Source of the DNA: a virus
Lineage: Duplodnaviria > Heunggongvirae > Uroviricota > Caudoviricetes
Direction: 5' to 3' (one strand)
Length of the DNA stretch: 64,000 nt
Virus record (IMG/VR): IMGVR_UViG_3300021363_000001
Span: 13,622-77,621 of that record
Under the pieces are notes generated by a model. It did not search any database. It was not told the origin of the DNA and saw only the letters and a list, made by a program, of their open reading frames with translations. Made by a program: the position numbers and the translations under genes. Shown one piece after another: positions 1-64,000 of the stretch; the stretch's first letter is position 1, and each line of letters starts with the position of its first letter.

Positions 1-21
1 TTCTTACACAACCTGCTAATA

Positions 22-94
22 GCTGGTCAAGCATTGATGGCGATGCGCCTGACTTGTAATCAGGAGATGTGCGGTTCGAATCCGTAGTCCAGCT
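22..94 (+). tRNA. tRNA-Thr (anticodon TGT)
   Basis: Acceptor gctggtc/gtccagc (one mismatch), D-stem gcat/atgc, anticodon stem cctga/tcagg with loop cttgtaa, T-loop ggttcgaatcc. Confidence 0.6.
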
Positions 95-99
95 CATAT

Positions 100-177
100 T
101 GTGGGGTAGAGCAGTCCGGCCAGCTCGTCAGGCTCATAACCTGAAGGCCATGGGTTCGAATCCCATCCCCGCAACCA
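100..177 (+). tRNA. tRNA-Met (anticodon CAT), CCA encoded
   Basis: Acceptor tgtgggg/ccccgca, anticodon loop ctcataa, T-arm atggg-ttcgaat-cccat, 3' acca. Confidence 0.65.
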
Positions 178-258
178 GGAGAAGACGCTGGTTCGAATCC
201 AGCTGGGCGGTAGAAATACCGTCTGTAGTTTAGCGGCTAAAACAGCTCCGAATTAAAT

Positions 259-332
259 TGGTAATTAGCTCAGCTGGTCAGAGCGCTACACTGATAATGT
301 AGAGGCCCGTGGTTCAAGCCCACGATTACCAA
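259..332 (+). tRNA. tRNA-Ile (anticodon GAT)
   Basis: Acceptor tggtaat/attacca, D-arm agctcagctggtcagagc, anticodon stem ctaca/tgtag with loop ctgataa, T-arm cgtgg-ttcaagc-ccacg. Confidence 0.75.
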
Positions 333-364
333 CATGAAAAATAAAATAGAAGACGAGGAGCTAT

Positions 365-436
365 GCTCCATTCGTCTACTGGTTAGGACATCAGGTTTTC
401 AACCTGGCAAAGACGGATCGTAACCGTCATGGAGTA
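365..436 (+). tRNA. tRNA-Glu-like (anticodon TTC) with unusual T-loop ATCGTAA
   Basis: Acceptor gctccat/atggagt, anticodon stem cagg/cctg with loop ttttcaa, T-arm gacgg-atcgtaa-ccgtc lacking canonical TTC. Confidence 0.5.
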
Positions 437-442
437 CATAAG

Positions 443-514
443 CAGGTGAAGCATACGTGGTGATGTGCCAGACTTCCAATCTGGAAAACAGTGTTCGACT
501 CACTGTACCTGCTC
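443..514 (+). tRNA. tRNA-Gly (anticodon TCC)
   Basis: Acceptor gcaggtg/tacctgc, anticodon stem ccaga/tctgg with loop cttccaa, T-arm cagtg-ttcgact-cactg. Confidence 0.65.
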
Positions 515-522
515 AGAAAAAT

Positions 523-589
523 GCGCGACCGCAGGTGCGAACGTGGAGCTTATATCTCTGCCGACCTGGTTCAAGTCCAGGGTTGCGTA
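523..589 (+). tRNA. short tRNA-like gene, possibly tRNA-Ile (anticodon TAT), reduced D-arm
   Basis: Acceptor gcgcgac/gttgcgt (with GU pairs), T-arm cctgg-ttcaagt-ccagg, candidate anticodon loop cttatat; only 67 nt, fold uncertain. Confidence 0.35.
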
Positions 590-596
590 CATAATT

Positions 597-666
597 GGGG
601 GTGATGCCGATGGTAGGCCGTTTGCTTTGCAAGCAAAACGTTAGGGTTCGAATCCCTCATTCTCCA
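597..666 (+). tRNA. tRNA-Ala-like (anticodon TGC)
   Basis: Clean anticodon arm tttgc-tttgcaa-gcaaa and canonical T-loop ggttcgaatcc; acceptor/D stems imperfect in manual fold. Confidence 0.45.
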
Positions 667-697
667 CAAGAAATCACATTATACTGTGATTTCACAT

Positions 698-770
698 TGC
701 CTCTTATCTCATGTGGAAGAGTACCTGCGTTACAAGCAGGTTGTAGTCGGTTCGACTCCGGCAGAGGCAA
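698..770 (+). tRNA. tRNA-Val (anticodon TAC)
   Basis: Acceptor tgcctct/agaggca, anticodon stem cctgc/gcagg with loop gttacaa, T-arm gtcgg-ttcgact-ccggc. Confidence 0.7.
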
Positions 771-806
771 CATGATTGACGTATATAAACGCAGGAGAAT
801 AAAGAC

Positions 807-877
807 CTCCTGTAGCAAATTGGCATAGGCAACTGGCTTTTAACCAGTGAGACCAGGTTCGATTCCTGGCGGGAGGA
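807..877 (+). tRNA. tRNA-Lys (anticodon TTT)
   Basis: Acceptor cctcctg/cgggagg, anticodon stem actgg/ccagt with loop cttttaa, T-arm ccagg-ttcgatt-cctgg. Confidence 0.7.
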
Positions 878-884
878 CAACTAT

Positions 885-957
885 AGTTGTGTCGTACAAC
901 AGAATAGTACCTCAGCCTTCTAATCTGATAATCCGGGTTTGAATCCCGGCACAACTA
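885..957 (+). tRNA. tRNA-Arg (anticodon TCT)
   Basis: Acceptor agttgtg/cacaact, anticodon loop cttctaa (stem has one C-T mismatch), T-arm ccggg-tttgaat-cccgg. Confidence 0.6.
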
Positions 958-960
958 CGA

Positions 961-1143
961 ATGCAAAAATTAACTGAAGAAGAATTTTTAGAGATAATGA
1001 AAAAGCAATCAGCGTTTAAATATTACGAAGATGAGATGCGTTGGCTTGAAATGCAATCAAGAAAATTTCAAGATTATTTTTGGAAAAGACTTATGGAAAA
1101 AGTAGAGAAAGAATTTAATAATAACAATGACGATAACCCATAG
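961..1143 (+). CDS. hypothetical small protein (60 aa) inside tRNA island
   Basis: ORF between tRNAs, followed by a rho-independent terminator. Confidence 0.35.
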   Translation: MQKLTEEEFLEIMKKQSAFKYYEDEMRWLEMQSRKFQDYFWKRLMEKVEKEFNNNNDDNP

Positions 1144-1166
1144 ATGGGACGCCTGAGTATTGACTA

Positions 1167-1200
1167 AACCCTGGGCGTAACTGTCCAGGGTTTTTTATTT
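1167..1200 (+). terminator. rho-independent terminator
   Basis: Hairpin ccctggg-cgtaactgt-cccaggg followed by tttttt. Confidence 0.6.
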
Positions 1201-1274
1201 GGTGCCACAGCATGTTGGCGTATGTTGCCGGACTGTCACTCCGGAGATCACGGATTCGAATTCCGTTGGCACCG
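1201..1274 (+). tRNA. tRNA-Asp (anticodon GTC)
   Basis: Acceptor ggtgcca/tggcacc, anticodon stem ccgga/tccgg with loop ctgtcac, T-arm acgga-ttcgaat-tccgt. Confidence 0.75.
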
Positions 1275-1279
1275 CAAAA

Positions 1280-1352
1280 GGATCAGAAGCTCATCTGGAT
1301 GAGCGACTGGCTGTTAACCAGAAGGCAGTAGGTTCGAGCCCTACCTGATCCG
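1280..1352 (+). tRNA. tRNA-Asn (anticodon GTT)
   Basis: Acceptor ggatcag/ctgatcc, D-arm gctc-atctggat-gagc, anticodon loop ctgttaa, T-arm gtagg-ttcgagc-cctac. Confidence 0.7.
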
Positions 1353-1354
1353 CT

Positions 1355-1627
1355 ATGAGAGTTTCACAATTTAAGTGTTATGTGTGCAGGTCAATAATTA
1401 CCGGCATTCCTTACTGCGGTGAGTGTGAAATTGCTTTGCCAAATTCAATAAGAGTGGGATATACTTTAATTGCCGATGAAGCTCCTGTATTAAAACCAAA
1501 AAAGAAAAAACCAATTCCTGTTCGTATCAGAAGCAGAGATGAGGATGATGATTTATTTAATGATTTTGAAAATAAAAAAGCTGCGGCAATCCGCAATCTT
1601 AAATATAGGAAAAATAGTACCCCCTGA
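1355..1627 (+). CDS. hypothetical small Cys-rich (CxxC...CxxC) basic protein
   Basis: ORF 90 aa with two CxxC pairs, in tRNA island. Confidence 0.4.
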   Translation: MRVSQFKCYVCRSIITGIPYCGECEIALPNSIRVGYTLIADEAPVLKPKKKKPIPVRIRSRDEDDDLFNDFENKKAAAIRNLKYRKNSTP

Positions 1628-1689
1628 GAGAATCGAACTCCCGTCTCATGGTTCGTAACCACATGTCCTTCCGCTGAACGAAGGGGGCA
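1618..1689 (-). tRNA. tRNA-Arg (anticodon ACG)
   Basis: Minus-strand fold with D-stem gttc/ggac, anticodon loop ttacgaa, T-arm gggag-ttcgatt-ctctc; acceptor imperfect. Confidence 0.45.
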
Positions 1690-1692
1690 TTG

Positions 1693-1764
1693 GGTATTAG
1701 GATGGTAACGATCCATCTTCTCCAGATTCACAGTCTGGCGCATCACCTTAATGCTTCAAACACC
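1693..1764 (-). tRNA. tRNA-His (anticodon GTG) with G-1
   Basis: G-1 pairs with C73; acceptor gtgtttg/ctaatac, D-arm gcat-taaggtg-atgc, anticodon stem ccaga/tctgg with loop ctgtgaa, unusual T-loop atcgtta. Confidence 0.6.
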
Positions 1765-1770
1765 ATGTAG

Positions 1771-1842
1771 TACCCCTCCAGCGATTCGAACGCTGACTAT
1801 CACATTCAAAATGTGATGTGCTGACCGTTACACCAAAGGAGC
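1771..1842 (-). tRNA. tRNA-Gln (anticodon TTG)
   Basis: Acceptor gctcctt/gaggggt (GU pairs), anticodon stem atcaca/tgtgat with loop ttttgaa, T-arm cagcg-ttcgaat-cgctg. Confidence 0.55.
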
Positions 1843-1844
1843 AG

Positions 1845-1920
1845 TCGGGGTAGCAGGATTCGAACCTGCGAACACCTGTTTCCAAAACAGGCCCGTATTG
1901 CCATCTGCTGGAACACCCCG
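1845..1920 (-). tRNA. tRNA-Pro (anticodon TGG)
   Basis: Acceptor cggggtg/taccccg, anticodon stem cctgt/acagg with loop tttggaa, T-arm gcagg-ttcgaat-cctgc. Confidence 0.6.
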
Positions 1921-1930
1921 AAAATAAAAA

Positions 1931-1960
1931 ACCCCGCAATTTCTTGCGGGGCCCGTTTTT
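1931..1960. terminator. bidirectional rho-independent terminator
   Basis: Hairpin ccccgcaa-tttc-ttgcgggg flanked by A-run upstream and T-run downstream. Confidence 0.6.
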
Positions 1961-2070
1961 AAATGACGTTACTTTCTTCACATCACATCAAAGCAGTTGC
2001 ACCGCAGGGTTACTGCGTGGGCGCGGTTGCTGATGAGTTGCGAATTGTTTCACGGGGCAATGATAAATAA

Positions 2071-3231
2071 TTATTTGGAAGGTGACAAATTATTTTCAGC
2101 GGGGAAGTAAGACATATTTATCTGCAGGTCTTCACTGGAATCACCATATGATATATAGGTTCTTTTGAAAGTAGCTTTTATCAGTGCCGGAAGTTTCTTT
2201 GCCGTAGTCATCTGCACTACTCCATTTATAGTTACGGGAAATTCATGATCAGTCTGGTCAGCGCATGTGATAACAAGATTTTTCCCAGCCATAGAAGAAT
2301 AATTATAATCACATTCCAGTGCATAATTCAGTAGATCAATATCAAGTGGGGTGATCCGGAACTTGCCTTGATACTTATCTTCACGGTTGGTTTCATTCAA
2401 GTTATTCAACAGCTCCAGTGGCGGCTGATCTTCATTGGTCATGTATCCCTTACCATGACGTGTCTGATATGTCCTGGTTACATAATAAACATCTTTGATG
2501 CCAGGATAAATACTTAGCGCATTACGTGAAGTAGTATGAGACCTGGTTACGTTAGGGAAGAAGCCAAAATCCTGGTCAAGCATTATTCCTTGTGAGCCCT
2601 CAAAGACTGGATCGTAGCCAGAGAGAAAATCGTATGAGTTAATCACAACAATTTTTTTCCGCAGCTCTCTCACGCATCCAACAAAATATCCCAAACTATA
2701 TGCATTGTCAGCATCGAAGATTTCTTTATATCCGTAATATTCAGAAATGTGTTTAAGTTTTTGATGCAGAATGTTGTCATAAAATAAATCCTGCACATGC
2801 AATTTAAAGAACGATTCATGTCTTTGATGTGTGGCTCCAAAGCCAACGCCAACGCTGCCAAAAGATTTTACACTCTCCTCGGCAACTCTATTGAAATAAA
2901 TATCATATGGAGTGGTCACCGGGCATAACGCATGCACATAAATTCGTGGCGCTTGATCTAACATTTTTTTTAAGATGTGCCACTCATTCATAAAAGCTAC
3001 TGGAGAAAAAGTACAGTAGTGGCTCCATACAGTCGGAACATGTTGCAGCGTTCCTGCACCGAAGGAAGAAAATACATGACGCTTCCCATCTCTCACAACA
3101 GTATGTCCAGCCTGGTGCCCACCACTGAAGCGGACAACAATAGGGTTCGGCTTTTGAGAGCACAGGTAAGATGTTACCAGTCCCTTGCCTTCATCACCGT
3201 ATCCGAGCCCGATTATTACGCTTGCTGACAT
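2071..3231 (-). CDS. adenylosuccinate synthetase family protein (PurA-like, possible PurZ), 386 aa
   Basis: N-terminal GDEGKG P-loop, GGHQAGHT, VFEGSQGxxLDxDFG...TRSHTTS and TRxxGxG motifs typical of PurA family; shorter than bacterial PurA. Confidence 0.8.
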   Translation of the reverse strand: MSASVIIGLGYGDEGKGLVTSYLCSQKPNPIVVRFSGGHQAGHTVVRDGKRHVFSSFGAGTLQHVPTVWSHYCTFSPVAFMNEWHILKKMLDQAPRIYVHALCPVTTPYDIYFNRVAEESVKSFGSVGVGFGATHQRHESFFKLHVQDLFYDNILHQKLKHISEYYGYKEIFDADNAYSLGYFVGCVRELRKKIVVINSYDFLSGYDPVFEGSQGIMLDQDFGFFPNVTRSHTTSRNALSIYPGIKDVYYVTRTYQTRHGKGYMTNEDQPPLELLNNLNETNREDKYQGKFRITPLDIDLLNYALECDYNYSSMAGKNLVITCADQTDHEFPVTINGVVQMTTAKKLPALIKATFKRTYISYGDSSEDLQINMSYFPAENNLSPSK

Positions 3232-3817
3232 AGTATTTTAATATTGAAGTTTTTTGTTTATCTATTTCTTCCATTGTTTTTTTTCTTCCAAGCTGAGATT
3301 TGTTATGCCCATTAATATAACGTTGAGATGATTTAATTGTGCAAATAAATTTGTTCCTACACCCGCATTTACAAATTCTTTCCTCTCTTTTTATCCATCT
3401 ATAACTTTTGATTCCAGTTGGCCTCTTACATATACAACATTTGCATTCGACTTTGTGCCCACGCTCCTCTTTTGACATCCCTATATGAGAACGGCTCATA
3501 TTTATTCTTGACCGAAGGCTGTGCTTTATCCCTAATGGGCTTCCAGCTTTTTTTGATATATTATATTTTGGCTTTAATGTATCAAGATAGTATTGTTCTC
3601 GCTCTATCAGCTTTTGTTTATCATGCACCTGTTCAAGAACTGAAAATTCAAAAATGGACTCACCATATTTATTAAATGCGTTTTGAAGTATTTTACTATG
3701 ATGAGTCCCTTTTCTAAGCCTAGATAAATGAGCCCATATTCTATAATCGTATTTAACAGCAGAGCCAATATAAATATCTTCGGTTATTTTATTTCTTATT
3801 CTGTAAACGACTTGCAT
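3194..3817 (-). CDS. GIY-YIG homing endonuclease with NUMOD-like C-terminal repeats
   Basis: VYRI...IYIGSA (GIY-10-YIG), conserved R, YG..F, E, N residues; C-terminal GxKHS.xS/K-rich DNA-binding repeats and Cys cluster. Confidence 0.8.
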   Translation of the reverse strand: MQVVYRIRNKITEDIYIGSAVKYDYRIWAHLSRLRKGTHHSKILQNAFNKYGESIFEFSVLEQVHDKQKLIEREQYYLDTLKPKYNISKKAGSPLGIKHSLRSRINMSRSHIGMSKEERGHKVECKCCICKRPTGIKSYRWIKREERICKCGCRNKFICTIKSSQRYINGHNKSQLGRKKTMEEIDKQKTSILKYYVSKRNNRARIR

Positions 3818-3844
3818 AAAGCAAGTATATAAAATAATTTATAA

Positions 3845-4702
3845 TTATAAAATCATGTTTGGTTTTGACTCATCCTTTCCGGGAGCTGCACTGGAAGGGA
3901 GGTTTGACAGAATAATGTGTGAGATCACTCTTGGAATTGTAGTGTAATCTTTAACGATTATAAGATTTTGGCCAAGCATTTCTTTCCATGCAGGATGCAC
4001 ATCTTCACGGCCACTTCTGTGGTCAAGGTGAATGTGATATACATGATTTAGCGCCTTGGCAGAGGAAAGTAATTGTTCGCGGGTATATGTTCCCTGGCCC
4101 ACAGCCGAAGTTCCCATGATTGATGAGAGCGCTGAAAGCGGGATTGAAGGCAGACAAGGCTCATCACCAATAGTGAACACAAATCCTTTTTGCTTACGTT
4201 TTTCAAATGCATCGGTCTTGATATGATTTCCCGCAAAATACCAGGCAAGCAAATAGCTTTCTCCAGCATTGCCGCCGCCATTTCCCTCAAGCCATGTTCT
4301 TGTCAACCACATATCAAGTTCTGCGTCTCCTGATTCGAACTGTCCTATTTGAAGTGGAGCCAGATCACATTCATGGTCGCCAATAGCACCAAACATTAAT
4401 GCTACGTCAGGAATTCCGTTCTGAAGAAATGAACTCATCAGTGTGGGTAGTCCATCTTTAATCATTAAGTGAGGAATACTACCCATGCTTCCGGTTACAT
4501 CCAGATACAGCTGTACTGGTATAGCGTTTGGATGTGTTGCAGAATCACGACATTCACGAAAGATAACTCCGGAAGGATTCATGTCTTGATGAATTTTCCG
4601 TGCTTTATTTTGTTTAAATATTTCATCTACAGGTGCAGTGAAATATGCGTCTTGTGTTGCTCTCATAGAGCGACTTGAAACTGAATATTCTGAGTGTCCC
4701 AT
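3845..4702 (-). CDS. von Willebrand factor A (vWA) domain protein
   Basis: LYLDVTGSM (DxSGS-like MIDAS motif) followed by alpha/beta pattern; 285 aa. Confidence 0.5.
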   Translation of the reverse strand: MGHSEYSVSSRSMRATQDAYFTAPVDEIFKQNKARKIHQDMNPSGVIFRECRDSATHPNAIPVQLYLDVTGSMGSIPHLMIKDGLPTLMSSFLQNGIPDVALMFGAIGDHECDLAPLQIGQFESGDAELDMWLTRTWLEGNGGGNAGESYLLAWYFAGNHIKTDAFEKRKQKGFVFTIGDEPCLPSIPLSALSSIMGTSAVGQGTYTREQLLSSAKALNHVYHIHLDHRSGREDVHPAWKEMLGQNLIIVKDYTTIPRVISHIILSNLPSSAAPGKDESKPNMIL

Positions 4703-5088
4703 TAGCTTTCGAATAAAAGTTTATAACGTGATCTTGCAATGTCTAACGTGATTTCAAGGTTGCGCAGTTCAACTCCAATCTGAATGTCTTTGCTGACAAA
4801 TTCTTTGGATTTAAAATCAGACGCCAGCACAAGGGAGTCTGCGGTAGTAGGGCTCAGGTCGAGCATTGATTCGCGTTCGCGCTTGAGCTTTTTGATTTTC
4901 AGCTCCAGGTCTTCCACCTCTCGCTTATAAATCATCTGGGCGTCCTCAGCGATGGCAATCGCCCGGTCTTCGCGTATCTTTTTGTTGTTACGCACCAGGG
5001 AACCAACGAATGCTCCCTTCATGGAAGCTAATGTGGCTTCCGATTCATTTGTTTCAGTCATAATAAATGGGTTTGGATTATGTTGCAA
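4702..5088 (-). CDS. hypothetical coiled-coil protein
   Basis: ORF 128 aa, charged heptad-rich middle; start-stop overlap with upstream gene. Confidence 0.4.
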   Translation of the reverse strand: MQHNPNPFIMTETNESEATLASMKGAFVGSLVRNNKKIREDRAIAIAEDAQMIYKREVEDLELKIKKLKRERESMLDLSPTTADSLVLASDFKSKEFVSKDIQIGVELRNLEITLDIARSRYKLLFES

Positions 5089-5203
5089 TTATAAACAAAT
5101 ATCATATCACATTACAAATCTGTTCAAAAGTATTCCCTCTATAGCAGCAGTTTTGTACTGCTTATGATAAAGCATCATATTACTTTGTGAAAACGCCTTT
5201 TAC

Positions 5204-6307
5204 ATGCCGGCAATCACAGGGAAATACCTTTTCGACTACTTCCGAAACAAGGTTCAGGAAACATATACCACCTACACCGGTGGTACTGTTCGTGCAAACA
5301 AGTTATTCCTAGATGCATTTCTTGCTGTTTTTGAAGAACGCTTCAAAGGAATAGGATCACAAAAATACAGGGATGATGTGGGCTTCATTATACAGTCACA
5401 AAAGCCTTACAATCTGAACAATAACAGGCTGTATACTGCACCACTTGTGGTGAGTACATTTTCTTACCTGGGCCTGGTTGCAACTATCACAACGGCCCTT
5501 CCGCACAACCTGGTCACCAACGATTTTTTTACGCTCAGCAGTGTTGCTGGCCTTGCTCCAGCTCCGAATAATACTTACCAAGTAGTGAGTTCGCCTGATG
5601 CAAACACAATAATTTTCGCTCTGACAGCAGTAATAACTGGCACCTATGTTAATAACTCCGGCTCTCTGTCGGCACAAAAAAGCATCCCTGATTACTGGCA
5701 GATGATCAGTGTTCGTGCGCGTTACCAGGTGTTATACAATACTTCGATAACCCGCGTTACTGGCGGAACGCCAATCATCATCACTATTGACAAGCGCACC
5801 GACATCAGAAGTTTTCAACTCAATAAAATTTCCGGAGTACAGGGTGAGCCCGATGCTAACGGGGATCGCTATTTTAAATACCTCAATGACTTCCAGTTCG
5901 CCCTGTACACCGATCCACTCTTGCTTAATCCAACAGTAGGCGTTGGCAATTATCAAGGTGGTGGAATTATTGAAAAGGTTTACAACAACGTGTGTAAGCC
6001 ATGGCTCCCACGCACAAAAATTTCTCCTCTTGCCAACCCAACAGTTGTTGAGCCGCGCTATGAGAATGCAGAGAAATATCTGAAGTTCTATCCTGATGAG
6101 CGCACATGCCAAGGCATCACGCTGGATTATTACAAGAGGCCAACGGTTGTTGTGGATGTACAAGAGGATACGCTCGATCTCACAAATTATTATGACGAAA
6201 AGTTTTTGTTTCATTTAGCTGATGTAGCCGCAATAATTTATTCACAACCTGCGCGTGACGTTCTTCTCTATGAAGAATCGCAGGGCATGGCATCACAAAA
6301 TAATTAA
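5204..6307 (+). CDS. virion structural protein, putative (possible major capsid protein)
   Basis: First gene of long plus-strand late block after divergent promoter; 367 aa; no recognisable motif. Confidence 0.4.
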   Translation: MPAITGKYLFDYFRNKVQETYTTYTGGTVRANKLFLDAFLAVFEERFKGIGSQKYRDDVGFIIQSQKPYNLNNNRLYTAPLVVSTFSYLGLVATITTALPHNLVTNDFFTLSSVAGLAPAPNNTYQVVSSPDANTIIFALTAVITGTYVNNSGSLSAQKSIPDYWQMISVRARYQVLYNTSITRVTGGTPIIITIDKRTDIRSFQLNKISGVQGEPDANGDRYFKYLNDFQFALYTDPLLLNPTVGVGNYQGGGIIEKVYNNVCKPWLPRTKISPLANPTVVEPRYENAEKYLKFYPDERTCQGITLDYYKRPTVVVDVQEDTLDLTNYYDEKFLFHLADVAAIIYSQPARDVLLYEESQGMASQNN

Positions 6308-6313
6308 TCAGAC

Positions 6314-6973
6314 ATGAAAACGGATGAGTTGATAGACATCGTGCAGCGTACTGTATCTGGCGATATTGTTACCGCAGATAACAAATATGACGATGCATAC
6401 ATACTTCAGCTAATTGACGGAGCCCGTGCTGTATGGCTTGTACAGATTTATGCAATAGACAAACGCATTGCACCGATCTGTTATCAGAAATATTATCCTG
6501 AATATTCAATTACGCTGCAGCCAAAGGACAGGTGTTTTGCTAAATTCAAAATGCCTGACATCGTAAAGCTGGATGAGCACAGCGATGGAATCCGGTATGC
6601 CGGTAGTGACGACTATAACGGTGGCCAAGCCAATGACTTCAGGCGTATTGTATCGCGTGCATGGCTGAGCACATTCTTTAAGCATCCAATCATGAATCCA
6701 TCAACACGATTCTACAGTGCCTTGTATGACGCCAGTTCTGGAGTGCTTGAGTTACGTGGTAAAGCAAAGTTTGTCAAGACTCCGCTGGTTGAGGCGCTCT
6801 TTAAACATCCCACTCAAATTCCAACATTCAACAGGGAGCTTGACGATTATCCTTTAAGTATTGATGGGATCACAGCCATTCAGAAGATGATTTTTGAGAA
6901 TGATACGCGCATAGTTGAAAGCACACGCCCGTCTGCCGCTTTTGGATCACCAGCACCATTATTAAAAAAGTAA
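6314..6973 (+). CDS. hypothetical virion-associated protein
   Basis: ORF 219 aa, tightly packed in late block. Confidence 0.4.
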   Translation: MKTDELIDIVQRTVSGDIVTADNKYDDAYILQLIDGARAVWLVQIYAIDKRIAPICYQKYYPEYSITLQPKDRCFAKFKMPDIVKLDEHSDGIRYAGSDDYNGGQANDFRRIVSRAWLSTFFKHPIMNPSTRFYSALYDASSGVLELRGKAKFVKTPLVEALFKHPTQIPTFNRELDDYPLSIDGITAIQKMIFENDTRIVESTRPSAAFGSPAPLLKK

Positions 6974-6977
6974 TTAA

Positions 6978-7721
6978 ATGAGTGAAGAAATAAATCCTGG
7001 CTTCTACCATGAGGTATCGTATGAGCAGCTGATCTCAAGTGTGAAGGCTGAACTAAAAATCGAAGTTTCGGACTCAGACATAATTTTTGAAAAATGGCTG
7101 AACGAAGGAATCAGGTCTGTAGATGCGTTAAGCATTTTTTCCAAATGCACAGCAGTATTACCCATTCATGATAACATGGCTGAATTACCGTGTGGATTTT
7201 TTAGAATGATTGCATGTACGCTTGGAGGGAATGGAGCTAATTGTATTTCTGCGATATACGTTGATCTGCCATTTCTCACATCGTGCGGCTGCGCACCGAT
7301 AATTAACAGCACCGGTATTTTCAATACACAAGGACTTTATGAAATTCAGAATGGAAGAATTTTTTTCCACTCTGATTTATTTACAACAGTTTCAACTACC
7401 AATGGGCCACAGACAATCACCACTACGCTTCCGATCACAGAGTGTACAATAAGTTATTTTGGATTTAATGTTACGGAGGATGGTCTGTTAAAAGCGTACC
7501 AGGATATGGAGCGTGGCTTGACTGCTTATGTGTGTTGGAGATATACGCGACAGAATTTTCGTGAGTATCCACAATACATTTCCGAAGGCTACCGACAGGA
7601 ATGGGTGGCACAAAAAAAATGGTTGCGTAGTGTGGCCTTCCAGAATGATTTCCGAAATACAAAACGTCAGATTGCGGAAATTGTGAATGCCATGGTTGTG
7701 GACAAGAATTTTTTACCATAG
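6978..7721 (+). CDS. hypothetical virion-associated protein
   Basis: ORF 247 aa in late block. Confidence 0.4.
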   Translation: MSEEINPGFYHEVSYEQLISSVKAELKIEVSDSDIIFEKWLNEGIRSVDALSIFSKCTAVLPIHDNMAELPCGFFRMIACTLGGNGANCISAIYVDLPFLTSCGCAPIINSTGIFNTQGLYEIQNGRIFFHSDLFTTVSTTNGPQTITTTLPITECTISYFGFNVTEDGLLKAYQDMERGLTAYVCWRYTRQNFREYPQYISEGYRQEWVAQKKWLRSVAFQNDFRNTKRQIAEIVNAMVVDKNFLP

Positions 7722-7729
7722 GAAAATAA

Positions 7730-10700
7730 ATGGCTAAAAAGTATTTAACTTTTCTTCTAGACTCTGTAAATTTTCTCCTTGGCATGAACAAGGATGATGA
7801 CTATCCTTTTAAAAAAAAGGAGCAGTATCTGCATGGATTAAATATTCGTCACGTCTCTCAATTCGGCAATACCGGCAGAGCAATACAAAACGTTCTTGGC
7901 AACAGGCATTCATTTGATATAGGCGTTGTCGTTGCAGCCGATAAGTTATTCCATATTCAGATGACGGCTCCTGCAACGCCACAGAATTATACCTGGGAGA
8001 TACGTGATGGCAACCAGAATGTGATGACCACGGTATCGCTGACTACCACTGCAAGCGATATAAACACAACGCTTACAAATGCAGTTGCAGCTTTTAATCT
8101 GGCTATGGCTGCGGTAACACCGACACAGACATTTGTAGTTGGATCGCAGACAACAGGATCAAGCACAGGGTATGTTTCTTTTTCAGTCACTACAATTCCT
8201 GGATGGGAGTATTATGTTGTAAGTACGGGCACTGATGTAAGCGCGGTTGAAGTTGTGGTTGAGGCAACGGATGCTTCAATGACAGGGGTGCCGGTTGTGA
8301 TCGGCAGTTATGATCTGCTTGGAGATTTATTTGTGTATAGCACTACTCAGGCTAATCTACCACAAACGTTTTCAGACATCGCATCTGTATCTAGTAGTGG
8401 TGGACAATACGAAATCACTACTACAAATGCGCATTCATTCACTGACCTGAGCGCCATTACCATTTCAGGAGTCACTGGCGTTGCGGCTCCAAACAATCTC
8501 AATGGCTACTGGATTATTAATGTCACATCATCCACAACATTTGTTTTGCTTGGATCATTATTCATTGTCGGTTCTGTTTTAACAAATGCTCAGTATACGG
8601 TCAACGTAAATGGTTATGGTGAAATAGGCATTGGTGTTGAAGATAACAACAGCGGTCTCTGGACGTACACGCGCCTGCTTGGAACCAAGGAATTAAATTT
8701 CAGAATCCAAAAACAGATTGATGTTTACCAGGAGCGCAATGCATTTTTGACCAGCTGCTATTTTACCGATGACTATAACCCACCCAGGGTATTTTATTAT
8801 AAAGGGCCGTTCATAACTGATGGAGCAATCCATGCGATAAATCCTTTGGGGCAGTATGCGTATGGTTCAATCAATCAGGAAACGTTGCTTACCGCTATTC
8901 AGACAAATGTAATTTTTACATTCACGCAGCAGCTGCAATCCGGAGGGGCTGTGCTTAGCGGTAACTGGAGATACGCAATTCGGTTTTTGACAGAGAGCCT
9001 GACAGCAACAGCCTGGACTGATCTGAGTAATCCGATTAATGTCTATACTCCAACAGATGTCTTTACAGACATCGCAAGTGCAGAGAACTTGTTTGGCGAT
9101 AACGAAAATACAACCACCTCTAAGATTAACGAATTTTTAATCTCAGGAATAATCCCTGGCTTGTTCAAATACGTAGAGCTTGCAGGAGTAAATTATTTAG
9201 ATACAACGCAAACATCTCAGATTATAAAACGCGATTTGCTGCTTGGTGGGAGCACGCAGATAATTCAGCATTTAGGAACCGAAACAGCAAGCACCGATCT
9301 TGATGCTGGTCAATTAAATTTTCAGCCGGTAAGCATTGCAACAGCAAAGAATATCAATGCTATAGATAACAGGTTGATTGTTTCAAACATCACAACTCTT
9401 GCCGATAAAGACTTCACGAATTTTTCGCGAAGCCTGACACATAAGTTAATTATCAAGACTCATGATGGTATCTTATCTCGATACGCTGGTGATTTAAGAA
9501 TTGGCGAGTATCAGCTGCCCGACAATGTTTATTCATTCGTTGGGTATATGCTCAATGAGACATATCGCTATGGAATAAAATTCAAATTAAAAGGCGGTGG
9601 GTATACTGAGATTTATTGGATTGACGACATCCGTTTTGACGATTATATTCAGGCTGGCGCTGCATTCAATCGCGGGAATCCTTTTGGCGACAATAGACGT
9701 GTAGTTGGTGGCTCACTGCCAAATATGGATTTAACCAATAATGACACCTCTGAGGTATACAACTTTGGAATCCAGTTTAGCAATATCAACTGGTTTTATA
9801 TTATTGATGGAGTACCACTTGCAAACATTGTCGAGGAGATCATCATTGAGCGCGTTGAGATGATTCCAAATTTCCGTGAAGTGTTGGGTAGGGGGATTGC
9901 AATATTAGGAAGTCAAGCACCTGCTTTTGGAATAGGGCCGGTACAAACACAAACCGTAACTGCAGCTATTCATACAAGAAATGCTGTAAGCATACTTACC
10001 GATCCATTTGTCGCTGGGCCAACTAAGAATATGGGTGATTATTTTGCAGCAACAGGATTGCGATTCGATAATCCTGTCGGCACGCCCACTACTCTTAACC
10101 CTGCATATCCAAATGGAAGTGTATCAACTCTTAATTTTCTGACAGGATCACTCTATATTCCTGACTGGTTATTTGGTGAATCCGATTGGTCATTTATTCC
10201 TGGAGATCAGATTGTAAATTTTGGTGCTCCACCAACCATTGATTACAGCGGGTTGACAGCGGTTGGCATTGGAGGCAATGCATTAAGCGCAGATGCAGAG
10301 TTCTATAATAATTATCGTGAGGTGAATGGACGCTGTACTGTTGGGTTTGGGCCAGGTGCGCAAGCGTTTTTTATTCCACTGAATGAGTCAATGTACGTTG
10401 GCACCGGTTCGATTGGGACATTTACAACAATAGCAAATACTACTTATTCAAAAAAATACGCTATTGCCACGACATTTCTTGGCTTCCCTTCTATTGAAGA
10501 GTCGGCACTTATGGATATGCCAGGCAGCCCGGTCTTTCTTTCATCAGCTGCACTGGTATCAGGTACAATATTCTCAAGTGATTTTTCCATTCGCATGGTT
10601 GAAATTTACCGTCCTAAAAATAATAAGTTCGGTGATATAGCCAATAGTAAATATATTCCTACTGGCCATTCGTTAAAATTTAACAGGACAGCATTGGTTG

Positions 10701-12301
10701 ATACTGATGTTTGGGGTGGCGATGTAATGTCACAGAAAACATGGCTCTTACATAAGCAAACAACTGAATATTTAATAAACCAAGGGGCCGATCCTGCAAC
10801 ATGGCTCCAGTCTGGATTGTGTGGTGGCTTATCGTTTTATTCTCAAAATCATGTTAACTCAGAAATGATTAACAGGAATGATTCTGGCAAAGGATATAAG
10901 TACCCAAAAATTTCTGAGATCGAATGGATGAATGGAATTGCAACAAATGCTTTTGATGTGGCTTACAATCATGGCTATGATATTCGTAATCAAATAAACA
11001 GCGACATCGCTTTTGACCCGAACAGCATTCGCACCAATGATCTGTCAACGCGCGCCTACTACAGTGACCTCAAGCCAATAGATAGCGTTCAGGACAACTA
11101 CCGCGTGATCCTGCCCCTCAACTTCCATGACCTGGACTTGAGTGCTGGAGAAATCATGCATCACGTAAATCTCAACGGTGAGCTTTTCACATGGCAGGTG
11201 AGAAAATTACAGCGCCAGTATTTCAATACCCGTGGTCAATTACAAACTACCAATAACCTGAGTATTGTCATCGGTGATGGATCGGTATTAACAAGGGACG
11301 GCCAGACAATCAGCGTCATCGGGACAACTCATAAGTGGAGCGTGATACGCGGCAAGAGTCAAGGAGGCAATGATGTGTTCTACTGGATCAACACTGAATT
11401 AAAAAAAGCATGCAGAATCGCTCTTGACGGCACGGTATCTCTGGCAGACATCGAAGGCATGCAAAGTTTTTTTGCAAATAACCTGCGCTGGGTATCTACG
11501 CATGACAACCCGGCCAGCGGCCAGGGGATTGCTGGAGTATGGGATGACAGGAATTTTGAAGCGCTCTGGACGATGCGCGGCCACAAGAATGTATCAGAAT
11601 GGAATTCGGTTATACCATATTCGGTTGGCAGCGTTGTTTCATATGCGCCAACGGTGTTCAGCACATATGAGCAGACCGGTGAGCTATACATCTCTTTGGT
11701 GAATACCAATGTAGGCCACAATCCTCAAACATCTACTACGCAATGGCAGCTCATTCCACATACGGACAATAATTACTATAACGAATACACCATTGCTTTC
11801 AATGAGCAGAAAAATCAATTCACGACCTTCTATACTTTCAAGCCAACGATTTATTTAAAGTATAAAGATGTTTTCCTTAGCCCTGATCCGCAAGCGCCAA
11901 ACACAATTTACCTGCACAACATCGGTGGCTACTGCCAGTGGTACAATGGGAATAATGAAGATGGCCACCTGACCCTTGTTTACAGCGGGGATAACAATAT
12001 GGTTAAGATGCTGCATGCATTGCTTGTTGGCGTGAAGCCGGCTCCTACACGAATAGACATCTCAACACAGGATCACCACACATTTATGCTTACCAGCGAT
12101 TTTGACGACATGAACGGGAACTGGGTGTGTGGGATCAAGAATGACACATTAACTTCTGGAACAGGCTCAACAGAAGACGACACCAGTAAGCTCTGGGGAC
12201 AGTATGCATTAATTGACATAACATTCCAACAAGGAGTGCTGCAGGTTGTGAATAGCGTAATATTAAAATTTGCACCGGTAACAAGAGACTATAGATCATG
12301 A
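7730..12301 (+). CDS. giant virion protein (1523 aa), Thr/Ser/Asn-rich, putative tail/receptor-binding or decoration protein
   Basis: Uninterrupted 4.6 kb ORF with T/S/N-rich beta-like segments. Confidence 0.6.
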   Translation: MAKKYLTFLLDSVNFLLGMNKDDDYPFKKKEQYLHGLNIRHVSQFGNTGRAIQNVLGNRHSFDIGVVVAADKLFHIQMTAPATPQNYTWEIRDGNQNVMTTVSLTTTASDINTTLTNAVAAFNLAMAAVTPTQTFVVGSQTTGSSTGYVSFSVTTIPGWEYYVVSTGTDVSAVEVVVEATDASMTGVPVVIGSYDLLGDLFVYSTTQANLPQTFSDIASVSSSGGQYEITTTNAHSFTDLSAITISGVTGVAAPNNLNGYWIINVTSSTTFVLLGSLFIVGSVLTNAQYTVNVNGYGEIGIGVEDNNSGLWTYTRLLGTKELNFRIQKQIDVYQERNAFLTSCYFTDDYNPPRVFYYKGPFITDGAIHAINPLGQYAYGSINQETLLTAIQTNVIFTFTQQLQSGGAVLSGNWRYAIRFLTESLTATAWTDLSNPINVYTPTDVFTDIASAENLFGDNENTTTSKINEFLISGIIPGLFKYVELAGVNYLDTTQTSQIIKRDLLLGGSTQIIQHLGTETASTDLDAGQLNFQPVSIATAKNINAIDNRLIVSNITTLADKDFTNFSRSLTHKLIIKTHDGILSRYAGDLRIGEYQLPDNVYSFVGYMLNETYRYGIKFKLKGGGYTEIYWIDDIRFDDYIQAGAAFNRGNPFGDNRRVVGGSLPNMDLTNNDTSEVYNFGIQFSNINWFYIIDGVPLANIVEEIIIERVEMIPNFREVLGRGIAILGSQAPAFGIGPVQTQTVTAAIHTRNAVSILTDPFVAGPTKNMGDYFAATGLRFDNPVGTPTTLNPAYPNGSVSTLNFLTGSLYIPDWLFGESDWSFIPGDQIVNFGAPPTIDYSGLTAVGIGGNALSADAEFYNNYREVNGRCTVGFGPGAQAFFIPLNESMYVGTGSIGTFTTIANTTYSKKYAIATTFLGFPSIEESALMDMPGSPVFLSSAALVSGTIFSSDFSIRMVEIYRPKNNKFGDIANSKYIPTGHSLKFNRTALVDTDVWGGDVMSQKTWLLHKQTTEYLINQGADPATWLQSGLCGGLSFYSQNHVNSEMINRNDSGKGYKYPKISEIEWMNGIATNAFDVAYNHGYDIRNQINSDIAFDPNSIRTNDLSTRAYYSDLKPIDSVQDNYRVILPLNFHDLDLSAGEIMHHVNLNGELFTWQVRKLQRQYFNTRGQLQTTNNLSIVIGDGSVLTRDGQTISVIGTTHKWSVIRGKSQGGNDVFYWINTELKKACRIALDGTVSLADIEGMQSFFANNLRWVSTHDNPASGQGIAGVWDDRNFEALWTMRGHKNVSEWNSVIPYSVGSVVSYAPTVFSTYEQTGELYISLVNTNVGHNPQTSTTQWQLIPHTDNNYYNEYTIAFNEQKNQFTTFYTFKPTIYLKYKDVFLSPDPQAPNTIYLHNIGGYCQWYNGNNEDGHLTLVYSGDNNMVKMLHALLVGVKPAPTRIDISTQDHHTFMLTSDFDDMNGNWVCGIKNDTLTSGTGSTEDDTSKLWGQYALIDITFQQGVLQVVNSVILKFAPVTRDYRS

Positions 12302-12819
12302 TAGTAGTAACAGGTGCGCCACGCACCGGGACATCGTTATTGATGCAGACCCTTGACCGACTCGGTATCCTGGTGGCAGCTCCTGCGTTTCTGCCTCAGC
12401 ATTATTTCATGAAGCAGTTTAATCCAGGCGGGTTCTATGAGTTCGCCAGCGAGGATGGAATAGAAGATCACCAGTACAAGGGGAAAGCAGTGAAGCTCTT
12501 TGGTGGCCAGCTGGTGAGAACGCCAAAGGAATTCATTAAAAAGCTGATTTGGGTACAGCGCGACAGGAAAAAGGCAATAGAGAGTTATGAGAAAATCCGC
12601 AGCTACCTACCATATGCGGGATTTACCTCAGAACAGATTTATGACGCCAATGTGGACTGTATCAGACTGTATAACTTTCCGGATCGAGCTACATTTCAGC
12701 TGGAGAAAATTCAGGCACATCCTGATATATTTATCCTGGACTTGATTAGTTATTTAGAAATTAACCCAACAGCAGCACAGGTAGAGGCTGCAGAAAAAAA
12801 TATAATAAAATGGAGTTGA
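12298..12819 (+). CDS. sulfotransferase-like P-loop protein
   Basis: N-terminal GAPRTGTSLL resembles the PAPS 5'-phosphosulfate-binding motif (PKSGTT-like); VQRDRKKAIESY resembles the 3'-phosphate-binding RDPRD..S motif. Confidence 0.45.
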   Translation: MIVVTGAPRTGTSLLMQTLDRLGILVAAPAFLPQHYFMKQFNPGGFYEFASEDGIEDHQYKGKAVKLFGGQLVRTPKEFIKKLIWVQRDRKKAIESYEKIRSYLPYAGFTSEQIYDANVDCIRLYNFPDRATFQLEKIQAHPDIFILDLISYLEINPTAAQVEAAEKNIIKWS

Positions 12820-13367
12820 GGAGTAAGATCATTGATGGATTTCCTGATTACCGCATCTATGAAGATGGGAGGGTGCAGAATATGAGAACTGGGAATTATA
12901 TAAAGCAAAGAATAACTAAGGGTTATCCGAATTTTCAGTTATTTGAGGATACCCACAGGTGGGCCAGAACACGAACCGTACACCGTTTATTAGCTATTGC
13001 TTTCATTCCGAATCCAGAAAACAAACCAGAGGTAAATCATATCAATGGCATCAAAGCCGACTTCGGGTTAGAAAATCTTGAATGGGTGACCTGTAGAGAA
13101 AATATAATTCACGCTATAGGTCTTGGGCTAATGAAGCCGACAAATAATTTGCGAATGCTTTCGCTTGAAGAGTGTAGAAAATATTCTGCGCGTGCGCGTG
13201 AGAAGAACAGGAAAAAAGTAGTTGATATTAAAACAAAAACCATATTCCCATCCATTGCCGTTGCTGCAGATTTGTACGGATACGCGAATAGAACACTATG
13301 TAGTTGGTTAGACGGGAGGAGCCCAAATAAAAGTAATTTAAGATTATTAAACACTGTAAATCAATAA
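12810..13367 (+). CDS. HNH homing endonuclease
   Basis: VNHINGIKADFGLENLEWVTCRENIIHA (HNH_3-type H-N-H motif). Confidence 0.6.
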   Translation: MELRSKIIDGFPDYRIYEDGRVQNMRTGNYIKQRITKGYPNFQLFEDTHRWARTRTVHRLLAIAFIPNPENKPEVNHINGIKADFGLENLEWVTCRENIIHAIGLGLMKPTNNLRMLSLEECRKYSARAREKNRKKVVDIKTKTIFPSIAVAADLYGYANRTLCSWLDGRSPNKSNLRLLNTVNQ

Positions 13368-13370
13368 GAT

Positions 13371-14141
13371 ATGCCCGTTGCCGCCATCGCTGCCGTTACA
13401 GCCATTGCTTCTTTGGCCTACTCAGCGCACAAAGATTCAGAGGCAGAAAAAGGAATCAAAAAGCTGGAGTCTCAACAGTTCCCTCGTTATGCCGTTACCC
13501 CAGAACTAAAAAGCGCATATGACCGTTCTGAGCAAATGGCCAAGTATGGTTATACTCCATCTGAGAGTGCCGCATTCAAAAATAATTTAACCAGGGCAAA
13601 CAACCTGAGCTATCAACGTGCCACTGACAGTGCCGGAGGAAATCTTGCATCAGCTATCAATCGTGGTATTCAAAGCAATAACATTGGAGCCCTCAATCAA
13701 TTTGCCGGTGCCGATGCAGGGCTCAAACGACAGAATATAAAATATGCCGACACGCTGGCGCAAGCAATGCAGCACCAACAGAACCTTGCAACACAGGCTG
13801 ACATTTCTCATCGTGTGATGCTTGAACAGGCATACGGAAGAGCGAAGAGTGACGCTGAAATGAATATGGTGAATTCCGGGATGGCTCTTGGTAATGCAGC
13901 CGCATATGGTGCGTCAAACAATCAGAATTTTGACGCACGCAATGCAGGGAATTCCATGCAGACTATGCCGCGCACTACAGGCGGTACACCGCAGAGCTAC
14001 ATGAATCAGGCTTATCCGAGCCTGGGGCAAAGTTATGTTCCAAATACATTACCAGCATACGGCAGCCCAGCACCGACAACAGATTACAGCTCTCCTGGAA
14101 TTTACAGGGATGCAAATATTGATGCATACGATTTTAAATAA
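13371..14141 (+). CDS. hypothetical virion protein (Ala/Asn/Gln-rich)
   Basis: ORF 256 aa in late block. Confidence 0.45.
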   Translation: MPVAAIAAVTAIASLAYSAHKDSEAEKGIKKLESQQFPRYAVTPELKSAYDRSEQMAKYGYTPSESAAFKNNLTRANNLSYQRATDSAGGNLASAINRGIQSNNIGALNQFAGADAGLKRQNIKYADTLAQAMQHQQNLATQADISHRVMLEQAYGRAKSDAEMNMVNSGMALGNAAAYGASNNQNFDARNAGNSMQTMPRTTGGTPQSYMNQAYPSLGQSYVPNTLPAYGSPAPTTDYSSPGIYRDANIDAYDFK

Positions 14142-14156
14142 AAATATTTTTAACAA

Positions 14157-16055
14157 ATGGCAGACCCAGAGGGCGTAAGCTTAGGAGAAGGCATCGGCCT
14201 ACAAGGACGTTATGATATTCGTGGTGGAGTAAAGGACATACTTCACAATGACGAAATACGTCTCAGGCGTAAGGCTGCAGCTGACAAAGCGGCCCAGGCG
14301 CAGAAGGACAAGAACGATGACTTTCTTTATAAATCAAAGAAGGACATTTATATTGATCCTAAGCTGTATCATCGTGCGCTGCTTCCGGATGCATATAAGG
14401 TGACCAATGAAGCCTGGGACAAGGTAGTTCACAGCGCACAGGAAAATCCCAATAACTATAAATACGAAGCCATGAGTACGCTCAGGGATGCAGCCGAACA
14501 GCTTGGCGCTATCCGCAAGCAAAGTGAGAACTGGACTGATGCAGAAAAAAAACTTGGTGCCGCCAATGTATTACAGACCGCTCCGCAGCAAGATTTCTAT
14601 AACCGGTTACGCAGCGGAAGTAAAGAAGATATTCTTGCTGCACAGAATGATCCAATGGGAACAATCAACCGTGGCGAAGACGGAGCTATCAATGTCGGCT
14701 ACACGATTCCAAAAGGCGTAAAGGTTGATCAGGATGTACAGAAGATATTCAAAGACGCCACTGCTGCCAACTTCCCGGTGATGATGCAGCTCAAGCAGAT
14801 GGGGAACACAAGACTCATCGCAGAGGTGCAAAGCATTCCCGAAACAGAAGCTGAGGCGCAGAAGGTATCACAGGATGTCTCTCAGGCTCTTGGTGTACCA
14901 TGGAGCACACCAAGTAAAGAAGCATTACTCAAAGGATATTTTGATACACGTCCGGATGTACAGGCTGTACACCGTGAAGATATTCGTCCTGATATTCTCA
15001 GTGGCCAAAATCCAGGTTTTGATCCTGAGAATCCAGATGATGTTTTTGCAAAATCATTCTTTCCTAAATACAAAGATTTGGGTGGTAACAGAACAAAGAT
15101 TCTTGCACGCACCATACCGGCTCCCACAGCAGCTGAACGCAAAAAGAAAAACTACGGATGGGATGGTGATGAGTGGAACAACTCACGTTTCGCTGTTCGT
15201 CCTACGGCGCAAAACGAAGGCGGCGTGATGAAAGAGGGCTCCGGATTTGAAGTACAGGATTTGACAGCAAACGAGAATTCATTCAAGGAAGTATGGAAGG
15301 CTCCGTATGCATTGAATTCTGAATCCGGAAAGCAAAGTAAAAGTTTTTCTGGAGAAATTCAAGGAGCGTTCACTGGCGTCACCATCCGCCGCAATCCAAA
15401 GACGGACAAGATGGAGTATTACGCTAAGATCACTGAGCCGTCCATCAGCGCACCCACTACAACACAGTCGCAGCCAATCGCTCCTGTTGATGGCAAGTAT
15501 GTAACTACGCGCGAAATATCTCCAGCTACAATTCCACCACGCACGCAGCTCATTCCATATGAAGATGTGAAAGGGAAAGTTGAGGCGTACACTGCCGGCA
15601 AAGATGCTGAAGGTGGATTCAAATTAAGACCTGAAGATTACCAGCGCCTGGATGAAATCAATAAGAAGATCACAAAAAAAGGATCATCAACTACAAATTT
15701 TGAACAACGCATTCAGAATCCGGAACTCAAAATTCAAAATAAGGATGGCTCATTCTCCACTCATAAGATGATGAGTTTTGAAGCTGATGGAAAATATTAT
15801 GCTGCTCCAACAATAGTTGAGAAAGATGGTAAGCTGGTTGAGTTGAGTAAAAAGGATGCTGTTCAATATGCATTGAAGAATAAGGAGTACAAGGAATTCA
15901 AAACAGAAAAGGCTTCTCAGCAGTATGCAGAAGGAGGATATAAGAAAGGGACTCCGCTTGAAAAATCTGTTTCCAAAAGAATGTATAGTGCATCACGCAA
16001 CAAGACAAAAATTATTTATTCTGACGGATCAGAAGAAATTATAGATGGCAAATAA
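14157..16055 (+). CDS. hypothetical virion protein (632 aa)
   Basis: Long ORF immediately upstream of, and overlapping, the 1749-aa gene. Confidence 0.5.
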   Translation: MADPEGVSLGEGIGLQGRYDIRGGVKDILHNDEIRLRRKAAADKAAQAQKDKNDDFLYKSKKDIYIDPKLYHRALLPDAYKVTNEAWDKVVHSAQENPNNYKYEAMSTLRDAAEQLGAIRKQSENWTDAEKKLGAANVLQTAPQQDFYNRLRSGSKEDILAAQNDPMGTINRGEDGAINVGYTIPKGVKVDQDVQKIFKDATAANFPVMMQLKQMGNTRLIAEVQSIPETEAEAQKVSQDVSQALGVPWSTPSKEALLKGYFDTRPDVQAVHREDIRPDILSGQNPGFDPENPDDVFAKSFFPKYKDLGGNRTKILARTIPAPTAAERKKKNYGWDGDEWNNSRFAVRPTAQNEGGVMKEGSGFEVQDLTANENSFKEVWKAPYALNSESGKQSKSFSGEIQGAFTGVTIRRNPKTDKMEYYAKITEPSISAPTTTQSQPIAPVDGKYVTTREISPATIPPRTQLIPYEDVKGKVEAYTAGKDAEGGFKLRPEDYQRLDEINKKITKKGSSTTNFEQRIQNPELKIQNKDGSFSTHKMMSFEADGKYYAAPTIVEKDGKLVELSKKDAVQYALKNKEYKEFKTEKASQQYAEGGYKKGTPLEKSVSKRMYSASRNKTKIIYSDGSEEIIDGK

Positions 16056-19000
16056 AAAAGAACAAGACGACTGGGTTGAGGTTCCTGTAGCAAAGGATAC
16101 TGAAGACTGGGTAGAGGTTCCAATAGAACAAAAAAAAAGTTCAGATGGCAGCGCAGGTACTCAATCTTCGGCTACAGAATCATCATCACCATCAGCAGAA
16201 ATTCCTGAAGTAACTGTTGATCAGAATGACAATATCGCTCCTGCAGACCAGTTGATCAAGAGCGACCAGACTCCTTATGGCCTCACCCAAGAGGATGGAA
16301 AGGTTACTGGCGTAGTTGATCACCGTAAAGAAGAGCTGGATCAGCTGAAGAAAAAAACACTTGACATCTTTGGCGGCAATCCTATTTTTGATAACCCGCG
16401 CAATCGCGACATCTATTATAATGCGCTATTAAAAAAATATACGCCAAAGGAAGTAGATGAAATAATTGGTGATGATCGCTGGCAGTCTCCCGGTGTTACC
16501 ATCGGTGCTATCCCAGCTCAGCCAGCGCGCAGGAATCCCGCCAATGGCCAGGTGCAGATGGAAGACCTGAGTAAGGCCGTTCCCCCACTCCATCGTTACC
16601 TGGAATCTGTTGGTGGTGGCATCAAGCATGGCATAGAGGGATTTAAGGCTCTTCCGGAAGTATACGAGAAGGAAGGCTTGGCATCAGCTGCATTACAGAC
16701 AATCGTTGCTACAGGAACTACAGCGCTTTCTGCCGGGGCCGCAGTTGTTCCAACGTTGGCGGGATTCACTGTAGCCACAAACGAAATCATTAATCGTCAT
16801 CCAGAAGCGGCAAAAGCGTTCACGCTTTTTCAGGATCAGCTGACAAAGACATATACTGATGCTGGCAAAGAGCCACCGGCATGGGTGAAGAATACCGGGG
16901 AGGTTGTTGATTTTCTATGGCAAGCAGCTGTGCTTGGAGAAGCTAAATACGGTTACGATAAATTCGTTCAGAAGAAAAATTGGACGCCAAAAGATATTAA
17001 TGATCTGCATGACCAGACGCAGCCTAAAAATACTCCGGCAGTTCAGAAGCTAATTGACGAGCATTCTTCTTTAGAGAAGGACGTGAGTAATGTTCCACCG
17101 GAGGTGCAGCCAATGTTACAAGAACAAATGGCAGCAGTGAAGGAGAAGATCACAAAAAAACAGGATGAGGCTACCAATACAAATGTAGAACAGGCGGCTA
17201 CACAGGCCATGGTTAATACCATGGAACAAGCCAAAGCCAGCGCTACTACAGATGCGGCAAAGAAAGTATTCGATGACAAAATAAAAGAACTTAAACCTGA
17301 AACTCCGCAGGTGAAACCGGAGCCAACAGAAAAACCAAAACAAGATGCCACTGAAAAAGTCAACCAGCAAGAAAGCGTTCAGCCAGAACGTGAAAGCGGA
17401 AATGTCAGCGGGGAAACCGAAGAAGCAAGCAGTAGCGATAGCGTACAGCGTGCAGAAGAAGGTAAAGAAAAAGTAACCGATACTGCAGTGGGTGGTGAGC
17501 CTGAACACCAGAGCGAATCCAAAGTGGAGCCACCTGCTGTTTCTATTCCATCGCCAGAAAAAATTAAGGCGGTTGCAAAAAAGGCAAAAGTCAGCGCTGA
17601 GAAAAAAGCCGATGGAGCAACGCTGAAAGAACAGAAGAATAATTTATTGTCACAAGTCGGTGAAGTCATTGGTCATGCCAAAGGCAAGTCAAAAAATCCG
17701 CTTGAAAAAGTAATGCAAGATGAAGCGTCCAGAAAAGATGCTATAGCAAAAATTAAGAAAGCTGGTTACCAGGTGAGCGATGATGGCATTGTAACGTTCG
17801 ATGTGAAGGATGACGGAACATTCAAATTAAATCTTGATGGCCTTGAGCATGCCAGCGAACAAATTAAAAAGCATTTTCCTACAAGCCAGGTTCATATTCC
17901 AAAGATAGAAGGCGTTAGGCGTTCTGGAGCTGGAAAGTTAAAACCAGACACTTCTGTTTTATATACAAAGACGATTCCTGAAGCACAGCGCTTCTATGAT
18001 GATGCAAAAGAAAATCTTGCCACAGCAAAAAATAGCGGCAACAAACCGCTGATTGATCATTTCAGAAATGAAGCCGTCAGAGCTAAAAATCATCTGGAGG
18101 AATTGCAAATAGAGGAGAATGTTGAATCTGAAAAGGCTGTTGTTCATACAAGCGAAGTGCCAACTTCAGAAAAGCGGTTTATTAACGTAGGCAATGTAGA
18201 CTTTGAACAAGTCAATGGTGAGCCGTTTAAAAACGATGAAGGTATTGATGTGTTTACCCACAAAGATGAAAACGGGAACCTCATTCTCACTGAAGGAAGA
18301 ACTGGAATGGAGATAGCTAGAGGCGAAGACATGAAGGCGGTGAAAAAAAGATATTCTGAAATTGTCAAAAAGCATGGCGTTGATGAAATGAAGGTGATCA
18401 TTTCTCAATCAGAAAATAGACACGGCACTTCACCACGTTACGCACCTGTTAAGGAAGAGAAAAAAGAGGAGACAAAAAAAGAGAAGGCGAAAAGTAAGGT
18501 TGACGACATCCTTGATTCACTCGACCAGGCAAAAGTTGACACCAAAAATAAAGTCTTCGATGCTGTGCTTGGTATTGCTGCCAAGACCTGGAATGCAGCC
18601 ATTGAAATAATCAAGGCTGCCATTAAAGGAGGCGCGAAATTGCATGAAGCAATAAAAAAAGGATTGGAATATCTGCGTGCTGAGCACGGAACATTCGATG
18701 AACCACTTGTCAAAGAAAAGATAAAAGATGTAATTAAGAAAAAGCCATCTCCTGAATCTCTTGGCTTCATGCATGAGAAGCATATTGTCAATGCGGTGAA
18801 TAAGTATATGCGCAAGAATTACAGTGACTACGAATCCATCCCACGCAAAGAAGTCGCTGACATGCTGCGCAGACGCAAGGCTGCAAGTCCGGAGGCAAAA
18901 CTGGAGGAGCAGATCAATGAAGTGACAAGTAAAAAACAAACGCTCAAAGAAAAGTTTGATGCTGCCATTGACCTTGCAAAAAAAATTGAGATCGTTGATC

Positions 19001-21294
19001 CGCTGAAACGCAAAGCCGCCGAACTTTCTGCACGCGCTGCAGCGATATGGGATTCATATGTTCATGAACCAAAGTGGACTGACCTGCATCAAGCAATCGG
19101 TGAATACAGTTTACAAAAGCAGAAGAACGATAGGGAAGTAAAAGAGCTGATGGATGCTGCAAAAGCTAAAGTTCCATCACCAATCAAACGTGAGGCAATC
19201 TCCAACTGGATTGAAGCCGGCGGAGATATGGATGTGCTGCGTGAGCGTGCAAGAGTTGGGAGAGGGGGGCTTCGTGTTGCTGGCGATAAATCAAAAAACA
19301 AGACTGATAAATATCACAAAGGTTATGAAGCAGCCTTGCATCTCACTCCGCAAGAAATCCAGGTAGCTCAAGTGCTTAAAAAATATCTTGACGATATGTT
19401 CCGTCAGGGATTTCAGAACGGATTGATTCAAACGATGCTGGAAGATTACATCACTCACATTGGAGTGAAAGAAGACAACCCCGTTCTTGGTAAGCTACAG
19501 TATGATATTGCCAGCTGGAAGATCAACACTTCATTTCAGTATGCGCGCAAGCGTACTTTCGATACATTCTATGACCTAGAGCAAGCTGGTTATCGCGCTG
19601 TTAGTAAAGATTTTGCTGACATCATTGGCGTATACTCGCAGACATTCAATAAAGCTATCTATAGTCGCGCGTTTGTAAAGTCAATGACAAAAGGGAAGGC
19701 CAGTGATGGAAGACCCCTGGTGGCGCAAAGTGGAACAGGATCGCTTACTGATGCCAGTGATCAAAATCCAACGCAGACCATGATGGTAAATCCATTCACT
19801 AAGGGCGAAGAAATTTACGATTACAAAAGCATTAACCATCCTGCATTCCGTAACTGGTACTGGGCAACTAAGGGCCCGGATAAGACTAATGTATTTGCTA
19901 AAGGTGACCTGGTTGTGCATCCTGAGATATATAAACATTTGGATAATATTCTTGGCAAATCAACATTCAGGAATAACTGGGCCGGCAGAAACTTCATGGC
20001 CCTCTCAACCTTTACTAAGAAAACAATCTTCTCCCTCTCCCCTTTCTTCCACTATGTACAGGAAGGAACACACGCTGTTGGTCACACAATTAATCCTGGT
20101 AGCGTTGTAAAAATAGACTTCAACGATCCTGTTCAAAAGAAAGCCATTGAGCATGGGCTGATGTTATATGATTATAACGCAGCTCATAATTTCACTGAAG
20201 GACTCAGCGGTGGATCGCTTGGTAAAAAGATACCTATCTATAACAGCACTGTTATCCCGCTGCAGGAATTTCTTTTTCAGGATTACATACCACGGCTGAA
20301 GATGACTACATTCAAGCATGCCTTGGAGCGTAACATGGAGCGTAGCAAGGATGACTTAAAGAAAGGAAAAATCACAGAAGATCAGATATATGCAAAGACC
20401 GCTAGACAGATGAATGCCGCTTACGGCCATCTGAATTACGATCTTATTGGCCGCAACAAAACCACACAGGATTTATTTCGTGCCGTCTCACTGGCTCCGG
20501 ATTTCCTGGAAGCTCGTATACGATTTGTAGGACAAGCGCTTACACCACGCGGTGCTGAGCAGCGCAGGGCGTTACTTGTTCTTGCAGTGAGCATGTATGT
20601 AACGGCTCGTATACTGAATAAATTACTGGATGATGATTATCATTTCGATGAGCCATTCGCAGTAATCCATAACAAAAAGAAGTATCAACTGCGCAGTGTG
20701 CCTTCTGATATTTGGGAGATGATGAATGATTTTGGAAAGTTCGCATACCATCGTATTGCCCCGTACTCTGGAGTGCTACTTGAAGCTGTAACAAAATATG
20801 ACTTGGCCCGTGGCCAGGAAGTTACATATTCTGATGTTGCAAAAGATGCGGCTACAGCAATGCTGCCGAACCAGGTGAAAGAACTCTTCCCTGATAAATG
20901 GCAAAAGTTCCCGCATGATCAAAAACTATACACTGATCTTATTAATACCATGGGTATCAAGGAAAGCAAATACACTCCAGCTGAAAAGGTTGAAGCGTTT
21001 AAATTGCTTGACGAACTCAAGAGCATGGACATCGGCGATGAACATAAAAAAGCGATCCGTCAATTCAAGTCGCTGATCGAATCCGGGGACACTGCAGCTG
21101 CATATAAGATGTGGGAAGAGAATATTGCAAGTATCGTTGAGAAGATGAAAAAATTGCCACCAGACTTTTCATATAAGATTAAAAAATTAATCCCAAGATA
21201 TTATCCTGATGATGATCAGCCGCTGCTGCCATCTCCAGTACAGAGTCCAAAAGTTATTCCGGATGAAGAAAAGCGTAAACCAATACCAAGATGA
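16045..21294 (+). CDS. giant charged protein (1749 aa), putative tape-measure / ejection protein
   Basis: 5.2 kb ORF; extended K/E/A-rich helical regions plus a C-terminal globular part; position is typical for TMP or internal virion proteins. Confidence 0.55.
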   Translation: MANKKEQDDWVEVPVAKDTEDWVEVPIEQKKSSDGSAGTQSSATESSSPSAEIPEVTVDQNDNIAPADQLIKSDQTPYGLTQEDGKVTGVVDHRKEELDQLKKKTLDIFGGNPIFDNPRNRDIYYNALLKKYTPKEVDEIIGDDRWQSPGVTIGAIPAQPARRNPANGQVQMEDLSKAVPPLHRYLESVGGGIKHGIEGFKALPEVYEKEGLASAALQTIVATGTTALSAGAAVVPTLAGFTVATNEIINRHPEAAKAFTLFQDQLTKTYTDAGKEPPAWVKNTGEVVDFLWQAAVLGEAKYGYDKFVQKKNWTPKDINDLHDQTQPKNTPAVQKLIDEHSSLEKDVSNVPPEVQPMLQEQMAAVKEKITKKQDEATNTNVEQAATQAMVNTMEQAKASATTDAAKKVFDDKIKELKPETPQVKPEPTEKPKQDATEKVNQQESVQPERESGNVSGETEEASSSDSVQRAEEGKEKVTDTAVGGEPEHQSESKVEPPAVSIPSPEKIKAVAKKAKVSAEKKADGATLKEQKNNLLSQVGEVIGHAKGKSKNPLEKVMQDEASRKDAIAKIKKAGYQVSDDGIVTFDVKDDGTFKLNLDGLEHASEQIKKHFPTSQVHIPKIEGVRRSGAGKLKPDTSVLYTKTIPEAQRFYDDAKENLATAKNSGNKPLIDHFRNEAVRAKNHLEELQIEENVESEKAVVHTSEVPTSEKRFINVGNVDFEQVNGEPFKNDEGIDVFTHKDENGNLILTEGRTGMEIARGEDMKAVKKRYSEIVKKHGVDEMKVIISQSENRHGTSPRYAPVKEEKKEETKKEKAKSKVDDILDSLDQAKVDTKNKVFDAVLGIAAKTWNAAIEIIKAAIKGGAKLHEAIKKGLEYLRAEHGTFDEPLVKEKIKDVIKKKPSPESLGFMHEKHIVNAVNKYMRKNYSDYESIPRKEVADMLRRRKAASPEAKLEEQINEVTSKKQTLKEKFDAAIDLAKKIEIVDPLKRKAAELSARAAAIWDSYVHEPKWTDLHQAIGEYSLQKQKNDREVKELMDAAKAKVPSPIKREAISNWIEAGGDMDVLRERARVGRGGLRVAGDKSKNKTDKYHKGYEAALHLTPQEIQVAQVLKKYLDDMFRQGFQNGLIQTMLEDYITHIGVKEDNPVLGKLQYDIASWKINTSFQYARKRTFDTFYDLEQAGYRAVSKDFADIIGVYSQTFNKAIYSRAFVKSMTKGKASDGRPLVAQSGTGSLTDASDQNPTQTMMVNPFTKGEEIYDYKSINHPAFRNWYWATKGPDKTNVFAKGDLVVHPEIYKHLDNILGKSTFRNNWAGRNFMALSTFTKKTIFSLSPFFHYVQEGTHAVGHTINPGSVVKIDFNDPVQKKAIEHGLMLYDYNAAHNFTEGLSGGSLGKKIPIYNSTVIPLQEFLFQDYIPRLKMTTFKHALERNMERSKDDLKKGKITEDQIYAKTARQMNAAYGHLNYDLIGRNKTTQDLFRAVSLAPDFLEARIRFVGQALTPRGAEQRRALLVLAVSMYVTARILNKLLDDDYHFDEPFAVIHNKKKYQLRSVPSDIWEMMNDFGKFAYHRIAPYSGVLLEAVTKYDLARGQEVTYSDVAKDAATAMLPNQVKELFPDKWQKFPHDQKLYTDLINTMGIKESKYTPAEKVEAFKLLDELKSMDIGDEHKKAIRQFKSLIESGDTAAAYKMWEENIASIVEKMKKLPPDFSYKIKKLIPRYYPDDDQPLLPSPVQSPKVIPDEEKRKPIPR

Positions 21295-21521
21295 ATAAAG
21301 CATATTTAAACGGCAATCCTGGCCGCGAAGCATTTAAAGAGGTAAGTATCACCGGAACCGTAGGAGACGCGATTTATCATGCTCCTGTGGCTTTTGAGTG
21401 CATGTTCTGTGGTGATCAGCATACAATGGATCAAATTGCCAATCCAAGCCTGCCTGCATGCAAGGGGTGCATAACAATAATTCGTAAAATCATACAAGAC
21501 AAAAAAGATGGGATATTATGA
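21291..21521 (+). CDS. small Cys-rich protein
   Basis: ORF 76 aa with CxxC...CxxC. Confidence 0.3.
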   Translation: MNKAYLNGNPGREAFKEVSITGTVGDAIYHAPVAFECMFCGDQHTMDQIANPSLPACKGCITIIRKIIQDKKDGIL

Positions 21522-21780
21522 GAACAAGGTGATCAACGCACCTGAATCAAAAAAGAAAATTAAGGGTAAGCCATATCATGGGGTGCACATCAGCTCAACA
21601 AAAAAGAATCCAGTGAACGCGATGACCAACCATCCGATATTCTCACCACTTGACATCACTAAGAAAACAACCAGTGAGCAGATGGCAGACTACATCATGT
21701 CACTCCCACGGTGGCAGGAGATGCATGTAGTAGTGACAGAGAAGCTGGAGCAGTGGCGAAAGTTACAGGCTAAGGCTTGA
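21508..21780 (+). CDS. hypothetical small protein
   Basis: ORF 90 aa overlapping start of previous. Confidence 0.3.
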   Translation: MGYYENKVINAPESKKKIKGKPYHGVHISSTKKNPVNAMTNHPIFSPLDITKKTTSEQMADYIMSLPRWQEMHVVVTEKLEQWRKLQAKA

Positions 21781-22543
21781 TCTGATGCTGGTATTTGCTT
21801 ACGAATACGAAAGCTCCATCAAGAATGATGTAATCTTTCATATCCTGTGTTGCAAGCCGATTAAATGAGTCCTGGACAAGCGGCAGCGCTGCTGACCAGG
21901 AGTGCGTCTTGTAAAAGTCAAAACCAAAAGATGGTTCGCAGGAAGTAAGCAGTGACACTTCAACGATCTTACCGATTGTTTTGGCCTGTGCTGTGATGCC
22001 AATCAAACGGTCATTGCCGGCTTTGGTGATGTAGTTCCACATATCATCGGTGGTTAGCATCTGGGCTGTGGTGCGGTAAGCATGCAAAAGGAATCCATCA
22101 GAATAAGGAACGGAGATGTCGTAATTATAATTCCACCCCTCATAAATCAACGACTTGATACTGGCGTTTTTAAATTTAGGGTATGCGTCTTTCACCCATT
22201 GCCGGTACTGAGCAATGGTGCAGTTATTATTAGCGTACTCTGCTTCCAGCTCAGAGGTAGCGAAGTTTATTTTCTTGCGCACATCCATCTGGCGTGAGTT
22301 GTAAGCAATGATCGAATCAACCTGCGCTGGCGAACTCCAGGCAATACCAATCTTAATTTTCTTTAAGTAGCACTGCAGAACAGCGTTTGGAAAATCAACA
22401 CTGTTCATTTTCGATTCACTGCAATACAGCGATACATAATCCCATCCAGATGGATTGGTTTTGTTTTTACTCATCCAGGCAATCTCAGCTGTTGAGCTGG
22501 ACAGCACATCGTCCAGGGAATTATTGTAGCTTCCGTTAGGCAT
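21770..22543 (-). CDS. hypothetical protein downstream of portal
   Basis: ORF 257 aa, start codon overlaps portal stop. Confidence 0.45.
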   Translation of the reverse strand: MPNGSYNNSLDDVLSSSTAEIAWMSKNKTNPSGWDYVSLYCSESKMNSVDFPNAVLQCYLKKIKIGIAWSSPAQVDSIIAYNSRQMDVRKKINFATSELEAEYANNNCTIAQYRQWVKDAYPKFKNASIKSLIYEGWNYNYDISVPYSDGFLLHAYRTTAQMLTTDDMWNYITKAGNDRLIGITAQAKTIGKIVEVSLLTSCEPSFGFDFYKTHSWSAALPLVQDSFNRLATQDMKDYIILDGAFVFVSKYQHQIKP

Positions 22544-24828
22544 TATTCAGTTGGTTTTTGATTTTCTAATTGTTTAGCATTAAGAATGTGATCAGAGGCA
22601 ATCTGCATTGTCTTTAATTTCTCAGCGTTCTGCAGCGACTGAGCTTGCCTTTGGTTCTGTCCCTGTTCACGGATGAGCGCCTGAATCTGCTGGGCCATCT
22701 GTGTATTCTGCTGTGATAGCTGATCCAGCTGGGCAAGCATTGCCTGTTCGTGTTCGTTCTCTGCTGCCTTTTTCTTAGTGGAATATTTCAGCGTGCGCTT
22801 CAGGTCAGGCATCGTGGTAGCTAATTCAACATCTATATAATCCGGCAGATCAATACCACCCTGCTGGCTCAGGCGGTCAGCGATATTCAATAGGCGCATG
22901 CGCTGCTCTGAGGTAATGAAAGGTGCTACCTTTACAATAGCAAGAGGATTTGAATAGCGTAGCTTCTTTGAGAGCTTTAAGAATTCCACACCGCGCTTTC
23001 CTAAAATTGTTTGCGGGAAATCACTCTCATCTTCAGTATAGAGATACTTAGCAATATCAGTAGCATATTGGATGTTGTGTTGGATGAAGTTGATGTATTG
23101 AGAATACATGGTTGAGTTTCCGCTGCCCTGCTGCACAGCGTTTTGCATCACACCCATGCCCATATATTTCTGAACATTGTCATTACCAAGAGACGTCAAC
23201 GAAACCTTGGCTACTTCCAGCATTTCTTGATTTATGATATTCAATATTTCCTGCAGCCGAAGTACATTCGGATCAAGAGTCATATCCACTTGTTCGATTA
23301 CATTGCCTTCATCGTTGTTCCAGGTCTCAGCCTCGCCACTGTGAGTGAGTACGTGGAATCCTAAAGTAGCCAGGTCATGATCAATTTCTTTTTGGTTGGC
23401 GTTATTGCCAAACTTCCATCCCTTGATGAAATAAGTTTTTCCTTTTGACTTGCCGATCATTTCACGCATCTTAAAACGGATGGCATCATATTCGTCACTG
23501 AGAGCACTCATGCGAGAGGTAACCGAACGAGCCTCGCCATTTAACATATTCGGCAGATACACCTGGATCGGAAGGCGAATCTTACTCTTATCATAAAAAT
23601 CTTCTACCACGTTGTCACAGTATCCGGCCTGGGTTAAGAACCGGTTGCCGATTAATGTTCCCTGGCAGATGTCTTCAATGCCACGGTCTGAGGACTCATC
23701 ACCATTTACCTTACGCAGTTTCACCTGGCCGTAATCATTGATCTCCTCGATACGAGGTGCCGGACGATATGTACGCCAGTATGCAGTCACGCATGCGGCA
23801 ACACCTCTCTGCTGCGCTCCACCATAATACCACCAGCTCATATTACTCATCGTGTTATACGGCACTGTGATGGAAGACTCCTTGGCCATTTCTTCAATCT
23901 CGTCTTTGAATTGAAGCATGTCAGGCCACATGGTGAAAATCTGATTGGGAGTGTAGTACTTAATCGTACCAACGAATTGCGCATAGCGATTGAACTCATC
24001 GTCTTTGCGGATGTCAACAATGAGTTCATAAGGCATCCAGAGATTAAATTTCTGCTTACCCTGCACAACAGTGTGTTCTATACCGCAGCGTCCTGCGGTT
24101 ACCGCATGAATAAAAGCCTGTAGATATTTATCTTCCAATCCATAACAAAGCCACAGGTGACGTGCGATGCGAATGAGATTGTCGGCTTCTTGATCTTTAT
24201 ATCCCTCTTCCATCCAGTACTTGATGTCATCGGCCATCTCAAAATTCTTTCCATCGGAGGAGTCAATGATAGCGCCTTGTGCTGCCAGGGCCTGGAGCTG
24301 ATCTTTTAGTTCATACTGGATCATTAATTTATCCAGCATCATTTTCTTTTCACTCTGCGCATCATCGGTTAAGTTCTCCATGTCGAAATCAATGTTTGCG
24401 ATCATCTGAGAAACCACATCTTTCATTACATTGATGATGGAATATATCTTCTGGCTCCTGATCCATGAAGGCATCAGGTTGGTGGTGGTTACATTTTTTG
24501 TCAGGTGATTGTAATCCAGGTTGGGCTGATACCCGTTGTAATAGCTCATCATGCGGATCATCTGGCGCACCGGTGTTTCATATGGTGTGCCAAACTGCAT
24601 TCCTGATGGAGCGCTGGTGTTGCTGCCTTGTGTTGACAGGTTTGCTGAGGTACCGAAATTTCCCGATGTTACCGTTGTATACCACTGATCGTAAAAAGAA
24701 CAACAGTATTTTATGTTGTCAACGTACCACTTGGCGTCCCGTAAGCTCTCTGGCGCTGCGGGATCAGGCTGGTTATATACACGTCCCTGTTCATCAGGCT
24801 GGATACGATGAACTGAATTTTTATTCAT
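22543..24828 (-). CDS. putative portal protein (761 aa)
   Basis: Size, position next to the terminase operon, Q-rich C-terminal coiled-coil typical of portal barrels; no motif proof. Confidence 0.45.
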   Translation of the reverse strand: MNKNSVHRIQPDEQGRVYNQPDPAAPESLRDAKWYVDNIKYCCSFYDQWYTTVTSGNFGTSANLSTQGSNTSAPSGMQFGTPYETPVRQMIRMMSYYNGYQPNLDYNHLTKNVTTTNLMPSWIRSQKIYSIINVMKDVVSQMIANIDFDMENLTDDAQSEKKMMLDKLMIQYELKDQLQALAAQGAIIDSSDGKNFEMADDIKYWMEEGYKDQEADNLIRIARHLWLCYGLEDKYLQAFIHAVTAGRCGIEHTVVQGKQKFNLWMPYELIVDIRKDDEFNRYAQFVGTIKYYTPNQIFTMWPDMLQFKDEIEEMAKESSITVPYNTMSNMSWWYYGGAQQRGVAACVTAYWRTYRPAPRIEEINDYGQVKLRKVNGDESSDRGIEDICQGTLIGNRFLTQAGYCDNVVEDFYDKSKIRLPIQVYLPNMLNGEARSVTSRMSALSDEYDAIRFKMREMIGKSKGKTYFIKGWKFGNNANQKEIDHDLATLGFHVLTHSGEAETWNNDEGNVIEQVDMTLDPNVLRLQEILNIINQEMLEVAKVSLTSLGNDNVQKYMGMGVMQNAVQQGSGNSTMYSQYINFIQHNIQYATDIAKYLYTEDESDFPQTILGKRGVEFLKLSKKLRYSNPLAIVKVAPFITSEQRMRLLNIADRLSQQGGIDLPDYIDVELATTMPDLKRTLKYSTKKKAAENEHEQAMLAQLDQLSQQNTQMAQQIQALIREQGQNQRQAQSLQNAEKLKTMQIASDHILNAKQLENQKPTE

Positions 24829-25031
24829 GTTTTTTATTTTTTTGCTGTGCTATGCGAATGGCTTCTGCTTTGCTGGATGCCTTAACAAAATATTGAACAA
24901 ACCCTTTCTTGATGCGGGATAGCAAGCGCACGCGATAAATTTTCACAGTACATGCAAACCTAATTGTATCGCGTATGATAATCTATTATAAACGATACAA
25001 GTTTTGAACAGATTTGCATTTAAGGATATAA

Positions 25032-25541
25032 TTGATTTATATTTGCAGTATGCTACAGATCATTAAAGAATACAAAAACCTGGACAAGGCTCAGCTTTTT
25101 GGCCCAGGGCCATGGGTGAAGGAGGCTGATAAAATTCAGATGCTTCAGGTTGAAACGGATTTTGATTGTTTGATAGTTCGACATCCGCATAGTGGCCATT
25201 TGTGTGGATACGTTGGAGTTCCAGAGACGCATCCTTATTTTAAAAAAGGATATGATGAAATAGGGGTTGAGGTTCATGGCGGATTGACATTTGCCAATCT
25301 TTGTGCTCCGCATGGAAAAGAAGAAGAGAGCGTTTGTCATGTTCCGCTACCAGGCAGAAGCGACCAGGTTTGGTGGCTTGGATTTGACTGCGCTCATGCT
25401 GGAGATAAATCACCTATAGATAAAAAATATGGCTTTGATTATTCTCATGTATACCAGACCTATAAAACCATTGACTATGTAAAGGAAGAGATTGAGAAGT
25501 TGGCGCTTCAATTAAAAAAGATTTCGCAGCATGGAAACTGA
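25032..25541 (+). CDS. hypothetical His/Cys-rich conserved phage protein
   Basis: ORF 169 aa with HPHSGH...VHGGLTF...GFDCAHAGD pattern. Confidence 0.4.
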   Translation: MIYICSMLQIIKEYKNLDKAQLFGPGPWVKEADKIQMLQVETDFDCLIVRHPHSGHLCGYVGVPETHPYFKKGYDEIGVEVHGGLTFANLCAPHGKEEESVCHVPLPGRSDQVWWLGFDCAHAGDKSPIDKKYGFDYSHVYQTYKTIDYVKEEIEKLALQLKKISQHGN

Positions 25542-25740
25542 AAAAGAATTAAGGGAACAGCTTGACGCAGTTACAGCTGAGGCTTTCGTTAAGATGAAAG
25601 AAATTCAAGAGGCTCAAGGCCGACTGTTACTGAAGGCAAATAAACTTGAAAAACGTTTTGTCAATGAGATGTTTTTGACTGTGATTGCTATTGCAGGATG
25701 GGCTGCATTTTTCTTTGAGTTTTTTACTCAACATAAATGA
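25531..25740 (+). CDS. hypothetical small protein with C-terminal TM segment
   Basis: ORF 69 aa. Confidence 0.3.
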   Translation: METEKELREQLDAVTAEAFVKMKEIQEAQGRLLLKANKLEKRFVNEMFLTVIAIAGWAAFFFEFFTQHK

Positions 25741-26021
25741 AAGAAGAAATCAATATCATCTGTAGGCGCGTAGTGGATTCGGTGCATGTTATTTCTGGGT
25801 CAATAAAACTTAAATGTAAGTATTGCGGGGAGCCTGTATACATGGCTCCTACTTCAGTTGATCTTGTTGCCAATAAAAATTATACCGTGCAATGCGATGT
25901 GTGTATTTTCGATGGAGACATTTTTGAAATAATTATTAAATCAGAACCTTTGACGCCTGAACAAATTAAAGAGCTGAAGAAGACGATTTTTCAAGACAAC
26001 ATGAAGGAAAGAAGGAATTAA
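25737..26021 (+). CDS. small zinc-ribbon protein
   Basis: CKYCGE...CDVC. Confidence 0.35.
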   Translation: MKEEINIICRRVVDSVHVISGSIKLKCKYCGEPVYMAPTSVDLVANKNYTVQCDVCIFDGDIFEIIIKSEPLTPEQIKELKKTIFQDNMKERRN

Positions 26022-27985
26022 ACTCTTATCTGCTCCCAAACTTCTTCTGTTCCGTTCGGCCCCATCTTCAGTCCCATCTTCACCCAGCGCATCTGCTGAC
26101 GCACGGTAGGCGCTACGGTGCGCTTCTCAAAATCACCCATTGTAAACAGGGCTGCTAAAAATGAATCGGCAAAGTCTTCATTGGCTTTGCCATAGTCAAT
26201 GAGTGAATCAATCAGTTCTAAAAAAGGAATATTTGCACAGTACTTACGCAAATACCGATTGGCTAGTAGTAGCTGCAGCTCCTTCACTCCATCATTACGA
26301 TAGAACCAAAATTCTGATTTACTGTCATCAGGATTTGTAACTCCAACAATTTTTGGTTTGCGCATCAACAAATTTTTGGCACCCCTGTTAATAAAGTATG
26401 AGATCACAGCCATGCCCTGGCCAACGTTGCGCTCTCCTCCTATTTTGAGCTTCCCAAACTTACCATACCACTTGCATAGCAAGAGAGTAATCATGTATGC
26501 ATCTTCCATCTTATTGGGACGAAACTTAAAGTATGCAACAGGAGTGAACTCGCAGTTGCTTCCTGAGTCAGCGCCTTTGATAACGGTCACAGAGACAGAC
26601 GATCCCTTTTCGGCTCCAGTTTCTTTATCGCTTCCGGCACCGTCAAAGCCAGCGAAGTACTGCACGTTAGCTTTTGGTTCTTCAAAGACGCATACAGCCA
26701 GCGGGTCATCTTTCTTTGCTGTGTATTCAATGTTGCCATGCATCTCATATAGGCGAACACGTTTGATCGGAAGATCACTATTGGTCAAAAGTTTTCTGCA
26801 TGCGCCAAGTAGTTCTCGCACGTCTGATTCGAATATATCTCCGGCAACAATATCAAATGCCTCTTCAACCGTATATGGGAATTGACGTTTGAGTTGGGAC
26901 AGTTTATCTTTTGATGCGCCAGCCCTGGCGTTGTCCAAAAATATTTTTGCCAACGGAACACCTTCTTCATTGACCATATCCATTCCGTATTCATCAATGA
27001 ATCCTTCATATCCCATCCATCCTGGATTGAAGTGACGGTATAATCCAGATTCAGTTCTTCCGTTTGCATCCTTCTTATTGAAATCACTTTGCTCCCATAG
27101 CGTCAAATATGCGCGGCCTCCTTTGAGCTTCATGTTTTCAAGAGTAGTGGGCAGAGACGCCTTTCCCCATATCTTACGTCCAAGTGAAATTTGCATTTTG
27201 TGGGTTTGCCACCACATTTGCAAATCCATGTCTTTGATGGAACCTGCTTCATCCAAATAAACAATATCCATTCTGCGTCCCTGGTATCCTGATTCGCTTG
27301 TCTCTTCAAAATCAATAAATGAATTCAACGCTTTCCTATTTCGTGTCTTGCCAAGTTTTTTACTACGAGTAGTGGGCTCAAAAAACATCAAAGCAGATTT
27401 CGGATCACGATTACCATCATACACTGGAAGAATTTCTTGTGGCATGTGACGGAACGAACGAACTATACGCTGAGTAAATAAATTGTCCTTAGCGTCTTTA
27501 GTACTTATGCTCTGAAGCCCTGCATGGAAATCTTCAGTCATGGATGTGTGATTATATATCCATGAAAGCCTCTTTTCAGTTTTTCCGTTTCTCTTCATCG
27601 TTAGATACATATCTCCATAACAGTTTGGATCATTCCAACAATAATCCATGAAGTAAAAATCTGAAAGGTCGGATTGGCGAAACTGCGGATACCCATCATC
27701 GGTATCAGCGGCGATGTACCACCACTGAAGATAAAACCAATGGTCACCGGTGAGGTAAATTTTTTTCCCGTTATTAAAAAACCATACACCAGTTCTTCTT
27801 TTACGAATATCTTCCTTTATATAATTTACTTGCTGTTGCTCGGTTAAAATGTCCCAGTTTTTTGGAAATGGAGTCCGGTGCCACATCTGCTGCTTCTGTG
27901 GCTTATCAAAAAAAAGACATTCATTGTCTGGTGGCTCTACAGGAAGCTCATACAGAATATCGTCAATGGCTATTTTCTTGTTCAT
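26018..27985 (-). CDS. terL: terminase large subunit
   Basis: Walker A-like KRNGKTE, Walker B VYLDEAG, C-terminal RNaseH-like nuclease segment FAGFDGAGSD; 655 aa. Confidence 0.75.
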   Translation of the reverse strand: MNKKIAIDDILYELPVEPPDNECLFFDKPQKQQMWHRTPFPKNWDILTEQQQVNYIKEDIRKRRTGVWFFNNGKKIYLTGDHWFYLQWWYIAADTDDGYPQFRQSDLSDFYFMDYCWNDPNCYGDMYLTMKRNGKTEKRLSWIYNHTSMTEDFHAGLQSISTKDAKDNLFTQRIVRSFRHMPQEILPVYDGNRDPKSALMFFEPTTRSKKLGKTRNRKALNSFIDFEETSESGYQGRRMDIVYLDEAGSIKDMDLQMWWQTHKMQISLGRKIWGKASLPTTLENMKLKGGRAYLTLWEQSDFNKKDANGRTESGLYRHFNPGWMGYEGFIDEYGMDMVNEEGVPLAKIFLDNARAGASKDKLSQLKRQFPYTVEEAFDIVAGDIFESDVRELLGACRKLLTNSDLPIKRVRLYEMHGNIEYTAKKDDPLAVCVFEEPKANVQYFAGFDGAGSDKETGAEKGSSVSVTVIKGADSGSNCEFTPVAYFKFRPNKMEDAYMITLLLCKWYGKFGKLKIGGERNVGQGMAVISYFINRGAKNLLMRKPKIVGVTNPDDSKSEFWFYRNDGVKELQLLLANRYLRKYCANIPFLELIDSLIDYGKANEDFADSFLAALFTMGDFEKRTVAPTVRQQMRWVKMGLKMGPNGTEEVWEQIRV

Positions 27986-28340
27986 CTTCTGAATCAGCTT
28001 CCTGGAGCGCTCTTTCGAAAATATCCCTTACCACGGCATTTGCCTTGTCAATCTGATCGGGAGTTAGTTTGCTCCGGAAATATTCTAACTTATCATAGAA
28101 TACATTTATCTCATTGAAATATTTATGTGTACGATCAAACGCCTTGTCATCCTTGTCGCTGGTCAGGCGTATGCGTGAGTCCTGAAGTTCTTGATTCCAT
28201 TTATCAATAGTTGACTTCAGTGTTATGTATCCTTCATAATATGGAGACTCTTTAACAGAGGTTATAAATGCATATGCATATCCAGCGCATTCATGACGTG
28301 ATGCCAGCTTCTTGAGTGCGATTAATTGTTCATCAGTCAT
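27963..28340 (-). CDS. hypothetical protein (possible terminase small subunit by position)
   Basis: 125 aa ORF immediately upstream of and overlapping terL. Confidence 0.3.
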   Translation of the reverse strand: MTDEQLIALKKLASRHECAGYAYAFITSVKESPYYEGYITLKSTIDKWNQELQDSRIRLTSDKDDKAFDRTHKYFNEINVFYDKLEYFRSKLTPDQIDKANAVVRDIFERALQEADSEDEQENSH

Positions 28341-28695
28341 TGAGCCACCAGGAAATTATTTTTGCATTAATAGGAATGCCATATTCTTTATCTGGATACA
28401 CAATAGTAAACTCAAGTCCGCTATTCATAAACAGAGTTGTTTGATATGTGTCTTTGCGATCACTGTATCCAAAATCTACATATGAAATGTCAGAACGCTT
28501 CAGGTAAGATTGAGTATCATACATCCTCTCTACTGTCATTCCCAACTTCTCGTCCTCTGTTTCTATAACACAGCAGGTTTGATAAATCATGTAGTTGGTA
28601 AATAGTTGCATCTTTTCATCTACCCCGGAGATGTACTTCATCCCGTTGTAGCCAGTTAAAGGGAGTGTGAATGCTTCGATGAATTCATTCATCAT
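28333..28695 (-). CDS. hypothetical protein
   Basis: ORF 120 aa. Confidence 0.35.
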   Translation of the reverse strand: MMNEFIEAFTLPLTGYNGMKYISGVDEKMQLFTNYMIYQTCCVIETEDEKLGMTVERMYDTQSYLKRSDISYVDFGYSDRKDTYQTTLFMNSGLEFTIVYPDKEYGIPINAKIISWWLND

Positions 28696-29114
28696 TACCA
28701 GGCTATGATTTCAATTTTGGTTTCCATCACCTCATTGATCTTCTGCTGATATTCTTCTAGCGTTTTTCCTGGCAGAAGACATGGCATGGATTGCTTCTGT
28801 GGTTTATCATCAGGGCCAATGCCGTCCACTTCTTGGAATTTCACGCGCCCCTGTTCATATTGAAAATAGTCTTTCATCATCTTCTCCCCGAACTCAATGA
28901 TGCTTTTGATGCGCTCATTATTCTCATTGTAGAAAGATTCAACTTTTGACTTCAAACAGGCGTCCCGAAAGGACTTGCTTGGAATAATGCTTTGCTGGAT
29001 TTCGTAGTGCCAGTCAATGAGCTGGGACTGTGGAATGGTGACTTTCATGTAGTGGTTGTTTAAAAGTATTGGCCGAAAGTAATAAGATTTGTACCGCTTA
29101 TGACAATCTATCAT
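28695..29114 (-). CDS. hypothetical protein
   Basis: ORF 139 aa. Confidence 0.35.
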   Translation of the reverse strand: MIDCHKRYKSYYFRPILLNNHYMKVTIPQSQLIDWHYEIQQSIIPSKSFRDACLKSKVESFYNENNERIKSIIEFGEKMMKDYFQYEQGRVKFQEVDGIGPDDKPQKQSMPCLLPGKTLEEYQQKINEVMETKIEIIAW

Positions 29115-29160
29115 ATTTCTTTGTTCACAGGGCCAACCACCCTTTTAATCATGAAAATCA

Positions 29161-29751
29161 ATGGCGCTAACGCTAAAATTTAGCATTTGCTCAACAGGCA
29201 ACTGCCAAACATTTCAGTTCACAGAAACCACCGGTACCTATGATGCAAGTACGAATCCTGGCGGATGGGGAGCGCCTAATGTAGACATCACTACGGCGCT
29301 CACTGCAATATTGACTATCGTGCAGCCGGACAATACTGTCACAATCATTCCAACTTCTGTACTGTATCCGACTCTTCCAAGTGATTCAAATACATCTGTC
29401 ACTATTACAAATGTGATGCTTGGCTTGAGTGCTGACGCGCCACTACTTCAAGGCAAATACACGATCACCTATGATGTGACAGGTGATGACGGAACTGTGT
29501 GGGCATACAGCGTGACCACTATCACAATGATTTTCTGTTCGGCTGAATGCTGTGTATTGACAATGGCAGGAGCTGTAAGAATATCAAGTGACTGTGATTG
29601 CAAAAACAAAACACTTCAAACATTCAATGAATCATTCGGTTGGCTACAGGCTCTGAAGGCTGCTACAGAATGTGGCAAGAGCAATAAAGCCCAAGATATT
29701 TTAGATCACTTAACACAAATCTGCGCAGGGACAAATTGTAACTGCGGATAA
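29161..29751 (+). CDS. Cys-rich tail-associated protein
   Basis: 196 aa; C-terminal cluster CSAECC...SDCDCKNK...ECG...CAGTNCNCG. Confidence 0.45.
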   Translation: MALTLKFSICSTGNCQTFQFTETTGTYDASTNPGGWGAPNVDITTALTAILTIVQPDNTVTIIPTSVLYPTLPSDSNTSVTITNVMLGLSADAPLLQGKYTITYDVTGDDGTVWAYSVTTITMIFCSAECCVLTMAGAVRISSDCDCKNKTLQTFNESFGWLQALKAATECGKSNKAQDILDHLTQICAGTNCNCG

Positions 29752-29762
29752 TAAAAAAATCA

Positions 29763-31772
29763 ATGAGCACAAATTGTTGTGATAATTGCGGAGCCATTAC
29801 AAGTACTCAAGGCCAAGATGGAGCCAGCGCATATATTTATATTGCCTATGCTGATGACGCCGCTGGAGCTGGATTCAGCAATAGCGATGTATCGAAAAGC
29901 TACATTGCTATAAAGAAAAGCACAACAGCTATTGCAAGTCCGGTTGCAAGCGACTTTGCCGGACTGTGGCATCTGTGGACTGGCTCAAATGGAACCAGTG
30001 GAATGATTGTCATTGGCGATATAGATGCTAGCGGCGATCCTGATTATCCTGCAGCCGTTCAATTTGCTTGTTATCGTATTATTAAATCAGGACGTGTTGG
30101 TGGCGCTGCGGTACTCACTCCAGGGAAAAGAGTTTTCGCGTACACCGATCCTACCACCGGATTTTTAAATGGATGTGATTTAATCATTGCCATAAATGCT
30201 TCTGCCGGCGGAGCCGAAGCTGTTGCTGGGCAGGATTGGTTTGTAATCAAGCAAACAGCTTTTGCTCCGGCTGCAGGAGAAGGAAGTTTTGTGCAAAATA
30301 TAAAACCATCAAGCACACTTGCTACGGTAACAGGCGATGAAAGTGTTGCTTTGGCCGGAACCTCTACTGTGTCCGGGAACAACTCAATGAGTAGTGGTAG
30401 CGGAAATAATATTTCCAGCGACAACTCAATGGCTGTTGGTGACAACAACACAATATCATCATCGGGGACATTTAATGCAGCAGTCGGATTTGGCAATACA
30501 ATCAACGCTGCAGCAACAGGCGCATATGCTTTCGGTTTAAGTAATACTGTTGGTTCTAATAGCTCAACTGCCGTTGGATTCAGCAACTCTGTTTCTAATA
30601 GCGTTGGCGCAGTAGCAGCAGGAAATGGAAATGTTATTTCAAGCACCGGTGTTTCAAATACTACACTTGGCGCACTGAATACAATTTCTGGAACAGCTGC
30701 GCAATCGGTTGCTCTTGGAAAATCAAATACGATAAATGGTGCCGTCATTGGAGCTGGGGCGCTTGGAAATGCCAACGCTGTAAGTGGTGGAGTGATTGCT
30801 AATTCAGCTATTGGATATGGCAACACAGTTTCTGGCAGCGGTGGCGGTAATGTTGGAGCCGGACAACAGAACACAATATCTGGAACGGCAAACGGTTCTT
30901 TTGCCGGTGGATACTTAAATACAATTACAGGCGATCAATCATTTGTTGGCGGATCAAACAACAGCTCAACTGGTACTACTAATTGTAACATCATAGGTTA
31001 TGATGGATCATCAACCGCTATTCACAGCTTACTAACTGGTCGTGGCGGCCTATCAACTATTGATGGGGGTCGTGTTCATTCATCGTCTTTTGCAAGCAAG
31101 AGCGGAAGATTTCAGGTAGAAGATTTTTCTCTTGCCGTTGTAACTGCCAATAATACACCAACGGTTTTGACTGGACGCGAAGATGGTGGCGGCACATTCA
31201 TTATGCCAGGAGAATGCATATGGTCATTCCAGGCTACGGTGACAGGAAGCGTGGCTGTGGCAACGCCTCCAAATATTGCCGGTGACATGATTGAATGGAG
31301 AGTCAAAGGAAGATGTGGCCGTTACACAGTTTTATTTCTAATCCTTGGCGGTATCGCTGGAACATTCGTCCCTGGTGAAACAGTTACTGGATCAATCTCG
31401 GCTGCTACAGCAACTGTTATTTCTGTAAACGGTACATCACTTTACATAAGTAATCCAACGGGAACATTTGGCGCTGCCGATGTAGTAACCGGAGGAACTT
31501 CTGGGGCTACAGGCAACTGGGCTTCTAATAATTTTTCAATCCAGTCATTAATGATTGGAGATTTATTATGGCTTGACGGAGGCACCGCTGCGCCCATCGG
31601 CTATACAACGATAGCTAACACTCCTAATTATGCCTCTGGTGGTGCCGTAGGTGGAACCACATTATCAATCGGTATGTCGGGTTCAACATTAAGATTTCTT
31701 GTTACCGGTCTTGTTGGAAACACAATTCGCTGGGGCGGTCACCTATTGATTTCTCAAACAATGCTTACTTAA
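29763..31772 (+). CDS. tail fiber-like protein with short Gly/Ser/Asn/Thr repeats
   Basis: N-terminal CCDNCG; central reiterated NT(I/V)SG / GxSNTxxG motifs (YadA-head/fiber-like). Confidence 0.55.
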   Translation: MSTNCCDNCGAITSTQGQDGASAYIYIAYADDAAGAGFSNSDVSKSYIAIKKSTTAIASPVASDFAGLWHLWTGSNGTSGMIVIGDIDASGDPDYPAAVQFACYRIIKSGRVGGAAVLTPGKRVFAYTDPTTGFLNGCDLIIAINASAGGAEAVAGQDWFVIKQTAFAPAAGEGSFVQNIKPSSTLATVTGDESVALAGTSTVSGNNSMSSGSGNNISSDNSMAVGDNNTISSSGTFNAAVGFGNTINAAATGAYAFGLSNTVGSNSSTAVGFSNSVSNSVGAVAAGNGNVISSTGVSNTTLGALNTISGTAAQSVALGKSNTINGAVIGAGALGNANAVSGGVIANSAIGYGNTVSGSGGGNVGAGQQNTISGTANGSFAGGYLNTITGDQSFVGGSNNSSTGTTNCNIIGYDGSSTAIHSLLTGRGGLSTIDGGRVHSSSFASKSGRFQVEDFSLAVVTANNTPTVLTGREDGGGTFIMPGECIWSFQATVTGSVAVATPPNIAGDMIEWRVKGRCGRYTVLFLILGGIAGTFVPGETVTGSISAATATVISVNGTSLYISNPTGTFGAADVVTGGTSGATGNWASNNFSIQSLMIGDLLWLDGGTAAPIGYTTIANTPNYASGGAVGGTTLSIGMSGSTLRFLVTGLVGNTIRWGGHLLISQTMLT

Positions 31773-32419
31773 TGTATACCAGAACCGATATAGAAAATTT
31801 ATATGTCCAGATTGGTTGCTGCGCAGCTGATAAGGCATACCAAATGGTACAGCAGTACAACGCTGGTACTGAGGTATGCGATTGTGAGCAAGCGAACTTG
31901 AGTTACCTGGTTAACATCCGTGAGTTTTTAAAATGCTACACGCCGGTTGGTGAAATCATAGATGAGGGCGCTCCGTCAATTTCAACGACTGTCTTTAATG
32001 ATGACACTGGCCCATACGATGCGATCAGTATCCTGAGCAGCTTTAGTTCATTAAACGTTTCGCTCGTTGGCGTATACGCTACCGTAGATGATGCTATCAG
32101 GGCGCTGGTAACACAAATTAATTTAGGTACATGGACTGCTGTGTCTTGGGTTGCGCCGGATGGCAGAATTGTTTTTCGTTTGACAAGCCCAGATGATGAC
32201 ACCTACTGTGGTTCCACATTTACAATTTCTATTCGCTTAACAGGAGGTTCCACTTTTACAACTGTAACAACAGGAACTCTAACTGGTGGCCAATGCCTTG
32301 TTGCTCCTGCTGATTTGTGTATGACGCAAAGCGCCATGGACACATGGTTGAATAATGTAATTGAAAACTTCAGAGAGATATGCAATGGATGTTGCGATGA
32401 CAATAACACTGATGCATGA
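31772..32419 (+). CDS. Cys-rich tail-associated protein
   Basis: 215 aa; GCCADKAYQ...CDCEQ...CNGCCDD. Confidence 0.45.
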   Translation: MYTRTDIENLYVQIGCCAADKAYQMVQQYNAGTEVCDCEQANLSYLVNIREFLKCYTPVGEIIDEGAPSISTTVFNDDTGPYDAISILSSFSSLNVSLVGVYATVDDAIRALVTQINLGTWTAVSWVAPDGRIVFRLTSPDDDTYCGSTFTISIRLTGGSTFTTVTTGTLTGGQCLVAPADLCMTQSAMDTWLNNVIENFREICNGCCDDNNTDA

Positions 32420-32456
32420 TAAAATTAAAATAGTAACACATTAATCACACACACAA

Positions 32457-35400
32457 ATGCCATTTGTTTCAACCTTATATTCCGAAGGCTTAAATACAAT
32501 TCCAATAGCAGCAGTCTCATTTGCTGAGCTGACTCCTATCATTGAAGACCTCAGAAGAATAAATAATGCCAGTGCTGGTGTGGGGCCGCAAGGCGCTCAA
32601 GGCTCACAAGGAGTGAATGGCGCACAGGGCGCACAGGGGAATCAGGGCACTCAAGGCACACAAGGCTCTGCCGGGACGCAAGGGAGCCAGGGGCCACAAG
32701 GCGTGAATGGAACACAAGGCTCTCAAGGTGGCGCTGGTGCGCAGGGCGCTACTGGCGCTCAAGGTTCGCAAGGATCGCAAGGCGTTCAGGGCTCTCAAGG
32801 CACACAAGGAACACAGGGAACACAAGGAGCGGCTGGAGCCCAAGGGCTACAGGGCCCACAAGGTGTTACAGGTGCTCAAGGTAATCAAGGATTGGCTGGA
32901 GCCCAAGGTACAACAGGTTCGCAAGGCTCACAGGGCGACCAAGGATCACAAGGAGATCAGGGATTTCAGGGCGTAACTGGCGCACAAGGCGCACAAGGCG
33001 CACAGGGTCTTCAGGGTAGCCAGGGGACAACCGGTGCGCAAGGGCCGCAGGGTCAGCAAGGAACTCAAGGAACTGCTGGCGCACAAGGCGCACAGGGTGC
33101 GCAAGGAATACAAGGCACTCAAGGCTTCCAGGGAACTACCGGAGCACAGGGTGCAACCGGCGCTCAAGGAAACCAGGGCACACAAGGTCAGGCCGGAGCG
33201 CAAGGCACACAAGGTTCAGCCGGAACACAAGGCGCTCAAGGCGTGCAGGGATCACAGGGCATTCAAGGTGCGCAAGGTCAGCAAGGCGTTCAAGGAACCG
33301 CTGGAGTTCAGGGTACACAGGGAACCCAAGGCAATCAAGGTTTCCAGGGCACTCAGGGTGGCAGTCTTCCAACCAGCGGCGTGCTTGCGGTACAAACAAT
33401 AACTACCGCTCCGCTTCCGGCAAACACTTATGCCAATGGAGTATTAGGTGTTGGCGCGACCTTAACTGGAAATACAAATGCGGCTCTTGGAGTGGTAGGT
33501 GGAATAACGCCATTGGTTGGAGACCGCATCTTAGTAAAAGATGAGGTTACGCCTTCACGCAATGGTATCTTTGATATGACTCAAGATGGAGACGGCGCAA
33601 CCGTTCCATATATCTTGACTCGTACTACTGACTACGATCAGGCTAATACAGAAGTTTTTCAAGGAACATATACAATCGCTTCTGATCCAGCTGCTACTTT
33701 ATATAATCAGTTCTGGTTGATGTATACGGCTGGCTCAATCACAATGGGAACTTCAAATCTGTTGTGGAGTTTTGCTGGCACTCCTGGCGCTCAAGGCTTC
33801 CAGGGTTTCCAGGGAAATCAAGGCGTGCAAGGAACTCAAGGAGTACAGGGCGCTGCTGGAGTTCAGGGGTCACAAGGATTGCAAGGATCGCAGGGATCGG
33901 CTGGAACGCAAGGTGCGCAGGGTGTTCAGGGCGCTCAAGGGTTACAGGGAAACCAAGGCGTACAGGGAACACAAGGAAATACTGGTGCTACTGGAGCGCA
34001 AGGAGCGCAGGGTTTCCAAGGCATACAGGGCAATCAAGGATTCCAGGGCCGTCAAGGATTTCAAGGCACCCAGGGTGTGCAAGGCGCACAAGGGCTACAA
34101 GGTTCGCAAGGCTCCACTGGAGCACAGGGCCCACAAGGGTTCCAGGGCAACCAGGGAAATCAAGGTGTGCAGGGGCAAAGGGGGGTGCAAGGTGCTCAAG
34201 GATTTCAGGGCCGTCAAGGATTTCAAGGTGTGCAGGGCGCTCAAGGATTGCAGGGAATTCAAGGAGCTACCGGCTTCCAGGGCAATCAAGGCGTGCAGGG
34301 TACTCAAGGGTTTCAGGGAATAACTGGAGCTACTGGAGCGCAAGGGACACAAGGCTTCCAGGGAACACAAGGTGTGGCTGGAGTTCAAGGTTCCCAGGGT
34401 GTTCAGGGTTCTCAGGGAAATCAGGGATTCCAAGGATCGCAAGGCGCAACCGGATCGCAAGGAACACAAGGCGCAACTGGTACTCAAGGTGTACAGGGAA
34501 GTCAAGGCGTGCAAGGAACCCAAGGCTCGCAGGGCACACAAGGAGTGACTGGCGCAACCGGCGCACAAGGGACTCAGGGCACACAAGGTGTGCAGGGAGC
34601 ACAAGGAGCACAAGGCGCAACAGGTTCTACTGGCGCACAAGGAACGCAGGGTACTCAAGGATTTCAGGGAACACAAGGATTTCAGGGAGTAGGTATGACT
34701 CCAATTAATATAACTGTTGCTGCAGCACAGGCGCTTGTAACAGGATCAACTGTGATTCCTGGAGGATGGTATAACGTCACTGACTCATCACAAGCGATTG
34801 ACCCAGGAGATAGAATTTTAGTTCAGGGAACCACCACAAGCACATTTGATCAAACCGCTGTTTACCTTGACAATGTTAATAGCCAGCGCAATGAAATCGT
34901 TTACATCCTTGATGATACGCCTACCGATTCTATCATCATGCGCAGAGATGATTACGCAAATGAAATCTGGGACATAAATAATACCAATACAATTTTCAAT
35001 TTTCCATGGGGAGACCAATCTTGCCATAGCAATATAATCCGCAACGGCATAAGCTGGGCTGGAGTAATTCAGTTCTTCAGCAATAATATTTTGACTGGAG
35101 AAAACATTGCAGTTTCATATGGCGGTGGTGTTGGCGTGCCTACGCTGAGCGACAACATCATGCTTCAGGGATCATCTGTCCAGCTTGCTCCCACCGCTAC
35201 ATTCACCTCAAACACCCTTAATGTAAATGCGCTTATTGTTTGTCAAGGGACAATATCTAATTGCATTTTTGGTGCGGGCGCTGTCATTGCTGACGGTGGC
35301 TTCATCCTCACGGGCTGTACATTCCCATCTGGATTCTCTCTAATTGCTACACAGAATTACACCAATGTAATCTTTGGTGTTGGTACATACACTGCGCTAC

Positions 35401-35702
35401 TTACACAAACAGGCGTTGGTGCGCCAGTTGATACTGTATTAGAAAACACACTGGGGGGAACCGTAGTGTGGGCTTATGTTGGGTCTGGCATTTATACAGC
35501 CACTCTTACAGGTGCCTTTACAGCAAACAAAACTGCTGTTTCAATATCTCAAACATCTTCAGCGCAAGGCACCGGATTTGTTGCTTATGCAGACTGGGTG
35601 AGTGCCAACGTGGTGAGTGTGGCTACTTATGATATAGCTGGCGCTGGCTCTGCTGATGATGTGCTCTTAAATAACTTATTCCAAATACAGGTTTACCCAT
35701 AA
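32457..35702 (+). CDS. collagen-like tail fiber protein (1081 aa)
   Basis: Two long tracts of uninterrupted G-X-Q triplets ([10 protein letters not shown]...) separated by a globular segment; C-terminal beta-rich domain. Confidence 0.75.
32560..34700 (+). repeat. nucleotide-level tandem GGN-NNN-CAR triplet repeats encoding collagen-like (G-X-Q)n
   Basis: Reiterated caaggnncncagggn units over about 0.8 kb and 0.9 kb tracts; a similar tract at 37670-37920 and 38270-38540 in the second fiber gene. Confidence 0.7.
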
Positions 35703-35712
35703 AAATAAAATC

Positions 35713-36087
35713 ATGAATTTAACCTTAGCGGACATATCCGCAATCGTAGAACAGTTTTCCGGCAAAACAATTCAGGGAATGCCAACCGCCGTAGTATTAA
35801 ATTTTACTTCGCTGCAATCTCTTGATGATGACCAAAACTCAACGCAAATTTATTTTGGGAATTTAAGCGGAGTGTTGTTCGATAATTCAGAAGTAACCTT
35901 CAGGCGCGTTACCACAGAGCCTTCTGCTCAGGACTTCCCTGCGTTTTCTTATATTGGATCGCAAGCCAATATAGATAATACCGTTTCTGTAAATATCAAT
36001 GACCTGATGTTTACCTATGTGATAGGTGTTGCAAACATCCCCAGCGATCAACTGACGTTCTCCGGATACAAATTTACTGTAGCGTAA
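35713..36087 (+). CDS. hypothetical protein
   Basis: ORF 124 aa between fiber gene and glycosyltransferase. Confidence 0.4.
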   Translation: MNLTLADISAIVEQFSGKTIQGMPTAVVLNFTSLQSLDDDQNSTQIYFGNLSGVLFDNSEVTFRRVTTEPSAQDFPAFSYIGSQANIDNTVSVNINDLMFTYVIGVANIPSDQLTFSGYKFTVA

Positions 36088-36090
36088 TAT

Positions 36091-37332
36091 ATGGTAAGCT
36101 ACTTTACGCCTTTTCACAAGTCAACGATAGAATTTATTCAGCGATGCTATGCTTCCTTGTTAGCACAAGATAATCCAGATTGGGAATGGGTAATCGTGCG
36201 TAACGGAGAAGGCATTGATACAGACCTTTCCTTTTTAGATGCTGATGTGCGGGTAAGATTTTTTTACCACAGCGGCAAAGGAAATATCGGTGGATTAAAA
36301 AAGTTCGCGGTTTCAAAATGCGTGTCAGAGATTATTGCTGAGCTGGATTATGATGATGCGCTCACTCCAAACTGTACAGATAAATTAATTGAAGCGTTCG
36401 CTACCGGTTGTGATTTTGCATATTCTGATTGTTACGAATGCAAAGCTGACGGCACAACCTTCGCGCCATACGGAGCATACTACGGCTGGAGATATAAGAC
36501 TGAAGAAGATGGTAAGATCGTTACCCTGGCTCACGATCCATCACCGGCATCGCTGAGTTACATATGGTATGCGCCTAACCACATTCGTGCGTGGAAGAAA
36601 GAATTTTATGACAAGATCGGTGGGCATGACAGTACTCTTGAAGTAGCCGATGATTTTGATATTTGCTGCCGAACTTATATTTTTGGCACAATGGTTCATA
36701 TCAATGAACCATTGTATTACTACTACCACACAGGAGATAACACTTCAGGTCAAACCGCCAGTGACAACCGCAACGCAAAAATCCAGGAACTTACCCATGC
36801 GCTTCATGATAAGTACATACAGGATATTTGCATCCGCTGGTGCAGACTTAACAATTACTCTGCTCTTGATCTTGGCGGCAGGTTTAATTGTCCTGAAGGC
36901 TTTACTTCTGTTGATCTTCACGATGCTGAAGTCGTTATGGACTTACAACAGCCGTGGGACAAATTTTCGGACAACAGCGTAGGGGTAATCCGCGCATCGC
37001 ATTTACTTGAACACCTAAGCGACACCATTCATTTCATGAATGAAGCATACCGGGTATTAGTACCTGGTGGCTTCTTGCTCATTGAAGTCCCAAGCACAAC
37101 GGGCTCTGGTGCGTTCAGCGACCCTACTCATGTGAAGTTTTTTAACAAGCGCTCATTTGAGTATTACACAAACCAAAGTATAAGTCAGTATATACAGCCG
37201 CAGTATCGTGGACGGTTCCAGAAGAATCGTATCAACGAATATTTTTGGAAAAACTCTGACGTGGCTGTGATCCAGTGTCACATGATTGCATTAAAAGATG
37301 GGTATCATCCTATCGGAGAAAAATTGATGTAA
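36091..37332 (+). CDS. bifunctional family-2 glycosyltransferase / class I SAM-dependent methyltransferase
   Basis: N-terminal GT-A fold motifs (VIVRNGEG, ELDYDDA DxD); C-terminal MTase motifs (LLEHLSD...YRVLVPGGFLLIEVP). Confidence 0.7.
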   Translation: MVSYFTPFHKSTIEFIQRCYASLLAQDNPDWEWVIVRNGEGIDTDLSFLDADVRVRFFYHSGKGNIGGLKKFAVSKCVSEIIAELDYDDALTPNCTDKLIEAFATGCDFAYSDCYECKADGTTFAPYGAYYGWRYKTEEDGKIVTLAHDPSPASLSYIWYAPNHIRAWKKEFYDKIGGHDSTLEVADDFDICCRTYIFGTMVHINEPLYYYYHTGDNTSGQTASDNRNAKIQELTHALHDKYIQDICIRWCRLNNYSALDLGGRFNCPEGFTSVDLHDAEVVMDLQQPWDKFSDNSVGVIRASHLLEHLSDTIHFMNEAYRVLVPGGFLLIEVPSTTGSGAFSDPTHVKFFNKRSFEYYTNQSISQYIQPQYRGRFQKNRINEYFWKNSDVAVIQCHMIALKDGYHPIGEKLM

Positions 37333-37336
37333 TGAA

Positions 37337-39565
37337 ATGGCCACACGCACTGAAAATTTTGTTACAACTGGGAGCCCAGACAAACAAGTATTTGCTATCT
37401 ATGGAATCAAGGCCATTGATGTAGATACTCACACTCAGTATACCCAAGTTGCAACTCCATATGGCTCGGTCTGGCACCAGAGTGGCGTGTTCGCTTATGC
37501 AGACATTACTTTTTTTGGTGGCATTCCAGGAGTAGAAGACAGTATCGTTGTTGATCCGCTCAATGGAAAAATTCATTTCTCAGGCGATGTACTTGCTCCA
37601 GGGAATAATTATTACTACGGAACAAATGGCGCAGGAGTAAAAGGATATTATGTTCTTAGTGCGGGGCCGCAAGGCCCACAGGGATTTCAGGGAACGCAGG
37701 GTAGTCAAGGGCCGCAAGGAGCGCAGGGCAATCAGGGAACTCAAGGCCCACAAGGTTTCCAAGGGACACAAGGCTCAACCGGTGCGCAAGGGGCTCAGGG
37801 AGATCAAGGATTTCAAGGTGATCAGGGGTTTCAAGGAACAACTGGAGCACAAGGCCCACAGGGCGATCAAGGTGTTTCTGGCTCAACCGGGGCTCAGGGC
37901 CCACAAGGAGATCAGGGAACCAGCGGTGGCTTTTCTGATCTGTATCAATTTGCAACAGCTTTTTCTTCTCCAGCGGCAGGATTTTTAACTTTTAATTCTG
38001 GAAGCGCTTCAACAGCAACATCTATATCAATAAATGATATTGATGGGTATGCGCAAAACGCATTAGGAATATGGTCTTCTGTGGTTGCCGGAGACGTGCT
38101 TACTTTTTTTGAAAACGGGTCGGCTGGAAATCATGATTATTTTTTAGTAACAGGAACCTCACACTCAGTAGACCATACCGACCTTGCCGTTACCTACATC
38201 ACTGGTACCACAGGAACACCACCATATGCACTCTTAACATATATTACTGTTAGCATCTCCAAGGCTGGCGCAACCGGTGCGCAAGGAGCCCAAGGGACAC
38301 AAGGAGTGACAGGGGCGCAGGGCACGCAAGGATTTCAAGGAACACAAGGCACCCAGGGTTCTGCTGGAGCCCAGGGAAATCAAGGATTTCAGGGTACCCA
38401 AGGCGTTCAGGGGTCAACAGGTTCTACTGGCTCTCAAGGTACGCAAGGCTTTCAGGGAACGACCGGAACCCAAGGTACGCAAGGAGTGCAAGGCACCACT
38501 GGAGCCCAGGGATCACAAGGAAATCAGGGATTTCAGGGCACATCTCAGGTAGCGATGGTCTACTCCAACACTTCTGCTAGTTCAGCAATTACAGCCAATG
38601 GAGTAGAAACAACTTTCACGCAGCCCTCTTATACAATACCAGCAAACTCACTTATCGCCGGAAGCGTTATAAGAATAAAAGTTTATGGAGTATATACTAC
38701 TTCTGGACTCGCCCCGACCATTAATATAAAAGTAAAGCTGGGGGGAACAACCTATCTGGCTACAGGAGTGATTACAGCAGTAACAGGTGTTACAAATGGA
38801 GGATGGTGGGGTGATGCACAATTTACTGTTTATACTTCCGGGGCGTCAGGTACAATAGACGCGCAAGCATACGGAGAATTTTCTACAGCGATTACCACTG
38901 GGCTTTCTGTAAATATTCCTAACACTGGGACGCAGACTATTGATACTACAGCGGCACAGGCGGTTACATTAACAGCCACATGGGGACAAGCATCATGTTC
39001 TATCTCAATAAGAACAGTAGAAATATTTATTGACAACCTTTCTAATGCCGCTACAGCAGGAACTTTTCTTCAAATAGCAAATAATTTATCTGACCTTAAT
39101 AACACCACAACTGCAAAAACAAATCTTGGAATTATTGTAAAAGCGATGACCTCTGACCAAGGCGGCATAACATCAACTTCATACGCCGATATAACAGGAT
39201 TCTCTTTTGCTATTGCCGCTAACGAAACATGGATTATTGACGCCAAATTCAGAATCACTACTTCTTCAACAAATGGAGCAAGACTATCACTTAATCTACC
39301 AACTGGATGTACCATGCTAGTTCAGGTGGATGGTAACGCATCATCAGCTACTAATTGGGCGCAACAGGAATCTCAAATAACTACTTCTGATGCTGATCCA
39401 GCTCAAATATGTACCGTCATCTGTACCGATGGACGGGGTTTGGTATGGGGCGTAATAACCAATGGCTCTACCGCAGGGACAGTTCAAATGAGAGTCCGAA
39501 CCCAAAATGCTGCCAACACTGTCGCTCTCAAAGGTGGCTCAACTATGCTTGCGCATAGAATATAA
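37337..39565 (+). CDS. collagen-like tail fiber protein (742 aa)
   Basis: Two tracts of G-X-Q/G-X-Y triplets ([13 protein letters not shown]...) flanking a globular domain; C-terminal beta-rich domain. Confidence 0.7.
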   Translation: MATRTENFVTTGSPDKQVFAIYGIKAIDVDTHTQYTQVATPYGSVWHQSGVFAYADITFFGGIPGVEDSIVVDPLNGKIHFSGDVLAPGNNYYYGTNGAGVKGYYVLSAGPQGPQGFQGTQGSQGPQGAQGNQGTQGPQGFQGTQGSTGAQGAQGDQGFQGDQGFQGTTGAQGPQGDQGVSGSTGAQGPQGDQGTSGGFSDLYQFATAFSSPAAGFLTFNSGSASTATSISINDIDGYAQNALGIWSSVVAGDVLTFFENGSAGNHDYFLVTGTSHSVDHTDLAVTYITGTTGTPPYALLTYITVSISKAGATGAQGAQGTQGVTGAQGTQGFQGTQGTQGSAGAQGNQGFQGTQGVQGSTGSTGSQGTQGFQGTTGTQGTQGVQGTTGAQGSQGNQGFQGTSQVAMVYSNTSASSAITANGVETTFTQPSYTIPANSLIAGSVIRIKVYGVYTTSGLAPTINIKVKLGGTTYLATGVITAVTGVTNGGWWGDAQFTVYTSGASGTIDAQAYGEFSTAITTGLSVNIPNTGTQTIDTTAAQAVTLTATWGQASCSISIRTVEIFIDNLSNAATAGTFLQIANNLSDLNNTTTAKTNLGIIVKAMTSDQGGITSTSYADITGFSFAIAANETWIIDAKFRITTSSTNGARLSLNLPTGCTMLVQVDGNASSATNWAQQESQITTSDADPAQICTVICTDGRGLVWGVITNGSTAGTVQMRVRTQNAANTVALKGGSTMLAHRI

Positions 39566-39583
39566 TAATAATTGACAACTTAA

Positions 39584-39913
39584 ATGGACAACATTGACAT
39601 CCAGGACGAGCCAAAAGGAAGAGTAAAGATTGGCGTAATCACCACTTATCGGTCACTCCTGTTAGCAGGGGTTGCCTTAATTGGCTACTTCCAGCATGAG
39701 CAAAGCCTGGAAAGCGAACAGGATCGCGCATCTAACGTTGAAATCCTATTTCGCATAAATAGTATTGAGACAAAGCTGTCGGATTACCAAAATGAAACCC
39801 GTGAAAAACTTCATGAAAATAAATTGGCATTAAACGTCCTGCAGCGAGACCTTAACGACACAAAAGAAAAATATCTCTGGAACAATCCAGCCTTCAGAAG
39901 TAATGTGCCTTAG
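39584..39913 (+). CDS. hypothetical small protein with TM segment and coiled coil
   Basis: ORF 109 aa. Confidence 0.35.
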   Translation: MDNIDIQDEPKGRVKIGVITTYRSLLLAGVALIGYFQHEQSLESEQDRASNVEILFRINSIETKLSDYQNETREKLHENKLALNVLQRDLNDTKEKYLWNNPAFRSNVP

Positions 39914-40035
39914 AGTTGAAATACCAATCATCGGGAAATACTTATTTGTCCTGGATGGAATTCTGGTGGCTATAGTAGTGGGCTGCATACTATATAAATA
40001 TTCTCAAAAACATAACCAATTAAAAAATAAAAAAA

Positions 40036-40326
40036 ATGAATGCATTAACAAGTTTCCTTCCTCCAACTGAAATATTATTGGCTCTGGCCCTGGGAGCGGT
40101 AGTGTTCTACATCTTTGAATATCTATCTAAACGTAAGCTGAGCGATTTCAAATTCGGCTTCTGGATAAAAGACAACTGGTACAAGATGTTAATCCTTGCA
40201 CCACTGTGTTTAATCATTGACGTAAAATATATTGATCCAGGTATCACCGAACAGTCAGCTTTCTGGATTGGCGTAGGTGTATCAGGAATCATTGATCGCG
40301 TGCAAGACCTGATCGTTAAAAAATAG
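40036..40326 (+). CDS. holin-like small membrane protein
   Basis: 96 aa with two to three predicted TM helices and charged C-terminus; located after tail fibers. Confidence 0.4.
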   Translation: MNALTSFLPPTEILLALALGAVVFYIFEYLSKRKLSDFKFGFWIKDNWYKMLILAPLCLIIDVKYIDPGITEQSAFWIGVGVSGIIDRVQDLIVKK

Positions 40327-40341
40327 AGTTTTGTTTGTTTC

Positions 40342-40827
40342 ATGTATGGTTTGGTGTCGCTGCGCGAAGAGGCGTGGCGGCACTTCTTTATCGCTATGAA
40401 AACAGTATTACTTCAACGCTGCTTATCTGATAGTAAGCAAACACTGGGAACGCTCACAACCGTATTCGGTGAAGAATTATTTGTGTGTAAGGTTTTGGAA
40501 TTGCCATGGAAATGGAATCAATCAAATGTAAGCTGCGTCCCCGCTGGCCCATATGAGTGTACATGGACAAGATCAAATCGTTTAAGCACTGCAGCCGGCC
40601 ATGACGTATTTACTTACGAATTACAGAATGTTCCGCAGCGTGCCGGCATTCGTATACACAGCGCAAATTTCTACTATTCCCTTCTCGGATGTTTGGCGCT
40701 TGGCGATGCTCACAAAGACATAAATGCTGATGGAGAACTTGATGTTATACATTCTGGAGCAACGGTAAAAAAATTCAATGAGCTGATGAGAGGAGAACTA
40801 TTCGTGCTTAATATCAGAACAGTATGA
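40342..40827 (+). CDS. putative cell-wall hydrolase / endolysin (uncertain)
   Basis: 161 aa soluble protein between holin-like and spanin-like ORFs; His/Asp-containing segment HSANF...GDAHKD...DVIHSG. Confidence 0.3.
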   Translation: MYGLVSLREEAWRHFFIAMKTVLLQRCLSDSKQTLGTLTTVFGEELFVCKVLELPWKWNQSNVSCVPAGPYECTWTRSNRLSTAAGHDVFTYELQNVPQRAGIRIHSANFYYSLLGCLALGDAHKDINADGELDVIHSGATVKKFNELMRGELFVLNIRTV

Positions 40828-40922
40828 AATTCAACGAAGAAAATATACTGAAGATAATTATTTTCATGATGGGTTTTATCACCGGGATGGCATTTGCATA
40901 CACCTCGCAATTCATTTACTAA

Positions 40923-41318
40923 ATGAATACTGCCGACAGAGTGCTTATGATATGCGGCTTCCTGCTTATTGCACTGGTGTTATTCAAGGGGCCAAAGCGT
41001 GATGATACCATGATCCGCATGCAGGGTGATTCTCTCAAGGCATATGCAGATTCATTCAATGTTGCAAAAAAAATTGTTGAGCTTGCAGATGAAAAACTAA
41101 AGAAGGACAGTATTCAACACGTCATTGATTCTGTTGCATCCCTGGTTGCAATGCAAAATTTTATCTTCAGCCTGAACAACCGTAAAGCAATAGTTCCCAA
41201 ACATGATAAAGCTCAGAGCGCTATTATGCAGCTTGATGCTGACAGTTCTATACGCAGAGTGTCAGCCCTTGCTCACGCCATTGATAGTTTACGACAGCGT
41301 ATTAGGAAGAATCAGTAA
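40923..41318 (+). CDS. membrane protein, spanin-like (N-terminal TM plus coiled coil)
   Basis: 131 aa; TM helix ICGFLLIALVLF then helical region. Confidence 0.3.
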   Translation: MNTADRVLMICGFLLIALVLFKGPKRDDTMIRMQGDSLKAYADSFNVAKKIVELADEKLKKDSIQHVIDSVASLVAMQNFIFSLNNRKAIVPKHDKAQSAIMQLDADSSIRRVSALAHAIDSLRQRIRKNQ

Positions 41319-41688
41319 AGTAATTCTTGACACTGACACCTTTGCCTGTACGCCAATGTCAGAGGTGCGTTCAATCAATGTACTTGGTGACGTGCTCATG
41401 GAATGTTCAGAGGACAATGATTCGTTATTCTCCCAGGTGAATAAAGCAAAGATCGCTCTGGATTTAAAGGTTCGTGAGCTGGATGGATGCTTTAAAACAA
41501 ATGACGACAACGAATTAAAGATCATGGGCCTGAGTAAGCAGCTCTCATCAAAGATCAATGAGTCCAGAATCTTTGAATCCCAGGTTGATCACTACCGGAT
41601 AAAACTCAAGAGCCTGCAGCTGGTTTTTGGCGTCTCCGTGGTGATCGCTGGAGGGGAACTATTATATATAGCATTTGGTAAACGGTAA
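41203..41688 (+). CDS. hypothetical protein overlapping previous ORF in alternate frame (possible second spanin component)
   Basis: 161 aa; N-terminal hydrophobic segment with Cys, C-terminal TM. Confidence 0.25.
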   Translation: MIKLRALLCSLMLTVLYAECQPLLTPLIVYDSVLGRISKVILDTDTFACTPMSEVRSINVLGDVLMECSEDNDSLFSQVNKAKIALDLKVRELDGCFKTNDDNELKIMGLSKQLSSKINESRIFESQVDHYRIKLKSLQLVFGVSVVIAGGELLYIAFGKR

Positions 41689-41911
41689 TTTTAAAGCACC
41701 CCTGTTAATAATGACAAGAGAACACTGGCATGCGCATAAGATGAAAATGGCAAAAATGTTTGCCCACAAGAACAGAATCGGCAAAAATCGCAGAAAATCA
41801 GACCGTCAATCGGCTGAGGAGATTATTCGAAAGTTAAGAACTGACAATGCCAGGTTGTTCGAATTGTATCAGTACGAAAGACACATGAATTGTATGGCCG
41901 GGATACATTAG
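41675..41911 (+). CDS. small basic protein
   Basis: ORF 78 aa, Lys/Arg-rich. Confidence 0.3.
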   Translation: MVNGNFKAPLLIMTREHWHAHKMKMAKMFAHKNRIGKNRRKSDRQSAEEIIRKLRTDNARLFELYQYERHMNCMAGIH

Positions 41912-42010
41912 CCTCATCGTTCTTTGATTCAAATCGAATCACCTATATTTGCACAACATATAGTGAAAACATTGCTGCTCTGCATCAAAGCAGCAGCGAT
42001 ACAAAATGAA

Positions 42011-42050
42011 AACCTGTTGGAGTTGTGCCTGACAGGTTTTTGTTTTTTTA
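42011..42050 (+). terminator. rho-independent terminator
   Basis: Hairpin aaacctgt...acaggttt followed by ttgttttttt. Confidence 0.55.
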
Positions 42051-42272
42051 TGATACCTCATTAAGCGCTCCAACTACGGTTGGCCAAGTCACAGCAATCT
42101 GCAAGCGACAATACTTCAAGTCATACGCTTGTTGGATCGTGCATATTATAGGAGCGAGATAAAATTTTTCCAGGGGGGACTTTTTCTTTTTTCTTTCTCC
42201 TTCTTATTTTCTTCGCGGACTTGTTTTGTTCTTCCTCTTTCTTTTTTCTTTTGAGCCCCATTATACCCGCAT

Positions 42273-42310
42273 AAAAAAAGCCACCAGGCTCTTGAGTTCC
42301 CGATGGCTTA
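42273..42310 (-). terminator. rho-independent terminator downstream of integrase
   Basis: Minus-strand hairpin gccatcggg...cctggtggc followed by T7. Confidence 0.5.
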
Positions 42311-42362
42311 TTAAAGATTTATTGCGGGAGCAAATATATACTAATTATAAACCAACACAAAT

Positions 42363-42395
42363 AAAAAAGCCACCACTTTCGTGATGGCCTTTTTG
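42363..42395. terminator. bidirectional rho-independent terminator downstream of integrase
   Basis: Hairpin gccaccac-tttc-gtgatggc flanked by A6 and T5. Confidence 0.6.
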
Positions 42396-42459
42396 GTCTG
42401 CAGCAGATTATGGGATCGCGCAGAAAGTGTACTGCGAATACACAAGACAAATATATTAA

Positions 42460-43722
42460 TTATTCCTTATGCGCCTTTTTCATCACCTCGTCAATGCGTG
42501 AATTCTGGAATCCGTCATTGATGTACAATTCCAGAGTACGTAAATCACTGTGCTGGGTGAGCATCATCAGATCATACCCTTGAACCCCATTCTCAATGGC
42601 ACGATTAATAAAAGTGTTACGTGCTGAGTGGTTGCTGATCTTCTTTTCAATCTTGGCGTACCTGGCCAGGCGCTCCAGGGCCTGATTCATCCATTTAGTG
42701 CAGTCCTTTATCAATCTTTCAAATGACCTGTCCGGGAATGTATGCATCGCAAAGTCAAGAAATGGAAACACGTAGGTGTCTTCTGAAACATTACGTCCAG
42801 AATAAATCTTGAGTATTTCACGGGGCTCCGCTGGCAGTGTGATCTTAATGAATTTCCCAGTCTTATGAGCCCATATGGAAATCTGTTTGTAGTCATGAAT
42901 ATTCCCCCATTTCAAAGTCAATAAGTCGCGCACCCGGTATCCGATAGTTGTAGCTGAAAACAACCATGCCCACTTTGCATGATACAGCCACCAGTCAACG
43001 TTTTCTGAGAGAATCGTGGCACGAATCTTCTGCACTTCAGCTTCATTCAATGGCTCCTTTTTGGCTGAACGCCCGGCAATGATTTTGTATTTGGTAAATG
43101 GATTCTGCTCATGACGGATCACCCCATCATTCACCGCTGAGATCACAATGGTACGGATCATTGACAGGTGAGAGGCAATCGTTTTCTGTGCATACTCTTC
43201 TTCTTTCATAAAAGCCTGTAATTTATCAAGCCACTGAGTGGTGACCTCCTCAAACATTACAGGACGGTTTTTGGTGAATCTTTGAATGTTATGCATTCGG
43301 GAAAGGAAGGATTCATAAGTGATGATTTTATCCTTCTTAAAAGCCTCCACGTACTGCGCCAGACGCTGAATCATATCAGGAGAAGTCTTGTCGTTAAGCG
43401 AGTCCATGATTTGTGGAATGCTGATTTGTGGATTCTTTCGCTCCATCTCATAAATTTTTTCAGAGATTTCTGACTTGAGTCGGTTGAGTTTCACATTCAA
43501 CGAAGGGAATGTTTTTTTTGCACAGCCCAACTTTTTGTCCCAGTCCTTTTCATTGATCTCATCCTGGGTCGAAAGGAAGCCGAACCTTTTTCCTTTTGTG
43601 ATACGCAATCTGATTGCGCGGTTGCCATTACTTTTTTGGTGATGGCTGAGGATTAATTTTAGTAGTGCCATAGGAGTAATTATTAATGAAAGTTTAATTG
43701 ATTTTGAGAGTAGGGTTAACAA
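42460..43722 (-). CDS. int: tyrosine integrase
   Basis: C-terminal catalytic segment with R...HSARNTFINRAIENG...LMMLTQHSDLRTLELY (H-x-x-R and catalytic Y); N-terminal SAM-like domain; 420 aa. Confidence 0.85.
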   Translation of the reverse strand: MLTLLSKSIKLSLIITPMALLKLILSHHQKSNGNRAIRLRITKGKRFGFLSTQDEINEKDWDKKLGCAKKTFPSLNVKLNRLKSEISEKIYEMERKNPQISIPQIMDSLNDKTSPDMIQRLAQYVEAFKKDKIITYESFLSRMHNIQRFTKNRPVMFEEVTTQWLDKLQAFMKEEEYAQKTIASHLSMIRTIVISAVNDGVIRHEQNPFTKYKIIAGRSAKKEPLNEAEVQKIRATILSENVDWWLYHAKWAWLFSATTIGYRVRDLLTLKWGNIHDYKQISIWAHKTGKFIKITLPAEPREILKIYSGRNVSEDTYVFPFLDFAMHTFPDRSFERLIKDCTKWMNQALERLARYAKIEKKISNHSARNTFINRAIENGVQGYDLMMLTQHSDLRTLELYINDGFQNSRIDEVMKKAHKE

Positions 43723-43899
43723 ATTTATGCTCCAGGGTTAACAAATGGTTTTGGGCGGTTTTTCATAGACCAGATTTGTTAACCATTTGTACGCTTTGGT
43801 TTCTTTTAACGGTCATAAGCGGGGTCATGCGGCAATCGCATTCTTTGATTCTGATCAGAAAATTACGTTTGGAGGAATATCGAAGAACGATAAAGAAGG

Positions 43900-43945
43900 A
43901 AGGGTGGCCGATGGGGCTCGAACCCACGCAAGCTAACTGATTGTT
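43900..43945 (-). other. attP core candidate: 3' fragment of a tRNA gene
   Basis: Minus-strand reading gives T-arm gtggg-ttcgagc-cccat plus acceptor 3' strand cggccac with no matching 5' half upstream. Confidence 0.5.
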
Positions 43946-44052
43946 TATCAAACTATTTACGTGATTGCAAAATGCGTTTGTCAACAATTTGACAACTACA
44001 TTTTTTTCAAGAGTATAGCTTTGCATTCTGCTTTATAATTTGCTTTATAATT

Positions 44053-44727
44053 CTATCTGGAAATGAGTTCGAATTTCTGATACATCACCTGCACATTTTT
44101 GTGCTCAGAATTTCTTTTGCTTGGCCCGTCCTGCGGGCCGCGCGCAAATACTGTTTTCAGTACATCGCTCAGCCCGTAGGGAACATCTTCTGGGGTGGGG
44201 TTATCTGGCGATTGCAAGTTGATTGGCCCATCACCCTGGATCATGTATTCATAGCTGACGCCAAAGCGTATATGCAGGATTGATTTGATGGTATCACTGG
44301 CGGTGATTTTGCTACTCTCAATGTATGCCCAGTGTGATTGAGTCACCCCTATCTCTGTTGCTATTTCAGATTGTGTCATACCTAAAAAATTTCTGATCTC
44401 TTTGTAACGTGCGCCTATGGCTTGTTTCAGCGTTGGTTCCTGGATGACTTCTTCAATTTTGGGAGGAGGAGTTATGAATAATGGAATGCCGAAATTTTCT
44501 TCAGCATAAAAAAATTGTTTGTTCAGATGGTAGTGTTTAATGAACTTACCAAGCTGATCGTAAGTTATTTTCCTCACACCATTAACGATGTCACGGAGCA
44601 CGTTTAATTGTGTTCCGCAATGCTTTGCAATTTGTGTCTTATTATCATTTGGAAAGCTAACGTAAATGTGATTTAGTGCTTGAGAAAAGCGATCACTTAA
44701 TTGTTTTCTATTACTAACCATGAACAC
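44053..44727 (-). CDS. cI-like repressor with HTH_XRE domain(s)
   Basis: RYKEIRNFLGMTQSEIATEIGVTQSHWAYIES (HTH_XRE) and a second helix-turn-helix-like N-terminal region; divergent from early operon. Confidence 0.65.
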   Translation of the reverse strand: MFMVSNRKQLSDRFSQALNHIYVSFPNDNKTQIAKHCGTQLNVLRDIVNGVRKITYDQLGKFIKHYHLNKQFFYAEENFGIPLFITPPPKIEEVIQEPTLKQAIGARYKEIRNFLGMTQSEIATEIGVTQSHWAYIESSKITASDTIKSILHIRFGVSYEYMIQGDGPINLQSPDNPTPEDVPYGLSDVLKTVFARGPQDGPSKRNSEHKNVQVMYQKFELISR

Positions 44728-44797
44728 GATTTTTTTTAATTGATTTTTAACACGTTAATACCATTGGCCTACGCCTATGATGCAGCAATCTATTGTC

Positions 44798-44893
44798 TGT
44801 ACTGTTTTGTACTACATTTGAGATAATCAAGTACAAAAAAACACAGCGATCTGCGTATGCAAATATAAAGCAAATATATACCAAGTACAAACC
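44798..44893. promoter_or_regulatory. divergent promoter/operator region with repeated AGTACAAA half-sites
   Basis: ttttgtact (44805-44813), agtacaaaa (44830-44838), agtacaaacc (44884-44893) between repressor and first early gene. Confidence 0.4.
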
Positions 44894-44907
44894 AATTATT
44901 ATAAGAT

Positions 44908-45162
44908 ATGAACATTGATCAGTTAGGAGCCCAACAGATAAAAGACCTTCTCCCATATGGGGGGTTAAAGAAGGTACAAGAGCGTCTGAAGGAGAAGGGA
45001 ATAAATTTCTCTTACGTGACAGTACAGAAGTTTGAAAATTCCCAGGTTGTCAATGAGGCTGTGGCCATGCTACAGGAGATGGCTGAAGACAGCAAGACCC
45101 AGCTTTCCAGGCGAAAGGATTTAATCAAGAAGTTGAATCGAAAATTAGGCTTGCCGGCATGA
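44908..45162 (+). CDS. small early regulator (Cro-position protein)
   Basis: 84 aa, first gene divergent from repressor. Confidence 0.4.
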   Translation: MNIDQLGAQQIKDLLPYGGLKKVQERLKEKGINFSYVTVQKFENSQVVNEAVAMLQEMAEDSKTQLSRRKDLIKKLNRKLGLPA

Positions 45163-45428
45163 ACGACATCAAACTTGTACTGCCAATGGAAATGTCCGAG
45201 CAGATCGCATCACAGATTGCTCAGCTGGTTGCCATCAACGTAAAGGAAATTATTTCTCGCAGTGCTGAAGCGCTACTCCCCGAAGAAGATGTCTGCCGCC
45301 AGCTCAAGGTAACCAAGCGCACCATGTACAACTTCCGGCAGAAGGGGCTCAGGTCAAGTAAAATCGGGAAAGAAAGGTTTTACACCAACAGCGATCTGCT
45401 AGAGTTTCATAAAGAGAATGTACGATAA
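45159..45428 (+). CDS. helix-turn-helix DNA-binding protein, excisionase/MerR-like
   Basis: EDVCRQLKVTKRTMYNFRQKGL...KERFYTNSDLLEF. Confidence 0.5.
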   Translation: MNDIKLVLPMEMSEQIASQIAQLVAINVKEIISRSAEALLPEEDVCRQLKVTKRTMYNFRQKGLRSSKIGKERFYTNSDLLEFHKENVR

Positions 45429-46185
45429 ATACGGGCCCGGAGATGAGCCCCAATATAAAGAACCACATTATCAAGACGAAGACGATTACAGAGAAAAAAA
45501 AATTATGGGATTACAAAACAACACACCACGCACTTACGTCAGCATCGTTGACGGCAAAATTACTCTCCGCGCAAAACAGGATACCCCTGGTGCCTTGGAG
45601 CGGACAACAAAAGAAGGTAACAAGGTTTATGAGCTGCGCTATGACTCATTGAGCGGTTACTTAACAAACATCGCAACCCGTGATGGGAAGTTCGGTAAAG
45701 AATGGATACTGAGTATCACCGATGGTTCAGCAGTGTATCAGCTGAGTATGCATTATCGTGGTGGCAACGCACGCGGATTTTTGTATTCACTTCCAAATGT
45801 TGACTTCAATCTGCCAATCAAATTTACTCCATGGAGTAAAGAGGTAAAAAATGAAGCAGGAGAATTTGTAAAGAAGTCTGCATTGTATCTCTCTCAGATA
45901 AAAGACTCCCAAGAAGTGCAGGTGCCATGGCGGTTTACAAAAGAAGACCCGCAAGGATTACCTGAACTGCAAGAGGTAATGTTCCAGGGCAAGACTGCTC
46001 TTGATGATACCGAGCGCATGGAGTGGTTACACAGGCTTGTCTTTGATCACATCATTGAAGACGTGAACCTGGCCAATGCAAAACGTGCTGGCGGTATTGT
46101 AACACACGATGAAGAAGTTGAGGTTATTCCAGAAATGGAGCATTCTGTTGATGAACCTGATCCCGATACTGGACTGCCATTCTGA
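45418..46185 (+). CDS. hypothetical early protein
   Basis: ORF 255 aa, acidic C-terminus. Confidence 0.4.
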   Translation: MYDKYGPGDEPQYKEPHYQDEDDYREKKIMGLQNNTPRTYVSIVDGKITLRAKQDTPGALERTTKEGNKVYELRYDSLSGYLTNIATRDGKFGKEWILSITDGSAVYQLSMHYRGGNARGFLYSLPNVDFNLPIKFTPWSKEVKNEAGEFVKKSALYLSQIKDSQEVQVPWRFTKEDPQGLPELQEVMFQGKTALDDTERMEWLHRLVFDHIIEDVNLANAKRAGGIVTHDEEVEVIPEMEHSVDEPDPDTGLPF

Positions 46186-46190
46186 TAAAA

Positions 46191-46694
46191 ATGAAACAGT
46201 GCAAGGATTGTGGAGTTCCAAAAGATGAGACAGACTTTTATCCAACGCAAGGTGAATGTAAAATTTGCACAAGAGAAAGAGTTCGTAAAAGAGAATATGA
46301 ACTAATGCGAAATCCAGAATTACATGAGAAAGAGAAGCAGCGGCAGCGTGAAAAATATTATCGTTTAAAATATAAAAACAAACATAAGCCATCTCCTGAG
46401 ATAAAAAAACAAGCCATGGCTCGTTATAAAGACCGGTATCCAGAAAAGGCGCTTGCGCATAAGAAGCAGTGGAAAATGAAGGCTCTTGTTTTAGGAAATG
46501 AATTACATCACTGGAGTTATAATGAAGAGCACTGGGTTGATTTAATTGAATTGCCAAGAAGGGATCACGCAAAGCTACATCGGTATATGTATTATGATCA
46601 TGAATCTAAAATGTATCTAACCATTGATGGGAAATTGCTTGATACAAAAGAAAAGCACATCGCTTATTATGAGTCAATAATGAATCTTGTCTAA
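46191..46694 (+). CDS. HNH endonuclease-like protein
   Basis: N-terminal CxxC..CxxC, C-terminal ELHHWSYNEEHWVDLIELPRRDHAKLH (H-N-H). Confidence 0.45.
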   Translation: MKQCKDCGVPKDETDFYPTQGECKICTRERVRKREYELMRNPELHEKEKQRQREKYYRLKYKNKHKPSPEIKKQAMARYKDRYPEKALAHKKQWKMKALVLGNELHHWSYNEEHWVDLIELPRRDHAKLHRYMYYDHESKMYLTIDGKLLDTKEKHIAYYESIMNLV

Positions 46695-46706
46695 TTAAAA
46701 CTATAT

Positions 46707-47489
46707 ATGGAAACTTACTCTAAAAAAATTCAGCGCGTTCACGATGGCTTCAACCACGCAGCCGATGCGCTATTGGAACAAGTAAAAAAACTTGTGGATC
46801 GCAATGCACCGGAAAACAAAATCAACAGACTAAAGGGCATTGGCTTTAAGAGCGTGAAACAGGTAAAAGAAAATATGTTTCAGGAGTGGAATTTAACGGA
46901 TCAGATGCAGCTGGTGGCTGCAAGCAATCAGTACAAGGTTGATTTTCCTGGCTTCAAATTTATCACTTACAAGCAAGCAGCTGAGCTGTGTAAAAAATAC
47001 AAGCTGGTTATCGGAGCGATCTCTGAGTTTACCGGTTTTGTCCCGGAGAAAAATCTGCAGCAGATCGAAGAGTTTAGAGATAATTTTAGGGACAAAATAT
47101 TTACACCACATCATATTACCAGGATCACTCTTTACTCGCATGCAAGTTCGAAAGAGAACCATGCGCGCTTACGCACATGGCAAGAAGAGAACCCATTTGT
47201 AATAGGAAGAACCTCAAACAGCAAACTGAGCGAAAAGATTTTTGGCGATGCCTTCCAAATTTCAAATATTGAGTCAGAGCTTTCTCCTTCTTCATTCCAG
47301 ATCGCTGCACCAAAAGGAGATTTCATTGACACGGGCAAAAAAACTGTGGGCCATGTGCTGATGAATATGATGGTTATTTCTAAAGACCCCGATCCAATAG
47401 TCATGTATCCGGTTGATATGGGTTACATCATCATCACAGCATGGGGAGACGAAGCCTCTGATCCAATCGTAAACCATCACAACAACTAA
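46707..47489 (+). CDS. hypothetical early protein
   Basis: ORF 260 aa. Confidence 0.4.
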   Translation: METYSKKIQRVHDGFNHAADALLEQVKKLVDRNAPENKINRLKGIGFKSVKQVKENMFQEWNLTDQMQLVAASNQYKVDFPGFKFITYKQAAELCKKYKLVIGAISEFTGFVPEKNLQQIEEFRDNFRDKIFTPHHITRITLYSHASSKENHARLRTWQEENPFVIGRTSNSKLSEKIFGDAFQISNIESELSPSSFQIAAPKGDFIDTGKKTVGHVLMNMMVISKDPDPIVMYPVDMGYIIITAWGDEASDPIVNHHNN

Positions 47490-47579
47490 AATGGAGCGCT
47501 GGAAAAAAACACTCTATGCTCTGGCGATGGCACTGGCCATCGGGACAGCATTTGGAGTTGCAGCGTTGTACCTTCTCTG

Positions 47580-48350
47580 ATGAGCGCAATATTTCACAAC
47601 CCGGCATTAAAGCAAATAAATTTTGCTGACGAACGCTTCTACACGGACGATGATAAAATTTATTATCCGTCAATCACTACCATCCTTGGGGTATATCCCA
47701 AAGGAAAACAATTCGAGGACTGGTTGAAAGCCGTGGGGATGAATGCAGATGTTATCGTTGAAGAGGCTGGCAACCAGGGAACAAAAGTTCATGATGCAAT
47801 CCTTTCTTTATGCCAGGGCACTGAGCTATTCTGGTCAATAGATGGGGTTGAGCAATACACTGAATATGAGTGGATCATGATCATGCGCTTCAATGATTTC
47901 TTTACCAGATACCAGCCTAAGATTATAGCTACCGAACACAAGGTCATCTCTCATCATTACAAACTTGGATATACCCTTGATGTTGTGCTTGAAATGGAAG
48001 GTCACCGATGGGTTGTTGATTACAAAACAAGCAAGAACATCCACCCAACTCATGAGCTTCAGGTAGCAGCGATTGCCACAGTGTGGAATCATGAATTTCC
48101 AGACACGCGTATTGACCGCACGGCCATCCTTCATCTGGCCGCACAGACAAGAGGGGAATCCAAAGACGGCAAAAGCATCCAGGGCAAAGGCTGGAAGCTG
48201 GTGACAGAAAAAGATTTCAAACGCAACTACTACGAAGCCTTCCGGCTCTATGAACATACGAGAGCCTTATGGGATGAAGAAAATCCTGATTACAAACCTA
48301 AGAACTTAAAGTACCCAGACAGGCTCAAGCTGGAAGGACTGGCAGCATGA
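47580..48350 (+). CDS. PD-(D/E)XK family nuclease (phage exonuclease-like)
   Basis: YTLDVVLEMEGHRWVVDYKTSK (D...E.K core motif). Confidence 0.55.
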   Translation: MSAIFHNPALKQINFADERFYTDDDKIYYPSITTILGVYPKGKQFEDWLKAVGMNADVIVEEAGNQGTKVHDAILSLCQGTELFWSIDGVEQYTEYEWIMIMRFNDFFTRYQPKIIATEHKVISHHYKLGYTLDVVLEMEGHRWVVDYKTSKNIHPTHELQVAAIATVWNHEFPDTRIDRTAILHLAAQTRGESKDGKSIQGKGWKLVTEKDFKRNYYEAFRLYEHTRALWDEENPDYKPKNLKYPDRLKLEGLAA

Positions 48351-48832
48351 AAAATGGCGTCTCGTTCCCAGCAAAAGTAAGTGTCGAAGGAGAGCTGGTT
48401 GGATTTTACCCAACAAAAGACGACTTAAAGATTCTCTTCGGTGGACACGATGTAGAGGTGTTGGTTCGCAGGAAGAAAAAAATAAGAAGCCTTGCATTAA
48501 ACAGCTATTACTGGAGCGAAGTGGTTCCTAAAATCCAGGAAGGGCTCAAGCAGACCGGTGAGCGGCTATCGTTGGATGAAACACATGACTGGATTAAAGA
48601 CTTCTTCTCAACTATATCAAAGGAACAGACGCATGACTTTCTCAAAGACCGGTTCATTGAAAAGGTAACTGTTGATGAAGACTCAGGTGAGATCATAGAA
48701 AATGAAATGACAACAAAAATAGAGCGTGAGGCATTCTGGAATTACATCGAGCACATCATTCAGTTCGCAGCAGAAAACCTTGAGGTGCAAATTTATTATC
48801 CAAAAGAACAATCAAAACTTGGGTTACAATGA
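48347..48832 (+). CDS. hypothetical protein (possible recombination partner of the nuclease)
   Basis: ORF 161 aa translationally coupled to nuclease gene. Confidence 0.35.
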   Translation: MKNGVSFPAKVSVEGELVGFYPTKDDLKILFGGHDVEVLVRRKKKIRSLALNSYYWSEVVPKIQEGLKQTGERLSLDETHDWIKDFFSTISKEQTHDFLKDRFIEKVTVDEDSGEIIENEMTTKIEREAFWNYIEHIIQFAAENLEVQIYYPKEQSKLGLQ

Positions 48833-49131
48833 CAACAGATGATCAATATACTGGCGGTACGCTGAATGAAATTTCAAGAAAGCTGGCTGAGGAACAAAAA
48901 GAAAGTGCTGAAATTCCAAGAATGCTTGAACGCGCAATCAATGAAATAAAACATCTGCGTGGGCGAAATGAACTTATGCAAGCTCGTCTTACAATGTTTG
49001 ACAATGTGATGCAATTATTAAATGCAAATCCTCACGCTAACGGCTATACAGATAAGATGGATTTAGCATTTGAGATTCAAGAATTGGTTGATCGGCTGAG
49101 AAAGAAAAAGCCACCTACAGAAACAAAATGA
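48829..49131 (+). CDS. hypothetical small coiled-coil protein
   Basis: ORF 100 aa. Confidence 0.35.
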   Translation: MTTDDQYTGGTLNEISRKLAEEQKESAEIPRMLERAINEIKHLRGRNELMQARLTMFDNVMQLLNANPHANGYTDKMDLAFEIQELVDRLRKKKPPTETK

Positions 49132-49451
49132 CCCCTGAAAAAAAAGAATCACAGATGTATTTCCGCATGCTCATGTTCCTTGTGCTATTTACAGAATGTG
49201 AAAAGTGGGGCCTTGCAATGAAGGGTTCTGTAGATAAAGAGATGAAGATGCGCCTGAACAATTATTTATTCGCACAAGGCAAACTTGCTGATGCCTGTAA
49301 AAAATTTGTTGACCCGGATGTGATGGAAGAATTCGCTGAGCGCTTCAGCCGTGTGGTTGAAAAGCTAATTGAGTCACCAGTTGAAAAACGTGACGAACTG
49401 CTAGAGCTGATCAGGGCCTGGGCCAGCGGAGAAATTAATATCGTTGAATAA
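49128..49451 (+). CDS. hypothetical small protein
   Basis: ORF 107 aa. Confidence 0.35.
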   Translation: MTPEKKESQMYFRMLMFLVLFTECEKWGLAMKGSVDKEMKMRLNNYLFAQGKLADACKKFVDPDVMEEFAERFSRVVEKLIESPVEKRDELLELIRAWASGEINIVE

Positions 49452-51327
49452 CCATACCAAAAAACCAAAACAAATGAAACAACACATCTTACTATTACTA
49501 ATGCATCCAGCCCTGATTATAGGAATCTGGGTTGGGATTATTTTACTTCTTCTATTGACTGCCAAATCCATTCTTGGAATTGTATTCATCAGAGAGAATG
49601 AAACCGGCATTGTCACAAAAAAGTTTGTCCTGTTCGGGGAGAACAAAAATTTACCCGAAGGAAGAATTATCGCAACTAAAGGCGAGGCCGGCTATCAAGC
49701 GCGCATGCTTCCGCCAGGAGTACATTTCTGGAGATGGTTCTGGCAGTACAAAGTTGACAAGATAAAATTTACTGTGATCGAAGAGGGACAAATGGGGCTG
49801 ATCGAAGCACAAGACGGGAATCCTCTTGATCCAGGACACATCACAGCAAAGACCGTTGAGTGTGATAAGTTCCAGGACGCTGAAACATTTTTAAATAACG
49901 GTGGACAGAAAGGGGTGCAGCGCGCATATCTCACTCCAGGTTTGTACCGAATCAACACAGCGCTCTTTAAGCTAACCATCTGCAGCATCCTTACAGTGCC
50001 AAATGATAAAGTTGGTATTGTAACAATACTTGATGGTAAGCCGCTGGCCAAAGATGAAATTGCAGGCAAGATCATTCCTGAGCATGGCAACTTTCAAAAC
50101 GCAGATGCATTTATTCAAGGCGGCGGTAGCCGTGGCCTGCAAGAGCAAATACTTCTTGCCGGTAAATGGTTTATCAATCCGTGGTTTGCTACAGTACAGG
50201 TAGCTGACATGACAATGATCCCTGTTGGATTTGTCGGTGTTGTGGTTTCGTATGTTGGAGACAGCGGTGTTGATACCAGTGGTGAAACATTCAAGCACGG
50301 CAATATTGTGGATAGGGGCCAGAAGGGTGTGTGGAAGCAAACGCTTGATCCAGGAAAATACGCAATCAACACAGCGATCATGAGCGTAACACCGGTTCCA
50401 ACAACAAACATTGTTTTGAACTGGGCAACAGCGCGCAGTGAAGCACACAAGCTGGATGAAAAACTCTCTACCATAAAGGTGAGATCATCTGACGGCTTCA
50501 CATTCAACATGGATGTGGCGCAGATCATTAACATCTCAAACCTGGCAGCACCAAAAGTGATAGCGCGTTTTGGAAACGTACAGAACCTGGTTTCTCAAGT
50601 GCTGGAGCCTACCATCGGAAACTACTTCCGTAACTCAGCACAGAAATCAGATGTGATTGATTTTTTAAGGGAGCGCAGTATCCGTCAGGACGAGGCAAAA
50701 GCCAGGATCAAAGAAGTGCTTTCGGAATACGATGTGGTTGCTGTTGATACGCTCATTGGTGACATCGTGCCGCCTGATGAGTTAATGAAGACGCTCACTG
50801 ATCGCAAGATCGCAGAACAGCAGAAGCTCACCTTCGAACGCCAGGAGATGGCACAGGTACAGCGTAAAAGTTTTGAAGCAGCAGAAGCCTCAGCCAATAT
50901 GCAAGCTCAGGTTGTTCAGGCTGAGCGTAACGTTGAGATCGCAGAAAAAATTGCTGATGCAAAAATTAAAACAGCCAGTGGTGATGCGAAATCCAAAACA
51001 ATCAATGCCGAAGCTGACGCAACAGTGACAACCACCGTTGCAAAGGCAGATGCCCAGGCAGCACAAGTGAAAGGATTTGCAGCAGCGGAGGTCACACAAA
51101 AAGTTGGTGACGCTGAGGCAAGCGTATTGAAAAAGAAAACTGAAGCTATCGGAGCGTTGCCGTATGCGCAGATGCAGATTGCTGATAGCTTGGCAAAAAA
51201 CAAAATTAAATTAGTCCCTGAAGTTTTAGTCAGTGGTGAGCGCAATAGCAATGGGGTGCTGGATGCGCTATTGGCCACTGAGTTTTTTAAGAGCGCAAGA
51301 ACAGAAGTTAAATCAGACCAAAAATAA
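49444..51327 (+). CDS. SPFH/band-7 flotillin-like membrane protein (YqiK-like)
   Basis: N-terminal TM helices then SPFH-like core; C-terminal Ala/Glu/Gln-rich flotillin-type coiled coil (AEQQKL...AEADATV...AQAAQVKG...). Confidence 0.6.
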   Translation: MNNHTKKPKQMKQHILLLLMHPALIIGIWVGIILLLLLTAKSILGIVFIRENETGIVTKKFVLFGENKNLPEGRIIATKGEAGYQARMLPPGVHFWRWFWQYKVDKIKFTVIEEGQMGLIEAQDGNPLDPGHITAKTVECDKFQDAETFLNNGGQKGVQRAYLTPGLYRINTALFKLTICSILTVPNDKVGIVTILDGKPLAKDEIAGKIIPEHGNFQNADAFIQGGGSRGLQEQILLAGKWFINPWFATVQVADMTMIPVGFVGVVVSYVGDSGVDTSGETFKHGNIVDRGQKGVWKQTLDPGKYAINTAIMSVTPVPTTNIVLNWATARSEAHKLDEKLSTIKVRSSDGFTFNMDVAQIINISNLAAPKVIARFGNVQNLVSQVLEPTIGNYFRNSAQKSDVIDFLRERSIRQDEAKARIKEVLSEYDVVAVDTLIGDIVPPDELMKTLTDRKIAEQQKLTFERQEMAQVQRKSFEAAEASANMQAQVVQAERNVEIAEKIADAKIKTASGDAKSKTINAEADATVTTTVAKADAQAAQVKGFAAAEVTQKVGDAEASVLKKKTEAIGALPYAQMQIADSLAKNKIKLVPEVLVSGERNSNGVLDALLATEFFKSARTEVKSDQK

Positions 51328-51333
51328 TTCATT

Positions 51334-51762
51334 ATGACAACACAACTATTCCCGGATTCAACACCGGGTGAAAGATTCCAGATGCTGCAGGACAACTGCG
51401 TCAATATGGAAGATGCAAAACTCAAGCGCTTCTACAGCGATGAGGAGATGGGCTCTCTAAGAGAGAAAGTCACCAACCAGGCTATCAAGCTCAGTGACCT
51501 GGAGGATCAGATTAAAATCCTTGTCACTCCGCTGAAGGAAGAAATCAAGGTCATCAAACTTGATCAGAAGGTAAATCTCACTCAAGTGAGAATGGGCCAT
51601 GAAGAGATCGCAGTAACACTATATGCTTTCGAAGATCAGGAAGAAGGCATGATGGGCTTCTATGACCAGGACGGTAAGCTGGTGAACATGCGAAAATTAT
51701 ATCCGCACGAACGTCAAACACGCATTGTTGATATGCATCAAGTGAAGGGAGGCGGATTATGA
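51334..51762 (+). CDS. hypothetical protein
   Basis: ORF 142 aa. Confidence 0.35.
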   Translation: MTTQLFPDSTPGERFQMLQDNCVNMEDAKLKRFYSDEEMGSLREKVTNQAIKLSDLEDQIKILVTPLKEEIKVIKLDQKVNLTQVRMGHEEIAVTLYAFEDQEEGMMGFYDQDGKLVNMRKLYPHERQTRIVDMHQVKGGGL

Positions 51763-52463
51763 GCGAACAGGAATTAAAAATCAACGTCACCGCTAATACA
51801 AAAGAGCTGGTGATCCGCAACGGCTCAGCAAAAGAAATATTTGATATAAGCCGGATGCTCATTGATGCTTCTATTAAAGCTCCTGCACAATTTATGGGTG
51901 TTCGCGGAAGTAACAAAGACACAGACCATGTGCTCTTCTCCCGTGGCGCTCAACTCATTGAATATATATTCAATGAACGCTTCCCAGAAGGTGGTTCTAT
52001 TATAGGTCGGCTGAGAATCAATCCAGAACTTGACAGCATTCATATCCTGGACGGACGGTTGTTTGGCACAAAAGAACTGGCTCAGCTGCTCAAGCGCAAC
52101 CGTGTGTTCTTTAAAGATCGTGAAGAGAATGCCAAAATCGTCACGCTGCTCAATAATTTCACTGCAACAATTCAAGCAGAGATAGAAGCCTCCCAGGATA
52201 CTCGCGGCAACAAGAAAAGCATGGTTGACAAGACAGTCAAAACAAACATGCCTACTGAGTTCTCCTTGGAGATGCCGCTATTCATTGGCTTTGAAAAGAA
52301 GAGCTTCCGTGTTGAGATATGCTTTGACTCTACCGATTCATCGGTGCGCTGCTGGATGGAATCACCCGACTTAATTGAGCTGATGATCCTTGAGCGCGAC
52401 AGGATAATTGACGAACAACTAAAACCATTTATCGCTGCCGGACTTGCCGTGATCGAAAAATAA
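51759..52463 (+). CDS. hypothetical protein
   Basis: ORF 234 aa. Confidence 0.4.
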   Translation: MSEQELKINVTANTKELVIRNGSAKEIFDISRMLIDASIKAPAQFMGVRGSNKDTDHVLFSRGAQLIEYIFNERFPEGGSIIGRLRINPELDSIHILDGRLFGTKELAQLLKRNRVFFKDREENAKIVTLLNNFTATIQAEIEASQDTRGNKKSMVDKTVKTNMPTEFSLEMPLFIGFEKKSFRVEICFDSTDSSVRCWMESPDLIELMILERDRIIDEQLKPFIAAGLAVIEK

Positions 52464-52702
52464 TGTTGCTGAGTGACTGCTGCATGAAGCCGGTTCTTAT
52501 TGAAGACATGGGACGTTTGGAGATATTCAGATGCGCGCATTGCTTTCGCAAATGTTTCGTCACAGACCGCAGCAAGTTCAGGCTCCAGGCCATCATTAAT
52601 AAAATGGAAAAATACAAGGCTGAAATAAATTATAAACCAGTTCGGGTGAAACCGTACTCAGAGGATGAGACTGAATTATTCTTTATGAATTATGAGGTTT
52701 GA
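52463..52702 (+). CDS. small Cys-containing protein
   Basis: ORF 79 aa with C..C...C.HC. Confidence 0.3.
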   Translation: MLLSDCCMKPVLIEDMGRLEIFRCAHCFRKCFVTDRSKFRLQAIINKMEKYKAEINYKPVRVKPYSEDETELFFMNYEV

Positions 52703-52898
52703 TTATTTAAAGTTTCATATGCAAGTATCAATAGATCAGAAGTTCAAACACATTTCTACCTACGAACATGGGGGGAAATATTATATATGGATTGAGGGGA
52801 TCACTGTAGAGGTCACGGTGATGGAATATCAACAGATGCGTAGCTTAATAAAACTCGCCAGTGTTCAGGCCGCATCCGAAACCAGAGAGAAAGGTTAA
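52692..52898 (+). CDS. hypothetical small protein
   Basis: ORF 68 aa. Confidence 0.25.
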   Translation: MRFDYLKFHMQVSIDQKFKHISTYEHGGKYYIWIEGITVEVTVMEYQQMRSLIKLASVQAASETREKG

Positions 52899-53117
52899 AC
52901 CTTGGCGAAAGGTCACCGGCGAGTACGCGCTCCCCACTCACTGCTGCAATAACGGGCCTTAACACTGGCTTCACTGGCGCTGCCGGGTCGGCTGGAATGT
53001 TCGGCACGCAAGGAGTTACCGGAAGCAATACAATTACGATGGGTGATTTAATAACCATCACGCCATCGGACAATACGGTAACCAGCAATTATTATTCAGC
53101 AACAGAATTTTTAAGTA

Positions 53118-53543
53118 ATGGATAAAATCATCTGGGAGAAGATGGGATATGTCGAGACTTCGCCAGGAATTTTTGAACGTCCGCTAAAAAAAAATGAACG
53201 CAAGGATTCGCCAATATCAGATCAACCTGTCCAGGCCAGTGCCGTCATTCAAGAATACAAAACGGTGCGCAAGAAACGGAACGCTGTACACGCCAAGGGA
53301 AATAAAAGAAAGGATGCAGGAGATCATATCAAAGCTCAAGCAACCGTCCTGCTTAATTTCCGACTTACAGATAACAGAACACACGACCTGGATGGAATGG
53401 GAGCAGCAATTTTTGATGCTCTTCGCCACGCAGGAGTCATTGCCGAGGACTCTACACGATTTGTGCAAAGAACTGTGTTCAGATTTGAAATAGCACCAGT
53501 ACCAGGAGTAGATATAGTGATTATTGATTATGAGACAATATAA
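53118..53543 (+). CDS. RusA-like Holliday junction resolvase
   Basis: THDLDGMGAAIFDALRHAGVIAEDS matches the RusA D-x-D...DAL catalytic region; 141 aa. Confidence 0.55.
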   Translation: MDKIIWEKMGYVETSPGIFERPLKKNERKDSPISDQPVQASAVIQEYKTVRKKRNAVHAKGNKRKDAGDHIKAQATVLLNFRLTDNRTHDLDGMGAAIFDALRHAGVIAEDSTRFVQRTVFRFEIAPVPGVDIVIIDYETI

Positions 53544-53671
53544 AGGCCACCGCTGGACAGAGGAAAAATTGATAAAGATGCTCAAGATGTGGGCAGAGGA
53601 TGAATCGGTTTTATCTATTGCAGAAAATATTTAAACAAGGAGTGAGTAGGTTAAAATACCCGGTGGTGTAG

Positions 53672-54082
53672 TTGCCATCGGGGTTTATTAAAGAAAAAAA
53701 AGTGAGACCAGATATTAAAATAAAGCAACTTGACATTTTTGCTGACGCTAAAAAAAGACGCGACAGCGGGATCAAGCGTGCCGTAGATCACGCTGACCAG
53801 GTTCATGATAACTGGAGTAATGCAGCGTTCATCTTTTTAAACAAGTTCATGCGAGACCACGCTGAATTCATGACAGAGGATGTGCGTGTTGCGGCCCAGG
53901 GTGTGCTGCCGGAGCCACCTGATCCCAGGGCCTGGGGTGCTGTAATCACCAGGGCTTATCGCTCCGGGCTGATCAAGAGAATTGGGTATGCTCCGGTGAG
54001 ACATTTCAATGCACACATGAGACCGGCTGCTGTCTGGAGTACAAACGTAATTGTAAAGCAAAATGCCGCTAAGATTTATTGA
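53672..54082 (+). CDS. hypothetical protein
   Basis: ORF 136 aa. Confidence 0.35.
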   Translation: MPSGFIKEKKVRPDIKIKQLDIFADAKKRRDSGIKRAVDHADQVHDNWSNAAFIFLNKFMRDHAEFMTEDVRVAAQGVLPEPPDPRAWGAVITRAYRSGLIKRIGYAPVRHFNAHMRPAAVWSTNVIVKQNAAKIY

Positions 54083-54815
54083 TACAGGGTTCTATAAAAA
54101 CCCATTTGTGAGGGGGCTCAAAGGGGCTTACAAGGCCCTCTATCATTTCATCATTACGGATTGTGATAATGCCGGCATTTGGAGCCCAGAGTTCGAAATA
54201 TCAGGCATTTACATAGATCACAAGGTTGATCGCAAAAGCGCGGAAGAAAACTTCAGTGGAAAATTTGTGCCGCTGCCAAATGGCAAATGGTTCTTCCCGG
54301 ACTTCATTCAGTGGCAGTACCCGCAGGGACTCCAAAAAAAGAACCCGGCACACACGAAAGTTATTAAATGCCTTTTGGAGTTAAATTTAATTGATTCGAA
54401 CTTAAAAGTAAGAGGGGCTCCGAAGGAGCTTCAAAGGAGCTTGAAAGCTCCAAAGGATAAGGATAAGGAAGAGGGTAAGGAAGAGGAAAAGGATAAGGGT
54501 ATGGGTAAGGATACTGTGCACCCCCTTCAAAATTGGATCAAGGGAAATTTGCCACAGGTGAGCAAGCTGGACACGCAGTTGACTTTTGCCGAAGCAACAA
54601 AATTAACTCAACAGAATTCTCTTGCGCTGGTTGAAGAAATTCTTGAGGCAATGGAAAACAAAAAAGATTTATTAAAAAAATACAAATCAGTCTACAGAAC
54701 AGTGAATCAGTGGATTAAACTTAGAAAAAATGGAACAAATCAAATCAAGTTTGGATCAAATCAAGTCGCAAGCGCCACAGTCATTGAGCCAGGACGAGAG
54801 TTCGGAAAACTTTGA
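54063..54815 (+). CDS. hypothetical replication-associated protein
   Basis: 250 aa, charged linker, immediately upstream of DnaC-like ATPase. Confidence 0.35.
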   Translation: MPLRFIDTGFYKNPFVRGLKGAYKALYHFIITDCDNAGIWSPEFEISGIYIDHKVDRKSAEENFSGKFVPLPNGKWFFPDFIQWQYPQGLQKKNPAHTKVIKCLLELNLIDSNLKVRGAPKELQRSLKAPKDKDKEEGKEEEKDKGMGKDTVHPLQNWIKGNLPQVSKLDTQLTFAEATKLTQQNSLALVEEILEAMENKKDLLKKYKSVYRTVNQWIKLRKNGTNQIKFGSNQVASATVIEPGREFGKL

Positions 54816-55560
54816 AGGCGTTGAACTTACCGATGCTGAAATTCGCCAAGCCACACAGGAGGCACTGAGCAAGGCCAGGTTCAAAAAATATTCTCAGCAA
54901 CAAAGCGCCAAATATTGGGAACGGTTTAACGCTGAGCGTGTTTACCCAACGTATACAGGCCCTGAGCTTGAGGTGGTAGTGCGCCAAAGATTCTTTGAGC
55001 GCAACCACAGACCCTTCGTTGTTGACCAGGACAACATTGCAATTTTTAATCTGCTGCTCAATTATTTCACCCAAAATAAAAGTTTTGAGCAAGAAGGATA
55101 TTCTCTGAGCAAAGGAATTTTACTATACGGTGATGTTGGAACCGGCAAAACAGAACTTCTCAAGATGTTTGGATTAAACCAGGTTCAATCTTTTGGCCTT
55201 GTGTCCTGCCGAGCCATTACAGACGCTTTTACCGGGGATGGGGATTCGGAGGTGGAAAAGTACTACACCAACCGAAAGAATGCAATCCCGCACGCCTTTG
55301 GCCAGGAATACAGCGGTTATTGCTTTGATGACCTTGGCACGGAAGCGCCAATGGTCATGCATTACGGAAATAAAAAGAACATGATGGCTGAAATTATTCT
55401 AAATCGCTATGATTCAAAAATGGATTACCGGTACACGCACATCACCACAAACTTAACGGTAAAGGAAATTATAGATCGTTACGGTAGCCGCTGTACAGAT
55501 CGCATGCGCGAAATGTTTAATATCATAACCTTTCCGTCAGGAGCAAAAAGCAGAAGATAA
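54730..55560 (+). CDS. DnaC/IstB-like AAA+ helicase loader
   Basis: Walker A LLYGDVGTGKTELL and downstream Walker B-like DD; 276 aa (true start may be internal). Confidence 0.5.
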   Translation: MEQIKSSLDQIKSQAPQSLSQDESSENFEGVELTDAEIRQATQEALSKARFKKYSQQQSAKYWERFNAERVYPTYTGPELEVVVRQRFFERNHRPFVVDQDNIAIFNLLLNYFTQNKSFEQEGYSLSKGILLYGDVGTGKTELLKMFGLNQVQSFGLVSCRAITDAFTGDGDSEVEKYYTNRKNAIPHAFGQEYSGYCFDDLGTEAPMVMHYGNKKNMMAEIILNRYDSKMDYRYTHITTNLTVKEIIDRYGSRCTDRMREMFNIITFPSGAKSRR

Positions 55561-55854
55561 ATGGAAAATAAAGAAGAATTATGGCGTGTTCTCAACGGAG
55601 AAGTTAATATTCAAGAACGCTTAAAAATTTTAGGGGTTGAGCAAATTCCATTAGAAATTGACTTTCAAGATGCACATATCATAGAATTTGTATTGAGAAA
55701 AGTAGCATATGAAAAACTTTTAAAGATGGGCGAAATTTCTGATAGTGAAATCTTCAGCATAGGAGGCCATACCCCTGCAGTGCATGGAGACTTTGGCTTT
55801 AAAGGCGAAAGTGTTTACCGTTTCACACATGGGGAATGGAAGTTTGCATATTAA
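55561..55854 (+). CDS. hypothetical protein
   Basis: ORF 97 aa. Confidence 0.35.
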   Translation: MENKEELWRVLNGEVNIQERLKILGVEQIPLEIDFQDAHIIEFVLRKVAYEKLLKMGEISDSEIFSIGGHTPAVHGDFGFKGESVYRFTHGEWKFAY

Positions 55855-55910
55855 AAATCTTACATTTGCACCCGCCAGTCATTCTTCATAGATCGGCTTA
55901 TTAGTGTTTC

Positions 55911-55943
55911 AAGGCGTCCCTCATCAGGACGCTTTGTTTTTTT
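55911..55943 (+). terminator. rho-independent terminator
   Basis: Hairpin ggcgtcc-ctcatca-ggacgc followed by tttgttttttt. Confidence 0.55.
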
Positions 55944-56023
55944 AGATATATCTTTCATGTATTGTAATTAATAATTAGTTTGTATTATTGCACAGTACAA
56001 AATAATACATTCTTCCCCACAAG

Positions 56024-56608
56024 ATGAATCAATTCGAATTGTCAGTTGTGATTTCACAAATGATTGTTGTCGGTGTAGTTGCCATTGGAGCGCTATTGCG
56101 CCTGTATCTGGCCAGGAATGAAAGATGGTATCAGCTACAGGTGCAGAAAAAAATGAATGTCATTAGGGTCATATTAGAATATTGTTATTTCATTTTTGTT
56201 ATTGGAAATGTTTTAACCAACGCTCAGGCATATTACCTCAGTGGTAGTACATTTGATTTATTGCTGATCGGAGTCAATCTTTTTATTATCGTTTTCTGGA
56301 TTCACATTGGCTTTATGCGGCCTTGGGAGCACATCAGAATAAAGCCATTTGAATACAAGGCCAAGCGGTATAATATCATGGTGGTTTCACGCATGCGCGA
56401 CATACCACGCAGGATTGATCTCTCGCTGTATCCAGGTGACATGCGCATGCATTACTGCGATGACTGCGGAGCCAGGGTTGTATTTGATAATGTTGACTAT
56501 GATAATTTCGTTGCAAAGGCAAACTTTGAAAACCACTTACGCATGATATGTACAAAATGTGTTAGTACAAAAAGCATCTATAGAAAAATAGCTATTCAGT
56601 CTAATTAA
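56024..56608 (+). CDS. integral membrane protein with C-terminal Cys cluster
   Basis: 194 aa; four predicted TM helices then CDDCG...CTKC. Confidence 0.45.
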   Translation: MNQFELSVVISQMIVVGVVAIGALLRLYLARNERWYQLQVQKKMNVIRVILEYCYFIFVIGNVLTNAQAYYLSGSTFDLLLIGVNLFIIVFWIHIGFMRPWEHIRIKPFEYKAKRYNIMVVSRMRDIPRRIDLSLYPGDMRMHYCDDCGARVVFDNVDYDNFVAKANFENHLRMICTKCVSTKSIYRKIAIQSN

Positions 56609-56628
56609 TAATTTTAAAAACCAATATT

Positions 56629-57279
56629 ATGAATCAACAAGAAAATGAATTAACCTACACGCACGTAGATGAAGCGGAAGCTCCTGGTGAGACTATACGT
56701 AAAGCCTGGACTCAGGAAGAACTAGCTGATCTCAAGCGAGTATTAGAAAACAATCCAGATGACACCAATGCTGCCATTCAGATTCACGCGCGTAATTATG
56801 CTCGTAAACCAGAGACCGTATTTTCAAAGGCGCACAACATGAGGCACCTGGCAAAAAAGAAAAAGGAGAAAAAGAAACTGGCGAAGGTTCCCAGTAAGCG
56901 GACGATTGTAAGAAAAAAAAATATTCAAGTACCGTATACGCATCAAGAGGAGGTGGAAATATTAGAAACTTTGAGAGATACCACCTCACGGAAAAAGGAC
57001 TTGAAGATGCTGAGTAAAAAACTGGGCCGCAATGAAGCATCTATTGCATCTAAATATCATGTGCTAAAATATCATGGATATAAAGCTGTGCCTACATCCG
57101 TACCGAGAGAGCTGGACGCTAAAGTGCGCAATGCCATTATGAATTCTACGCCTGTTGCACATCCAATGTCTACCAAAGTAAAAGTTGACGTGGATGACTC
57201 TGGCGTTACCATTACCTACAACCCGGAGATGTTCAACTTCTCCTTCCAGGAGGGACTTATTAAAGTAATCCGAAAGTAG
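56629..57279 (+). CDS. hypothetical protein
   Basis: ORF 216 aa, Lys-rich middle. Confidence 0.4.
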   Translation: MNQQENELTYTHVDEAEAPGETIRKAWTQEELADLKRVLENNPDDTNAAIQIHARNYARKPETVFSKAHNMRHLAKKKKEKKKLAKVPSKRTIVRKKNIQVPYTHQEEVEILETLRDTTSRKKDLKMLSKKLGRNEASIASKYHVLKYHGYKAVPTSVPRELDAKVRNAIMNSTPVAHPMSTKVKVDVDDSGVTITYNPEMFNFSFQEGLIKVIRK

Positions 57280-57291
57280 TAACAACCGGAC

Positions 57292-57327
57292 AAAAAAAAG
57301 GGAGCTTATTCAGCTCCCTTTTTTTTT
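57292..57327. terminator. bidirectional terminator between convergent genes
   Basis: A8-gggagcttattcagctccc-T9. Confidence 0.65.
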
Positions 57328-57337
57328 GGTAAAATCA

Positions 57338-57712
57338 CTACTTGGCTTTAATTAATTTGAACCACAGCTTTTCTTCCTGGACAACTCCTTCGCCTAAATA
57401 GTATTTTCCGACTTCAAGTCCGTCTTGGCGTAACTTTTTTGGAATAGAACACTGGTATGCTGGGAATTTCGGATCGGTGGCATCTGCTAGGCGTAATGGA
57501 ATTGTGTACTTATCCTCTATAGCAGGGTCAGAAAAGCAAATAACAAATTGATAAGTGTCTTCATTCATATTAATTTCCAGACCAGCTTTATCGGTGATAC
57601 CGACATGCTTTGCTGCAAATCGAGAGACGTTCAGTACATTTGGCCCAACACGTATATAAGGAGCTTGATTATTTTGGGTACCACTTTTCTTGATTACTTT
57701 TTTTAATTTCAT
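57338..57712 (-). CDS. hypothetical early protein
   Basis: ORF 124 aa, last gene of minus-strand early operon. Confidence 0.4.
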   Translation of the reverse strand: MKLKKVIKKSGTQNNQAPYIRVGPNVLNVSRFAAKHVGITDKAGLEINMNEDTYQFVICFSDPAIEDKYTIPLRLADATDPKFPAYQCSIPKKLRQDGLEVGKYYLGEGVVQEEKLWFKLIKAK

Positions 57713-58203
57713 GCTTCGGGTGCTTTTTTGTTGCGCGTAAATGGCCTAGTTTCTTTTTGTAGCGATGGCTTTAGAAGATCAACCCCATCGTTTAGAATTT
57801 TTTCAATTACATAGTGACCTCTCTGATGTTCAATACAGAATTCTTTACAATTTATACTCAGTGATTTCTGTAATTGGCTGCTTTTTTTATTAATAGCGAA
57901 AGACTGTTCGTCTTTTGTTAATTCTATTACCCAGTTATTGGGGGCTGCCTCATCTTCAATTTCGTGTAATAGAACAGGATCGCCTTCTTTGATATTAAAT
58001 AGTTCACACGCTAATTGATTAAATGATATTTGTGATCCAGATAATGAAAGCATTGGCATTACTGCTGATCGGCGAGAGCTTTCATAGGTTTTGCGGAGAT
58101 ATTTTTTTAGCTTCATAAATTTTGGTTTAGTGTTTAAATAACTTATTGAAAATTGACTTATTCTCTTTATCAATGTAATGATGCTGCTCAATAACCTTCT
58201 CAA
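57709..58203 (-). CDS. hypothetical early protein
   Basis: ORF 164 aa. Confidence 0.4.
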   Translation of the reverse strand: MRRLLSSIITLIKRISQFSISYLNTKPKFMKLKKYLRKTYESSRRSAVMPMLSLSGSQISFNQLACELFNIKEGDPVLLHEIEDEAAPNNWVIELTKDEQSFAINKKSSQLQKSLSINCKEFCIEHQRGHYVIEKILNDGVDLLKPSLQKETRPFTRNKKAPEA

Positions 58204-58227
58204 CCTCCACCGTAACCACTCCTGGGG

Positions 58228-58956
58228 CTACAGGCGCAGGGAGTAGCGATATGGCATCTTCTGCCATAGAGGATAAGTTCGTTGTAAATAGGTGTGTAAT
58301 GCGTGATTTACAGCTACAACAATTTGAGGAACCATTGCTTTAAGTATAGCTTCGATCTTACTGTAGTCAATCTCTGGTACAGGTAGTAGATTGGGTCTAC
58401 TGGAAACAACACTCACGGTTTGTTTTACAATATCTTCAATTTTAGTGTAGTCAATTTTTTCTGGTTCCGGTAAATGATATTTAAGTGTTTCCAAAAACTC
58501 ATTCATATTGAATCCAATAGGCGCAATAGGATCAATAACCACCAACTGCTTTTCTTTTTTCTGGTTTTCATGATGCGTAATATCTTCCAACAGCTTTTCA
58601 ACCATCTTCATATTAGGATCAATAGTGTTCCAGTAGTACTGTCGTTTGGTTGAACCGTGCGACATTTCAGTTAGCATGTGCCGTTCAATAAGAATCTTTG
58701 TAGCCAAGGGAGAAACACGATGCTTACTTTTTAACTCAGCAAGTATCAATACTCCCGGCACAGTTGGTGTTTTTGTTTTCTCCTGCAACTCTTTTAAGAA
58801 TGCCAAATAGCGGTGATGCTTTGTCTTGTATTTATCGGTGTACTGAATAGAGTTCAATACTGGTGTCAACTCATCCATAGATGAATATGTATCTTCTCTG
58901 CTTTTGCGCTGCACGGTAAGTCGTGGATAACGCTTTAATTTTAATTCTCCCATCAT
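58228..58956 (-). CDS. hypothetical early protein
   Basis: ORF 242 aa. Confidence 0.45.
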   Translation of the reverse strand: MMGELKLKRYPRLTVQRKSREDTYSSMDELTPVLNSIQYTDKYKTKHHRYLAFLKELQEKTKTPTVPGVLILAELKSKHRVSPLATKILIERHMLTEMSHGSTKRQYYWNTIDPNMKMVEKLLEDITHHENQKKEKQLVVIDPIAPIGFNMNEFLETLKYHLPEPEKIDYTKIEDIVKQTVSVVSSRPNLLPVPEIDYSKIEAILKAMVPQIVVAVNHALHTYLQRTYPLWQKMPYRYSLRL

Positions 58957-59244
58957 TTAAGGTTTATAAACATTTGATTTATTAAATTCGATCCAGTCAT
59001 GTAATTCATCAAACAGACGTTGCAGTGAAAAAAAATAGCGCGGGAATCCATCAGCACCATCTATGGTCATGATGGGTTCTTTCCCGCGCATAGTTTCAAC
59101 TAGGACTCCGTAGTGTCCCCGATCACAGTAGCCAGGACGCTTGGTTATTGTTATCAGGACGTTTGGCATTTCAATATCCAGCCATGATTCGCGCTGGATG
59201 CAACTCAGTCCGTAGGTGTTTATTCCAGTAAGATCAATGCCCAT
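58957..59244 (-). CDS. hypothetical early protein
   Basis: ORF 95 aa. Confidence 0.35.
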   Translation of the reverse strand: MGIDLTGINTYGLSCIQRESWLDIEMPNVLITITKRPGYCDRGHYGVLVETMRGKEPIMTIDGADGFPRYFFSLQRLFDELHDWIEFNKSNVYKP

Positions 59245-59306
59245 GAAGGCAAAAGTAATAGTTTATATTTAATTATCAAAGTTAATCATATTAGTACAAC
59301 TTTGCT

Positions 59307-59534
59307 TTATAACAGGACTACCATCTGCTTATAAGGATGAATTGAAATGGGATCAGAGGTATAGCGGACAATCACATTTCCGTCCGCGCGGTATACCTTA
59401 TAGAAAATATGCCCGTTGCCTATTTGCAAACTCTGTACGTCTTTATCATTGATGGTAAATGGCTCAGGGGAAGGGAAACAGATAAATTTTCCCTTTACAA
59501 CGGCTGACAGCAATTTGTGGATTTTTTTATTCAT
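59307..59534 (-). CDS. hypothetical early protein
   Basis: ORF 75 aa. Confidence 0.3.
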   Translation of the reverse strand: MNKKIHKLLSAVVKGKFICFPSPEPFTINDKDVQSLQIGNGHIFYKVYRADGNVIVRYTSDPISIHPYKQMVVLL

Positions 59535-59583
59535 AGTTAATTATGGTTTATTAATAAGTATCAAGTAAATTAAGTAAAAAAAA

Positions 59584-59799
59584 TTAGGTCTTCTTCTGTG
59601 GTAATGCCGGGAATTCAGAGATGTCTATAAACATGACATTCTCAATCTTGACAACCCTGAGTCTTTCGGCAATAATTAATTGGTGAATGTAAGACGGCGT
59701 AACGCCATTGTTCCTGGCAAAGGAGGATATACTTCGCAGGTCATCTAAGTTGAAACTTTTGCGCGTATTCCTTCTGCGGGTCTTTGTTTGGTCTTGCAT
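59584..59799 (-). CDS. small DNA-binding-like protein
   Basis: 71 aa, basic N-terminus and HTH-like segment. Confidence 0.3.
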   Translation of the reverse strand: MQDQTKTRRRNTRKSFNLDDLRSISSFARNNGVTPSYIHQLIIAERLRVVKIENVMFIDISEFPALPQKKT

Positions 59800-59900
59800 A
59801 TAAACGGGTTTGTGTGCAAATATAAATTAAATTATAAACCAACCAAATAGGATTGTACTATTTTGTATCGGGTGGGTAACCCTGGACTGCCTACCCTGGA

Positions 59901-60086
59901 TTAGTTCAGCTTATGTTTTGAGATGTAAAATTTTTCCTCTAAATATTGCAGCATGTACTTTGCGTAATCGGTCATGTAGTCATTCCCCTCAAAGGTGAAT
60001 GACTTGTCCCCGTTACGCGCAGCCTTGTCGTATTCCTTACGCAGGCGCTTCACTTTGGCAGCATCGAATTCAATGTGTTCGGTCAT
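59901..60086 (-). CDS. hypothetical small protein
   Basis: ORF 61 aa. Confidence 0.3.
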   Translation of the reverse strand: MTEHIEFDAAKVKRLRKEYDKAARNGDKSFTFEGNDYMTDYAKYMLQYLEEKFYISKHKLN

Positions 60087-60089
60087 GAT

Positions 60090-60305
60090 TTAAACTCCGC
60101 TTTGAATGCAAGCCATTATTGCGCCCATCACCAGTTCCGGCTCATCTGCCCATTCCTGTTGATCGTAATACAATAATTCATTACCGTTTTCATCTTCGAA
60201 TCTCACGTAGTCTACTCCCTTTGGATTCTGTTTTACGGAAGGGAAAATTAAAAATTGCTTGCCTCCTGCAATGGGGATTTTAATTTCATCATTGGTCTTT
60301 GCCAT
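60090..60305 (-). CDS. hypothetical small protein
   Basis: ORF 71 aa. Confidence 0.3.
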   Translation of the reverse strand: MAKTNDEIKIPIAGGKQFLIFPSVKQNPKGVDYVRFEDENGNELLYYDQQEWADEPELVMGAIMACIQSGV

Positions 60306-60367
60306 AACATTTTTATTTAATTGGTTAATACCCCATTGCGGGGTTTCGTCTACCGAAGACTCATCAG

Positions 60368-60838
60368 TTAACCTTCAATGTAAATGATTCGCAGGTATGC
60401 CGCATCTGCGCTTGCACACAATTCATGCAGCCAGTTCAATTCTTCTATTAATTCTTTTGGGCCGTCTTCAGCGTCCACTAGCAGTTCATCTACAGAATAC
60501 AGGTGTTCGGTTAATACCGTATCTCTGTAAGTTGTCTCCATTGTAGACTCAATGTGCTTGATTGTGTTTTCCGAAATACGCCTGTGATACACGTCACAAA
60601 TTTTAATCACATCATTGGGCGTCATCTTTGAATCAACTTTTGAATTTAGAAATGCCTCCATCAACTCATACTCATTCTTTGTTGAATCGCCTGGGATTGC
60701 GTTAAACTCATCGAACAATGCAACGCGCTTTTCAAATAAGTTGTCATACTCCGTTTTTGGGGTGTAGCACACATCAGCCAGTTTGTTGAATAGGAAAAAT
60801 CTGTAGTTGAATCTTTCCAGTGATAAATTTTCTTTCAT
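60368..60838 (-). CDS. hypothetical early protein
   Basis: ORF 156 aa preceded by conserved intergenic module. Confidence 0.4.
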   Translation of the reverse strand: MKENLSLERFNYRFFLFNKLADVCYTPKTEYDNLFEKRVALFDEFNAIPGDSTKNEYELMEAFLNSKVDSKMTPNDVIKICDVYHRRISENTIKHIESTMETTYRDTVLTEHLYSVDELLVDAEDGPKELIEELNWLHELCASADAAYLRIIYIEG

Positions 60839-60886
60839 AAGATATTATTATTAGTAGTTTACTGGCATCTCTGCCAGTCATCACAT

Positions 60887-61123
60887 TTACGGTAAATCAT
60901 AGCCGACCCGATACGTATTTTGTCGCGGGGAATCTGTTTCCATTACTTCTGCCTCACCTAACTCATCGGCATCAACAAGAGAATCTAAATTTTCATATTC
61001 TTCGTCTGTAAATTGGTCTTTAGTTGTGATTGTTACATATCTCCCGTTATTGTTCACTGTGCAGTGAGGGAAGGCTGCCCTTGCCAGTCGCGCAAGGATT
61101 GCGCATGCTTCATTTTGAGTCAT
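60887..61123 (-). CDS. hypothetical small protein
   Basis: ORF 78 aa. Confidence 0.3.
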   Translation of the reverse strand: MTQNEACAILARLARAAFPHCTVNNNGRYVTITTKDQFTDEEYENLDSLVDADELGEAEVMETDSPRQNTYRVGYDLP

Positions 61124-61361
61124 TGGAATTTGGGTTTTGATTGTTTAATAAATTGTATTCGTCTTCTGTGATAATTGCGAACGCCTCAGGAATAACTGCA
61201 TCTGATAGTAAACGTAATGCCTCATCAAGGTCGGGCTTTGTATTAAATACGTATGCGTGAAGCGTCATGTCATCGGGCTGGCCAATGTCTACCCCGGCAA
61301 TACCGTCACGCTCGTATACGCTGACCGCATTGAAGCCGGACATGATAAATAATTTGTGCAT
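61110..61361 (-). CDS. hypothetical small protein
   Basis: ORF 83 aa preceded by conserved module. Confidence 0.35.
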   Translation of the reverse strand: MHKLFIMSGFNAVSVYERDGIAGVDIGQPDDMTLHAYVFNTKPDLDEALRLLSDAVIPEAFAIITEDEYNLLNNQNPNSNDSK

Positions 61362-61458
61362 TGCTATTAGTATTTAGTTTGTTTAGCCAGGAGTATTTAC
61401 CTCCTGGGACTCACAATTTATAATAAGCGGACTTGTGACCGCTAAACACTAACAGTAT

Positions 61459-61674
61459 TTATTCTTTCAATGATTTTAAAACAAGTCGTCCCGCATTGGT
61501 TTTGTTAGGCTGTCCATTTGTTGTCCAGCTGGGCCATTTAACCATTGGGCCAACTATCCGGATGCGATAATGATTCTCGTCTTTGTCCCAACTATATTTA
61601 ACCACGTAATATTGGGCGTTTCCTTTCTTACTTTTAATGAAATGGAATTCCATTGATGCATGTATGAATTTCAT
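61459..61674 (-). CDS. hypothetical small protein
   Basis: ORF 71 aa. Confidence 0.3.
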   Translation of the reverse strand: MKFIHASMEFHFIKSKKGNAQYYVVKYSWDKDENHYRIRIVGPMVKWPSWTTNGQPNKTNAGRLVLKSLKE

Positions 61675-61693
61675 AGCAAGTTTTATTAGTAAT

Positions 61694-61888
61694 TTAATTT
61701 AGTTCAACTTCGGGGTGTTGAATAGGGTTAGTAATTAAATTCACATAGCTATCAGCCAGTTCAGCCATTGTTATTAACTGGCTGGTTGCGGTCTTGCGCG
61801 CCGTAGCGTTTGTGCTGGTGATTAACATGAGGCATACTTGTAATGCCTGTACCCAACTCATGGTTAGGTCAATCGTTGTTTCTTTCAT
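61694..61888 (-). CDS. hypothetical small protein
   Basis: ORF 64 aa preceded by conserved module. Confidence 0.3.
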   Translation of the reverse strand: MKETTIDLTMSWVQALQVCLMLITSTNATARKTATSQLITMAELADSYVNLITNPIQHPEVELN

Positions 61889-61943
61889 AGTAAATATTTA
61901 TTAGTGTTTTATTGTTGCGGGAAAAACGCTCCCGCAACAATCA

Positions 61944-62300
61944 TCAAACTGCATAGCGTAACTGTTCCACCTCTGAGGAATCAAACCCTTCGGGGTGTTT
62001 AGCAATGAAGGGAATGAGATAACCGTACACTTCATGCTTTCTAAATGAAATGGCAAACCCATAACCCTGCGCTACCTTTAGAAAGTACTTTTTCAATGCT
62101 TTCAATTCTGCCTTAGCTTCACTACTGAGTAGGTTAGGGTTAACTTGGTGGTACTCTGGCTGAGATGCGTATTCAATCTCCTGAAAGTATTTTAGTAAAT
62201 TGATAATTTCAAATTCACCAGTTTTGCCGTACTGGTGTAATGCTGAATCTTCGTGCCTGTGCCAACTGGCGCAGACTTGTTTTGCTTGTTGCTTATTCAT
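61944..62300 (-). CDS. hypothetical early protein
   Basis: ORF 118 aa. Confidence 0.35.
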   Translation of the reverse strand: MNKQQAKQVCASWHRHEDSALHQYGKTGEFEIINLLKYFQEIEYASQPEYHQVNPNLLSSEAKAELKALKKYFLKVAQGYGFAISFRKHEVYGYLIPFIAKHPEGFDSSEVEQLRYAV

Positions 62301-62542
62301 TTCTCAACCCTTTCCAATTCATTAGTAACAGGATTGAAATAACGTTCAGTTAATCCAACTTTGCGCCCGTTGTGGTCTGTCATTGGTTGGGAAATGTAAA
62401 TGCGTCCGTCTTTCTGTTTCTTCATGCTGAATTTTCCCATAGTTTGGTGAAAGAATTTCAGCGTTTTGCGAGTAAAGAAATGCGGTGAAGTTGATTCTGT
62501 TAATCTCGCAATGTCATAGATTGTTAATCGTTCTTTTTTCAT
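62297..62542 (-). CDS. hypothetical small protein
   Basis: ORF 81 aa preceded by conserved module. Confidence 0.35.
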   Translation of the reverse strand: MKKERLTIYDIARLTESTSPHFFTRKTLKFFHQTMGKFSMKKQKDGRIYISQPMTDHNGRKVGLTERYFNPVTNELERVEK

Positions 62543-62603
62543 AGGAAATAATTTGTTAGTAGTTTACAACAGACTTGCGCCTGTTGTCATCACATTTTTT
62601 TGC

Positions 62604-63008
62604 TTACTGGCATTCCTCCCATATCTTTTCAATGGTTTCCTGTGGAATGTTTAACTTCTCAAACCTTGCAGCCTGTTTAATACATTCTTTATGTATTTTT
62701 TCGGCTGTCCGGCTGTCTGAATCGTAACCCAATTCGCTGCAAAAACTTTCAAATGACTCTTTACCCATTCTTGCATCCGACTCAAAGCAATACAAGGCAA
62801 ATTTTAGGTTATCATCATCCAATTCAGTTTTTCCTTGCTGCCAGTCGTTATGGCTGCCATGATATTTGAATGATGTTTTCTTTCCTTCGTGTTGTACTGT
62901 CACCCTGAATACGTTGCAGTACATTGTTTGACCTTTACCTGATTGATTTTTTTGTTCTGCGCCATCTTCAATGAGTTTGGCAGTAACTGTAATGTTGTAG
63001 AATTTCAT
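62604..63008 (-). CDS. hypothetical early protein
   Basis: ORF 134 aa preceded by conserved module. Confidence 0.4.
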   Translation of the reverse strand: MKFYNITVTAKLIEDGAEQKNQSGKGQTMYCNVFRVTVQHEGKKTSFKYHGSHNDWQQGKTELDDDNLKFALYCFESDARMGKESFESFCSELGYDSDSRTAEKIHKECIKQAARFEKLNIPQETIEKIWEECQ

Positions 63009-63422
63009 AGGATTTAATTTATTAGTGTTTTACATACCTGCATAAAGCAGGCATGTCATCAAGCTATTATCAGGACTTTGAACCTATAACAATTTTACCT
63101 TTGAAAACCTCAGTGCTATTTGCATCCTTTCGGTATCGGCTTGGGTTCTTCACGAATCGACAAGTATTTATTTATGCACTTGTCCGCTTCTCCAATGGGT
63201 TCCGACTCCCACCTGATACTCATTTATGAATCAGGCTGCAAGTATACGGTCATTACTACATACTTGTCAAGTTTATAGTAGATATATAATTGCTTTATAT
63301 TCAGTGAATTGTAGGCACATCTTTTCTGAAAGCCTTATGTATTAAGGGTTTCCAGCCTAATGAAAGTATTTGTTAGTTAGTTGATTGTCAGGGACAAAAC
63401 TATATATTGTACCTAAAATATG

Positions 63423-63896
63423 CTAAACCGCTCGCGCAACGATAATATTCTTACCTGTACCTGATACCTTGCGCATACCAACAGGCTTACGCCAATTTAC
63501 TTTAGCCTTCCATCCCTCAGCCCTGAGTTTGCGGCCTAGTAGTAACATATCAACAAAGTCTATCTTCCAGTAATTGGAAAGGTAATGCATAACGTGATAC
63601 TGAATAGTTGTGCGTTTGCCTACTGAATAGTCTATGAGCATGTATAGCGATACATAGCAGCCCATTCCGCGAAGGTCTTCTACTTGATCCCTGTAATACC
63701 TCTGTGATTCGTTCAACATGAAGTAATTGGCTAGCATGACGTCTTTAATATCCCTTTGAGCAGTATCTATGCTTTTATCGTGGTGAATCAGGCGCAAACC
63801 GGCCGCAAGTTGCGCAGCCTTCCAGTTGGCGATATTTTGGCGCGGGGAAATGTATGGTTTAGCAGTGGGTTGCGTCTTGTTAACTTCATTATTCAT
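63423..63896 (-). CDS. hypothetical early protein (first gene of minus-strand early operon)
   Basis: ORF 157 aa; promoter-like TTGACAA repeats upstream. Confidence 0.4.
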   Translation of the reverse strand: MNNEVNKTQPTAKPYISPRQNIANWKAAQLAAGLRLIHHDKSIDTAQRDIKDVMLANYFMLNESQRYYRDQVEDLRGMGCYVSLYMLIDYSVGKRTTIQYHVMHYLSNYWKIDFVDMLLLGRKLRAEGWKAKVNWRKPVGMRKVSGTGKNIIVARAV

Positions 63897-64000
63897 CTAA
63901 ATAAACAAAAAAAATGGGTTTTTGACTTCATTAGGGGCAACGTGTTGACAAATAGTTGACAAGTGAATGTACTTTATATTGTAAACCTATTGTAAATCAA

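Follow-up and report, generated by a model that had tools for sequence, protein, structure and literature searches.

Predicted twister and hammerhead ribozymes, and P4-less twister-like modules, between small genes of a crAss-like phage

A module reiterated between the cistrons of a minus-strand block of small genes in a crAss-like phage is likely the conserved core, the 3' two-thirds, of the type-P3 twister self-cleaving ribozyme. We give the same degree of belief to the explanation as a whole, including the self-cutting of the transcript proposed below. In the window (the whole 64-kb stretch of DNA analysed), two copies appear from sequence and fold to be complete ribozymes, and a hammerhead appears to do the twisters' job at another junction. 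P2, P1 and the whole set of core bases are retained in three of the five modules, which have no P4 hairpin. Searches used Rfam and two covariance models: R1, from six IMG/VR twisters only, all from other phages, and R2, from 11 hammerheads of other contigs, independent of the window. The elements are as follows.

63018-63093, minus strand: W63, predicted complete type-P3 twister (Rfam RF03154 and R1); leader after the predicted cleavage 63009-63031, 23 nt
62553-62596, minus strand: M62600, P4-less, probably twister-derived (R1 local match, core only, 14.2 bits); leader 62543-62565, 23 nt
61898-61950, minus strand: M61945, P4-less or P4-divergent, probably twister-derived (R1, 8.2 bits); leader 61889-61910, 22 nt
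61675-61697, minus strand: leader-only copy, UAAAUUACUAAUAAAACUUGCU-AUG, lacking hairpin and ribozyme and overlapping the upstream stop codon
61370-61449, minus strand: W61, predicted complete type-P3 twister (Rfam RF03154 and R1); leader 61362-61384, 23 nt
60847-60900, minus strand: M60886, P4-less, probably twister-derived (R1, 21.8 bits, E 0.003, P4 positions deleted in the alignment); leader 60839-60860, 22 nt
60316-60374, minus strand: predicted type-I hammerhead (R2), core nucleotides and three stems all present; leader 60306-60328, 23 nt
55910-55936, plus strand: hairpin of an intrinsic terminator, followed by a T-run, with no gene downstream

The module was seen in the sequence at five minus-strand junctions, upstream of the ATGs at 63008, 62542, 61888, 61361 and 60838, in the order (U/G)U-GAUGA, perfect hairpin, (G/A/C)-UAAA-(C/A)(U/C/A)-AC-UAA(U/C/A)A, AUG. 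With up to two mismatches allowed, GTAAAMYACTAAYAA matches the window seven times where 1.0 would be expected, and 0 of 100 shuffles had as many; all but one of the seven are minus-strand matches at 55.9-63.0 kb. Lack of such enrichment had been named as a possible refutation by an earlier, sequence-only reading, which placed the module before at least six genes. The five minus-strand copies are real, and the three further instances listed there are not copies. The supposed partial plus-strand copy (55897-55932) has its ACTAATAA on the minus strand, and its hairpin is that of the terminator. The stretch at 59245-59306 has neither GAUGA nor hairpin and at 59250-59280 fits TTTG-N-TAnnTTTG, the promoter pattern of Bacteroidetes, and that at 59535-59583 is merely an A/U-rich leader. 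The hammerhead and the leader-only copy were absent from that list. Nor are all instances the same: four carry GAUGA, and the copy at 61363-61410 has GAGU in its place, plus CUAAACAAACUAAAUAC. The hairpins measure 16-29 nt, not 15-23 nt, and the boundaries had been drawn too short, as two copies run about 35 nt further upstream through a junction, a P4 hairpin and P3a.

In the Rfam alignment, every base that is conserved in the module falls on a position conserved in the type-P3 twister consensus, whose 3' part, uuguGAGgAc-hairpin-UAAacaaACuaaauua, equals the module as first read. The twister class is said to go back to Roth et al. in 2014. GAUGA is assigned to the T1 pseudoknot strand, the hairpin to P1 and G-U/AAA to the predicted cleavage site; the 3-4 nt after this site pair back as P2, AC makes T2, and the 3' side of P3 is UAAUAA. 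In W63, P3a (63093-63087), P4 (63086-63071, loop UUCAAAGU), a junction and P2a G[c]UU precede GAUGA (63060-63056) and the P1 hairpin (63055-63033); the predicted cleavage, U63032/A63031, is followed by P2b AAC, AC (T2, 63026-63025) and P3b (63024-63018). Both T1 (UGA with UCA) and T2 (AC with GU) are able to form. W63 scores 35.5 bits (E 1.4e-4) with RF03154, under the gathering score of 39.9, and 44.0 bits (E 5e-9) over the full length of R1. W61, with stems P3 GUGUUUA/UAAAUAC, P4 GCGG-UCACAAGU-CCGC, P2 UUGU/ACAA and P1 CCAGGAG/CUCCUGG and predicted cleavage at U61385/A61384, scores 47.7 bits with RF03154, over that threshold, and 38.4 bits (E 1.6e-7) with R1. In both, the P4 loop pairs with T1 and T2, that is, with both flanks of the hairpin. 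These two copies fit the family in every respect (P1-P4, open P3, T1/T2 pseudoknots, U/A step, GAGgA/UAA/AC/AAGU). The window set departs from it in the one complete copy under the cutoff, the three copies without P4, the W63-type P2 of 3 bp plus a bulged nucleotide, and the fixed distance of all copies from a start codon.

Covariation points the same way. Among 11 aligned twisters, 94.3% of cells are paired, compared with 65% in shuffles, and both-side changes occur in 21 of 26 pairs. The T1 pseudoknot, which is not in the model, is 96.7% paired, with covariation in two of its three pairs; T2 is invariant. The module hairpins retain pairing while their sequences are wholly different between copies, which argues for an RNA structure and not a DNA site. 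Close relatives of the lineage were not found in databases.

The hammerhead, GGUUAA-CUGAUGAG-UCUUCGGUAGA-CGAAAC-CCCGCAAUGGGG-UA/UUAACC-AAUUAAA, has its predicted cleavage at A60329/U60328 and holds in stem I the UAA stop codon of the upstream gene. It scores 70.3 bits (E 1.9e-12) with R2; no Rfam hammerhead model scores over its cutoff, the best being RAGATH-1-hammerhead at 20.1 bits. The family is 97.8% paired and covaries in stems II and III. Stem I and the tail (GGUUAAC...UUAACCAAUUAAA) are nearly invariant among unrelated contigs, though pairing alone is needed. The window copy has no loop II-tail pseudoknot, whereas its relatives are able to form one, so this hammerhead may be slow.

The P4-less modules are less easily named. 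M62600 reads A[u]GU-GAUGA-C-AACAG GCGCAAGU CUGUU-G-UAA-ACU-AC-UAACAA, with U62566/A62565 homologous to the cleavage site, and no UCA..GU partner was found within 250 nt on either side. M61945 reads G[u]UU-GAUGA-U-11 bp hairpin-A-UAA-AAC-AC-UAAUAA (homologous site U61911/A61910), and the UGA within UUUGAUGA is the stop codon of the upstream gene. Its alignment to R1 has 23 nt at the P4 positions, and a non-canonical candidate P4, UUCC-UCAGAGGU-GGAA (61980-61965), does not keep the invariant A that precedes GU and leaves a 15-nt junction. M60886 retains a P3a-like AUGAUUU and the junction GUAAAU; ACC stands for the 16-position P4 hairpin, followed by GU-GAUGA-CUGGCA GAGA UGCCAG-UAA-ACU-AC-UAAUAAU (homologous site U60861/A60860). 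These modules matched no Rfam family at E ≤ 10, RAGATH families included, and no clear cis partner for T1 and T2 was found in any of the three. With P4 and a cis partner missing in three of five modules, "self-cleaving ribozyme" fails to describe most of the copies originally listed. They are most likely twister derivatives that are probably unable to self-cleave alone. Since their stems are perfect and their flanks conserved, they seem to be still under selection, for example as a hairpin-plus-leader element for processing or stability.

A spacer of 5-12 nt had been given before the ATG. Read from the U/A step, whether cleavage site or its homologue, the distance to AUG is in fact constant, 22-23 nt at six of six window sites; these distances were read from the sequence, and leader lengths were computed for the model-found ribozymes. 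Among other hammerheads, cleavage-to-AUG is 21-24 nt in 17 of 19. The window leaders are 78-87% A+U and almost free of G, and the segments from -23 to +20 are unstructured (MFE 0 to -2.4 kcal/mol). Leader sequences diverge while the spacing stays constant. The earlier suggestion of a translational coupling element survives in part, as a constant, G-poor, unstructured leader suggests a link to initiation, one that is not classical coupling. Leaders of the same type also exist free of ribozymes, at 61697 in the window and on several IMG/VR contigs, so selection may act on the leader, with the ribozymes being dispensable.

The sequence-only reading had proposed two further roles, a phage-specific promoter and an RNase processing or attenuation cassette. 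As promoters, the modules would be N4-like hairpins for a virion-packaged RNA polymerase, with transcripts starting a few bases before each gene. The phage is crAss-like (a crAss_MUZ domain was found), crAss-like phages have a virion RNA polymerase (PMC10136315), the modules place hairpins directly upstream of genes, and the host -7 motif is absent from them. Even so, this is highly improbable: the conserved bases all fall on twister core positions, the stems covary while their sequence is unconserved, and host-type promoter motifs (TTTG...TAnnTTTG) stand elsewhere in the block, at 59817-59847 and 59250-59280. The P4 domain of two copies, complementary to both hairpin flanks, would be superfluous for a promoter, and a hammerhead occurs instead at equivalent junctions (60374-60316 here, and in the relative L081). 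N4 promoters have 5-7 bp stems and 3-nt loops, unlike the module hairpins with their loops of 4-7 nt. The cassette idea came closest of the three original options. An RNA-processing cassette between cistrons stands, and in the two twisters and the hammerhead the cut is predicted to be made by the RNA itself; in the P4-less copies an RNase or other partner is possible. Intercistronic processing and stability signals typically consist of a stable hairpin and, after it, a single-stranded A/U-rich run, a layout shared by the module. Moreover, the stems of the three P4-less copies are perfect over 6-11 bp and unrelated in sequence, between identical flanks, which speaks for selection without catalysis. 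It is a tentative but real possibility that hairpin plus leader is what is selected, chiefly in the P4-less copies, and is read either by a host endonuclease of the RNase E/G or Y type or by a phage RNA-binding protein, twister ancestry being irrelevant to present function. This would leave unexplained why T1 (GAUGA) and T2 (AC) stay intact in copies that have no partner for them; the analysis turned up no candidate protein, and the complete copies possess the full catalytic fold.

We find it doubtful that an unrecognised partner completes the P4-less modules into active ribozymes, whether as a non-canonical cis element within the coding sequence upstream or as P3a-P4 of the 63093 twister, which would supply the missing part of a split ribozyme in trans. 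P3b, T1 and T2 of all three are complementary to P3a (UUGUUA) and the P4 loop of W63, and the UAACAA of M62600 converts W63's G.U pair to G-C, but complementarity is expected anyhow if the modules were copied from W63, whose P4 loop, after self-cleavage, remains attached to the T1 strand of the same ribozyme. P2 covaries across W63 and the three modules (G[c]UU/AAC, G[u]UU/AAC, A[u]GU/ACU), the modules retain their spacing, and the junction of M62600, for which the 250 nt on either side gave no cis candidate, is occupied in a relative by a complete hammerhead. The upstream loop at M61945 has the right complementarity but the defects described above. A natural split twister is not known, and Weinberg-group searches found no new twister permutations (PMC10085705). 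Ribozymes and relics might also be mainly recombination linkers or selfish cassettes for gene shuffling between phages, with incidental cleavage and P4-less copies as scars. The near-invariant hammerhead stem I and tail, the different ribozyme classes flanking homologous genes in two phages, the leaders that remain where a ribozyme was lost, the clean excision of the P4 hairpin in M60886 and the variation of flanked genes from array to array (PMC3088659) are consistent with this. Intact catalytic cores and covarying stems, however, indicate selection on the RNA fold, and AUG spacing held despite leader divergence points to an RNA-level function; we consider such a role unlikely as the main one. 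Linkage by recombination and self-cleavage are compatible with each other.

Ribozyme arrays of this kind are found on other uncultured phage contigs too. On contig L081 a homologue (48% identical) of the 134-aa gene has hammerheads before and after it, at positions where the window has one twister and M62600; L113 carries three twisters and two hammerheads, and L087 three to four hammerheads and one twister. The two classes cluster together and near phage genes (PMC10085705; PMC6765202). Prophage hammerheads flank single genes or short blocks, and in haloviruses HF1/HF2 an early polycistronic transcript carries one 13 nt ahead of a start codon; these phage and prophage hammerheads were proposed to process long transcripts (Perreault et al. 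2011, PMC3088659). The subfamily here differs in its near-invariant stem I (GGUUAA/UUAACC) containing the upstream stop, its 21-24 nt leader, its interchange with twisters at the same junctions and its escape from Rfam thresholds. Ribozyme-rich neighbourhoods with RAGATH motifs, which led to the discovery of pistol, hatchet and twister-sister (Weinberg et al. 2015/2017; summarised in PMC10085705), likewise combine several ribozyme classes and unexplained conserved RNAs near the same phage-type genes, and the best Rfam match of the window hammerhead is a RAGATH motif; the P4-less modules, in contrast, are recognisably twister-derived. Synthetic RiboJ-type insulators, placed between promoter or cistron and RBS, similarly cut just before the translation start, leaving a short defined leader and removing variable upstream RNA. 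They are engineered, whereas the present arrangement is natural, arrayed and of two ribozyme classes, its cleavage being predicted. PeSL (promoter-early stem-loop) cassettes of T4-type phages, thought to favour gene shuffling, also repeat a stem-loop and conserved motif between small early genes, but are terminator-plus-promoter DNA signals, whereas the conserved parts here are ribozyme cores with no promoter consensus.

Our preferred reading remains the twister and hammerhead one. We assume that the minus-strand block is early and forms one transcript; the host-type promoter motifs at 59817-59847 and 59250-59280, which fall within the block, count against this assumption. From the membership, covariation and spacing observed, we infer cleavage in vivo, with effects on mRNA stability and translation. 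The polycistronic RNA would cut itself 22-23 nt before the next AUG, during or after transcription. The upstream fragment would keep nearly the entire ribozyme, its end being a stable hairpin that bears a 2',3'-cyclic phosphate. A 5'-OH would mark the start of the downstream mRNA, whose A/U-rich leader, short, unstructured and poor in G, would fit a Bacteroidota host not dependent on Shine-Dalgarno pairing. The outcome would be a set of insulated mRNAs of one or a few genes, with defined ends.

Read on the minus strand, the interval 55500-64000 holds five gene junctions with a common layout: (U/G)U-GAUGA is followed by a perfect hairpin, then by a (G/A/C)UAAA-NN-AC-UAAUAA-like stretch, and then by an ATG. 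One of the five copies carries GAGU in place of GAUGA, and the hairpins, all of them perfect, are unrelated in sequence. The repetition reported in the sequence-only reading is real for these five minus-strand copies and exceeds what shuffled sequence gives. The 15-mer GTAAAMYACTAAYAA, with two mismatches or fewer, occurs seven times versus 1.0 expected (0 of 100 shuffles reach seven), and six of these matches lie on the minus strand in the module region. The three further copies proposed there did not survive. The one at 59245-59306 has neither GAUGA nor a hairpin, and its segment 59250-59280 fits the TTTG-N-TAnnTTTG promoter pattern; the one at 59535-59583 is merely an A/U-rich leader; and the partial plus-strand copy at 55897-55932 takes its hairpin from an intrinsic terminator that no gene follows.

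63008, minus strand: ATG after a module
62542, minus strand: ATG after a module
61888, minus strand: ATG after a module
61361, minus strand: ATG after a module
60838, minus strand: ATG after a module
55910-55936, plus strand: intrinsic terminator of the plus-strand gene 55561-55854, its hairpin formerly taken for a partial module

Two of the modules are parts of predicted complete type-P3 twister ribozymes. The Rfam scan assigned 61370-61449 (minus strand; W61) to RF03154 with 47.7 bits, above the gathering score of 39.9, and in sensitive mode it matched 63018-63093 (minus strand; W63) to the same family with 35.5 bits (E 1.4e-4), below that score. The 3' part of the RF03154 consensus, uuguGAGgAc - hairpin - UAAacaaACuaaauua, matches the module as originally described, which was therefore cut short: W63 and W61 extend about 35 nt farther upstream, where they include P3a, a P4 hairpin with the loop UUCAAAGU or UCACAAGU, and the junction. 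GAUGA is an internal-loop strand that contributes to pseudoknot T1, the hairpin is P1, the U/A step is the predicted cleavage site, the bases after it are P2b, AC belongs to pseudoknot T2, and UAAUAA is P3b. The helices P1, P2, P3 (with open ends) and P4 all form in both elements; T1 pairs as UGA:UCA in W63 and as GU:AC in W61, and T2 is AC:GU in both.

A covariance model (R1) was built from six of the IMG/VR twisters of like flavor that were gathered from contigs L087, L098, L103, L104 and L113, with zero sequences from the window. With filters off, it returned the following matches.

63018-63093, minus strand: full-length match, 44.0 bits, E 5e-9
61370-61449, minus strand: full-length match, 38.4 bits, E 1.6e-7
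60847-60900, minus strand: 21.8 bits, E 0.003, with 3 nt replacing the 16 positions of P4
62562-62593, minus strand: 14.2 bits, E 0.33, core only

Covariation was evaluated on a model-based alignment of 11 sequences, to which T1 and T2, absent from the search model, were added by hand. Paired cells amounted to 94.3%, versus 65% in shuffles, and 21 of 26 pairs changed on both sides, which none of 500 shuffles attained. Each helix was 88-98% paired with two-sided changes. T1 was 96.7% paired, with two of its three pairs covarying (UGA:UCA, GU:AC, GgA:UcC), and T2 was the invariant AC:GU, 100% paired.

A sixth junction, missing from the sequence-only list, carries a ribozyme of a different class.

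60316-60374, minus strand: type-I hammerhead upstream of the gene 60090-60305

Its sequence, GGUUAA-CUGAUGAG-UCUUCGGUAGA-CGAAAC-CCCGCAAUGGGG-UA/UUAACC, contains the complete core CUGAUGA...GAAA...UA (C3-U4-G5-A6-U7-G8-A9, G12-A13-A14, A15.1-U16.1 and H17), with stems I, II and III of 6, 4 and 6 bp and stem I open. A model trained on 11 hammerheads, all of them from other contigs (R2), scored it at 70.3 bits (E 1.9e-12); pairing in the family alignment reaches 97.8%, and stems II and III covary. It falls under the Rfam hammerhead cutoffs (best match RAGATH-1-hammerhead, 20.1 versus 56.3; Hammerhead_3, 13.2 versus 48.5), and none of the related IMG/VR hammerheads was reported by Rfam at the gathering score. 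A hammerhead subfamily that is common in viral contigs escapes the Rfam thresholds. A near-invariant AGGUUAAC...GUAUUAACCAAUUAAA marks it in the IMG/VR and Logan contigs L087, L088, L089, L093, L094, L095, L113 and L081, where the hammerheads form arrays before start codons with leaders of 21-24 nt. The stop codon of the upstream gene is a UAA within stem I, both in the window and in the relative L081. In L081 and in several IMG/VR copies, loop II (UUUAAU or UUAAU) is the complement of the subfamily tail AAUUAAA, which suggests a pseudoknot; the window loop UCGGU is not complementary to its own tail, and this tertiary contact of loop II with the stem I side is absent there. At L081 1-145, about 80 nt are inserted into stem III of a hammerhead (GCUACACA...UGUGUAGC), and the model gives two partial matches. 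Separately, GAAGGCGGCUACUCGUGAUGAGCAGUCGCCUUCGACAUUAAAACACUAACAA followed by ACUUAUG, with a hammerhead-like UGAUGAG, was seen in L004, L005, L008, L012, L022 and about 15 more loci, all from one IMG/VR sample (3300045988).

The modules had been offered as possible phage promoters, and it was noted that they lack the Bacteroidetes -7 consensus. The latter is correct, as the Bacteroidota sigma-A pattern (-33 TTTG, -7 TAnnTTTG) matches none of them. The promoter proposal itself was discarded, since the module is a part of the twister consensus. Nor was any module called as an intrinsic terminator (GC-rich hairpin with a U-run); the only calls near the modules were the plus-strand terminator 55910-55936 and weak others. 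The proposal of an RNA-processing cassette was right in spirit, with the difference that, at the two complete twisters and the hammerhead, the cut is predicted to be made by the RNA itself. As hammerheads, the modules would have UAAA for GAAA, G for C3 and no stem III, and as a C/D box or kink-turn GUGAUGA has no D box; both assignments were rejected. In the window as a whole, TTTG-N17-23-TAnnTTTG occurs 9 times versus 3.06 expected, with Bacteroidetes-type promoter motifs at the following positions.

59817-59847, minus strand: Bacteroidetes-type promoter motif
59250-59280, minus strand: Bacteroidetes-type promoter motif
42331-42361, minus strand: Bacteroidetes-type promoter motif
44860-44891, minus strand: Bacteroidetes-type promoter motif
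25013-25045, plus strand: Bacteroidetes-type promoter motif

The 59817 and 42331 motifs share nearly the whole of their sequence (TTTG.TTGGTTTATAATT...TATATTTG). Those at 59817 and 59250 fall in the downstream portion of the small-gene block, which may therefore comprise more than one transcription unit. Upstream of W63 there is a gap of 414 nt with no long ORF (63094-63422 in the window, minus strand), and no other sigma-70-like match in the region is as good as the one that it contains (TTGACA-18-TATACT, 63270-63241). TAGTTTTG occurs in this gap at 63402-63395, and a 35-aa ORF (63116-63223) stops 22 nt short of the twister; the degree of structure in the 300-nt leader upstream of W63 is unremarkable (z = -0.84). 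At 57292-57326, between the minus-strand block and the convergent plus-strand gene 56629-57279, a perfect A-run/hairpin/T-run palindrome (AAAAAAAAGGGAGCTGAATAAGCTCCCTTTTTTTT) is probably, from its sequence, a bidirectional terminator.

The three remaining modules, at about 62600 (M62600), 61945 (M61945) and 60886 (M60886) on the minus strand, are twister-derived and have no P4. The P4 hairpin, whose loop would supply the conserved AAG(U/C) and the partners of T1 and T2, is absent from all three, and the module region contains only two P4-type loops. In M60886, P3a and the junction are still there and P4 is cut out; M61945 scores just 8.2 bits with R1 and has an insertion where P4 should be. 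Within 250 nt on either side, UCA..GU loops gave no consistent cis substitute for P4: none was found for M62600, and the sole candidate for M61945 is non-canonical. All three retain P1, P2, the conserved internal-loop bases, the UAA site, AC and P3b. Their core bases are those of W63, P2 covaries with the flank type (G[u]UU/AAC, A[u]GU/ACU), and their stems are perfect and of unrelated sequence (z-scores of -3.5 to -5.2). Together with the spacing of 22-23 nt, these properties argue for continued selection and not for neutral decay. Inside the 64-aa gene lies a hairpin at 61848-61830 (minus strand), AGGCA-UUACAAGU-(A)UGCCU, whose loop matches the P4 loop of W61 at 7 of 8 positions; it was dismissed as a P4 partner and is probably a coincidence, as about one such hairpin is expected by chance. 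The P1 loop of M62600 (GCGCAAGU; 62577-62572, minus strand) holds CAAGU, the conserved P4-loop motif, probably also by chance; as a partner it would leave the active site out of reach in the known twister fold.

Of the readings considered, a processing or stability element formed by the retained hairpin and leader is the likeliest. Recombination scars come second as an account of the missing P4. A split or trans-completed ribozyme has a low probability: it would supply the absent domain from elsewhere, through the P3a-P4 domain released from the twister at 63093, which would complete the P4-less modules in trans. Alternatively, a dedicated partner would cleave or bind them as a minimal cassette. 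We consider it improbable that the modules are a functional, undescribed twister derivative of either kind, that is, the substrate half of a split ribozyme or a minimal partner-dependent cassette. If they were, one catalytic domain (or factor) would process several operon junctions 22-23 nt before the start codons. The P4-less derivatives represent either ribozymes that are now decaying or ribozymes put to a new use.

The distance to the start codon is nearly constant across the classes. From the predicted cleavage site to the AUG it is 23, 23 and 23 nt in the two twisters and the hammerhead, and from the homologous position 23, 22 and 22 nt in the three P4-less modules. The leaders diverge in sequence over their 3' halves. 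Among other hammerheads, 17 of 19 show 21-24 nt, and twisters of other phages show 15 to 40 nt. The window leaders are 78-87% A+U and nearly free of G, and the segments from -23 to +20 are essentially unfolded (MFE 0 to -2.4 kcal/mol). Both permutations, twister type P3 and hammerhead type I, place nearly the entire ribozyme on the upstream fragment, which ends in a hairpin, and leave only a short single strand on the downstream mRNA side. Ribozyme 3' tails (UAUUAACCAAUUAA..., ACUAAUAA...) also stand directly before ATGs that have no ribozyme, in L085, L086, L090, L091, L092 and L097, at about 4240-4271 and 6885-6913 of L087, and at 61675-61697 of the window. Judged from these sites, the leader may be an independent unit, or it may be what is left of ribozymes since lost.

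The phage is crAss-like (crAss muzzle domain), and an identical phage is present on a 77.6-kb ENA contig. Its block of small minus-strand genes runs approximately 7.5 kb past the window with zero further ribozymes, and Rfam at E <= 10 gave no other ribozyme class in the module region or in the 9 kb beyond the window. Near relatives are few. No GenBank phage matched the region in megablast, tblastn against phages gave remote proteobacterial-phage matches only, and the exact-pattern scan of IMG/VR for the module gave 77 loci, essentially all chance A/T-rich matches. The search for related loci with the 134-aa and 156-aa proteins found nothing. In protein searches, the former recovered only the same phage and four distant or short contigs, the latter only the phage itself. 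No difference from the window was seen in the variant contigs L079 and L080, which therefore offer no polymorphisms to exploit. The only moderately close relative is L081 (963 nt), with a protein 48% identical to the 134-aa product of the window. Each of its two genes is preceded by a hammerhead, and a third hammerhead begins right after the homologue; at the two junctions that bound the homologue, the window has a twister and a P4-less module. Mixed ribozyme arrays were common among the viral contigs fetched: in L113, 5.3 kb contain three twisters together with two hammerheads; L087 combines one twister with three to four hammerheads; and L094 and L093 have four and three hammerheads, respectively. 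Elsewhere in the window there are two large collagen-repeat proteins (32457-35702 and 37337-39565, plus strand; Pfam), an SPFH/Band 7 protein (49444-51327, plus strand; Pfam) and a glycosyltransferase-methyltransferase fusion (36091-37332, plus strand; Pfam). Rfam gave no HDV-like or other ribozyme at E <= 1 among the tRNA genes.

22-1920, both strands: array of 15-16 tRNA genes, that at 597-666 seen by Rfam and not by ARAGORN

Phage hammerheads have been proposed to process long transcripts into gene-length mRNAs, and one located 13 nt before a start codon is already published (Perreault et al. 2011, PMC3088659). Clusters near phage genes that combine twisters with hammerheads have been published as well (PMC10085705; PMC6765202), and reviews state that the small self-cleaving ribozymes of bacteria and phages may process polycistronic transcripts (PMC6765202). 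No report of small ribozymes in crAss-like phages was found in the literature searched. As read from sequence, the present case adds members from a new host lineage to ribozyme families already known; its spacing rule is notable, and it includes P4-less derivatives. The polycistronic RNA would cut itself at the ribozyme junctions. Each upstream product would carry a 2',3'-cyclic phosphate at its end, which is formed by P1 or stem III, and the downstream mRNAs would begin with a 5'-OH and a defined, unstructured leader. Neighboring cistrons would thereby be insulated and the context of initiation fixed in a Shine-Dalgarno-independent host. For annotation, "conserved intergenic motifs" in the small-gene blocks of crAss-like phages should be labeled as ribozymes and not as promoters. 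Two ribozyme classes appear to be used interchangeably at the gene junctions of a crAss-like phage, and such ribozymes may serve as natural operon insulators by fixing the ends and the leaders of mRNAs in hosts whose initiation does not depend on Shine-Dalgarno pairing.
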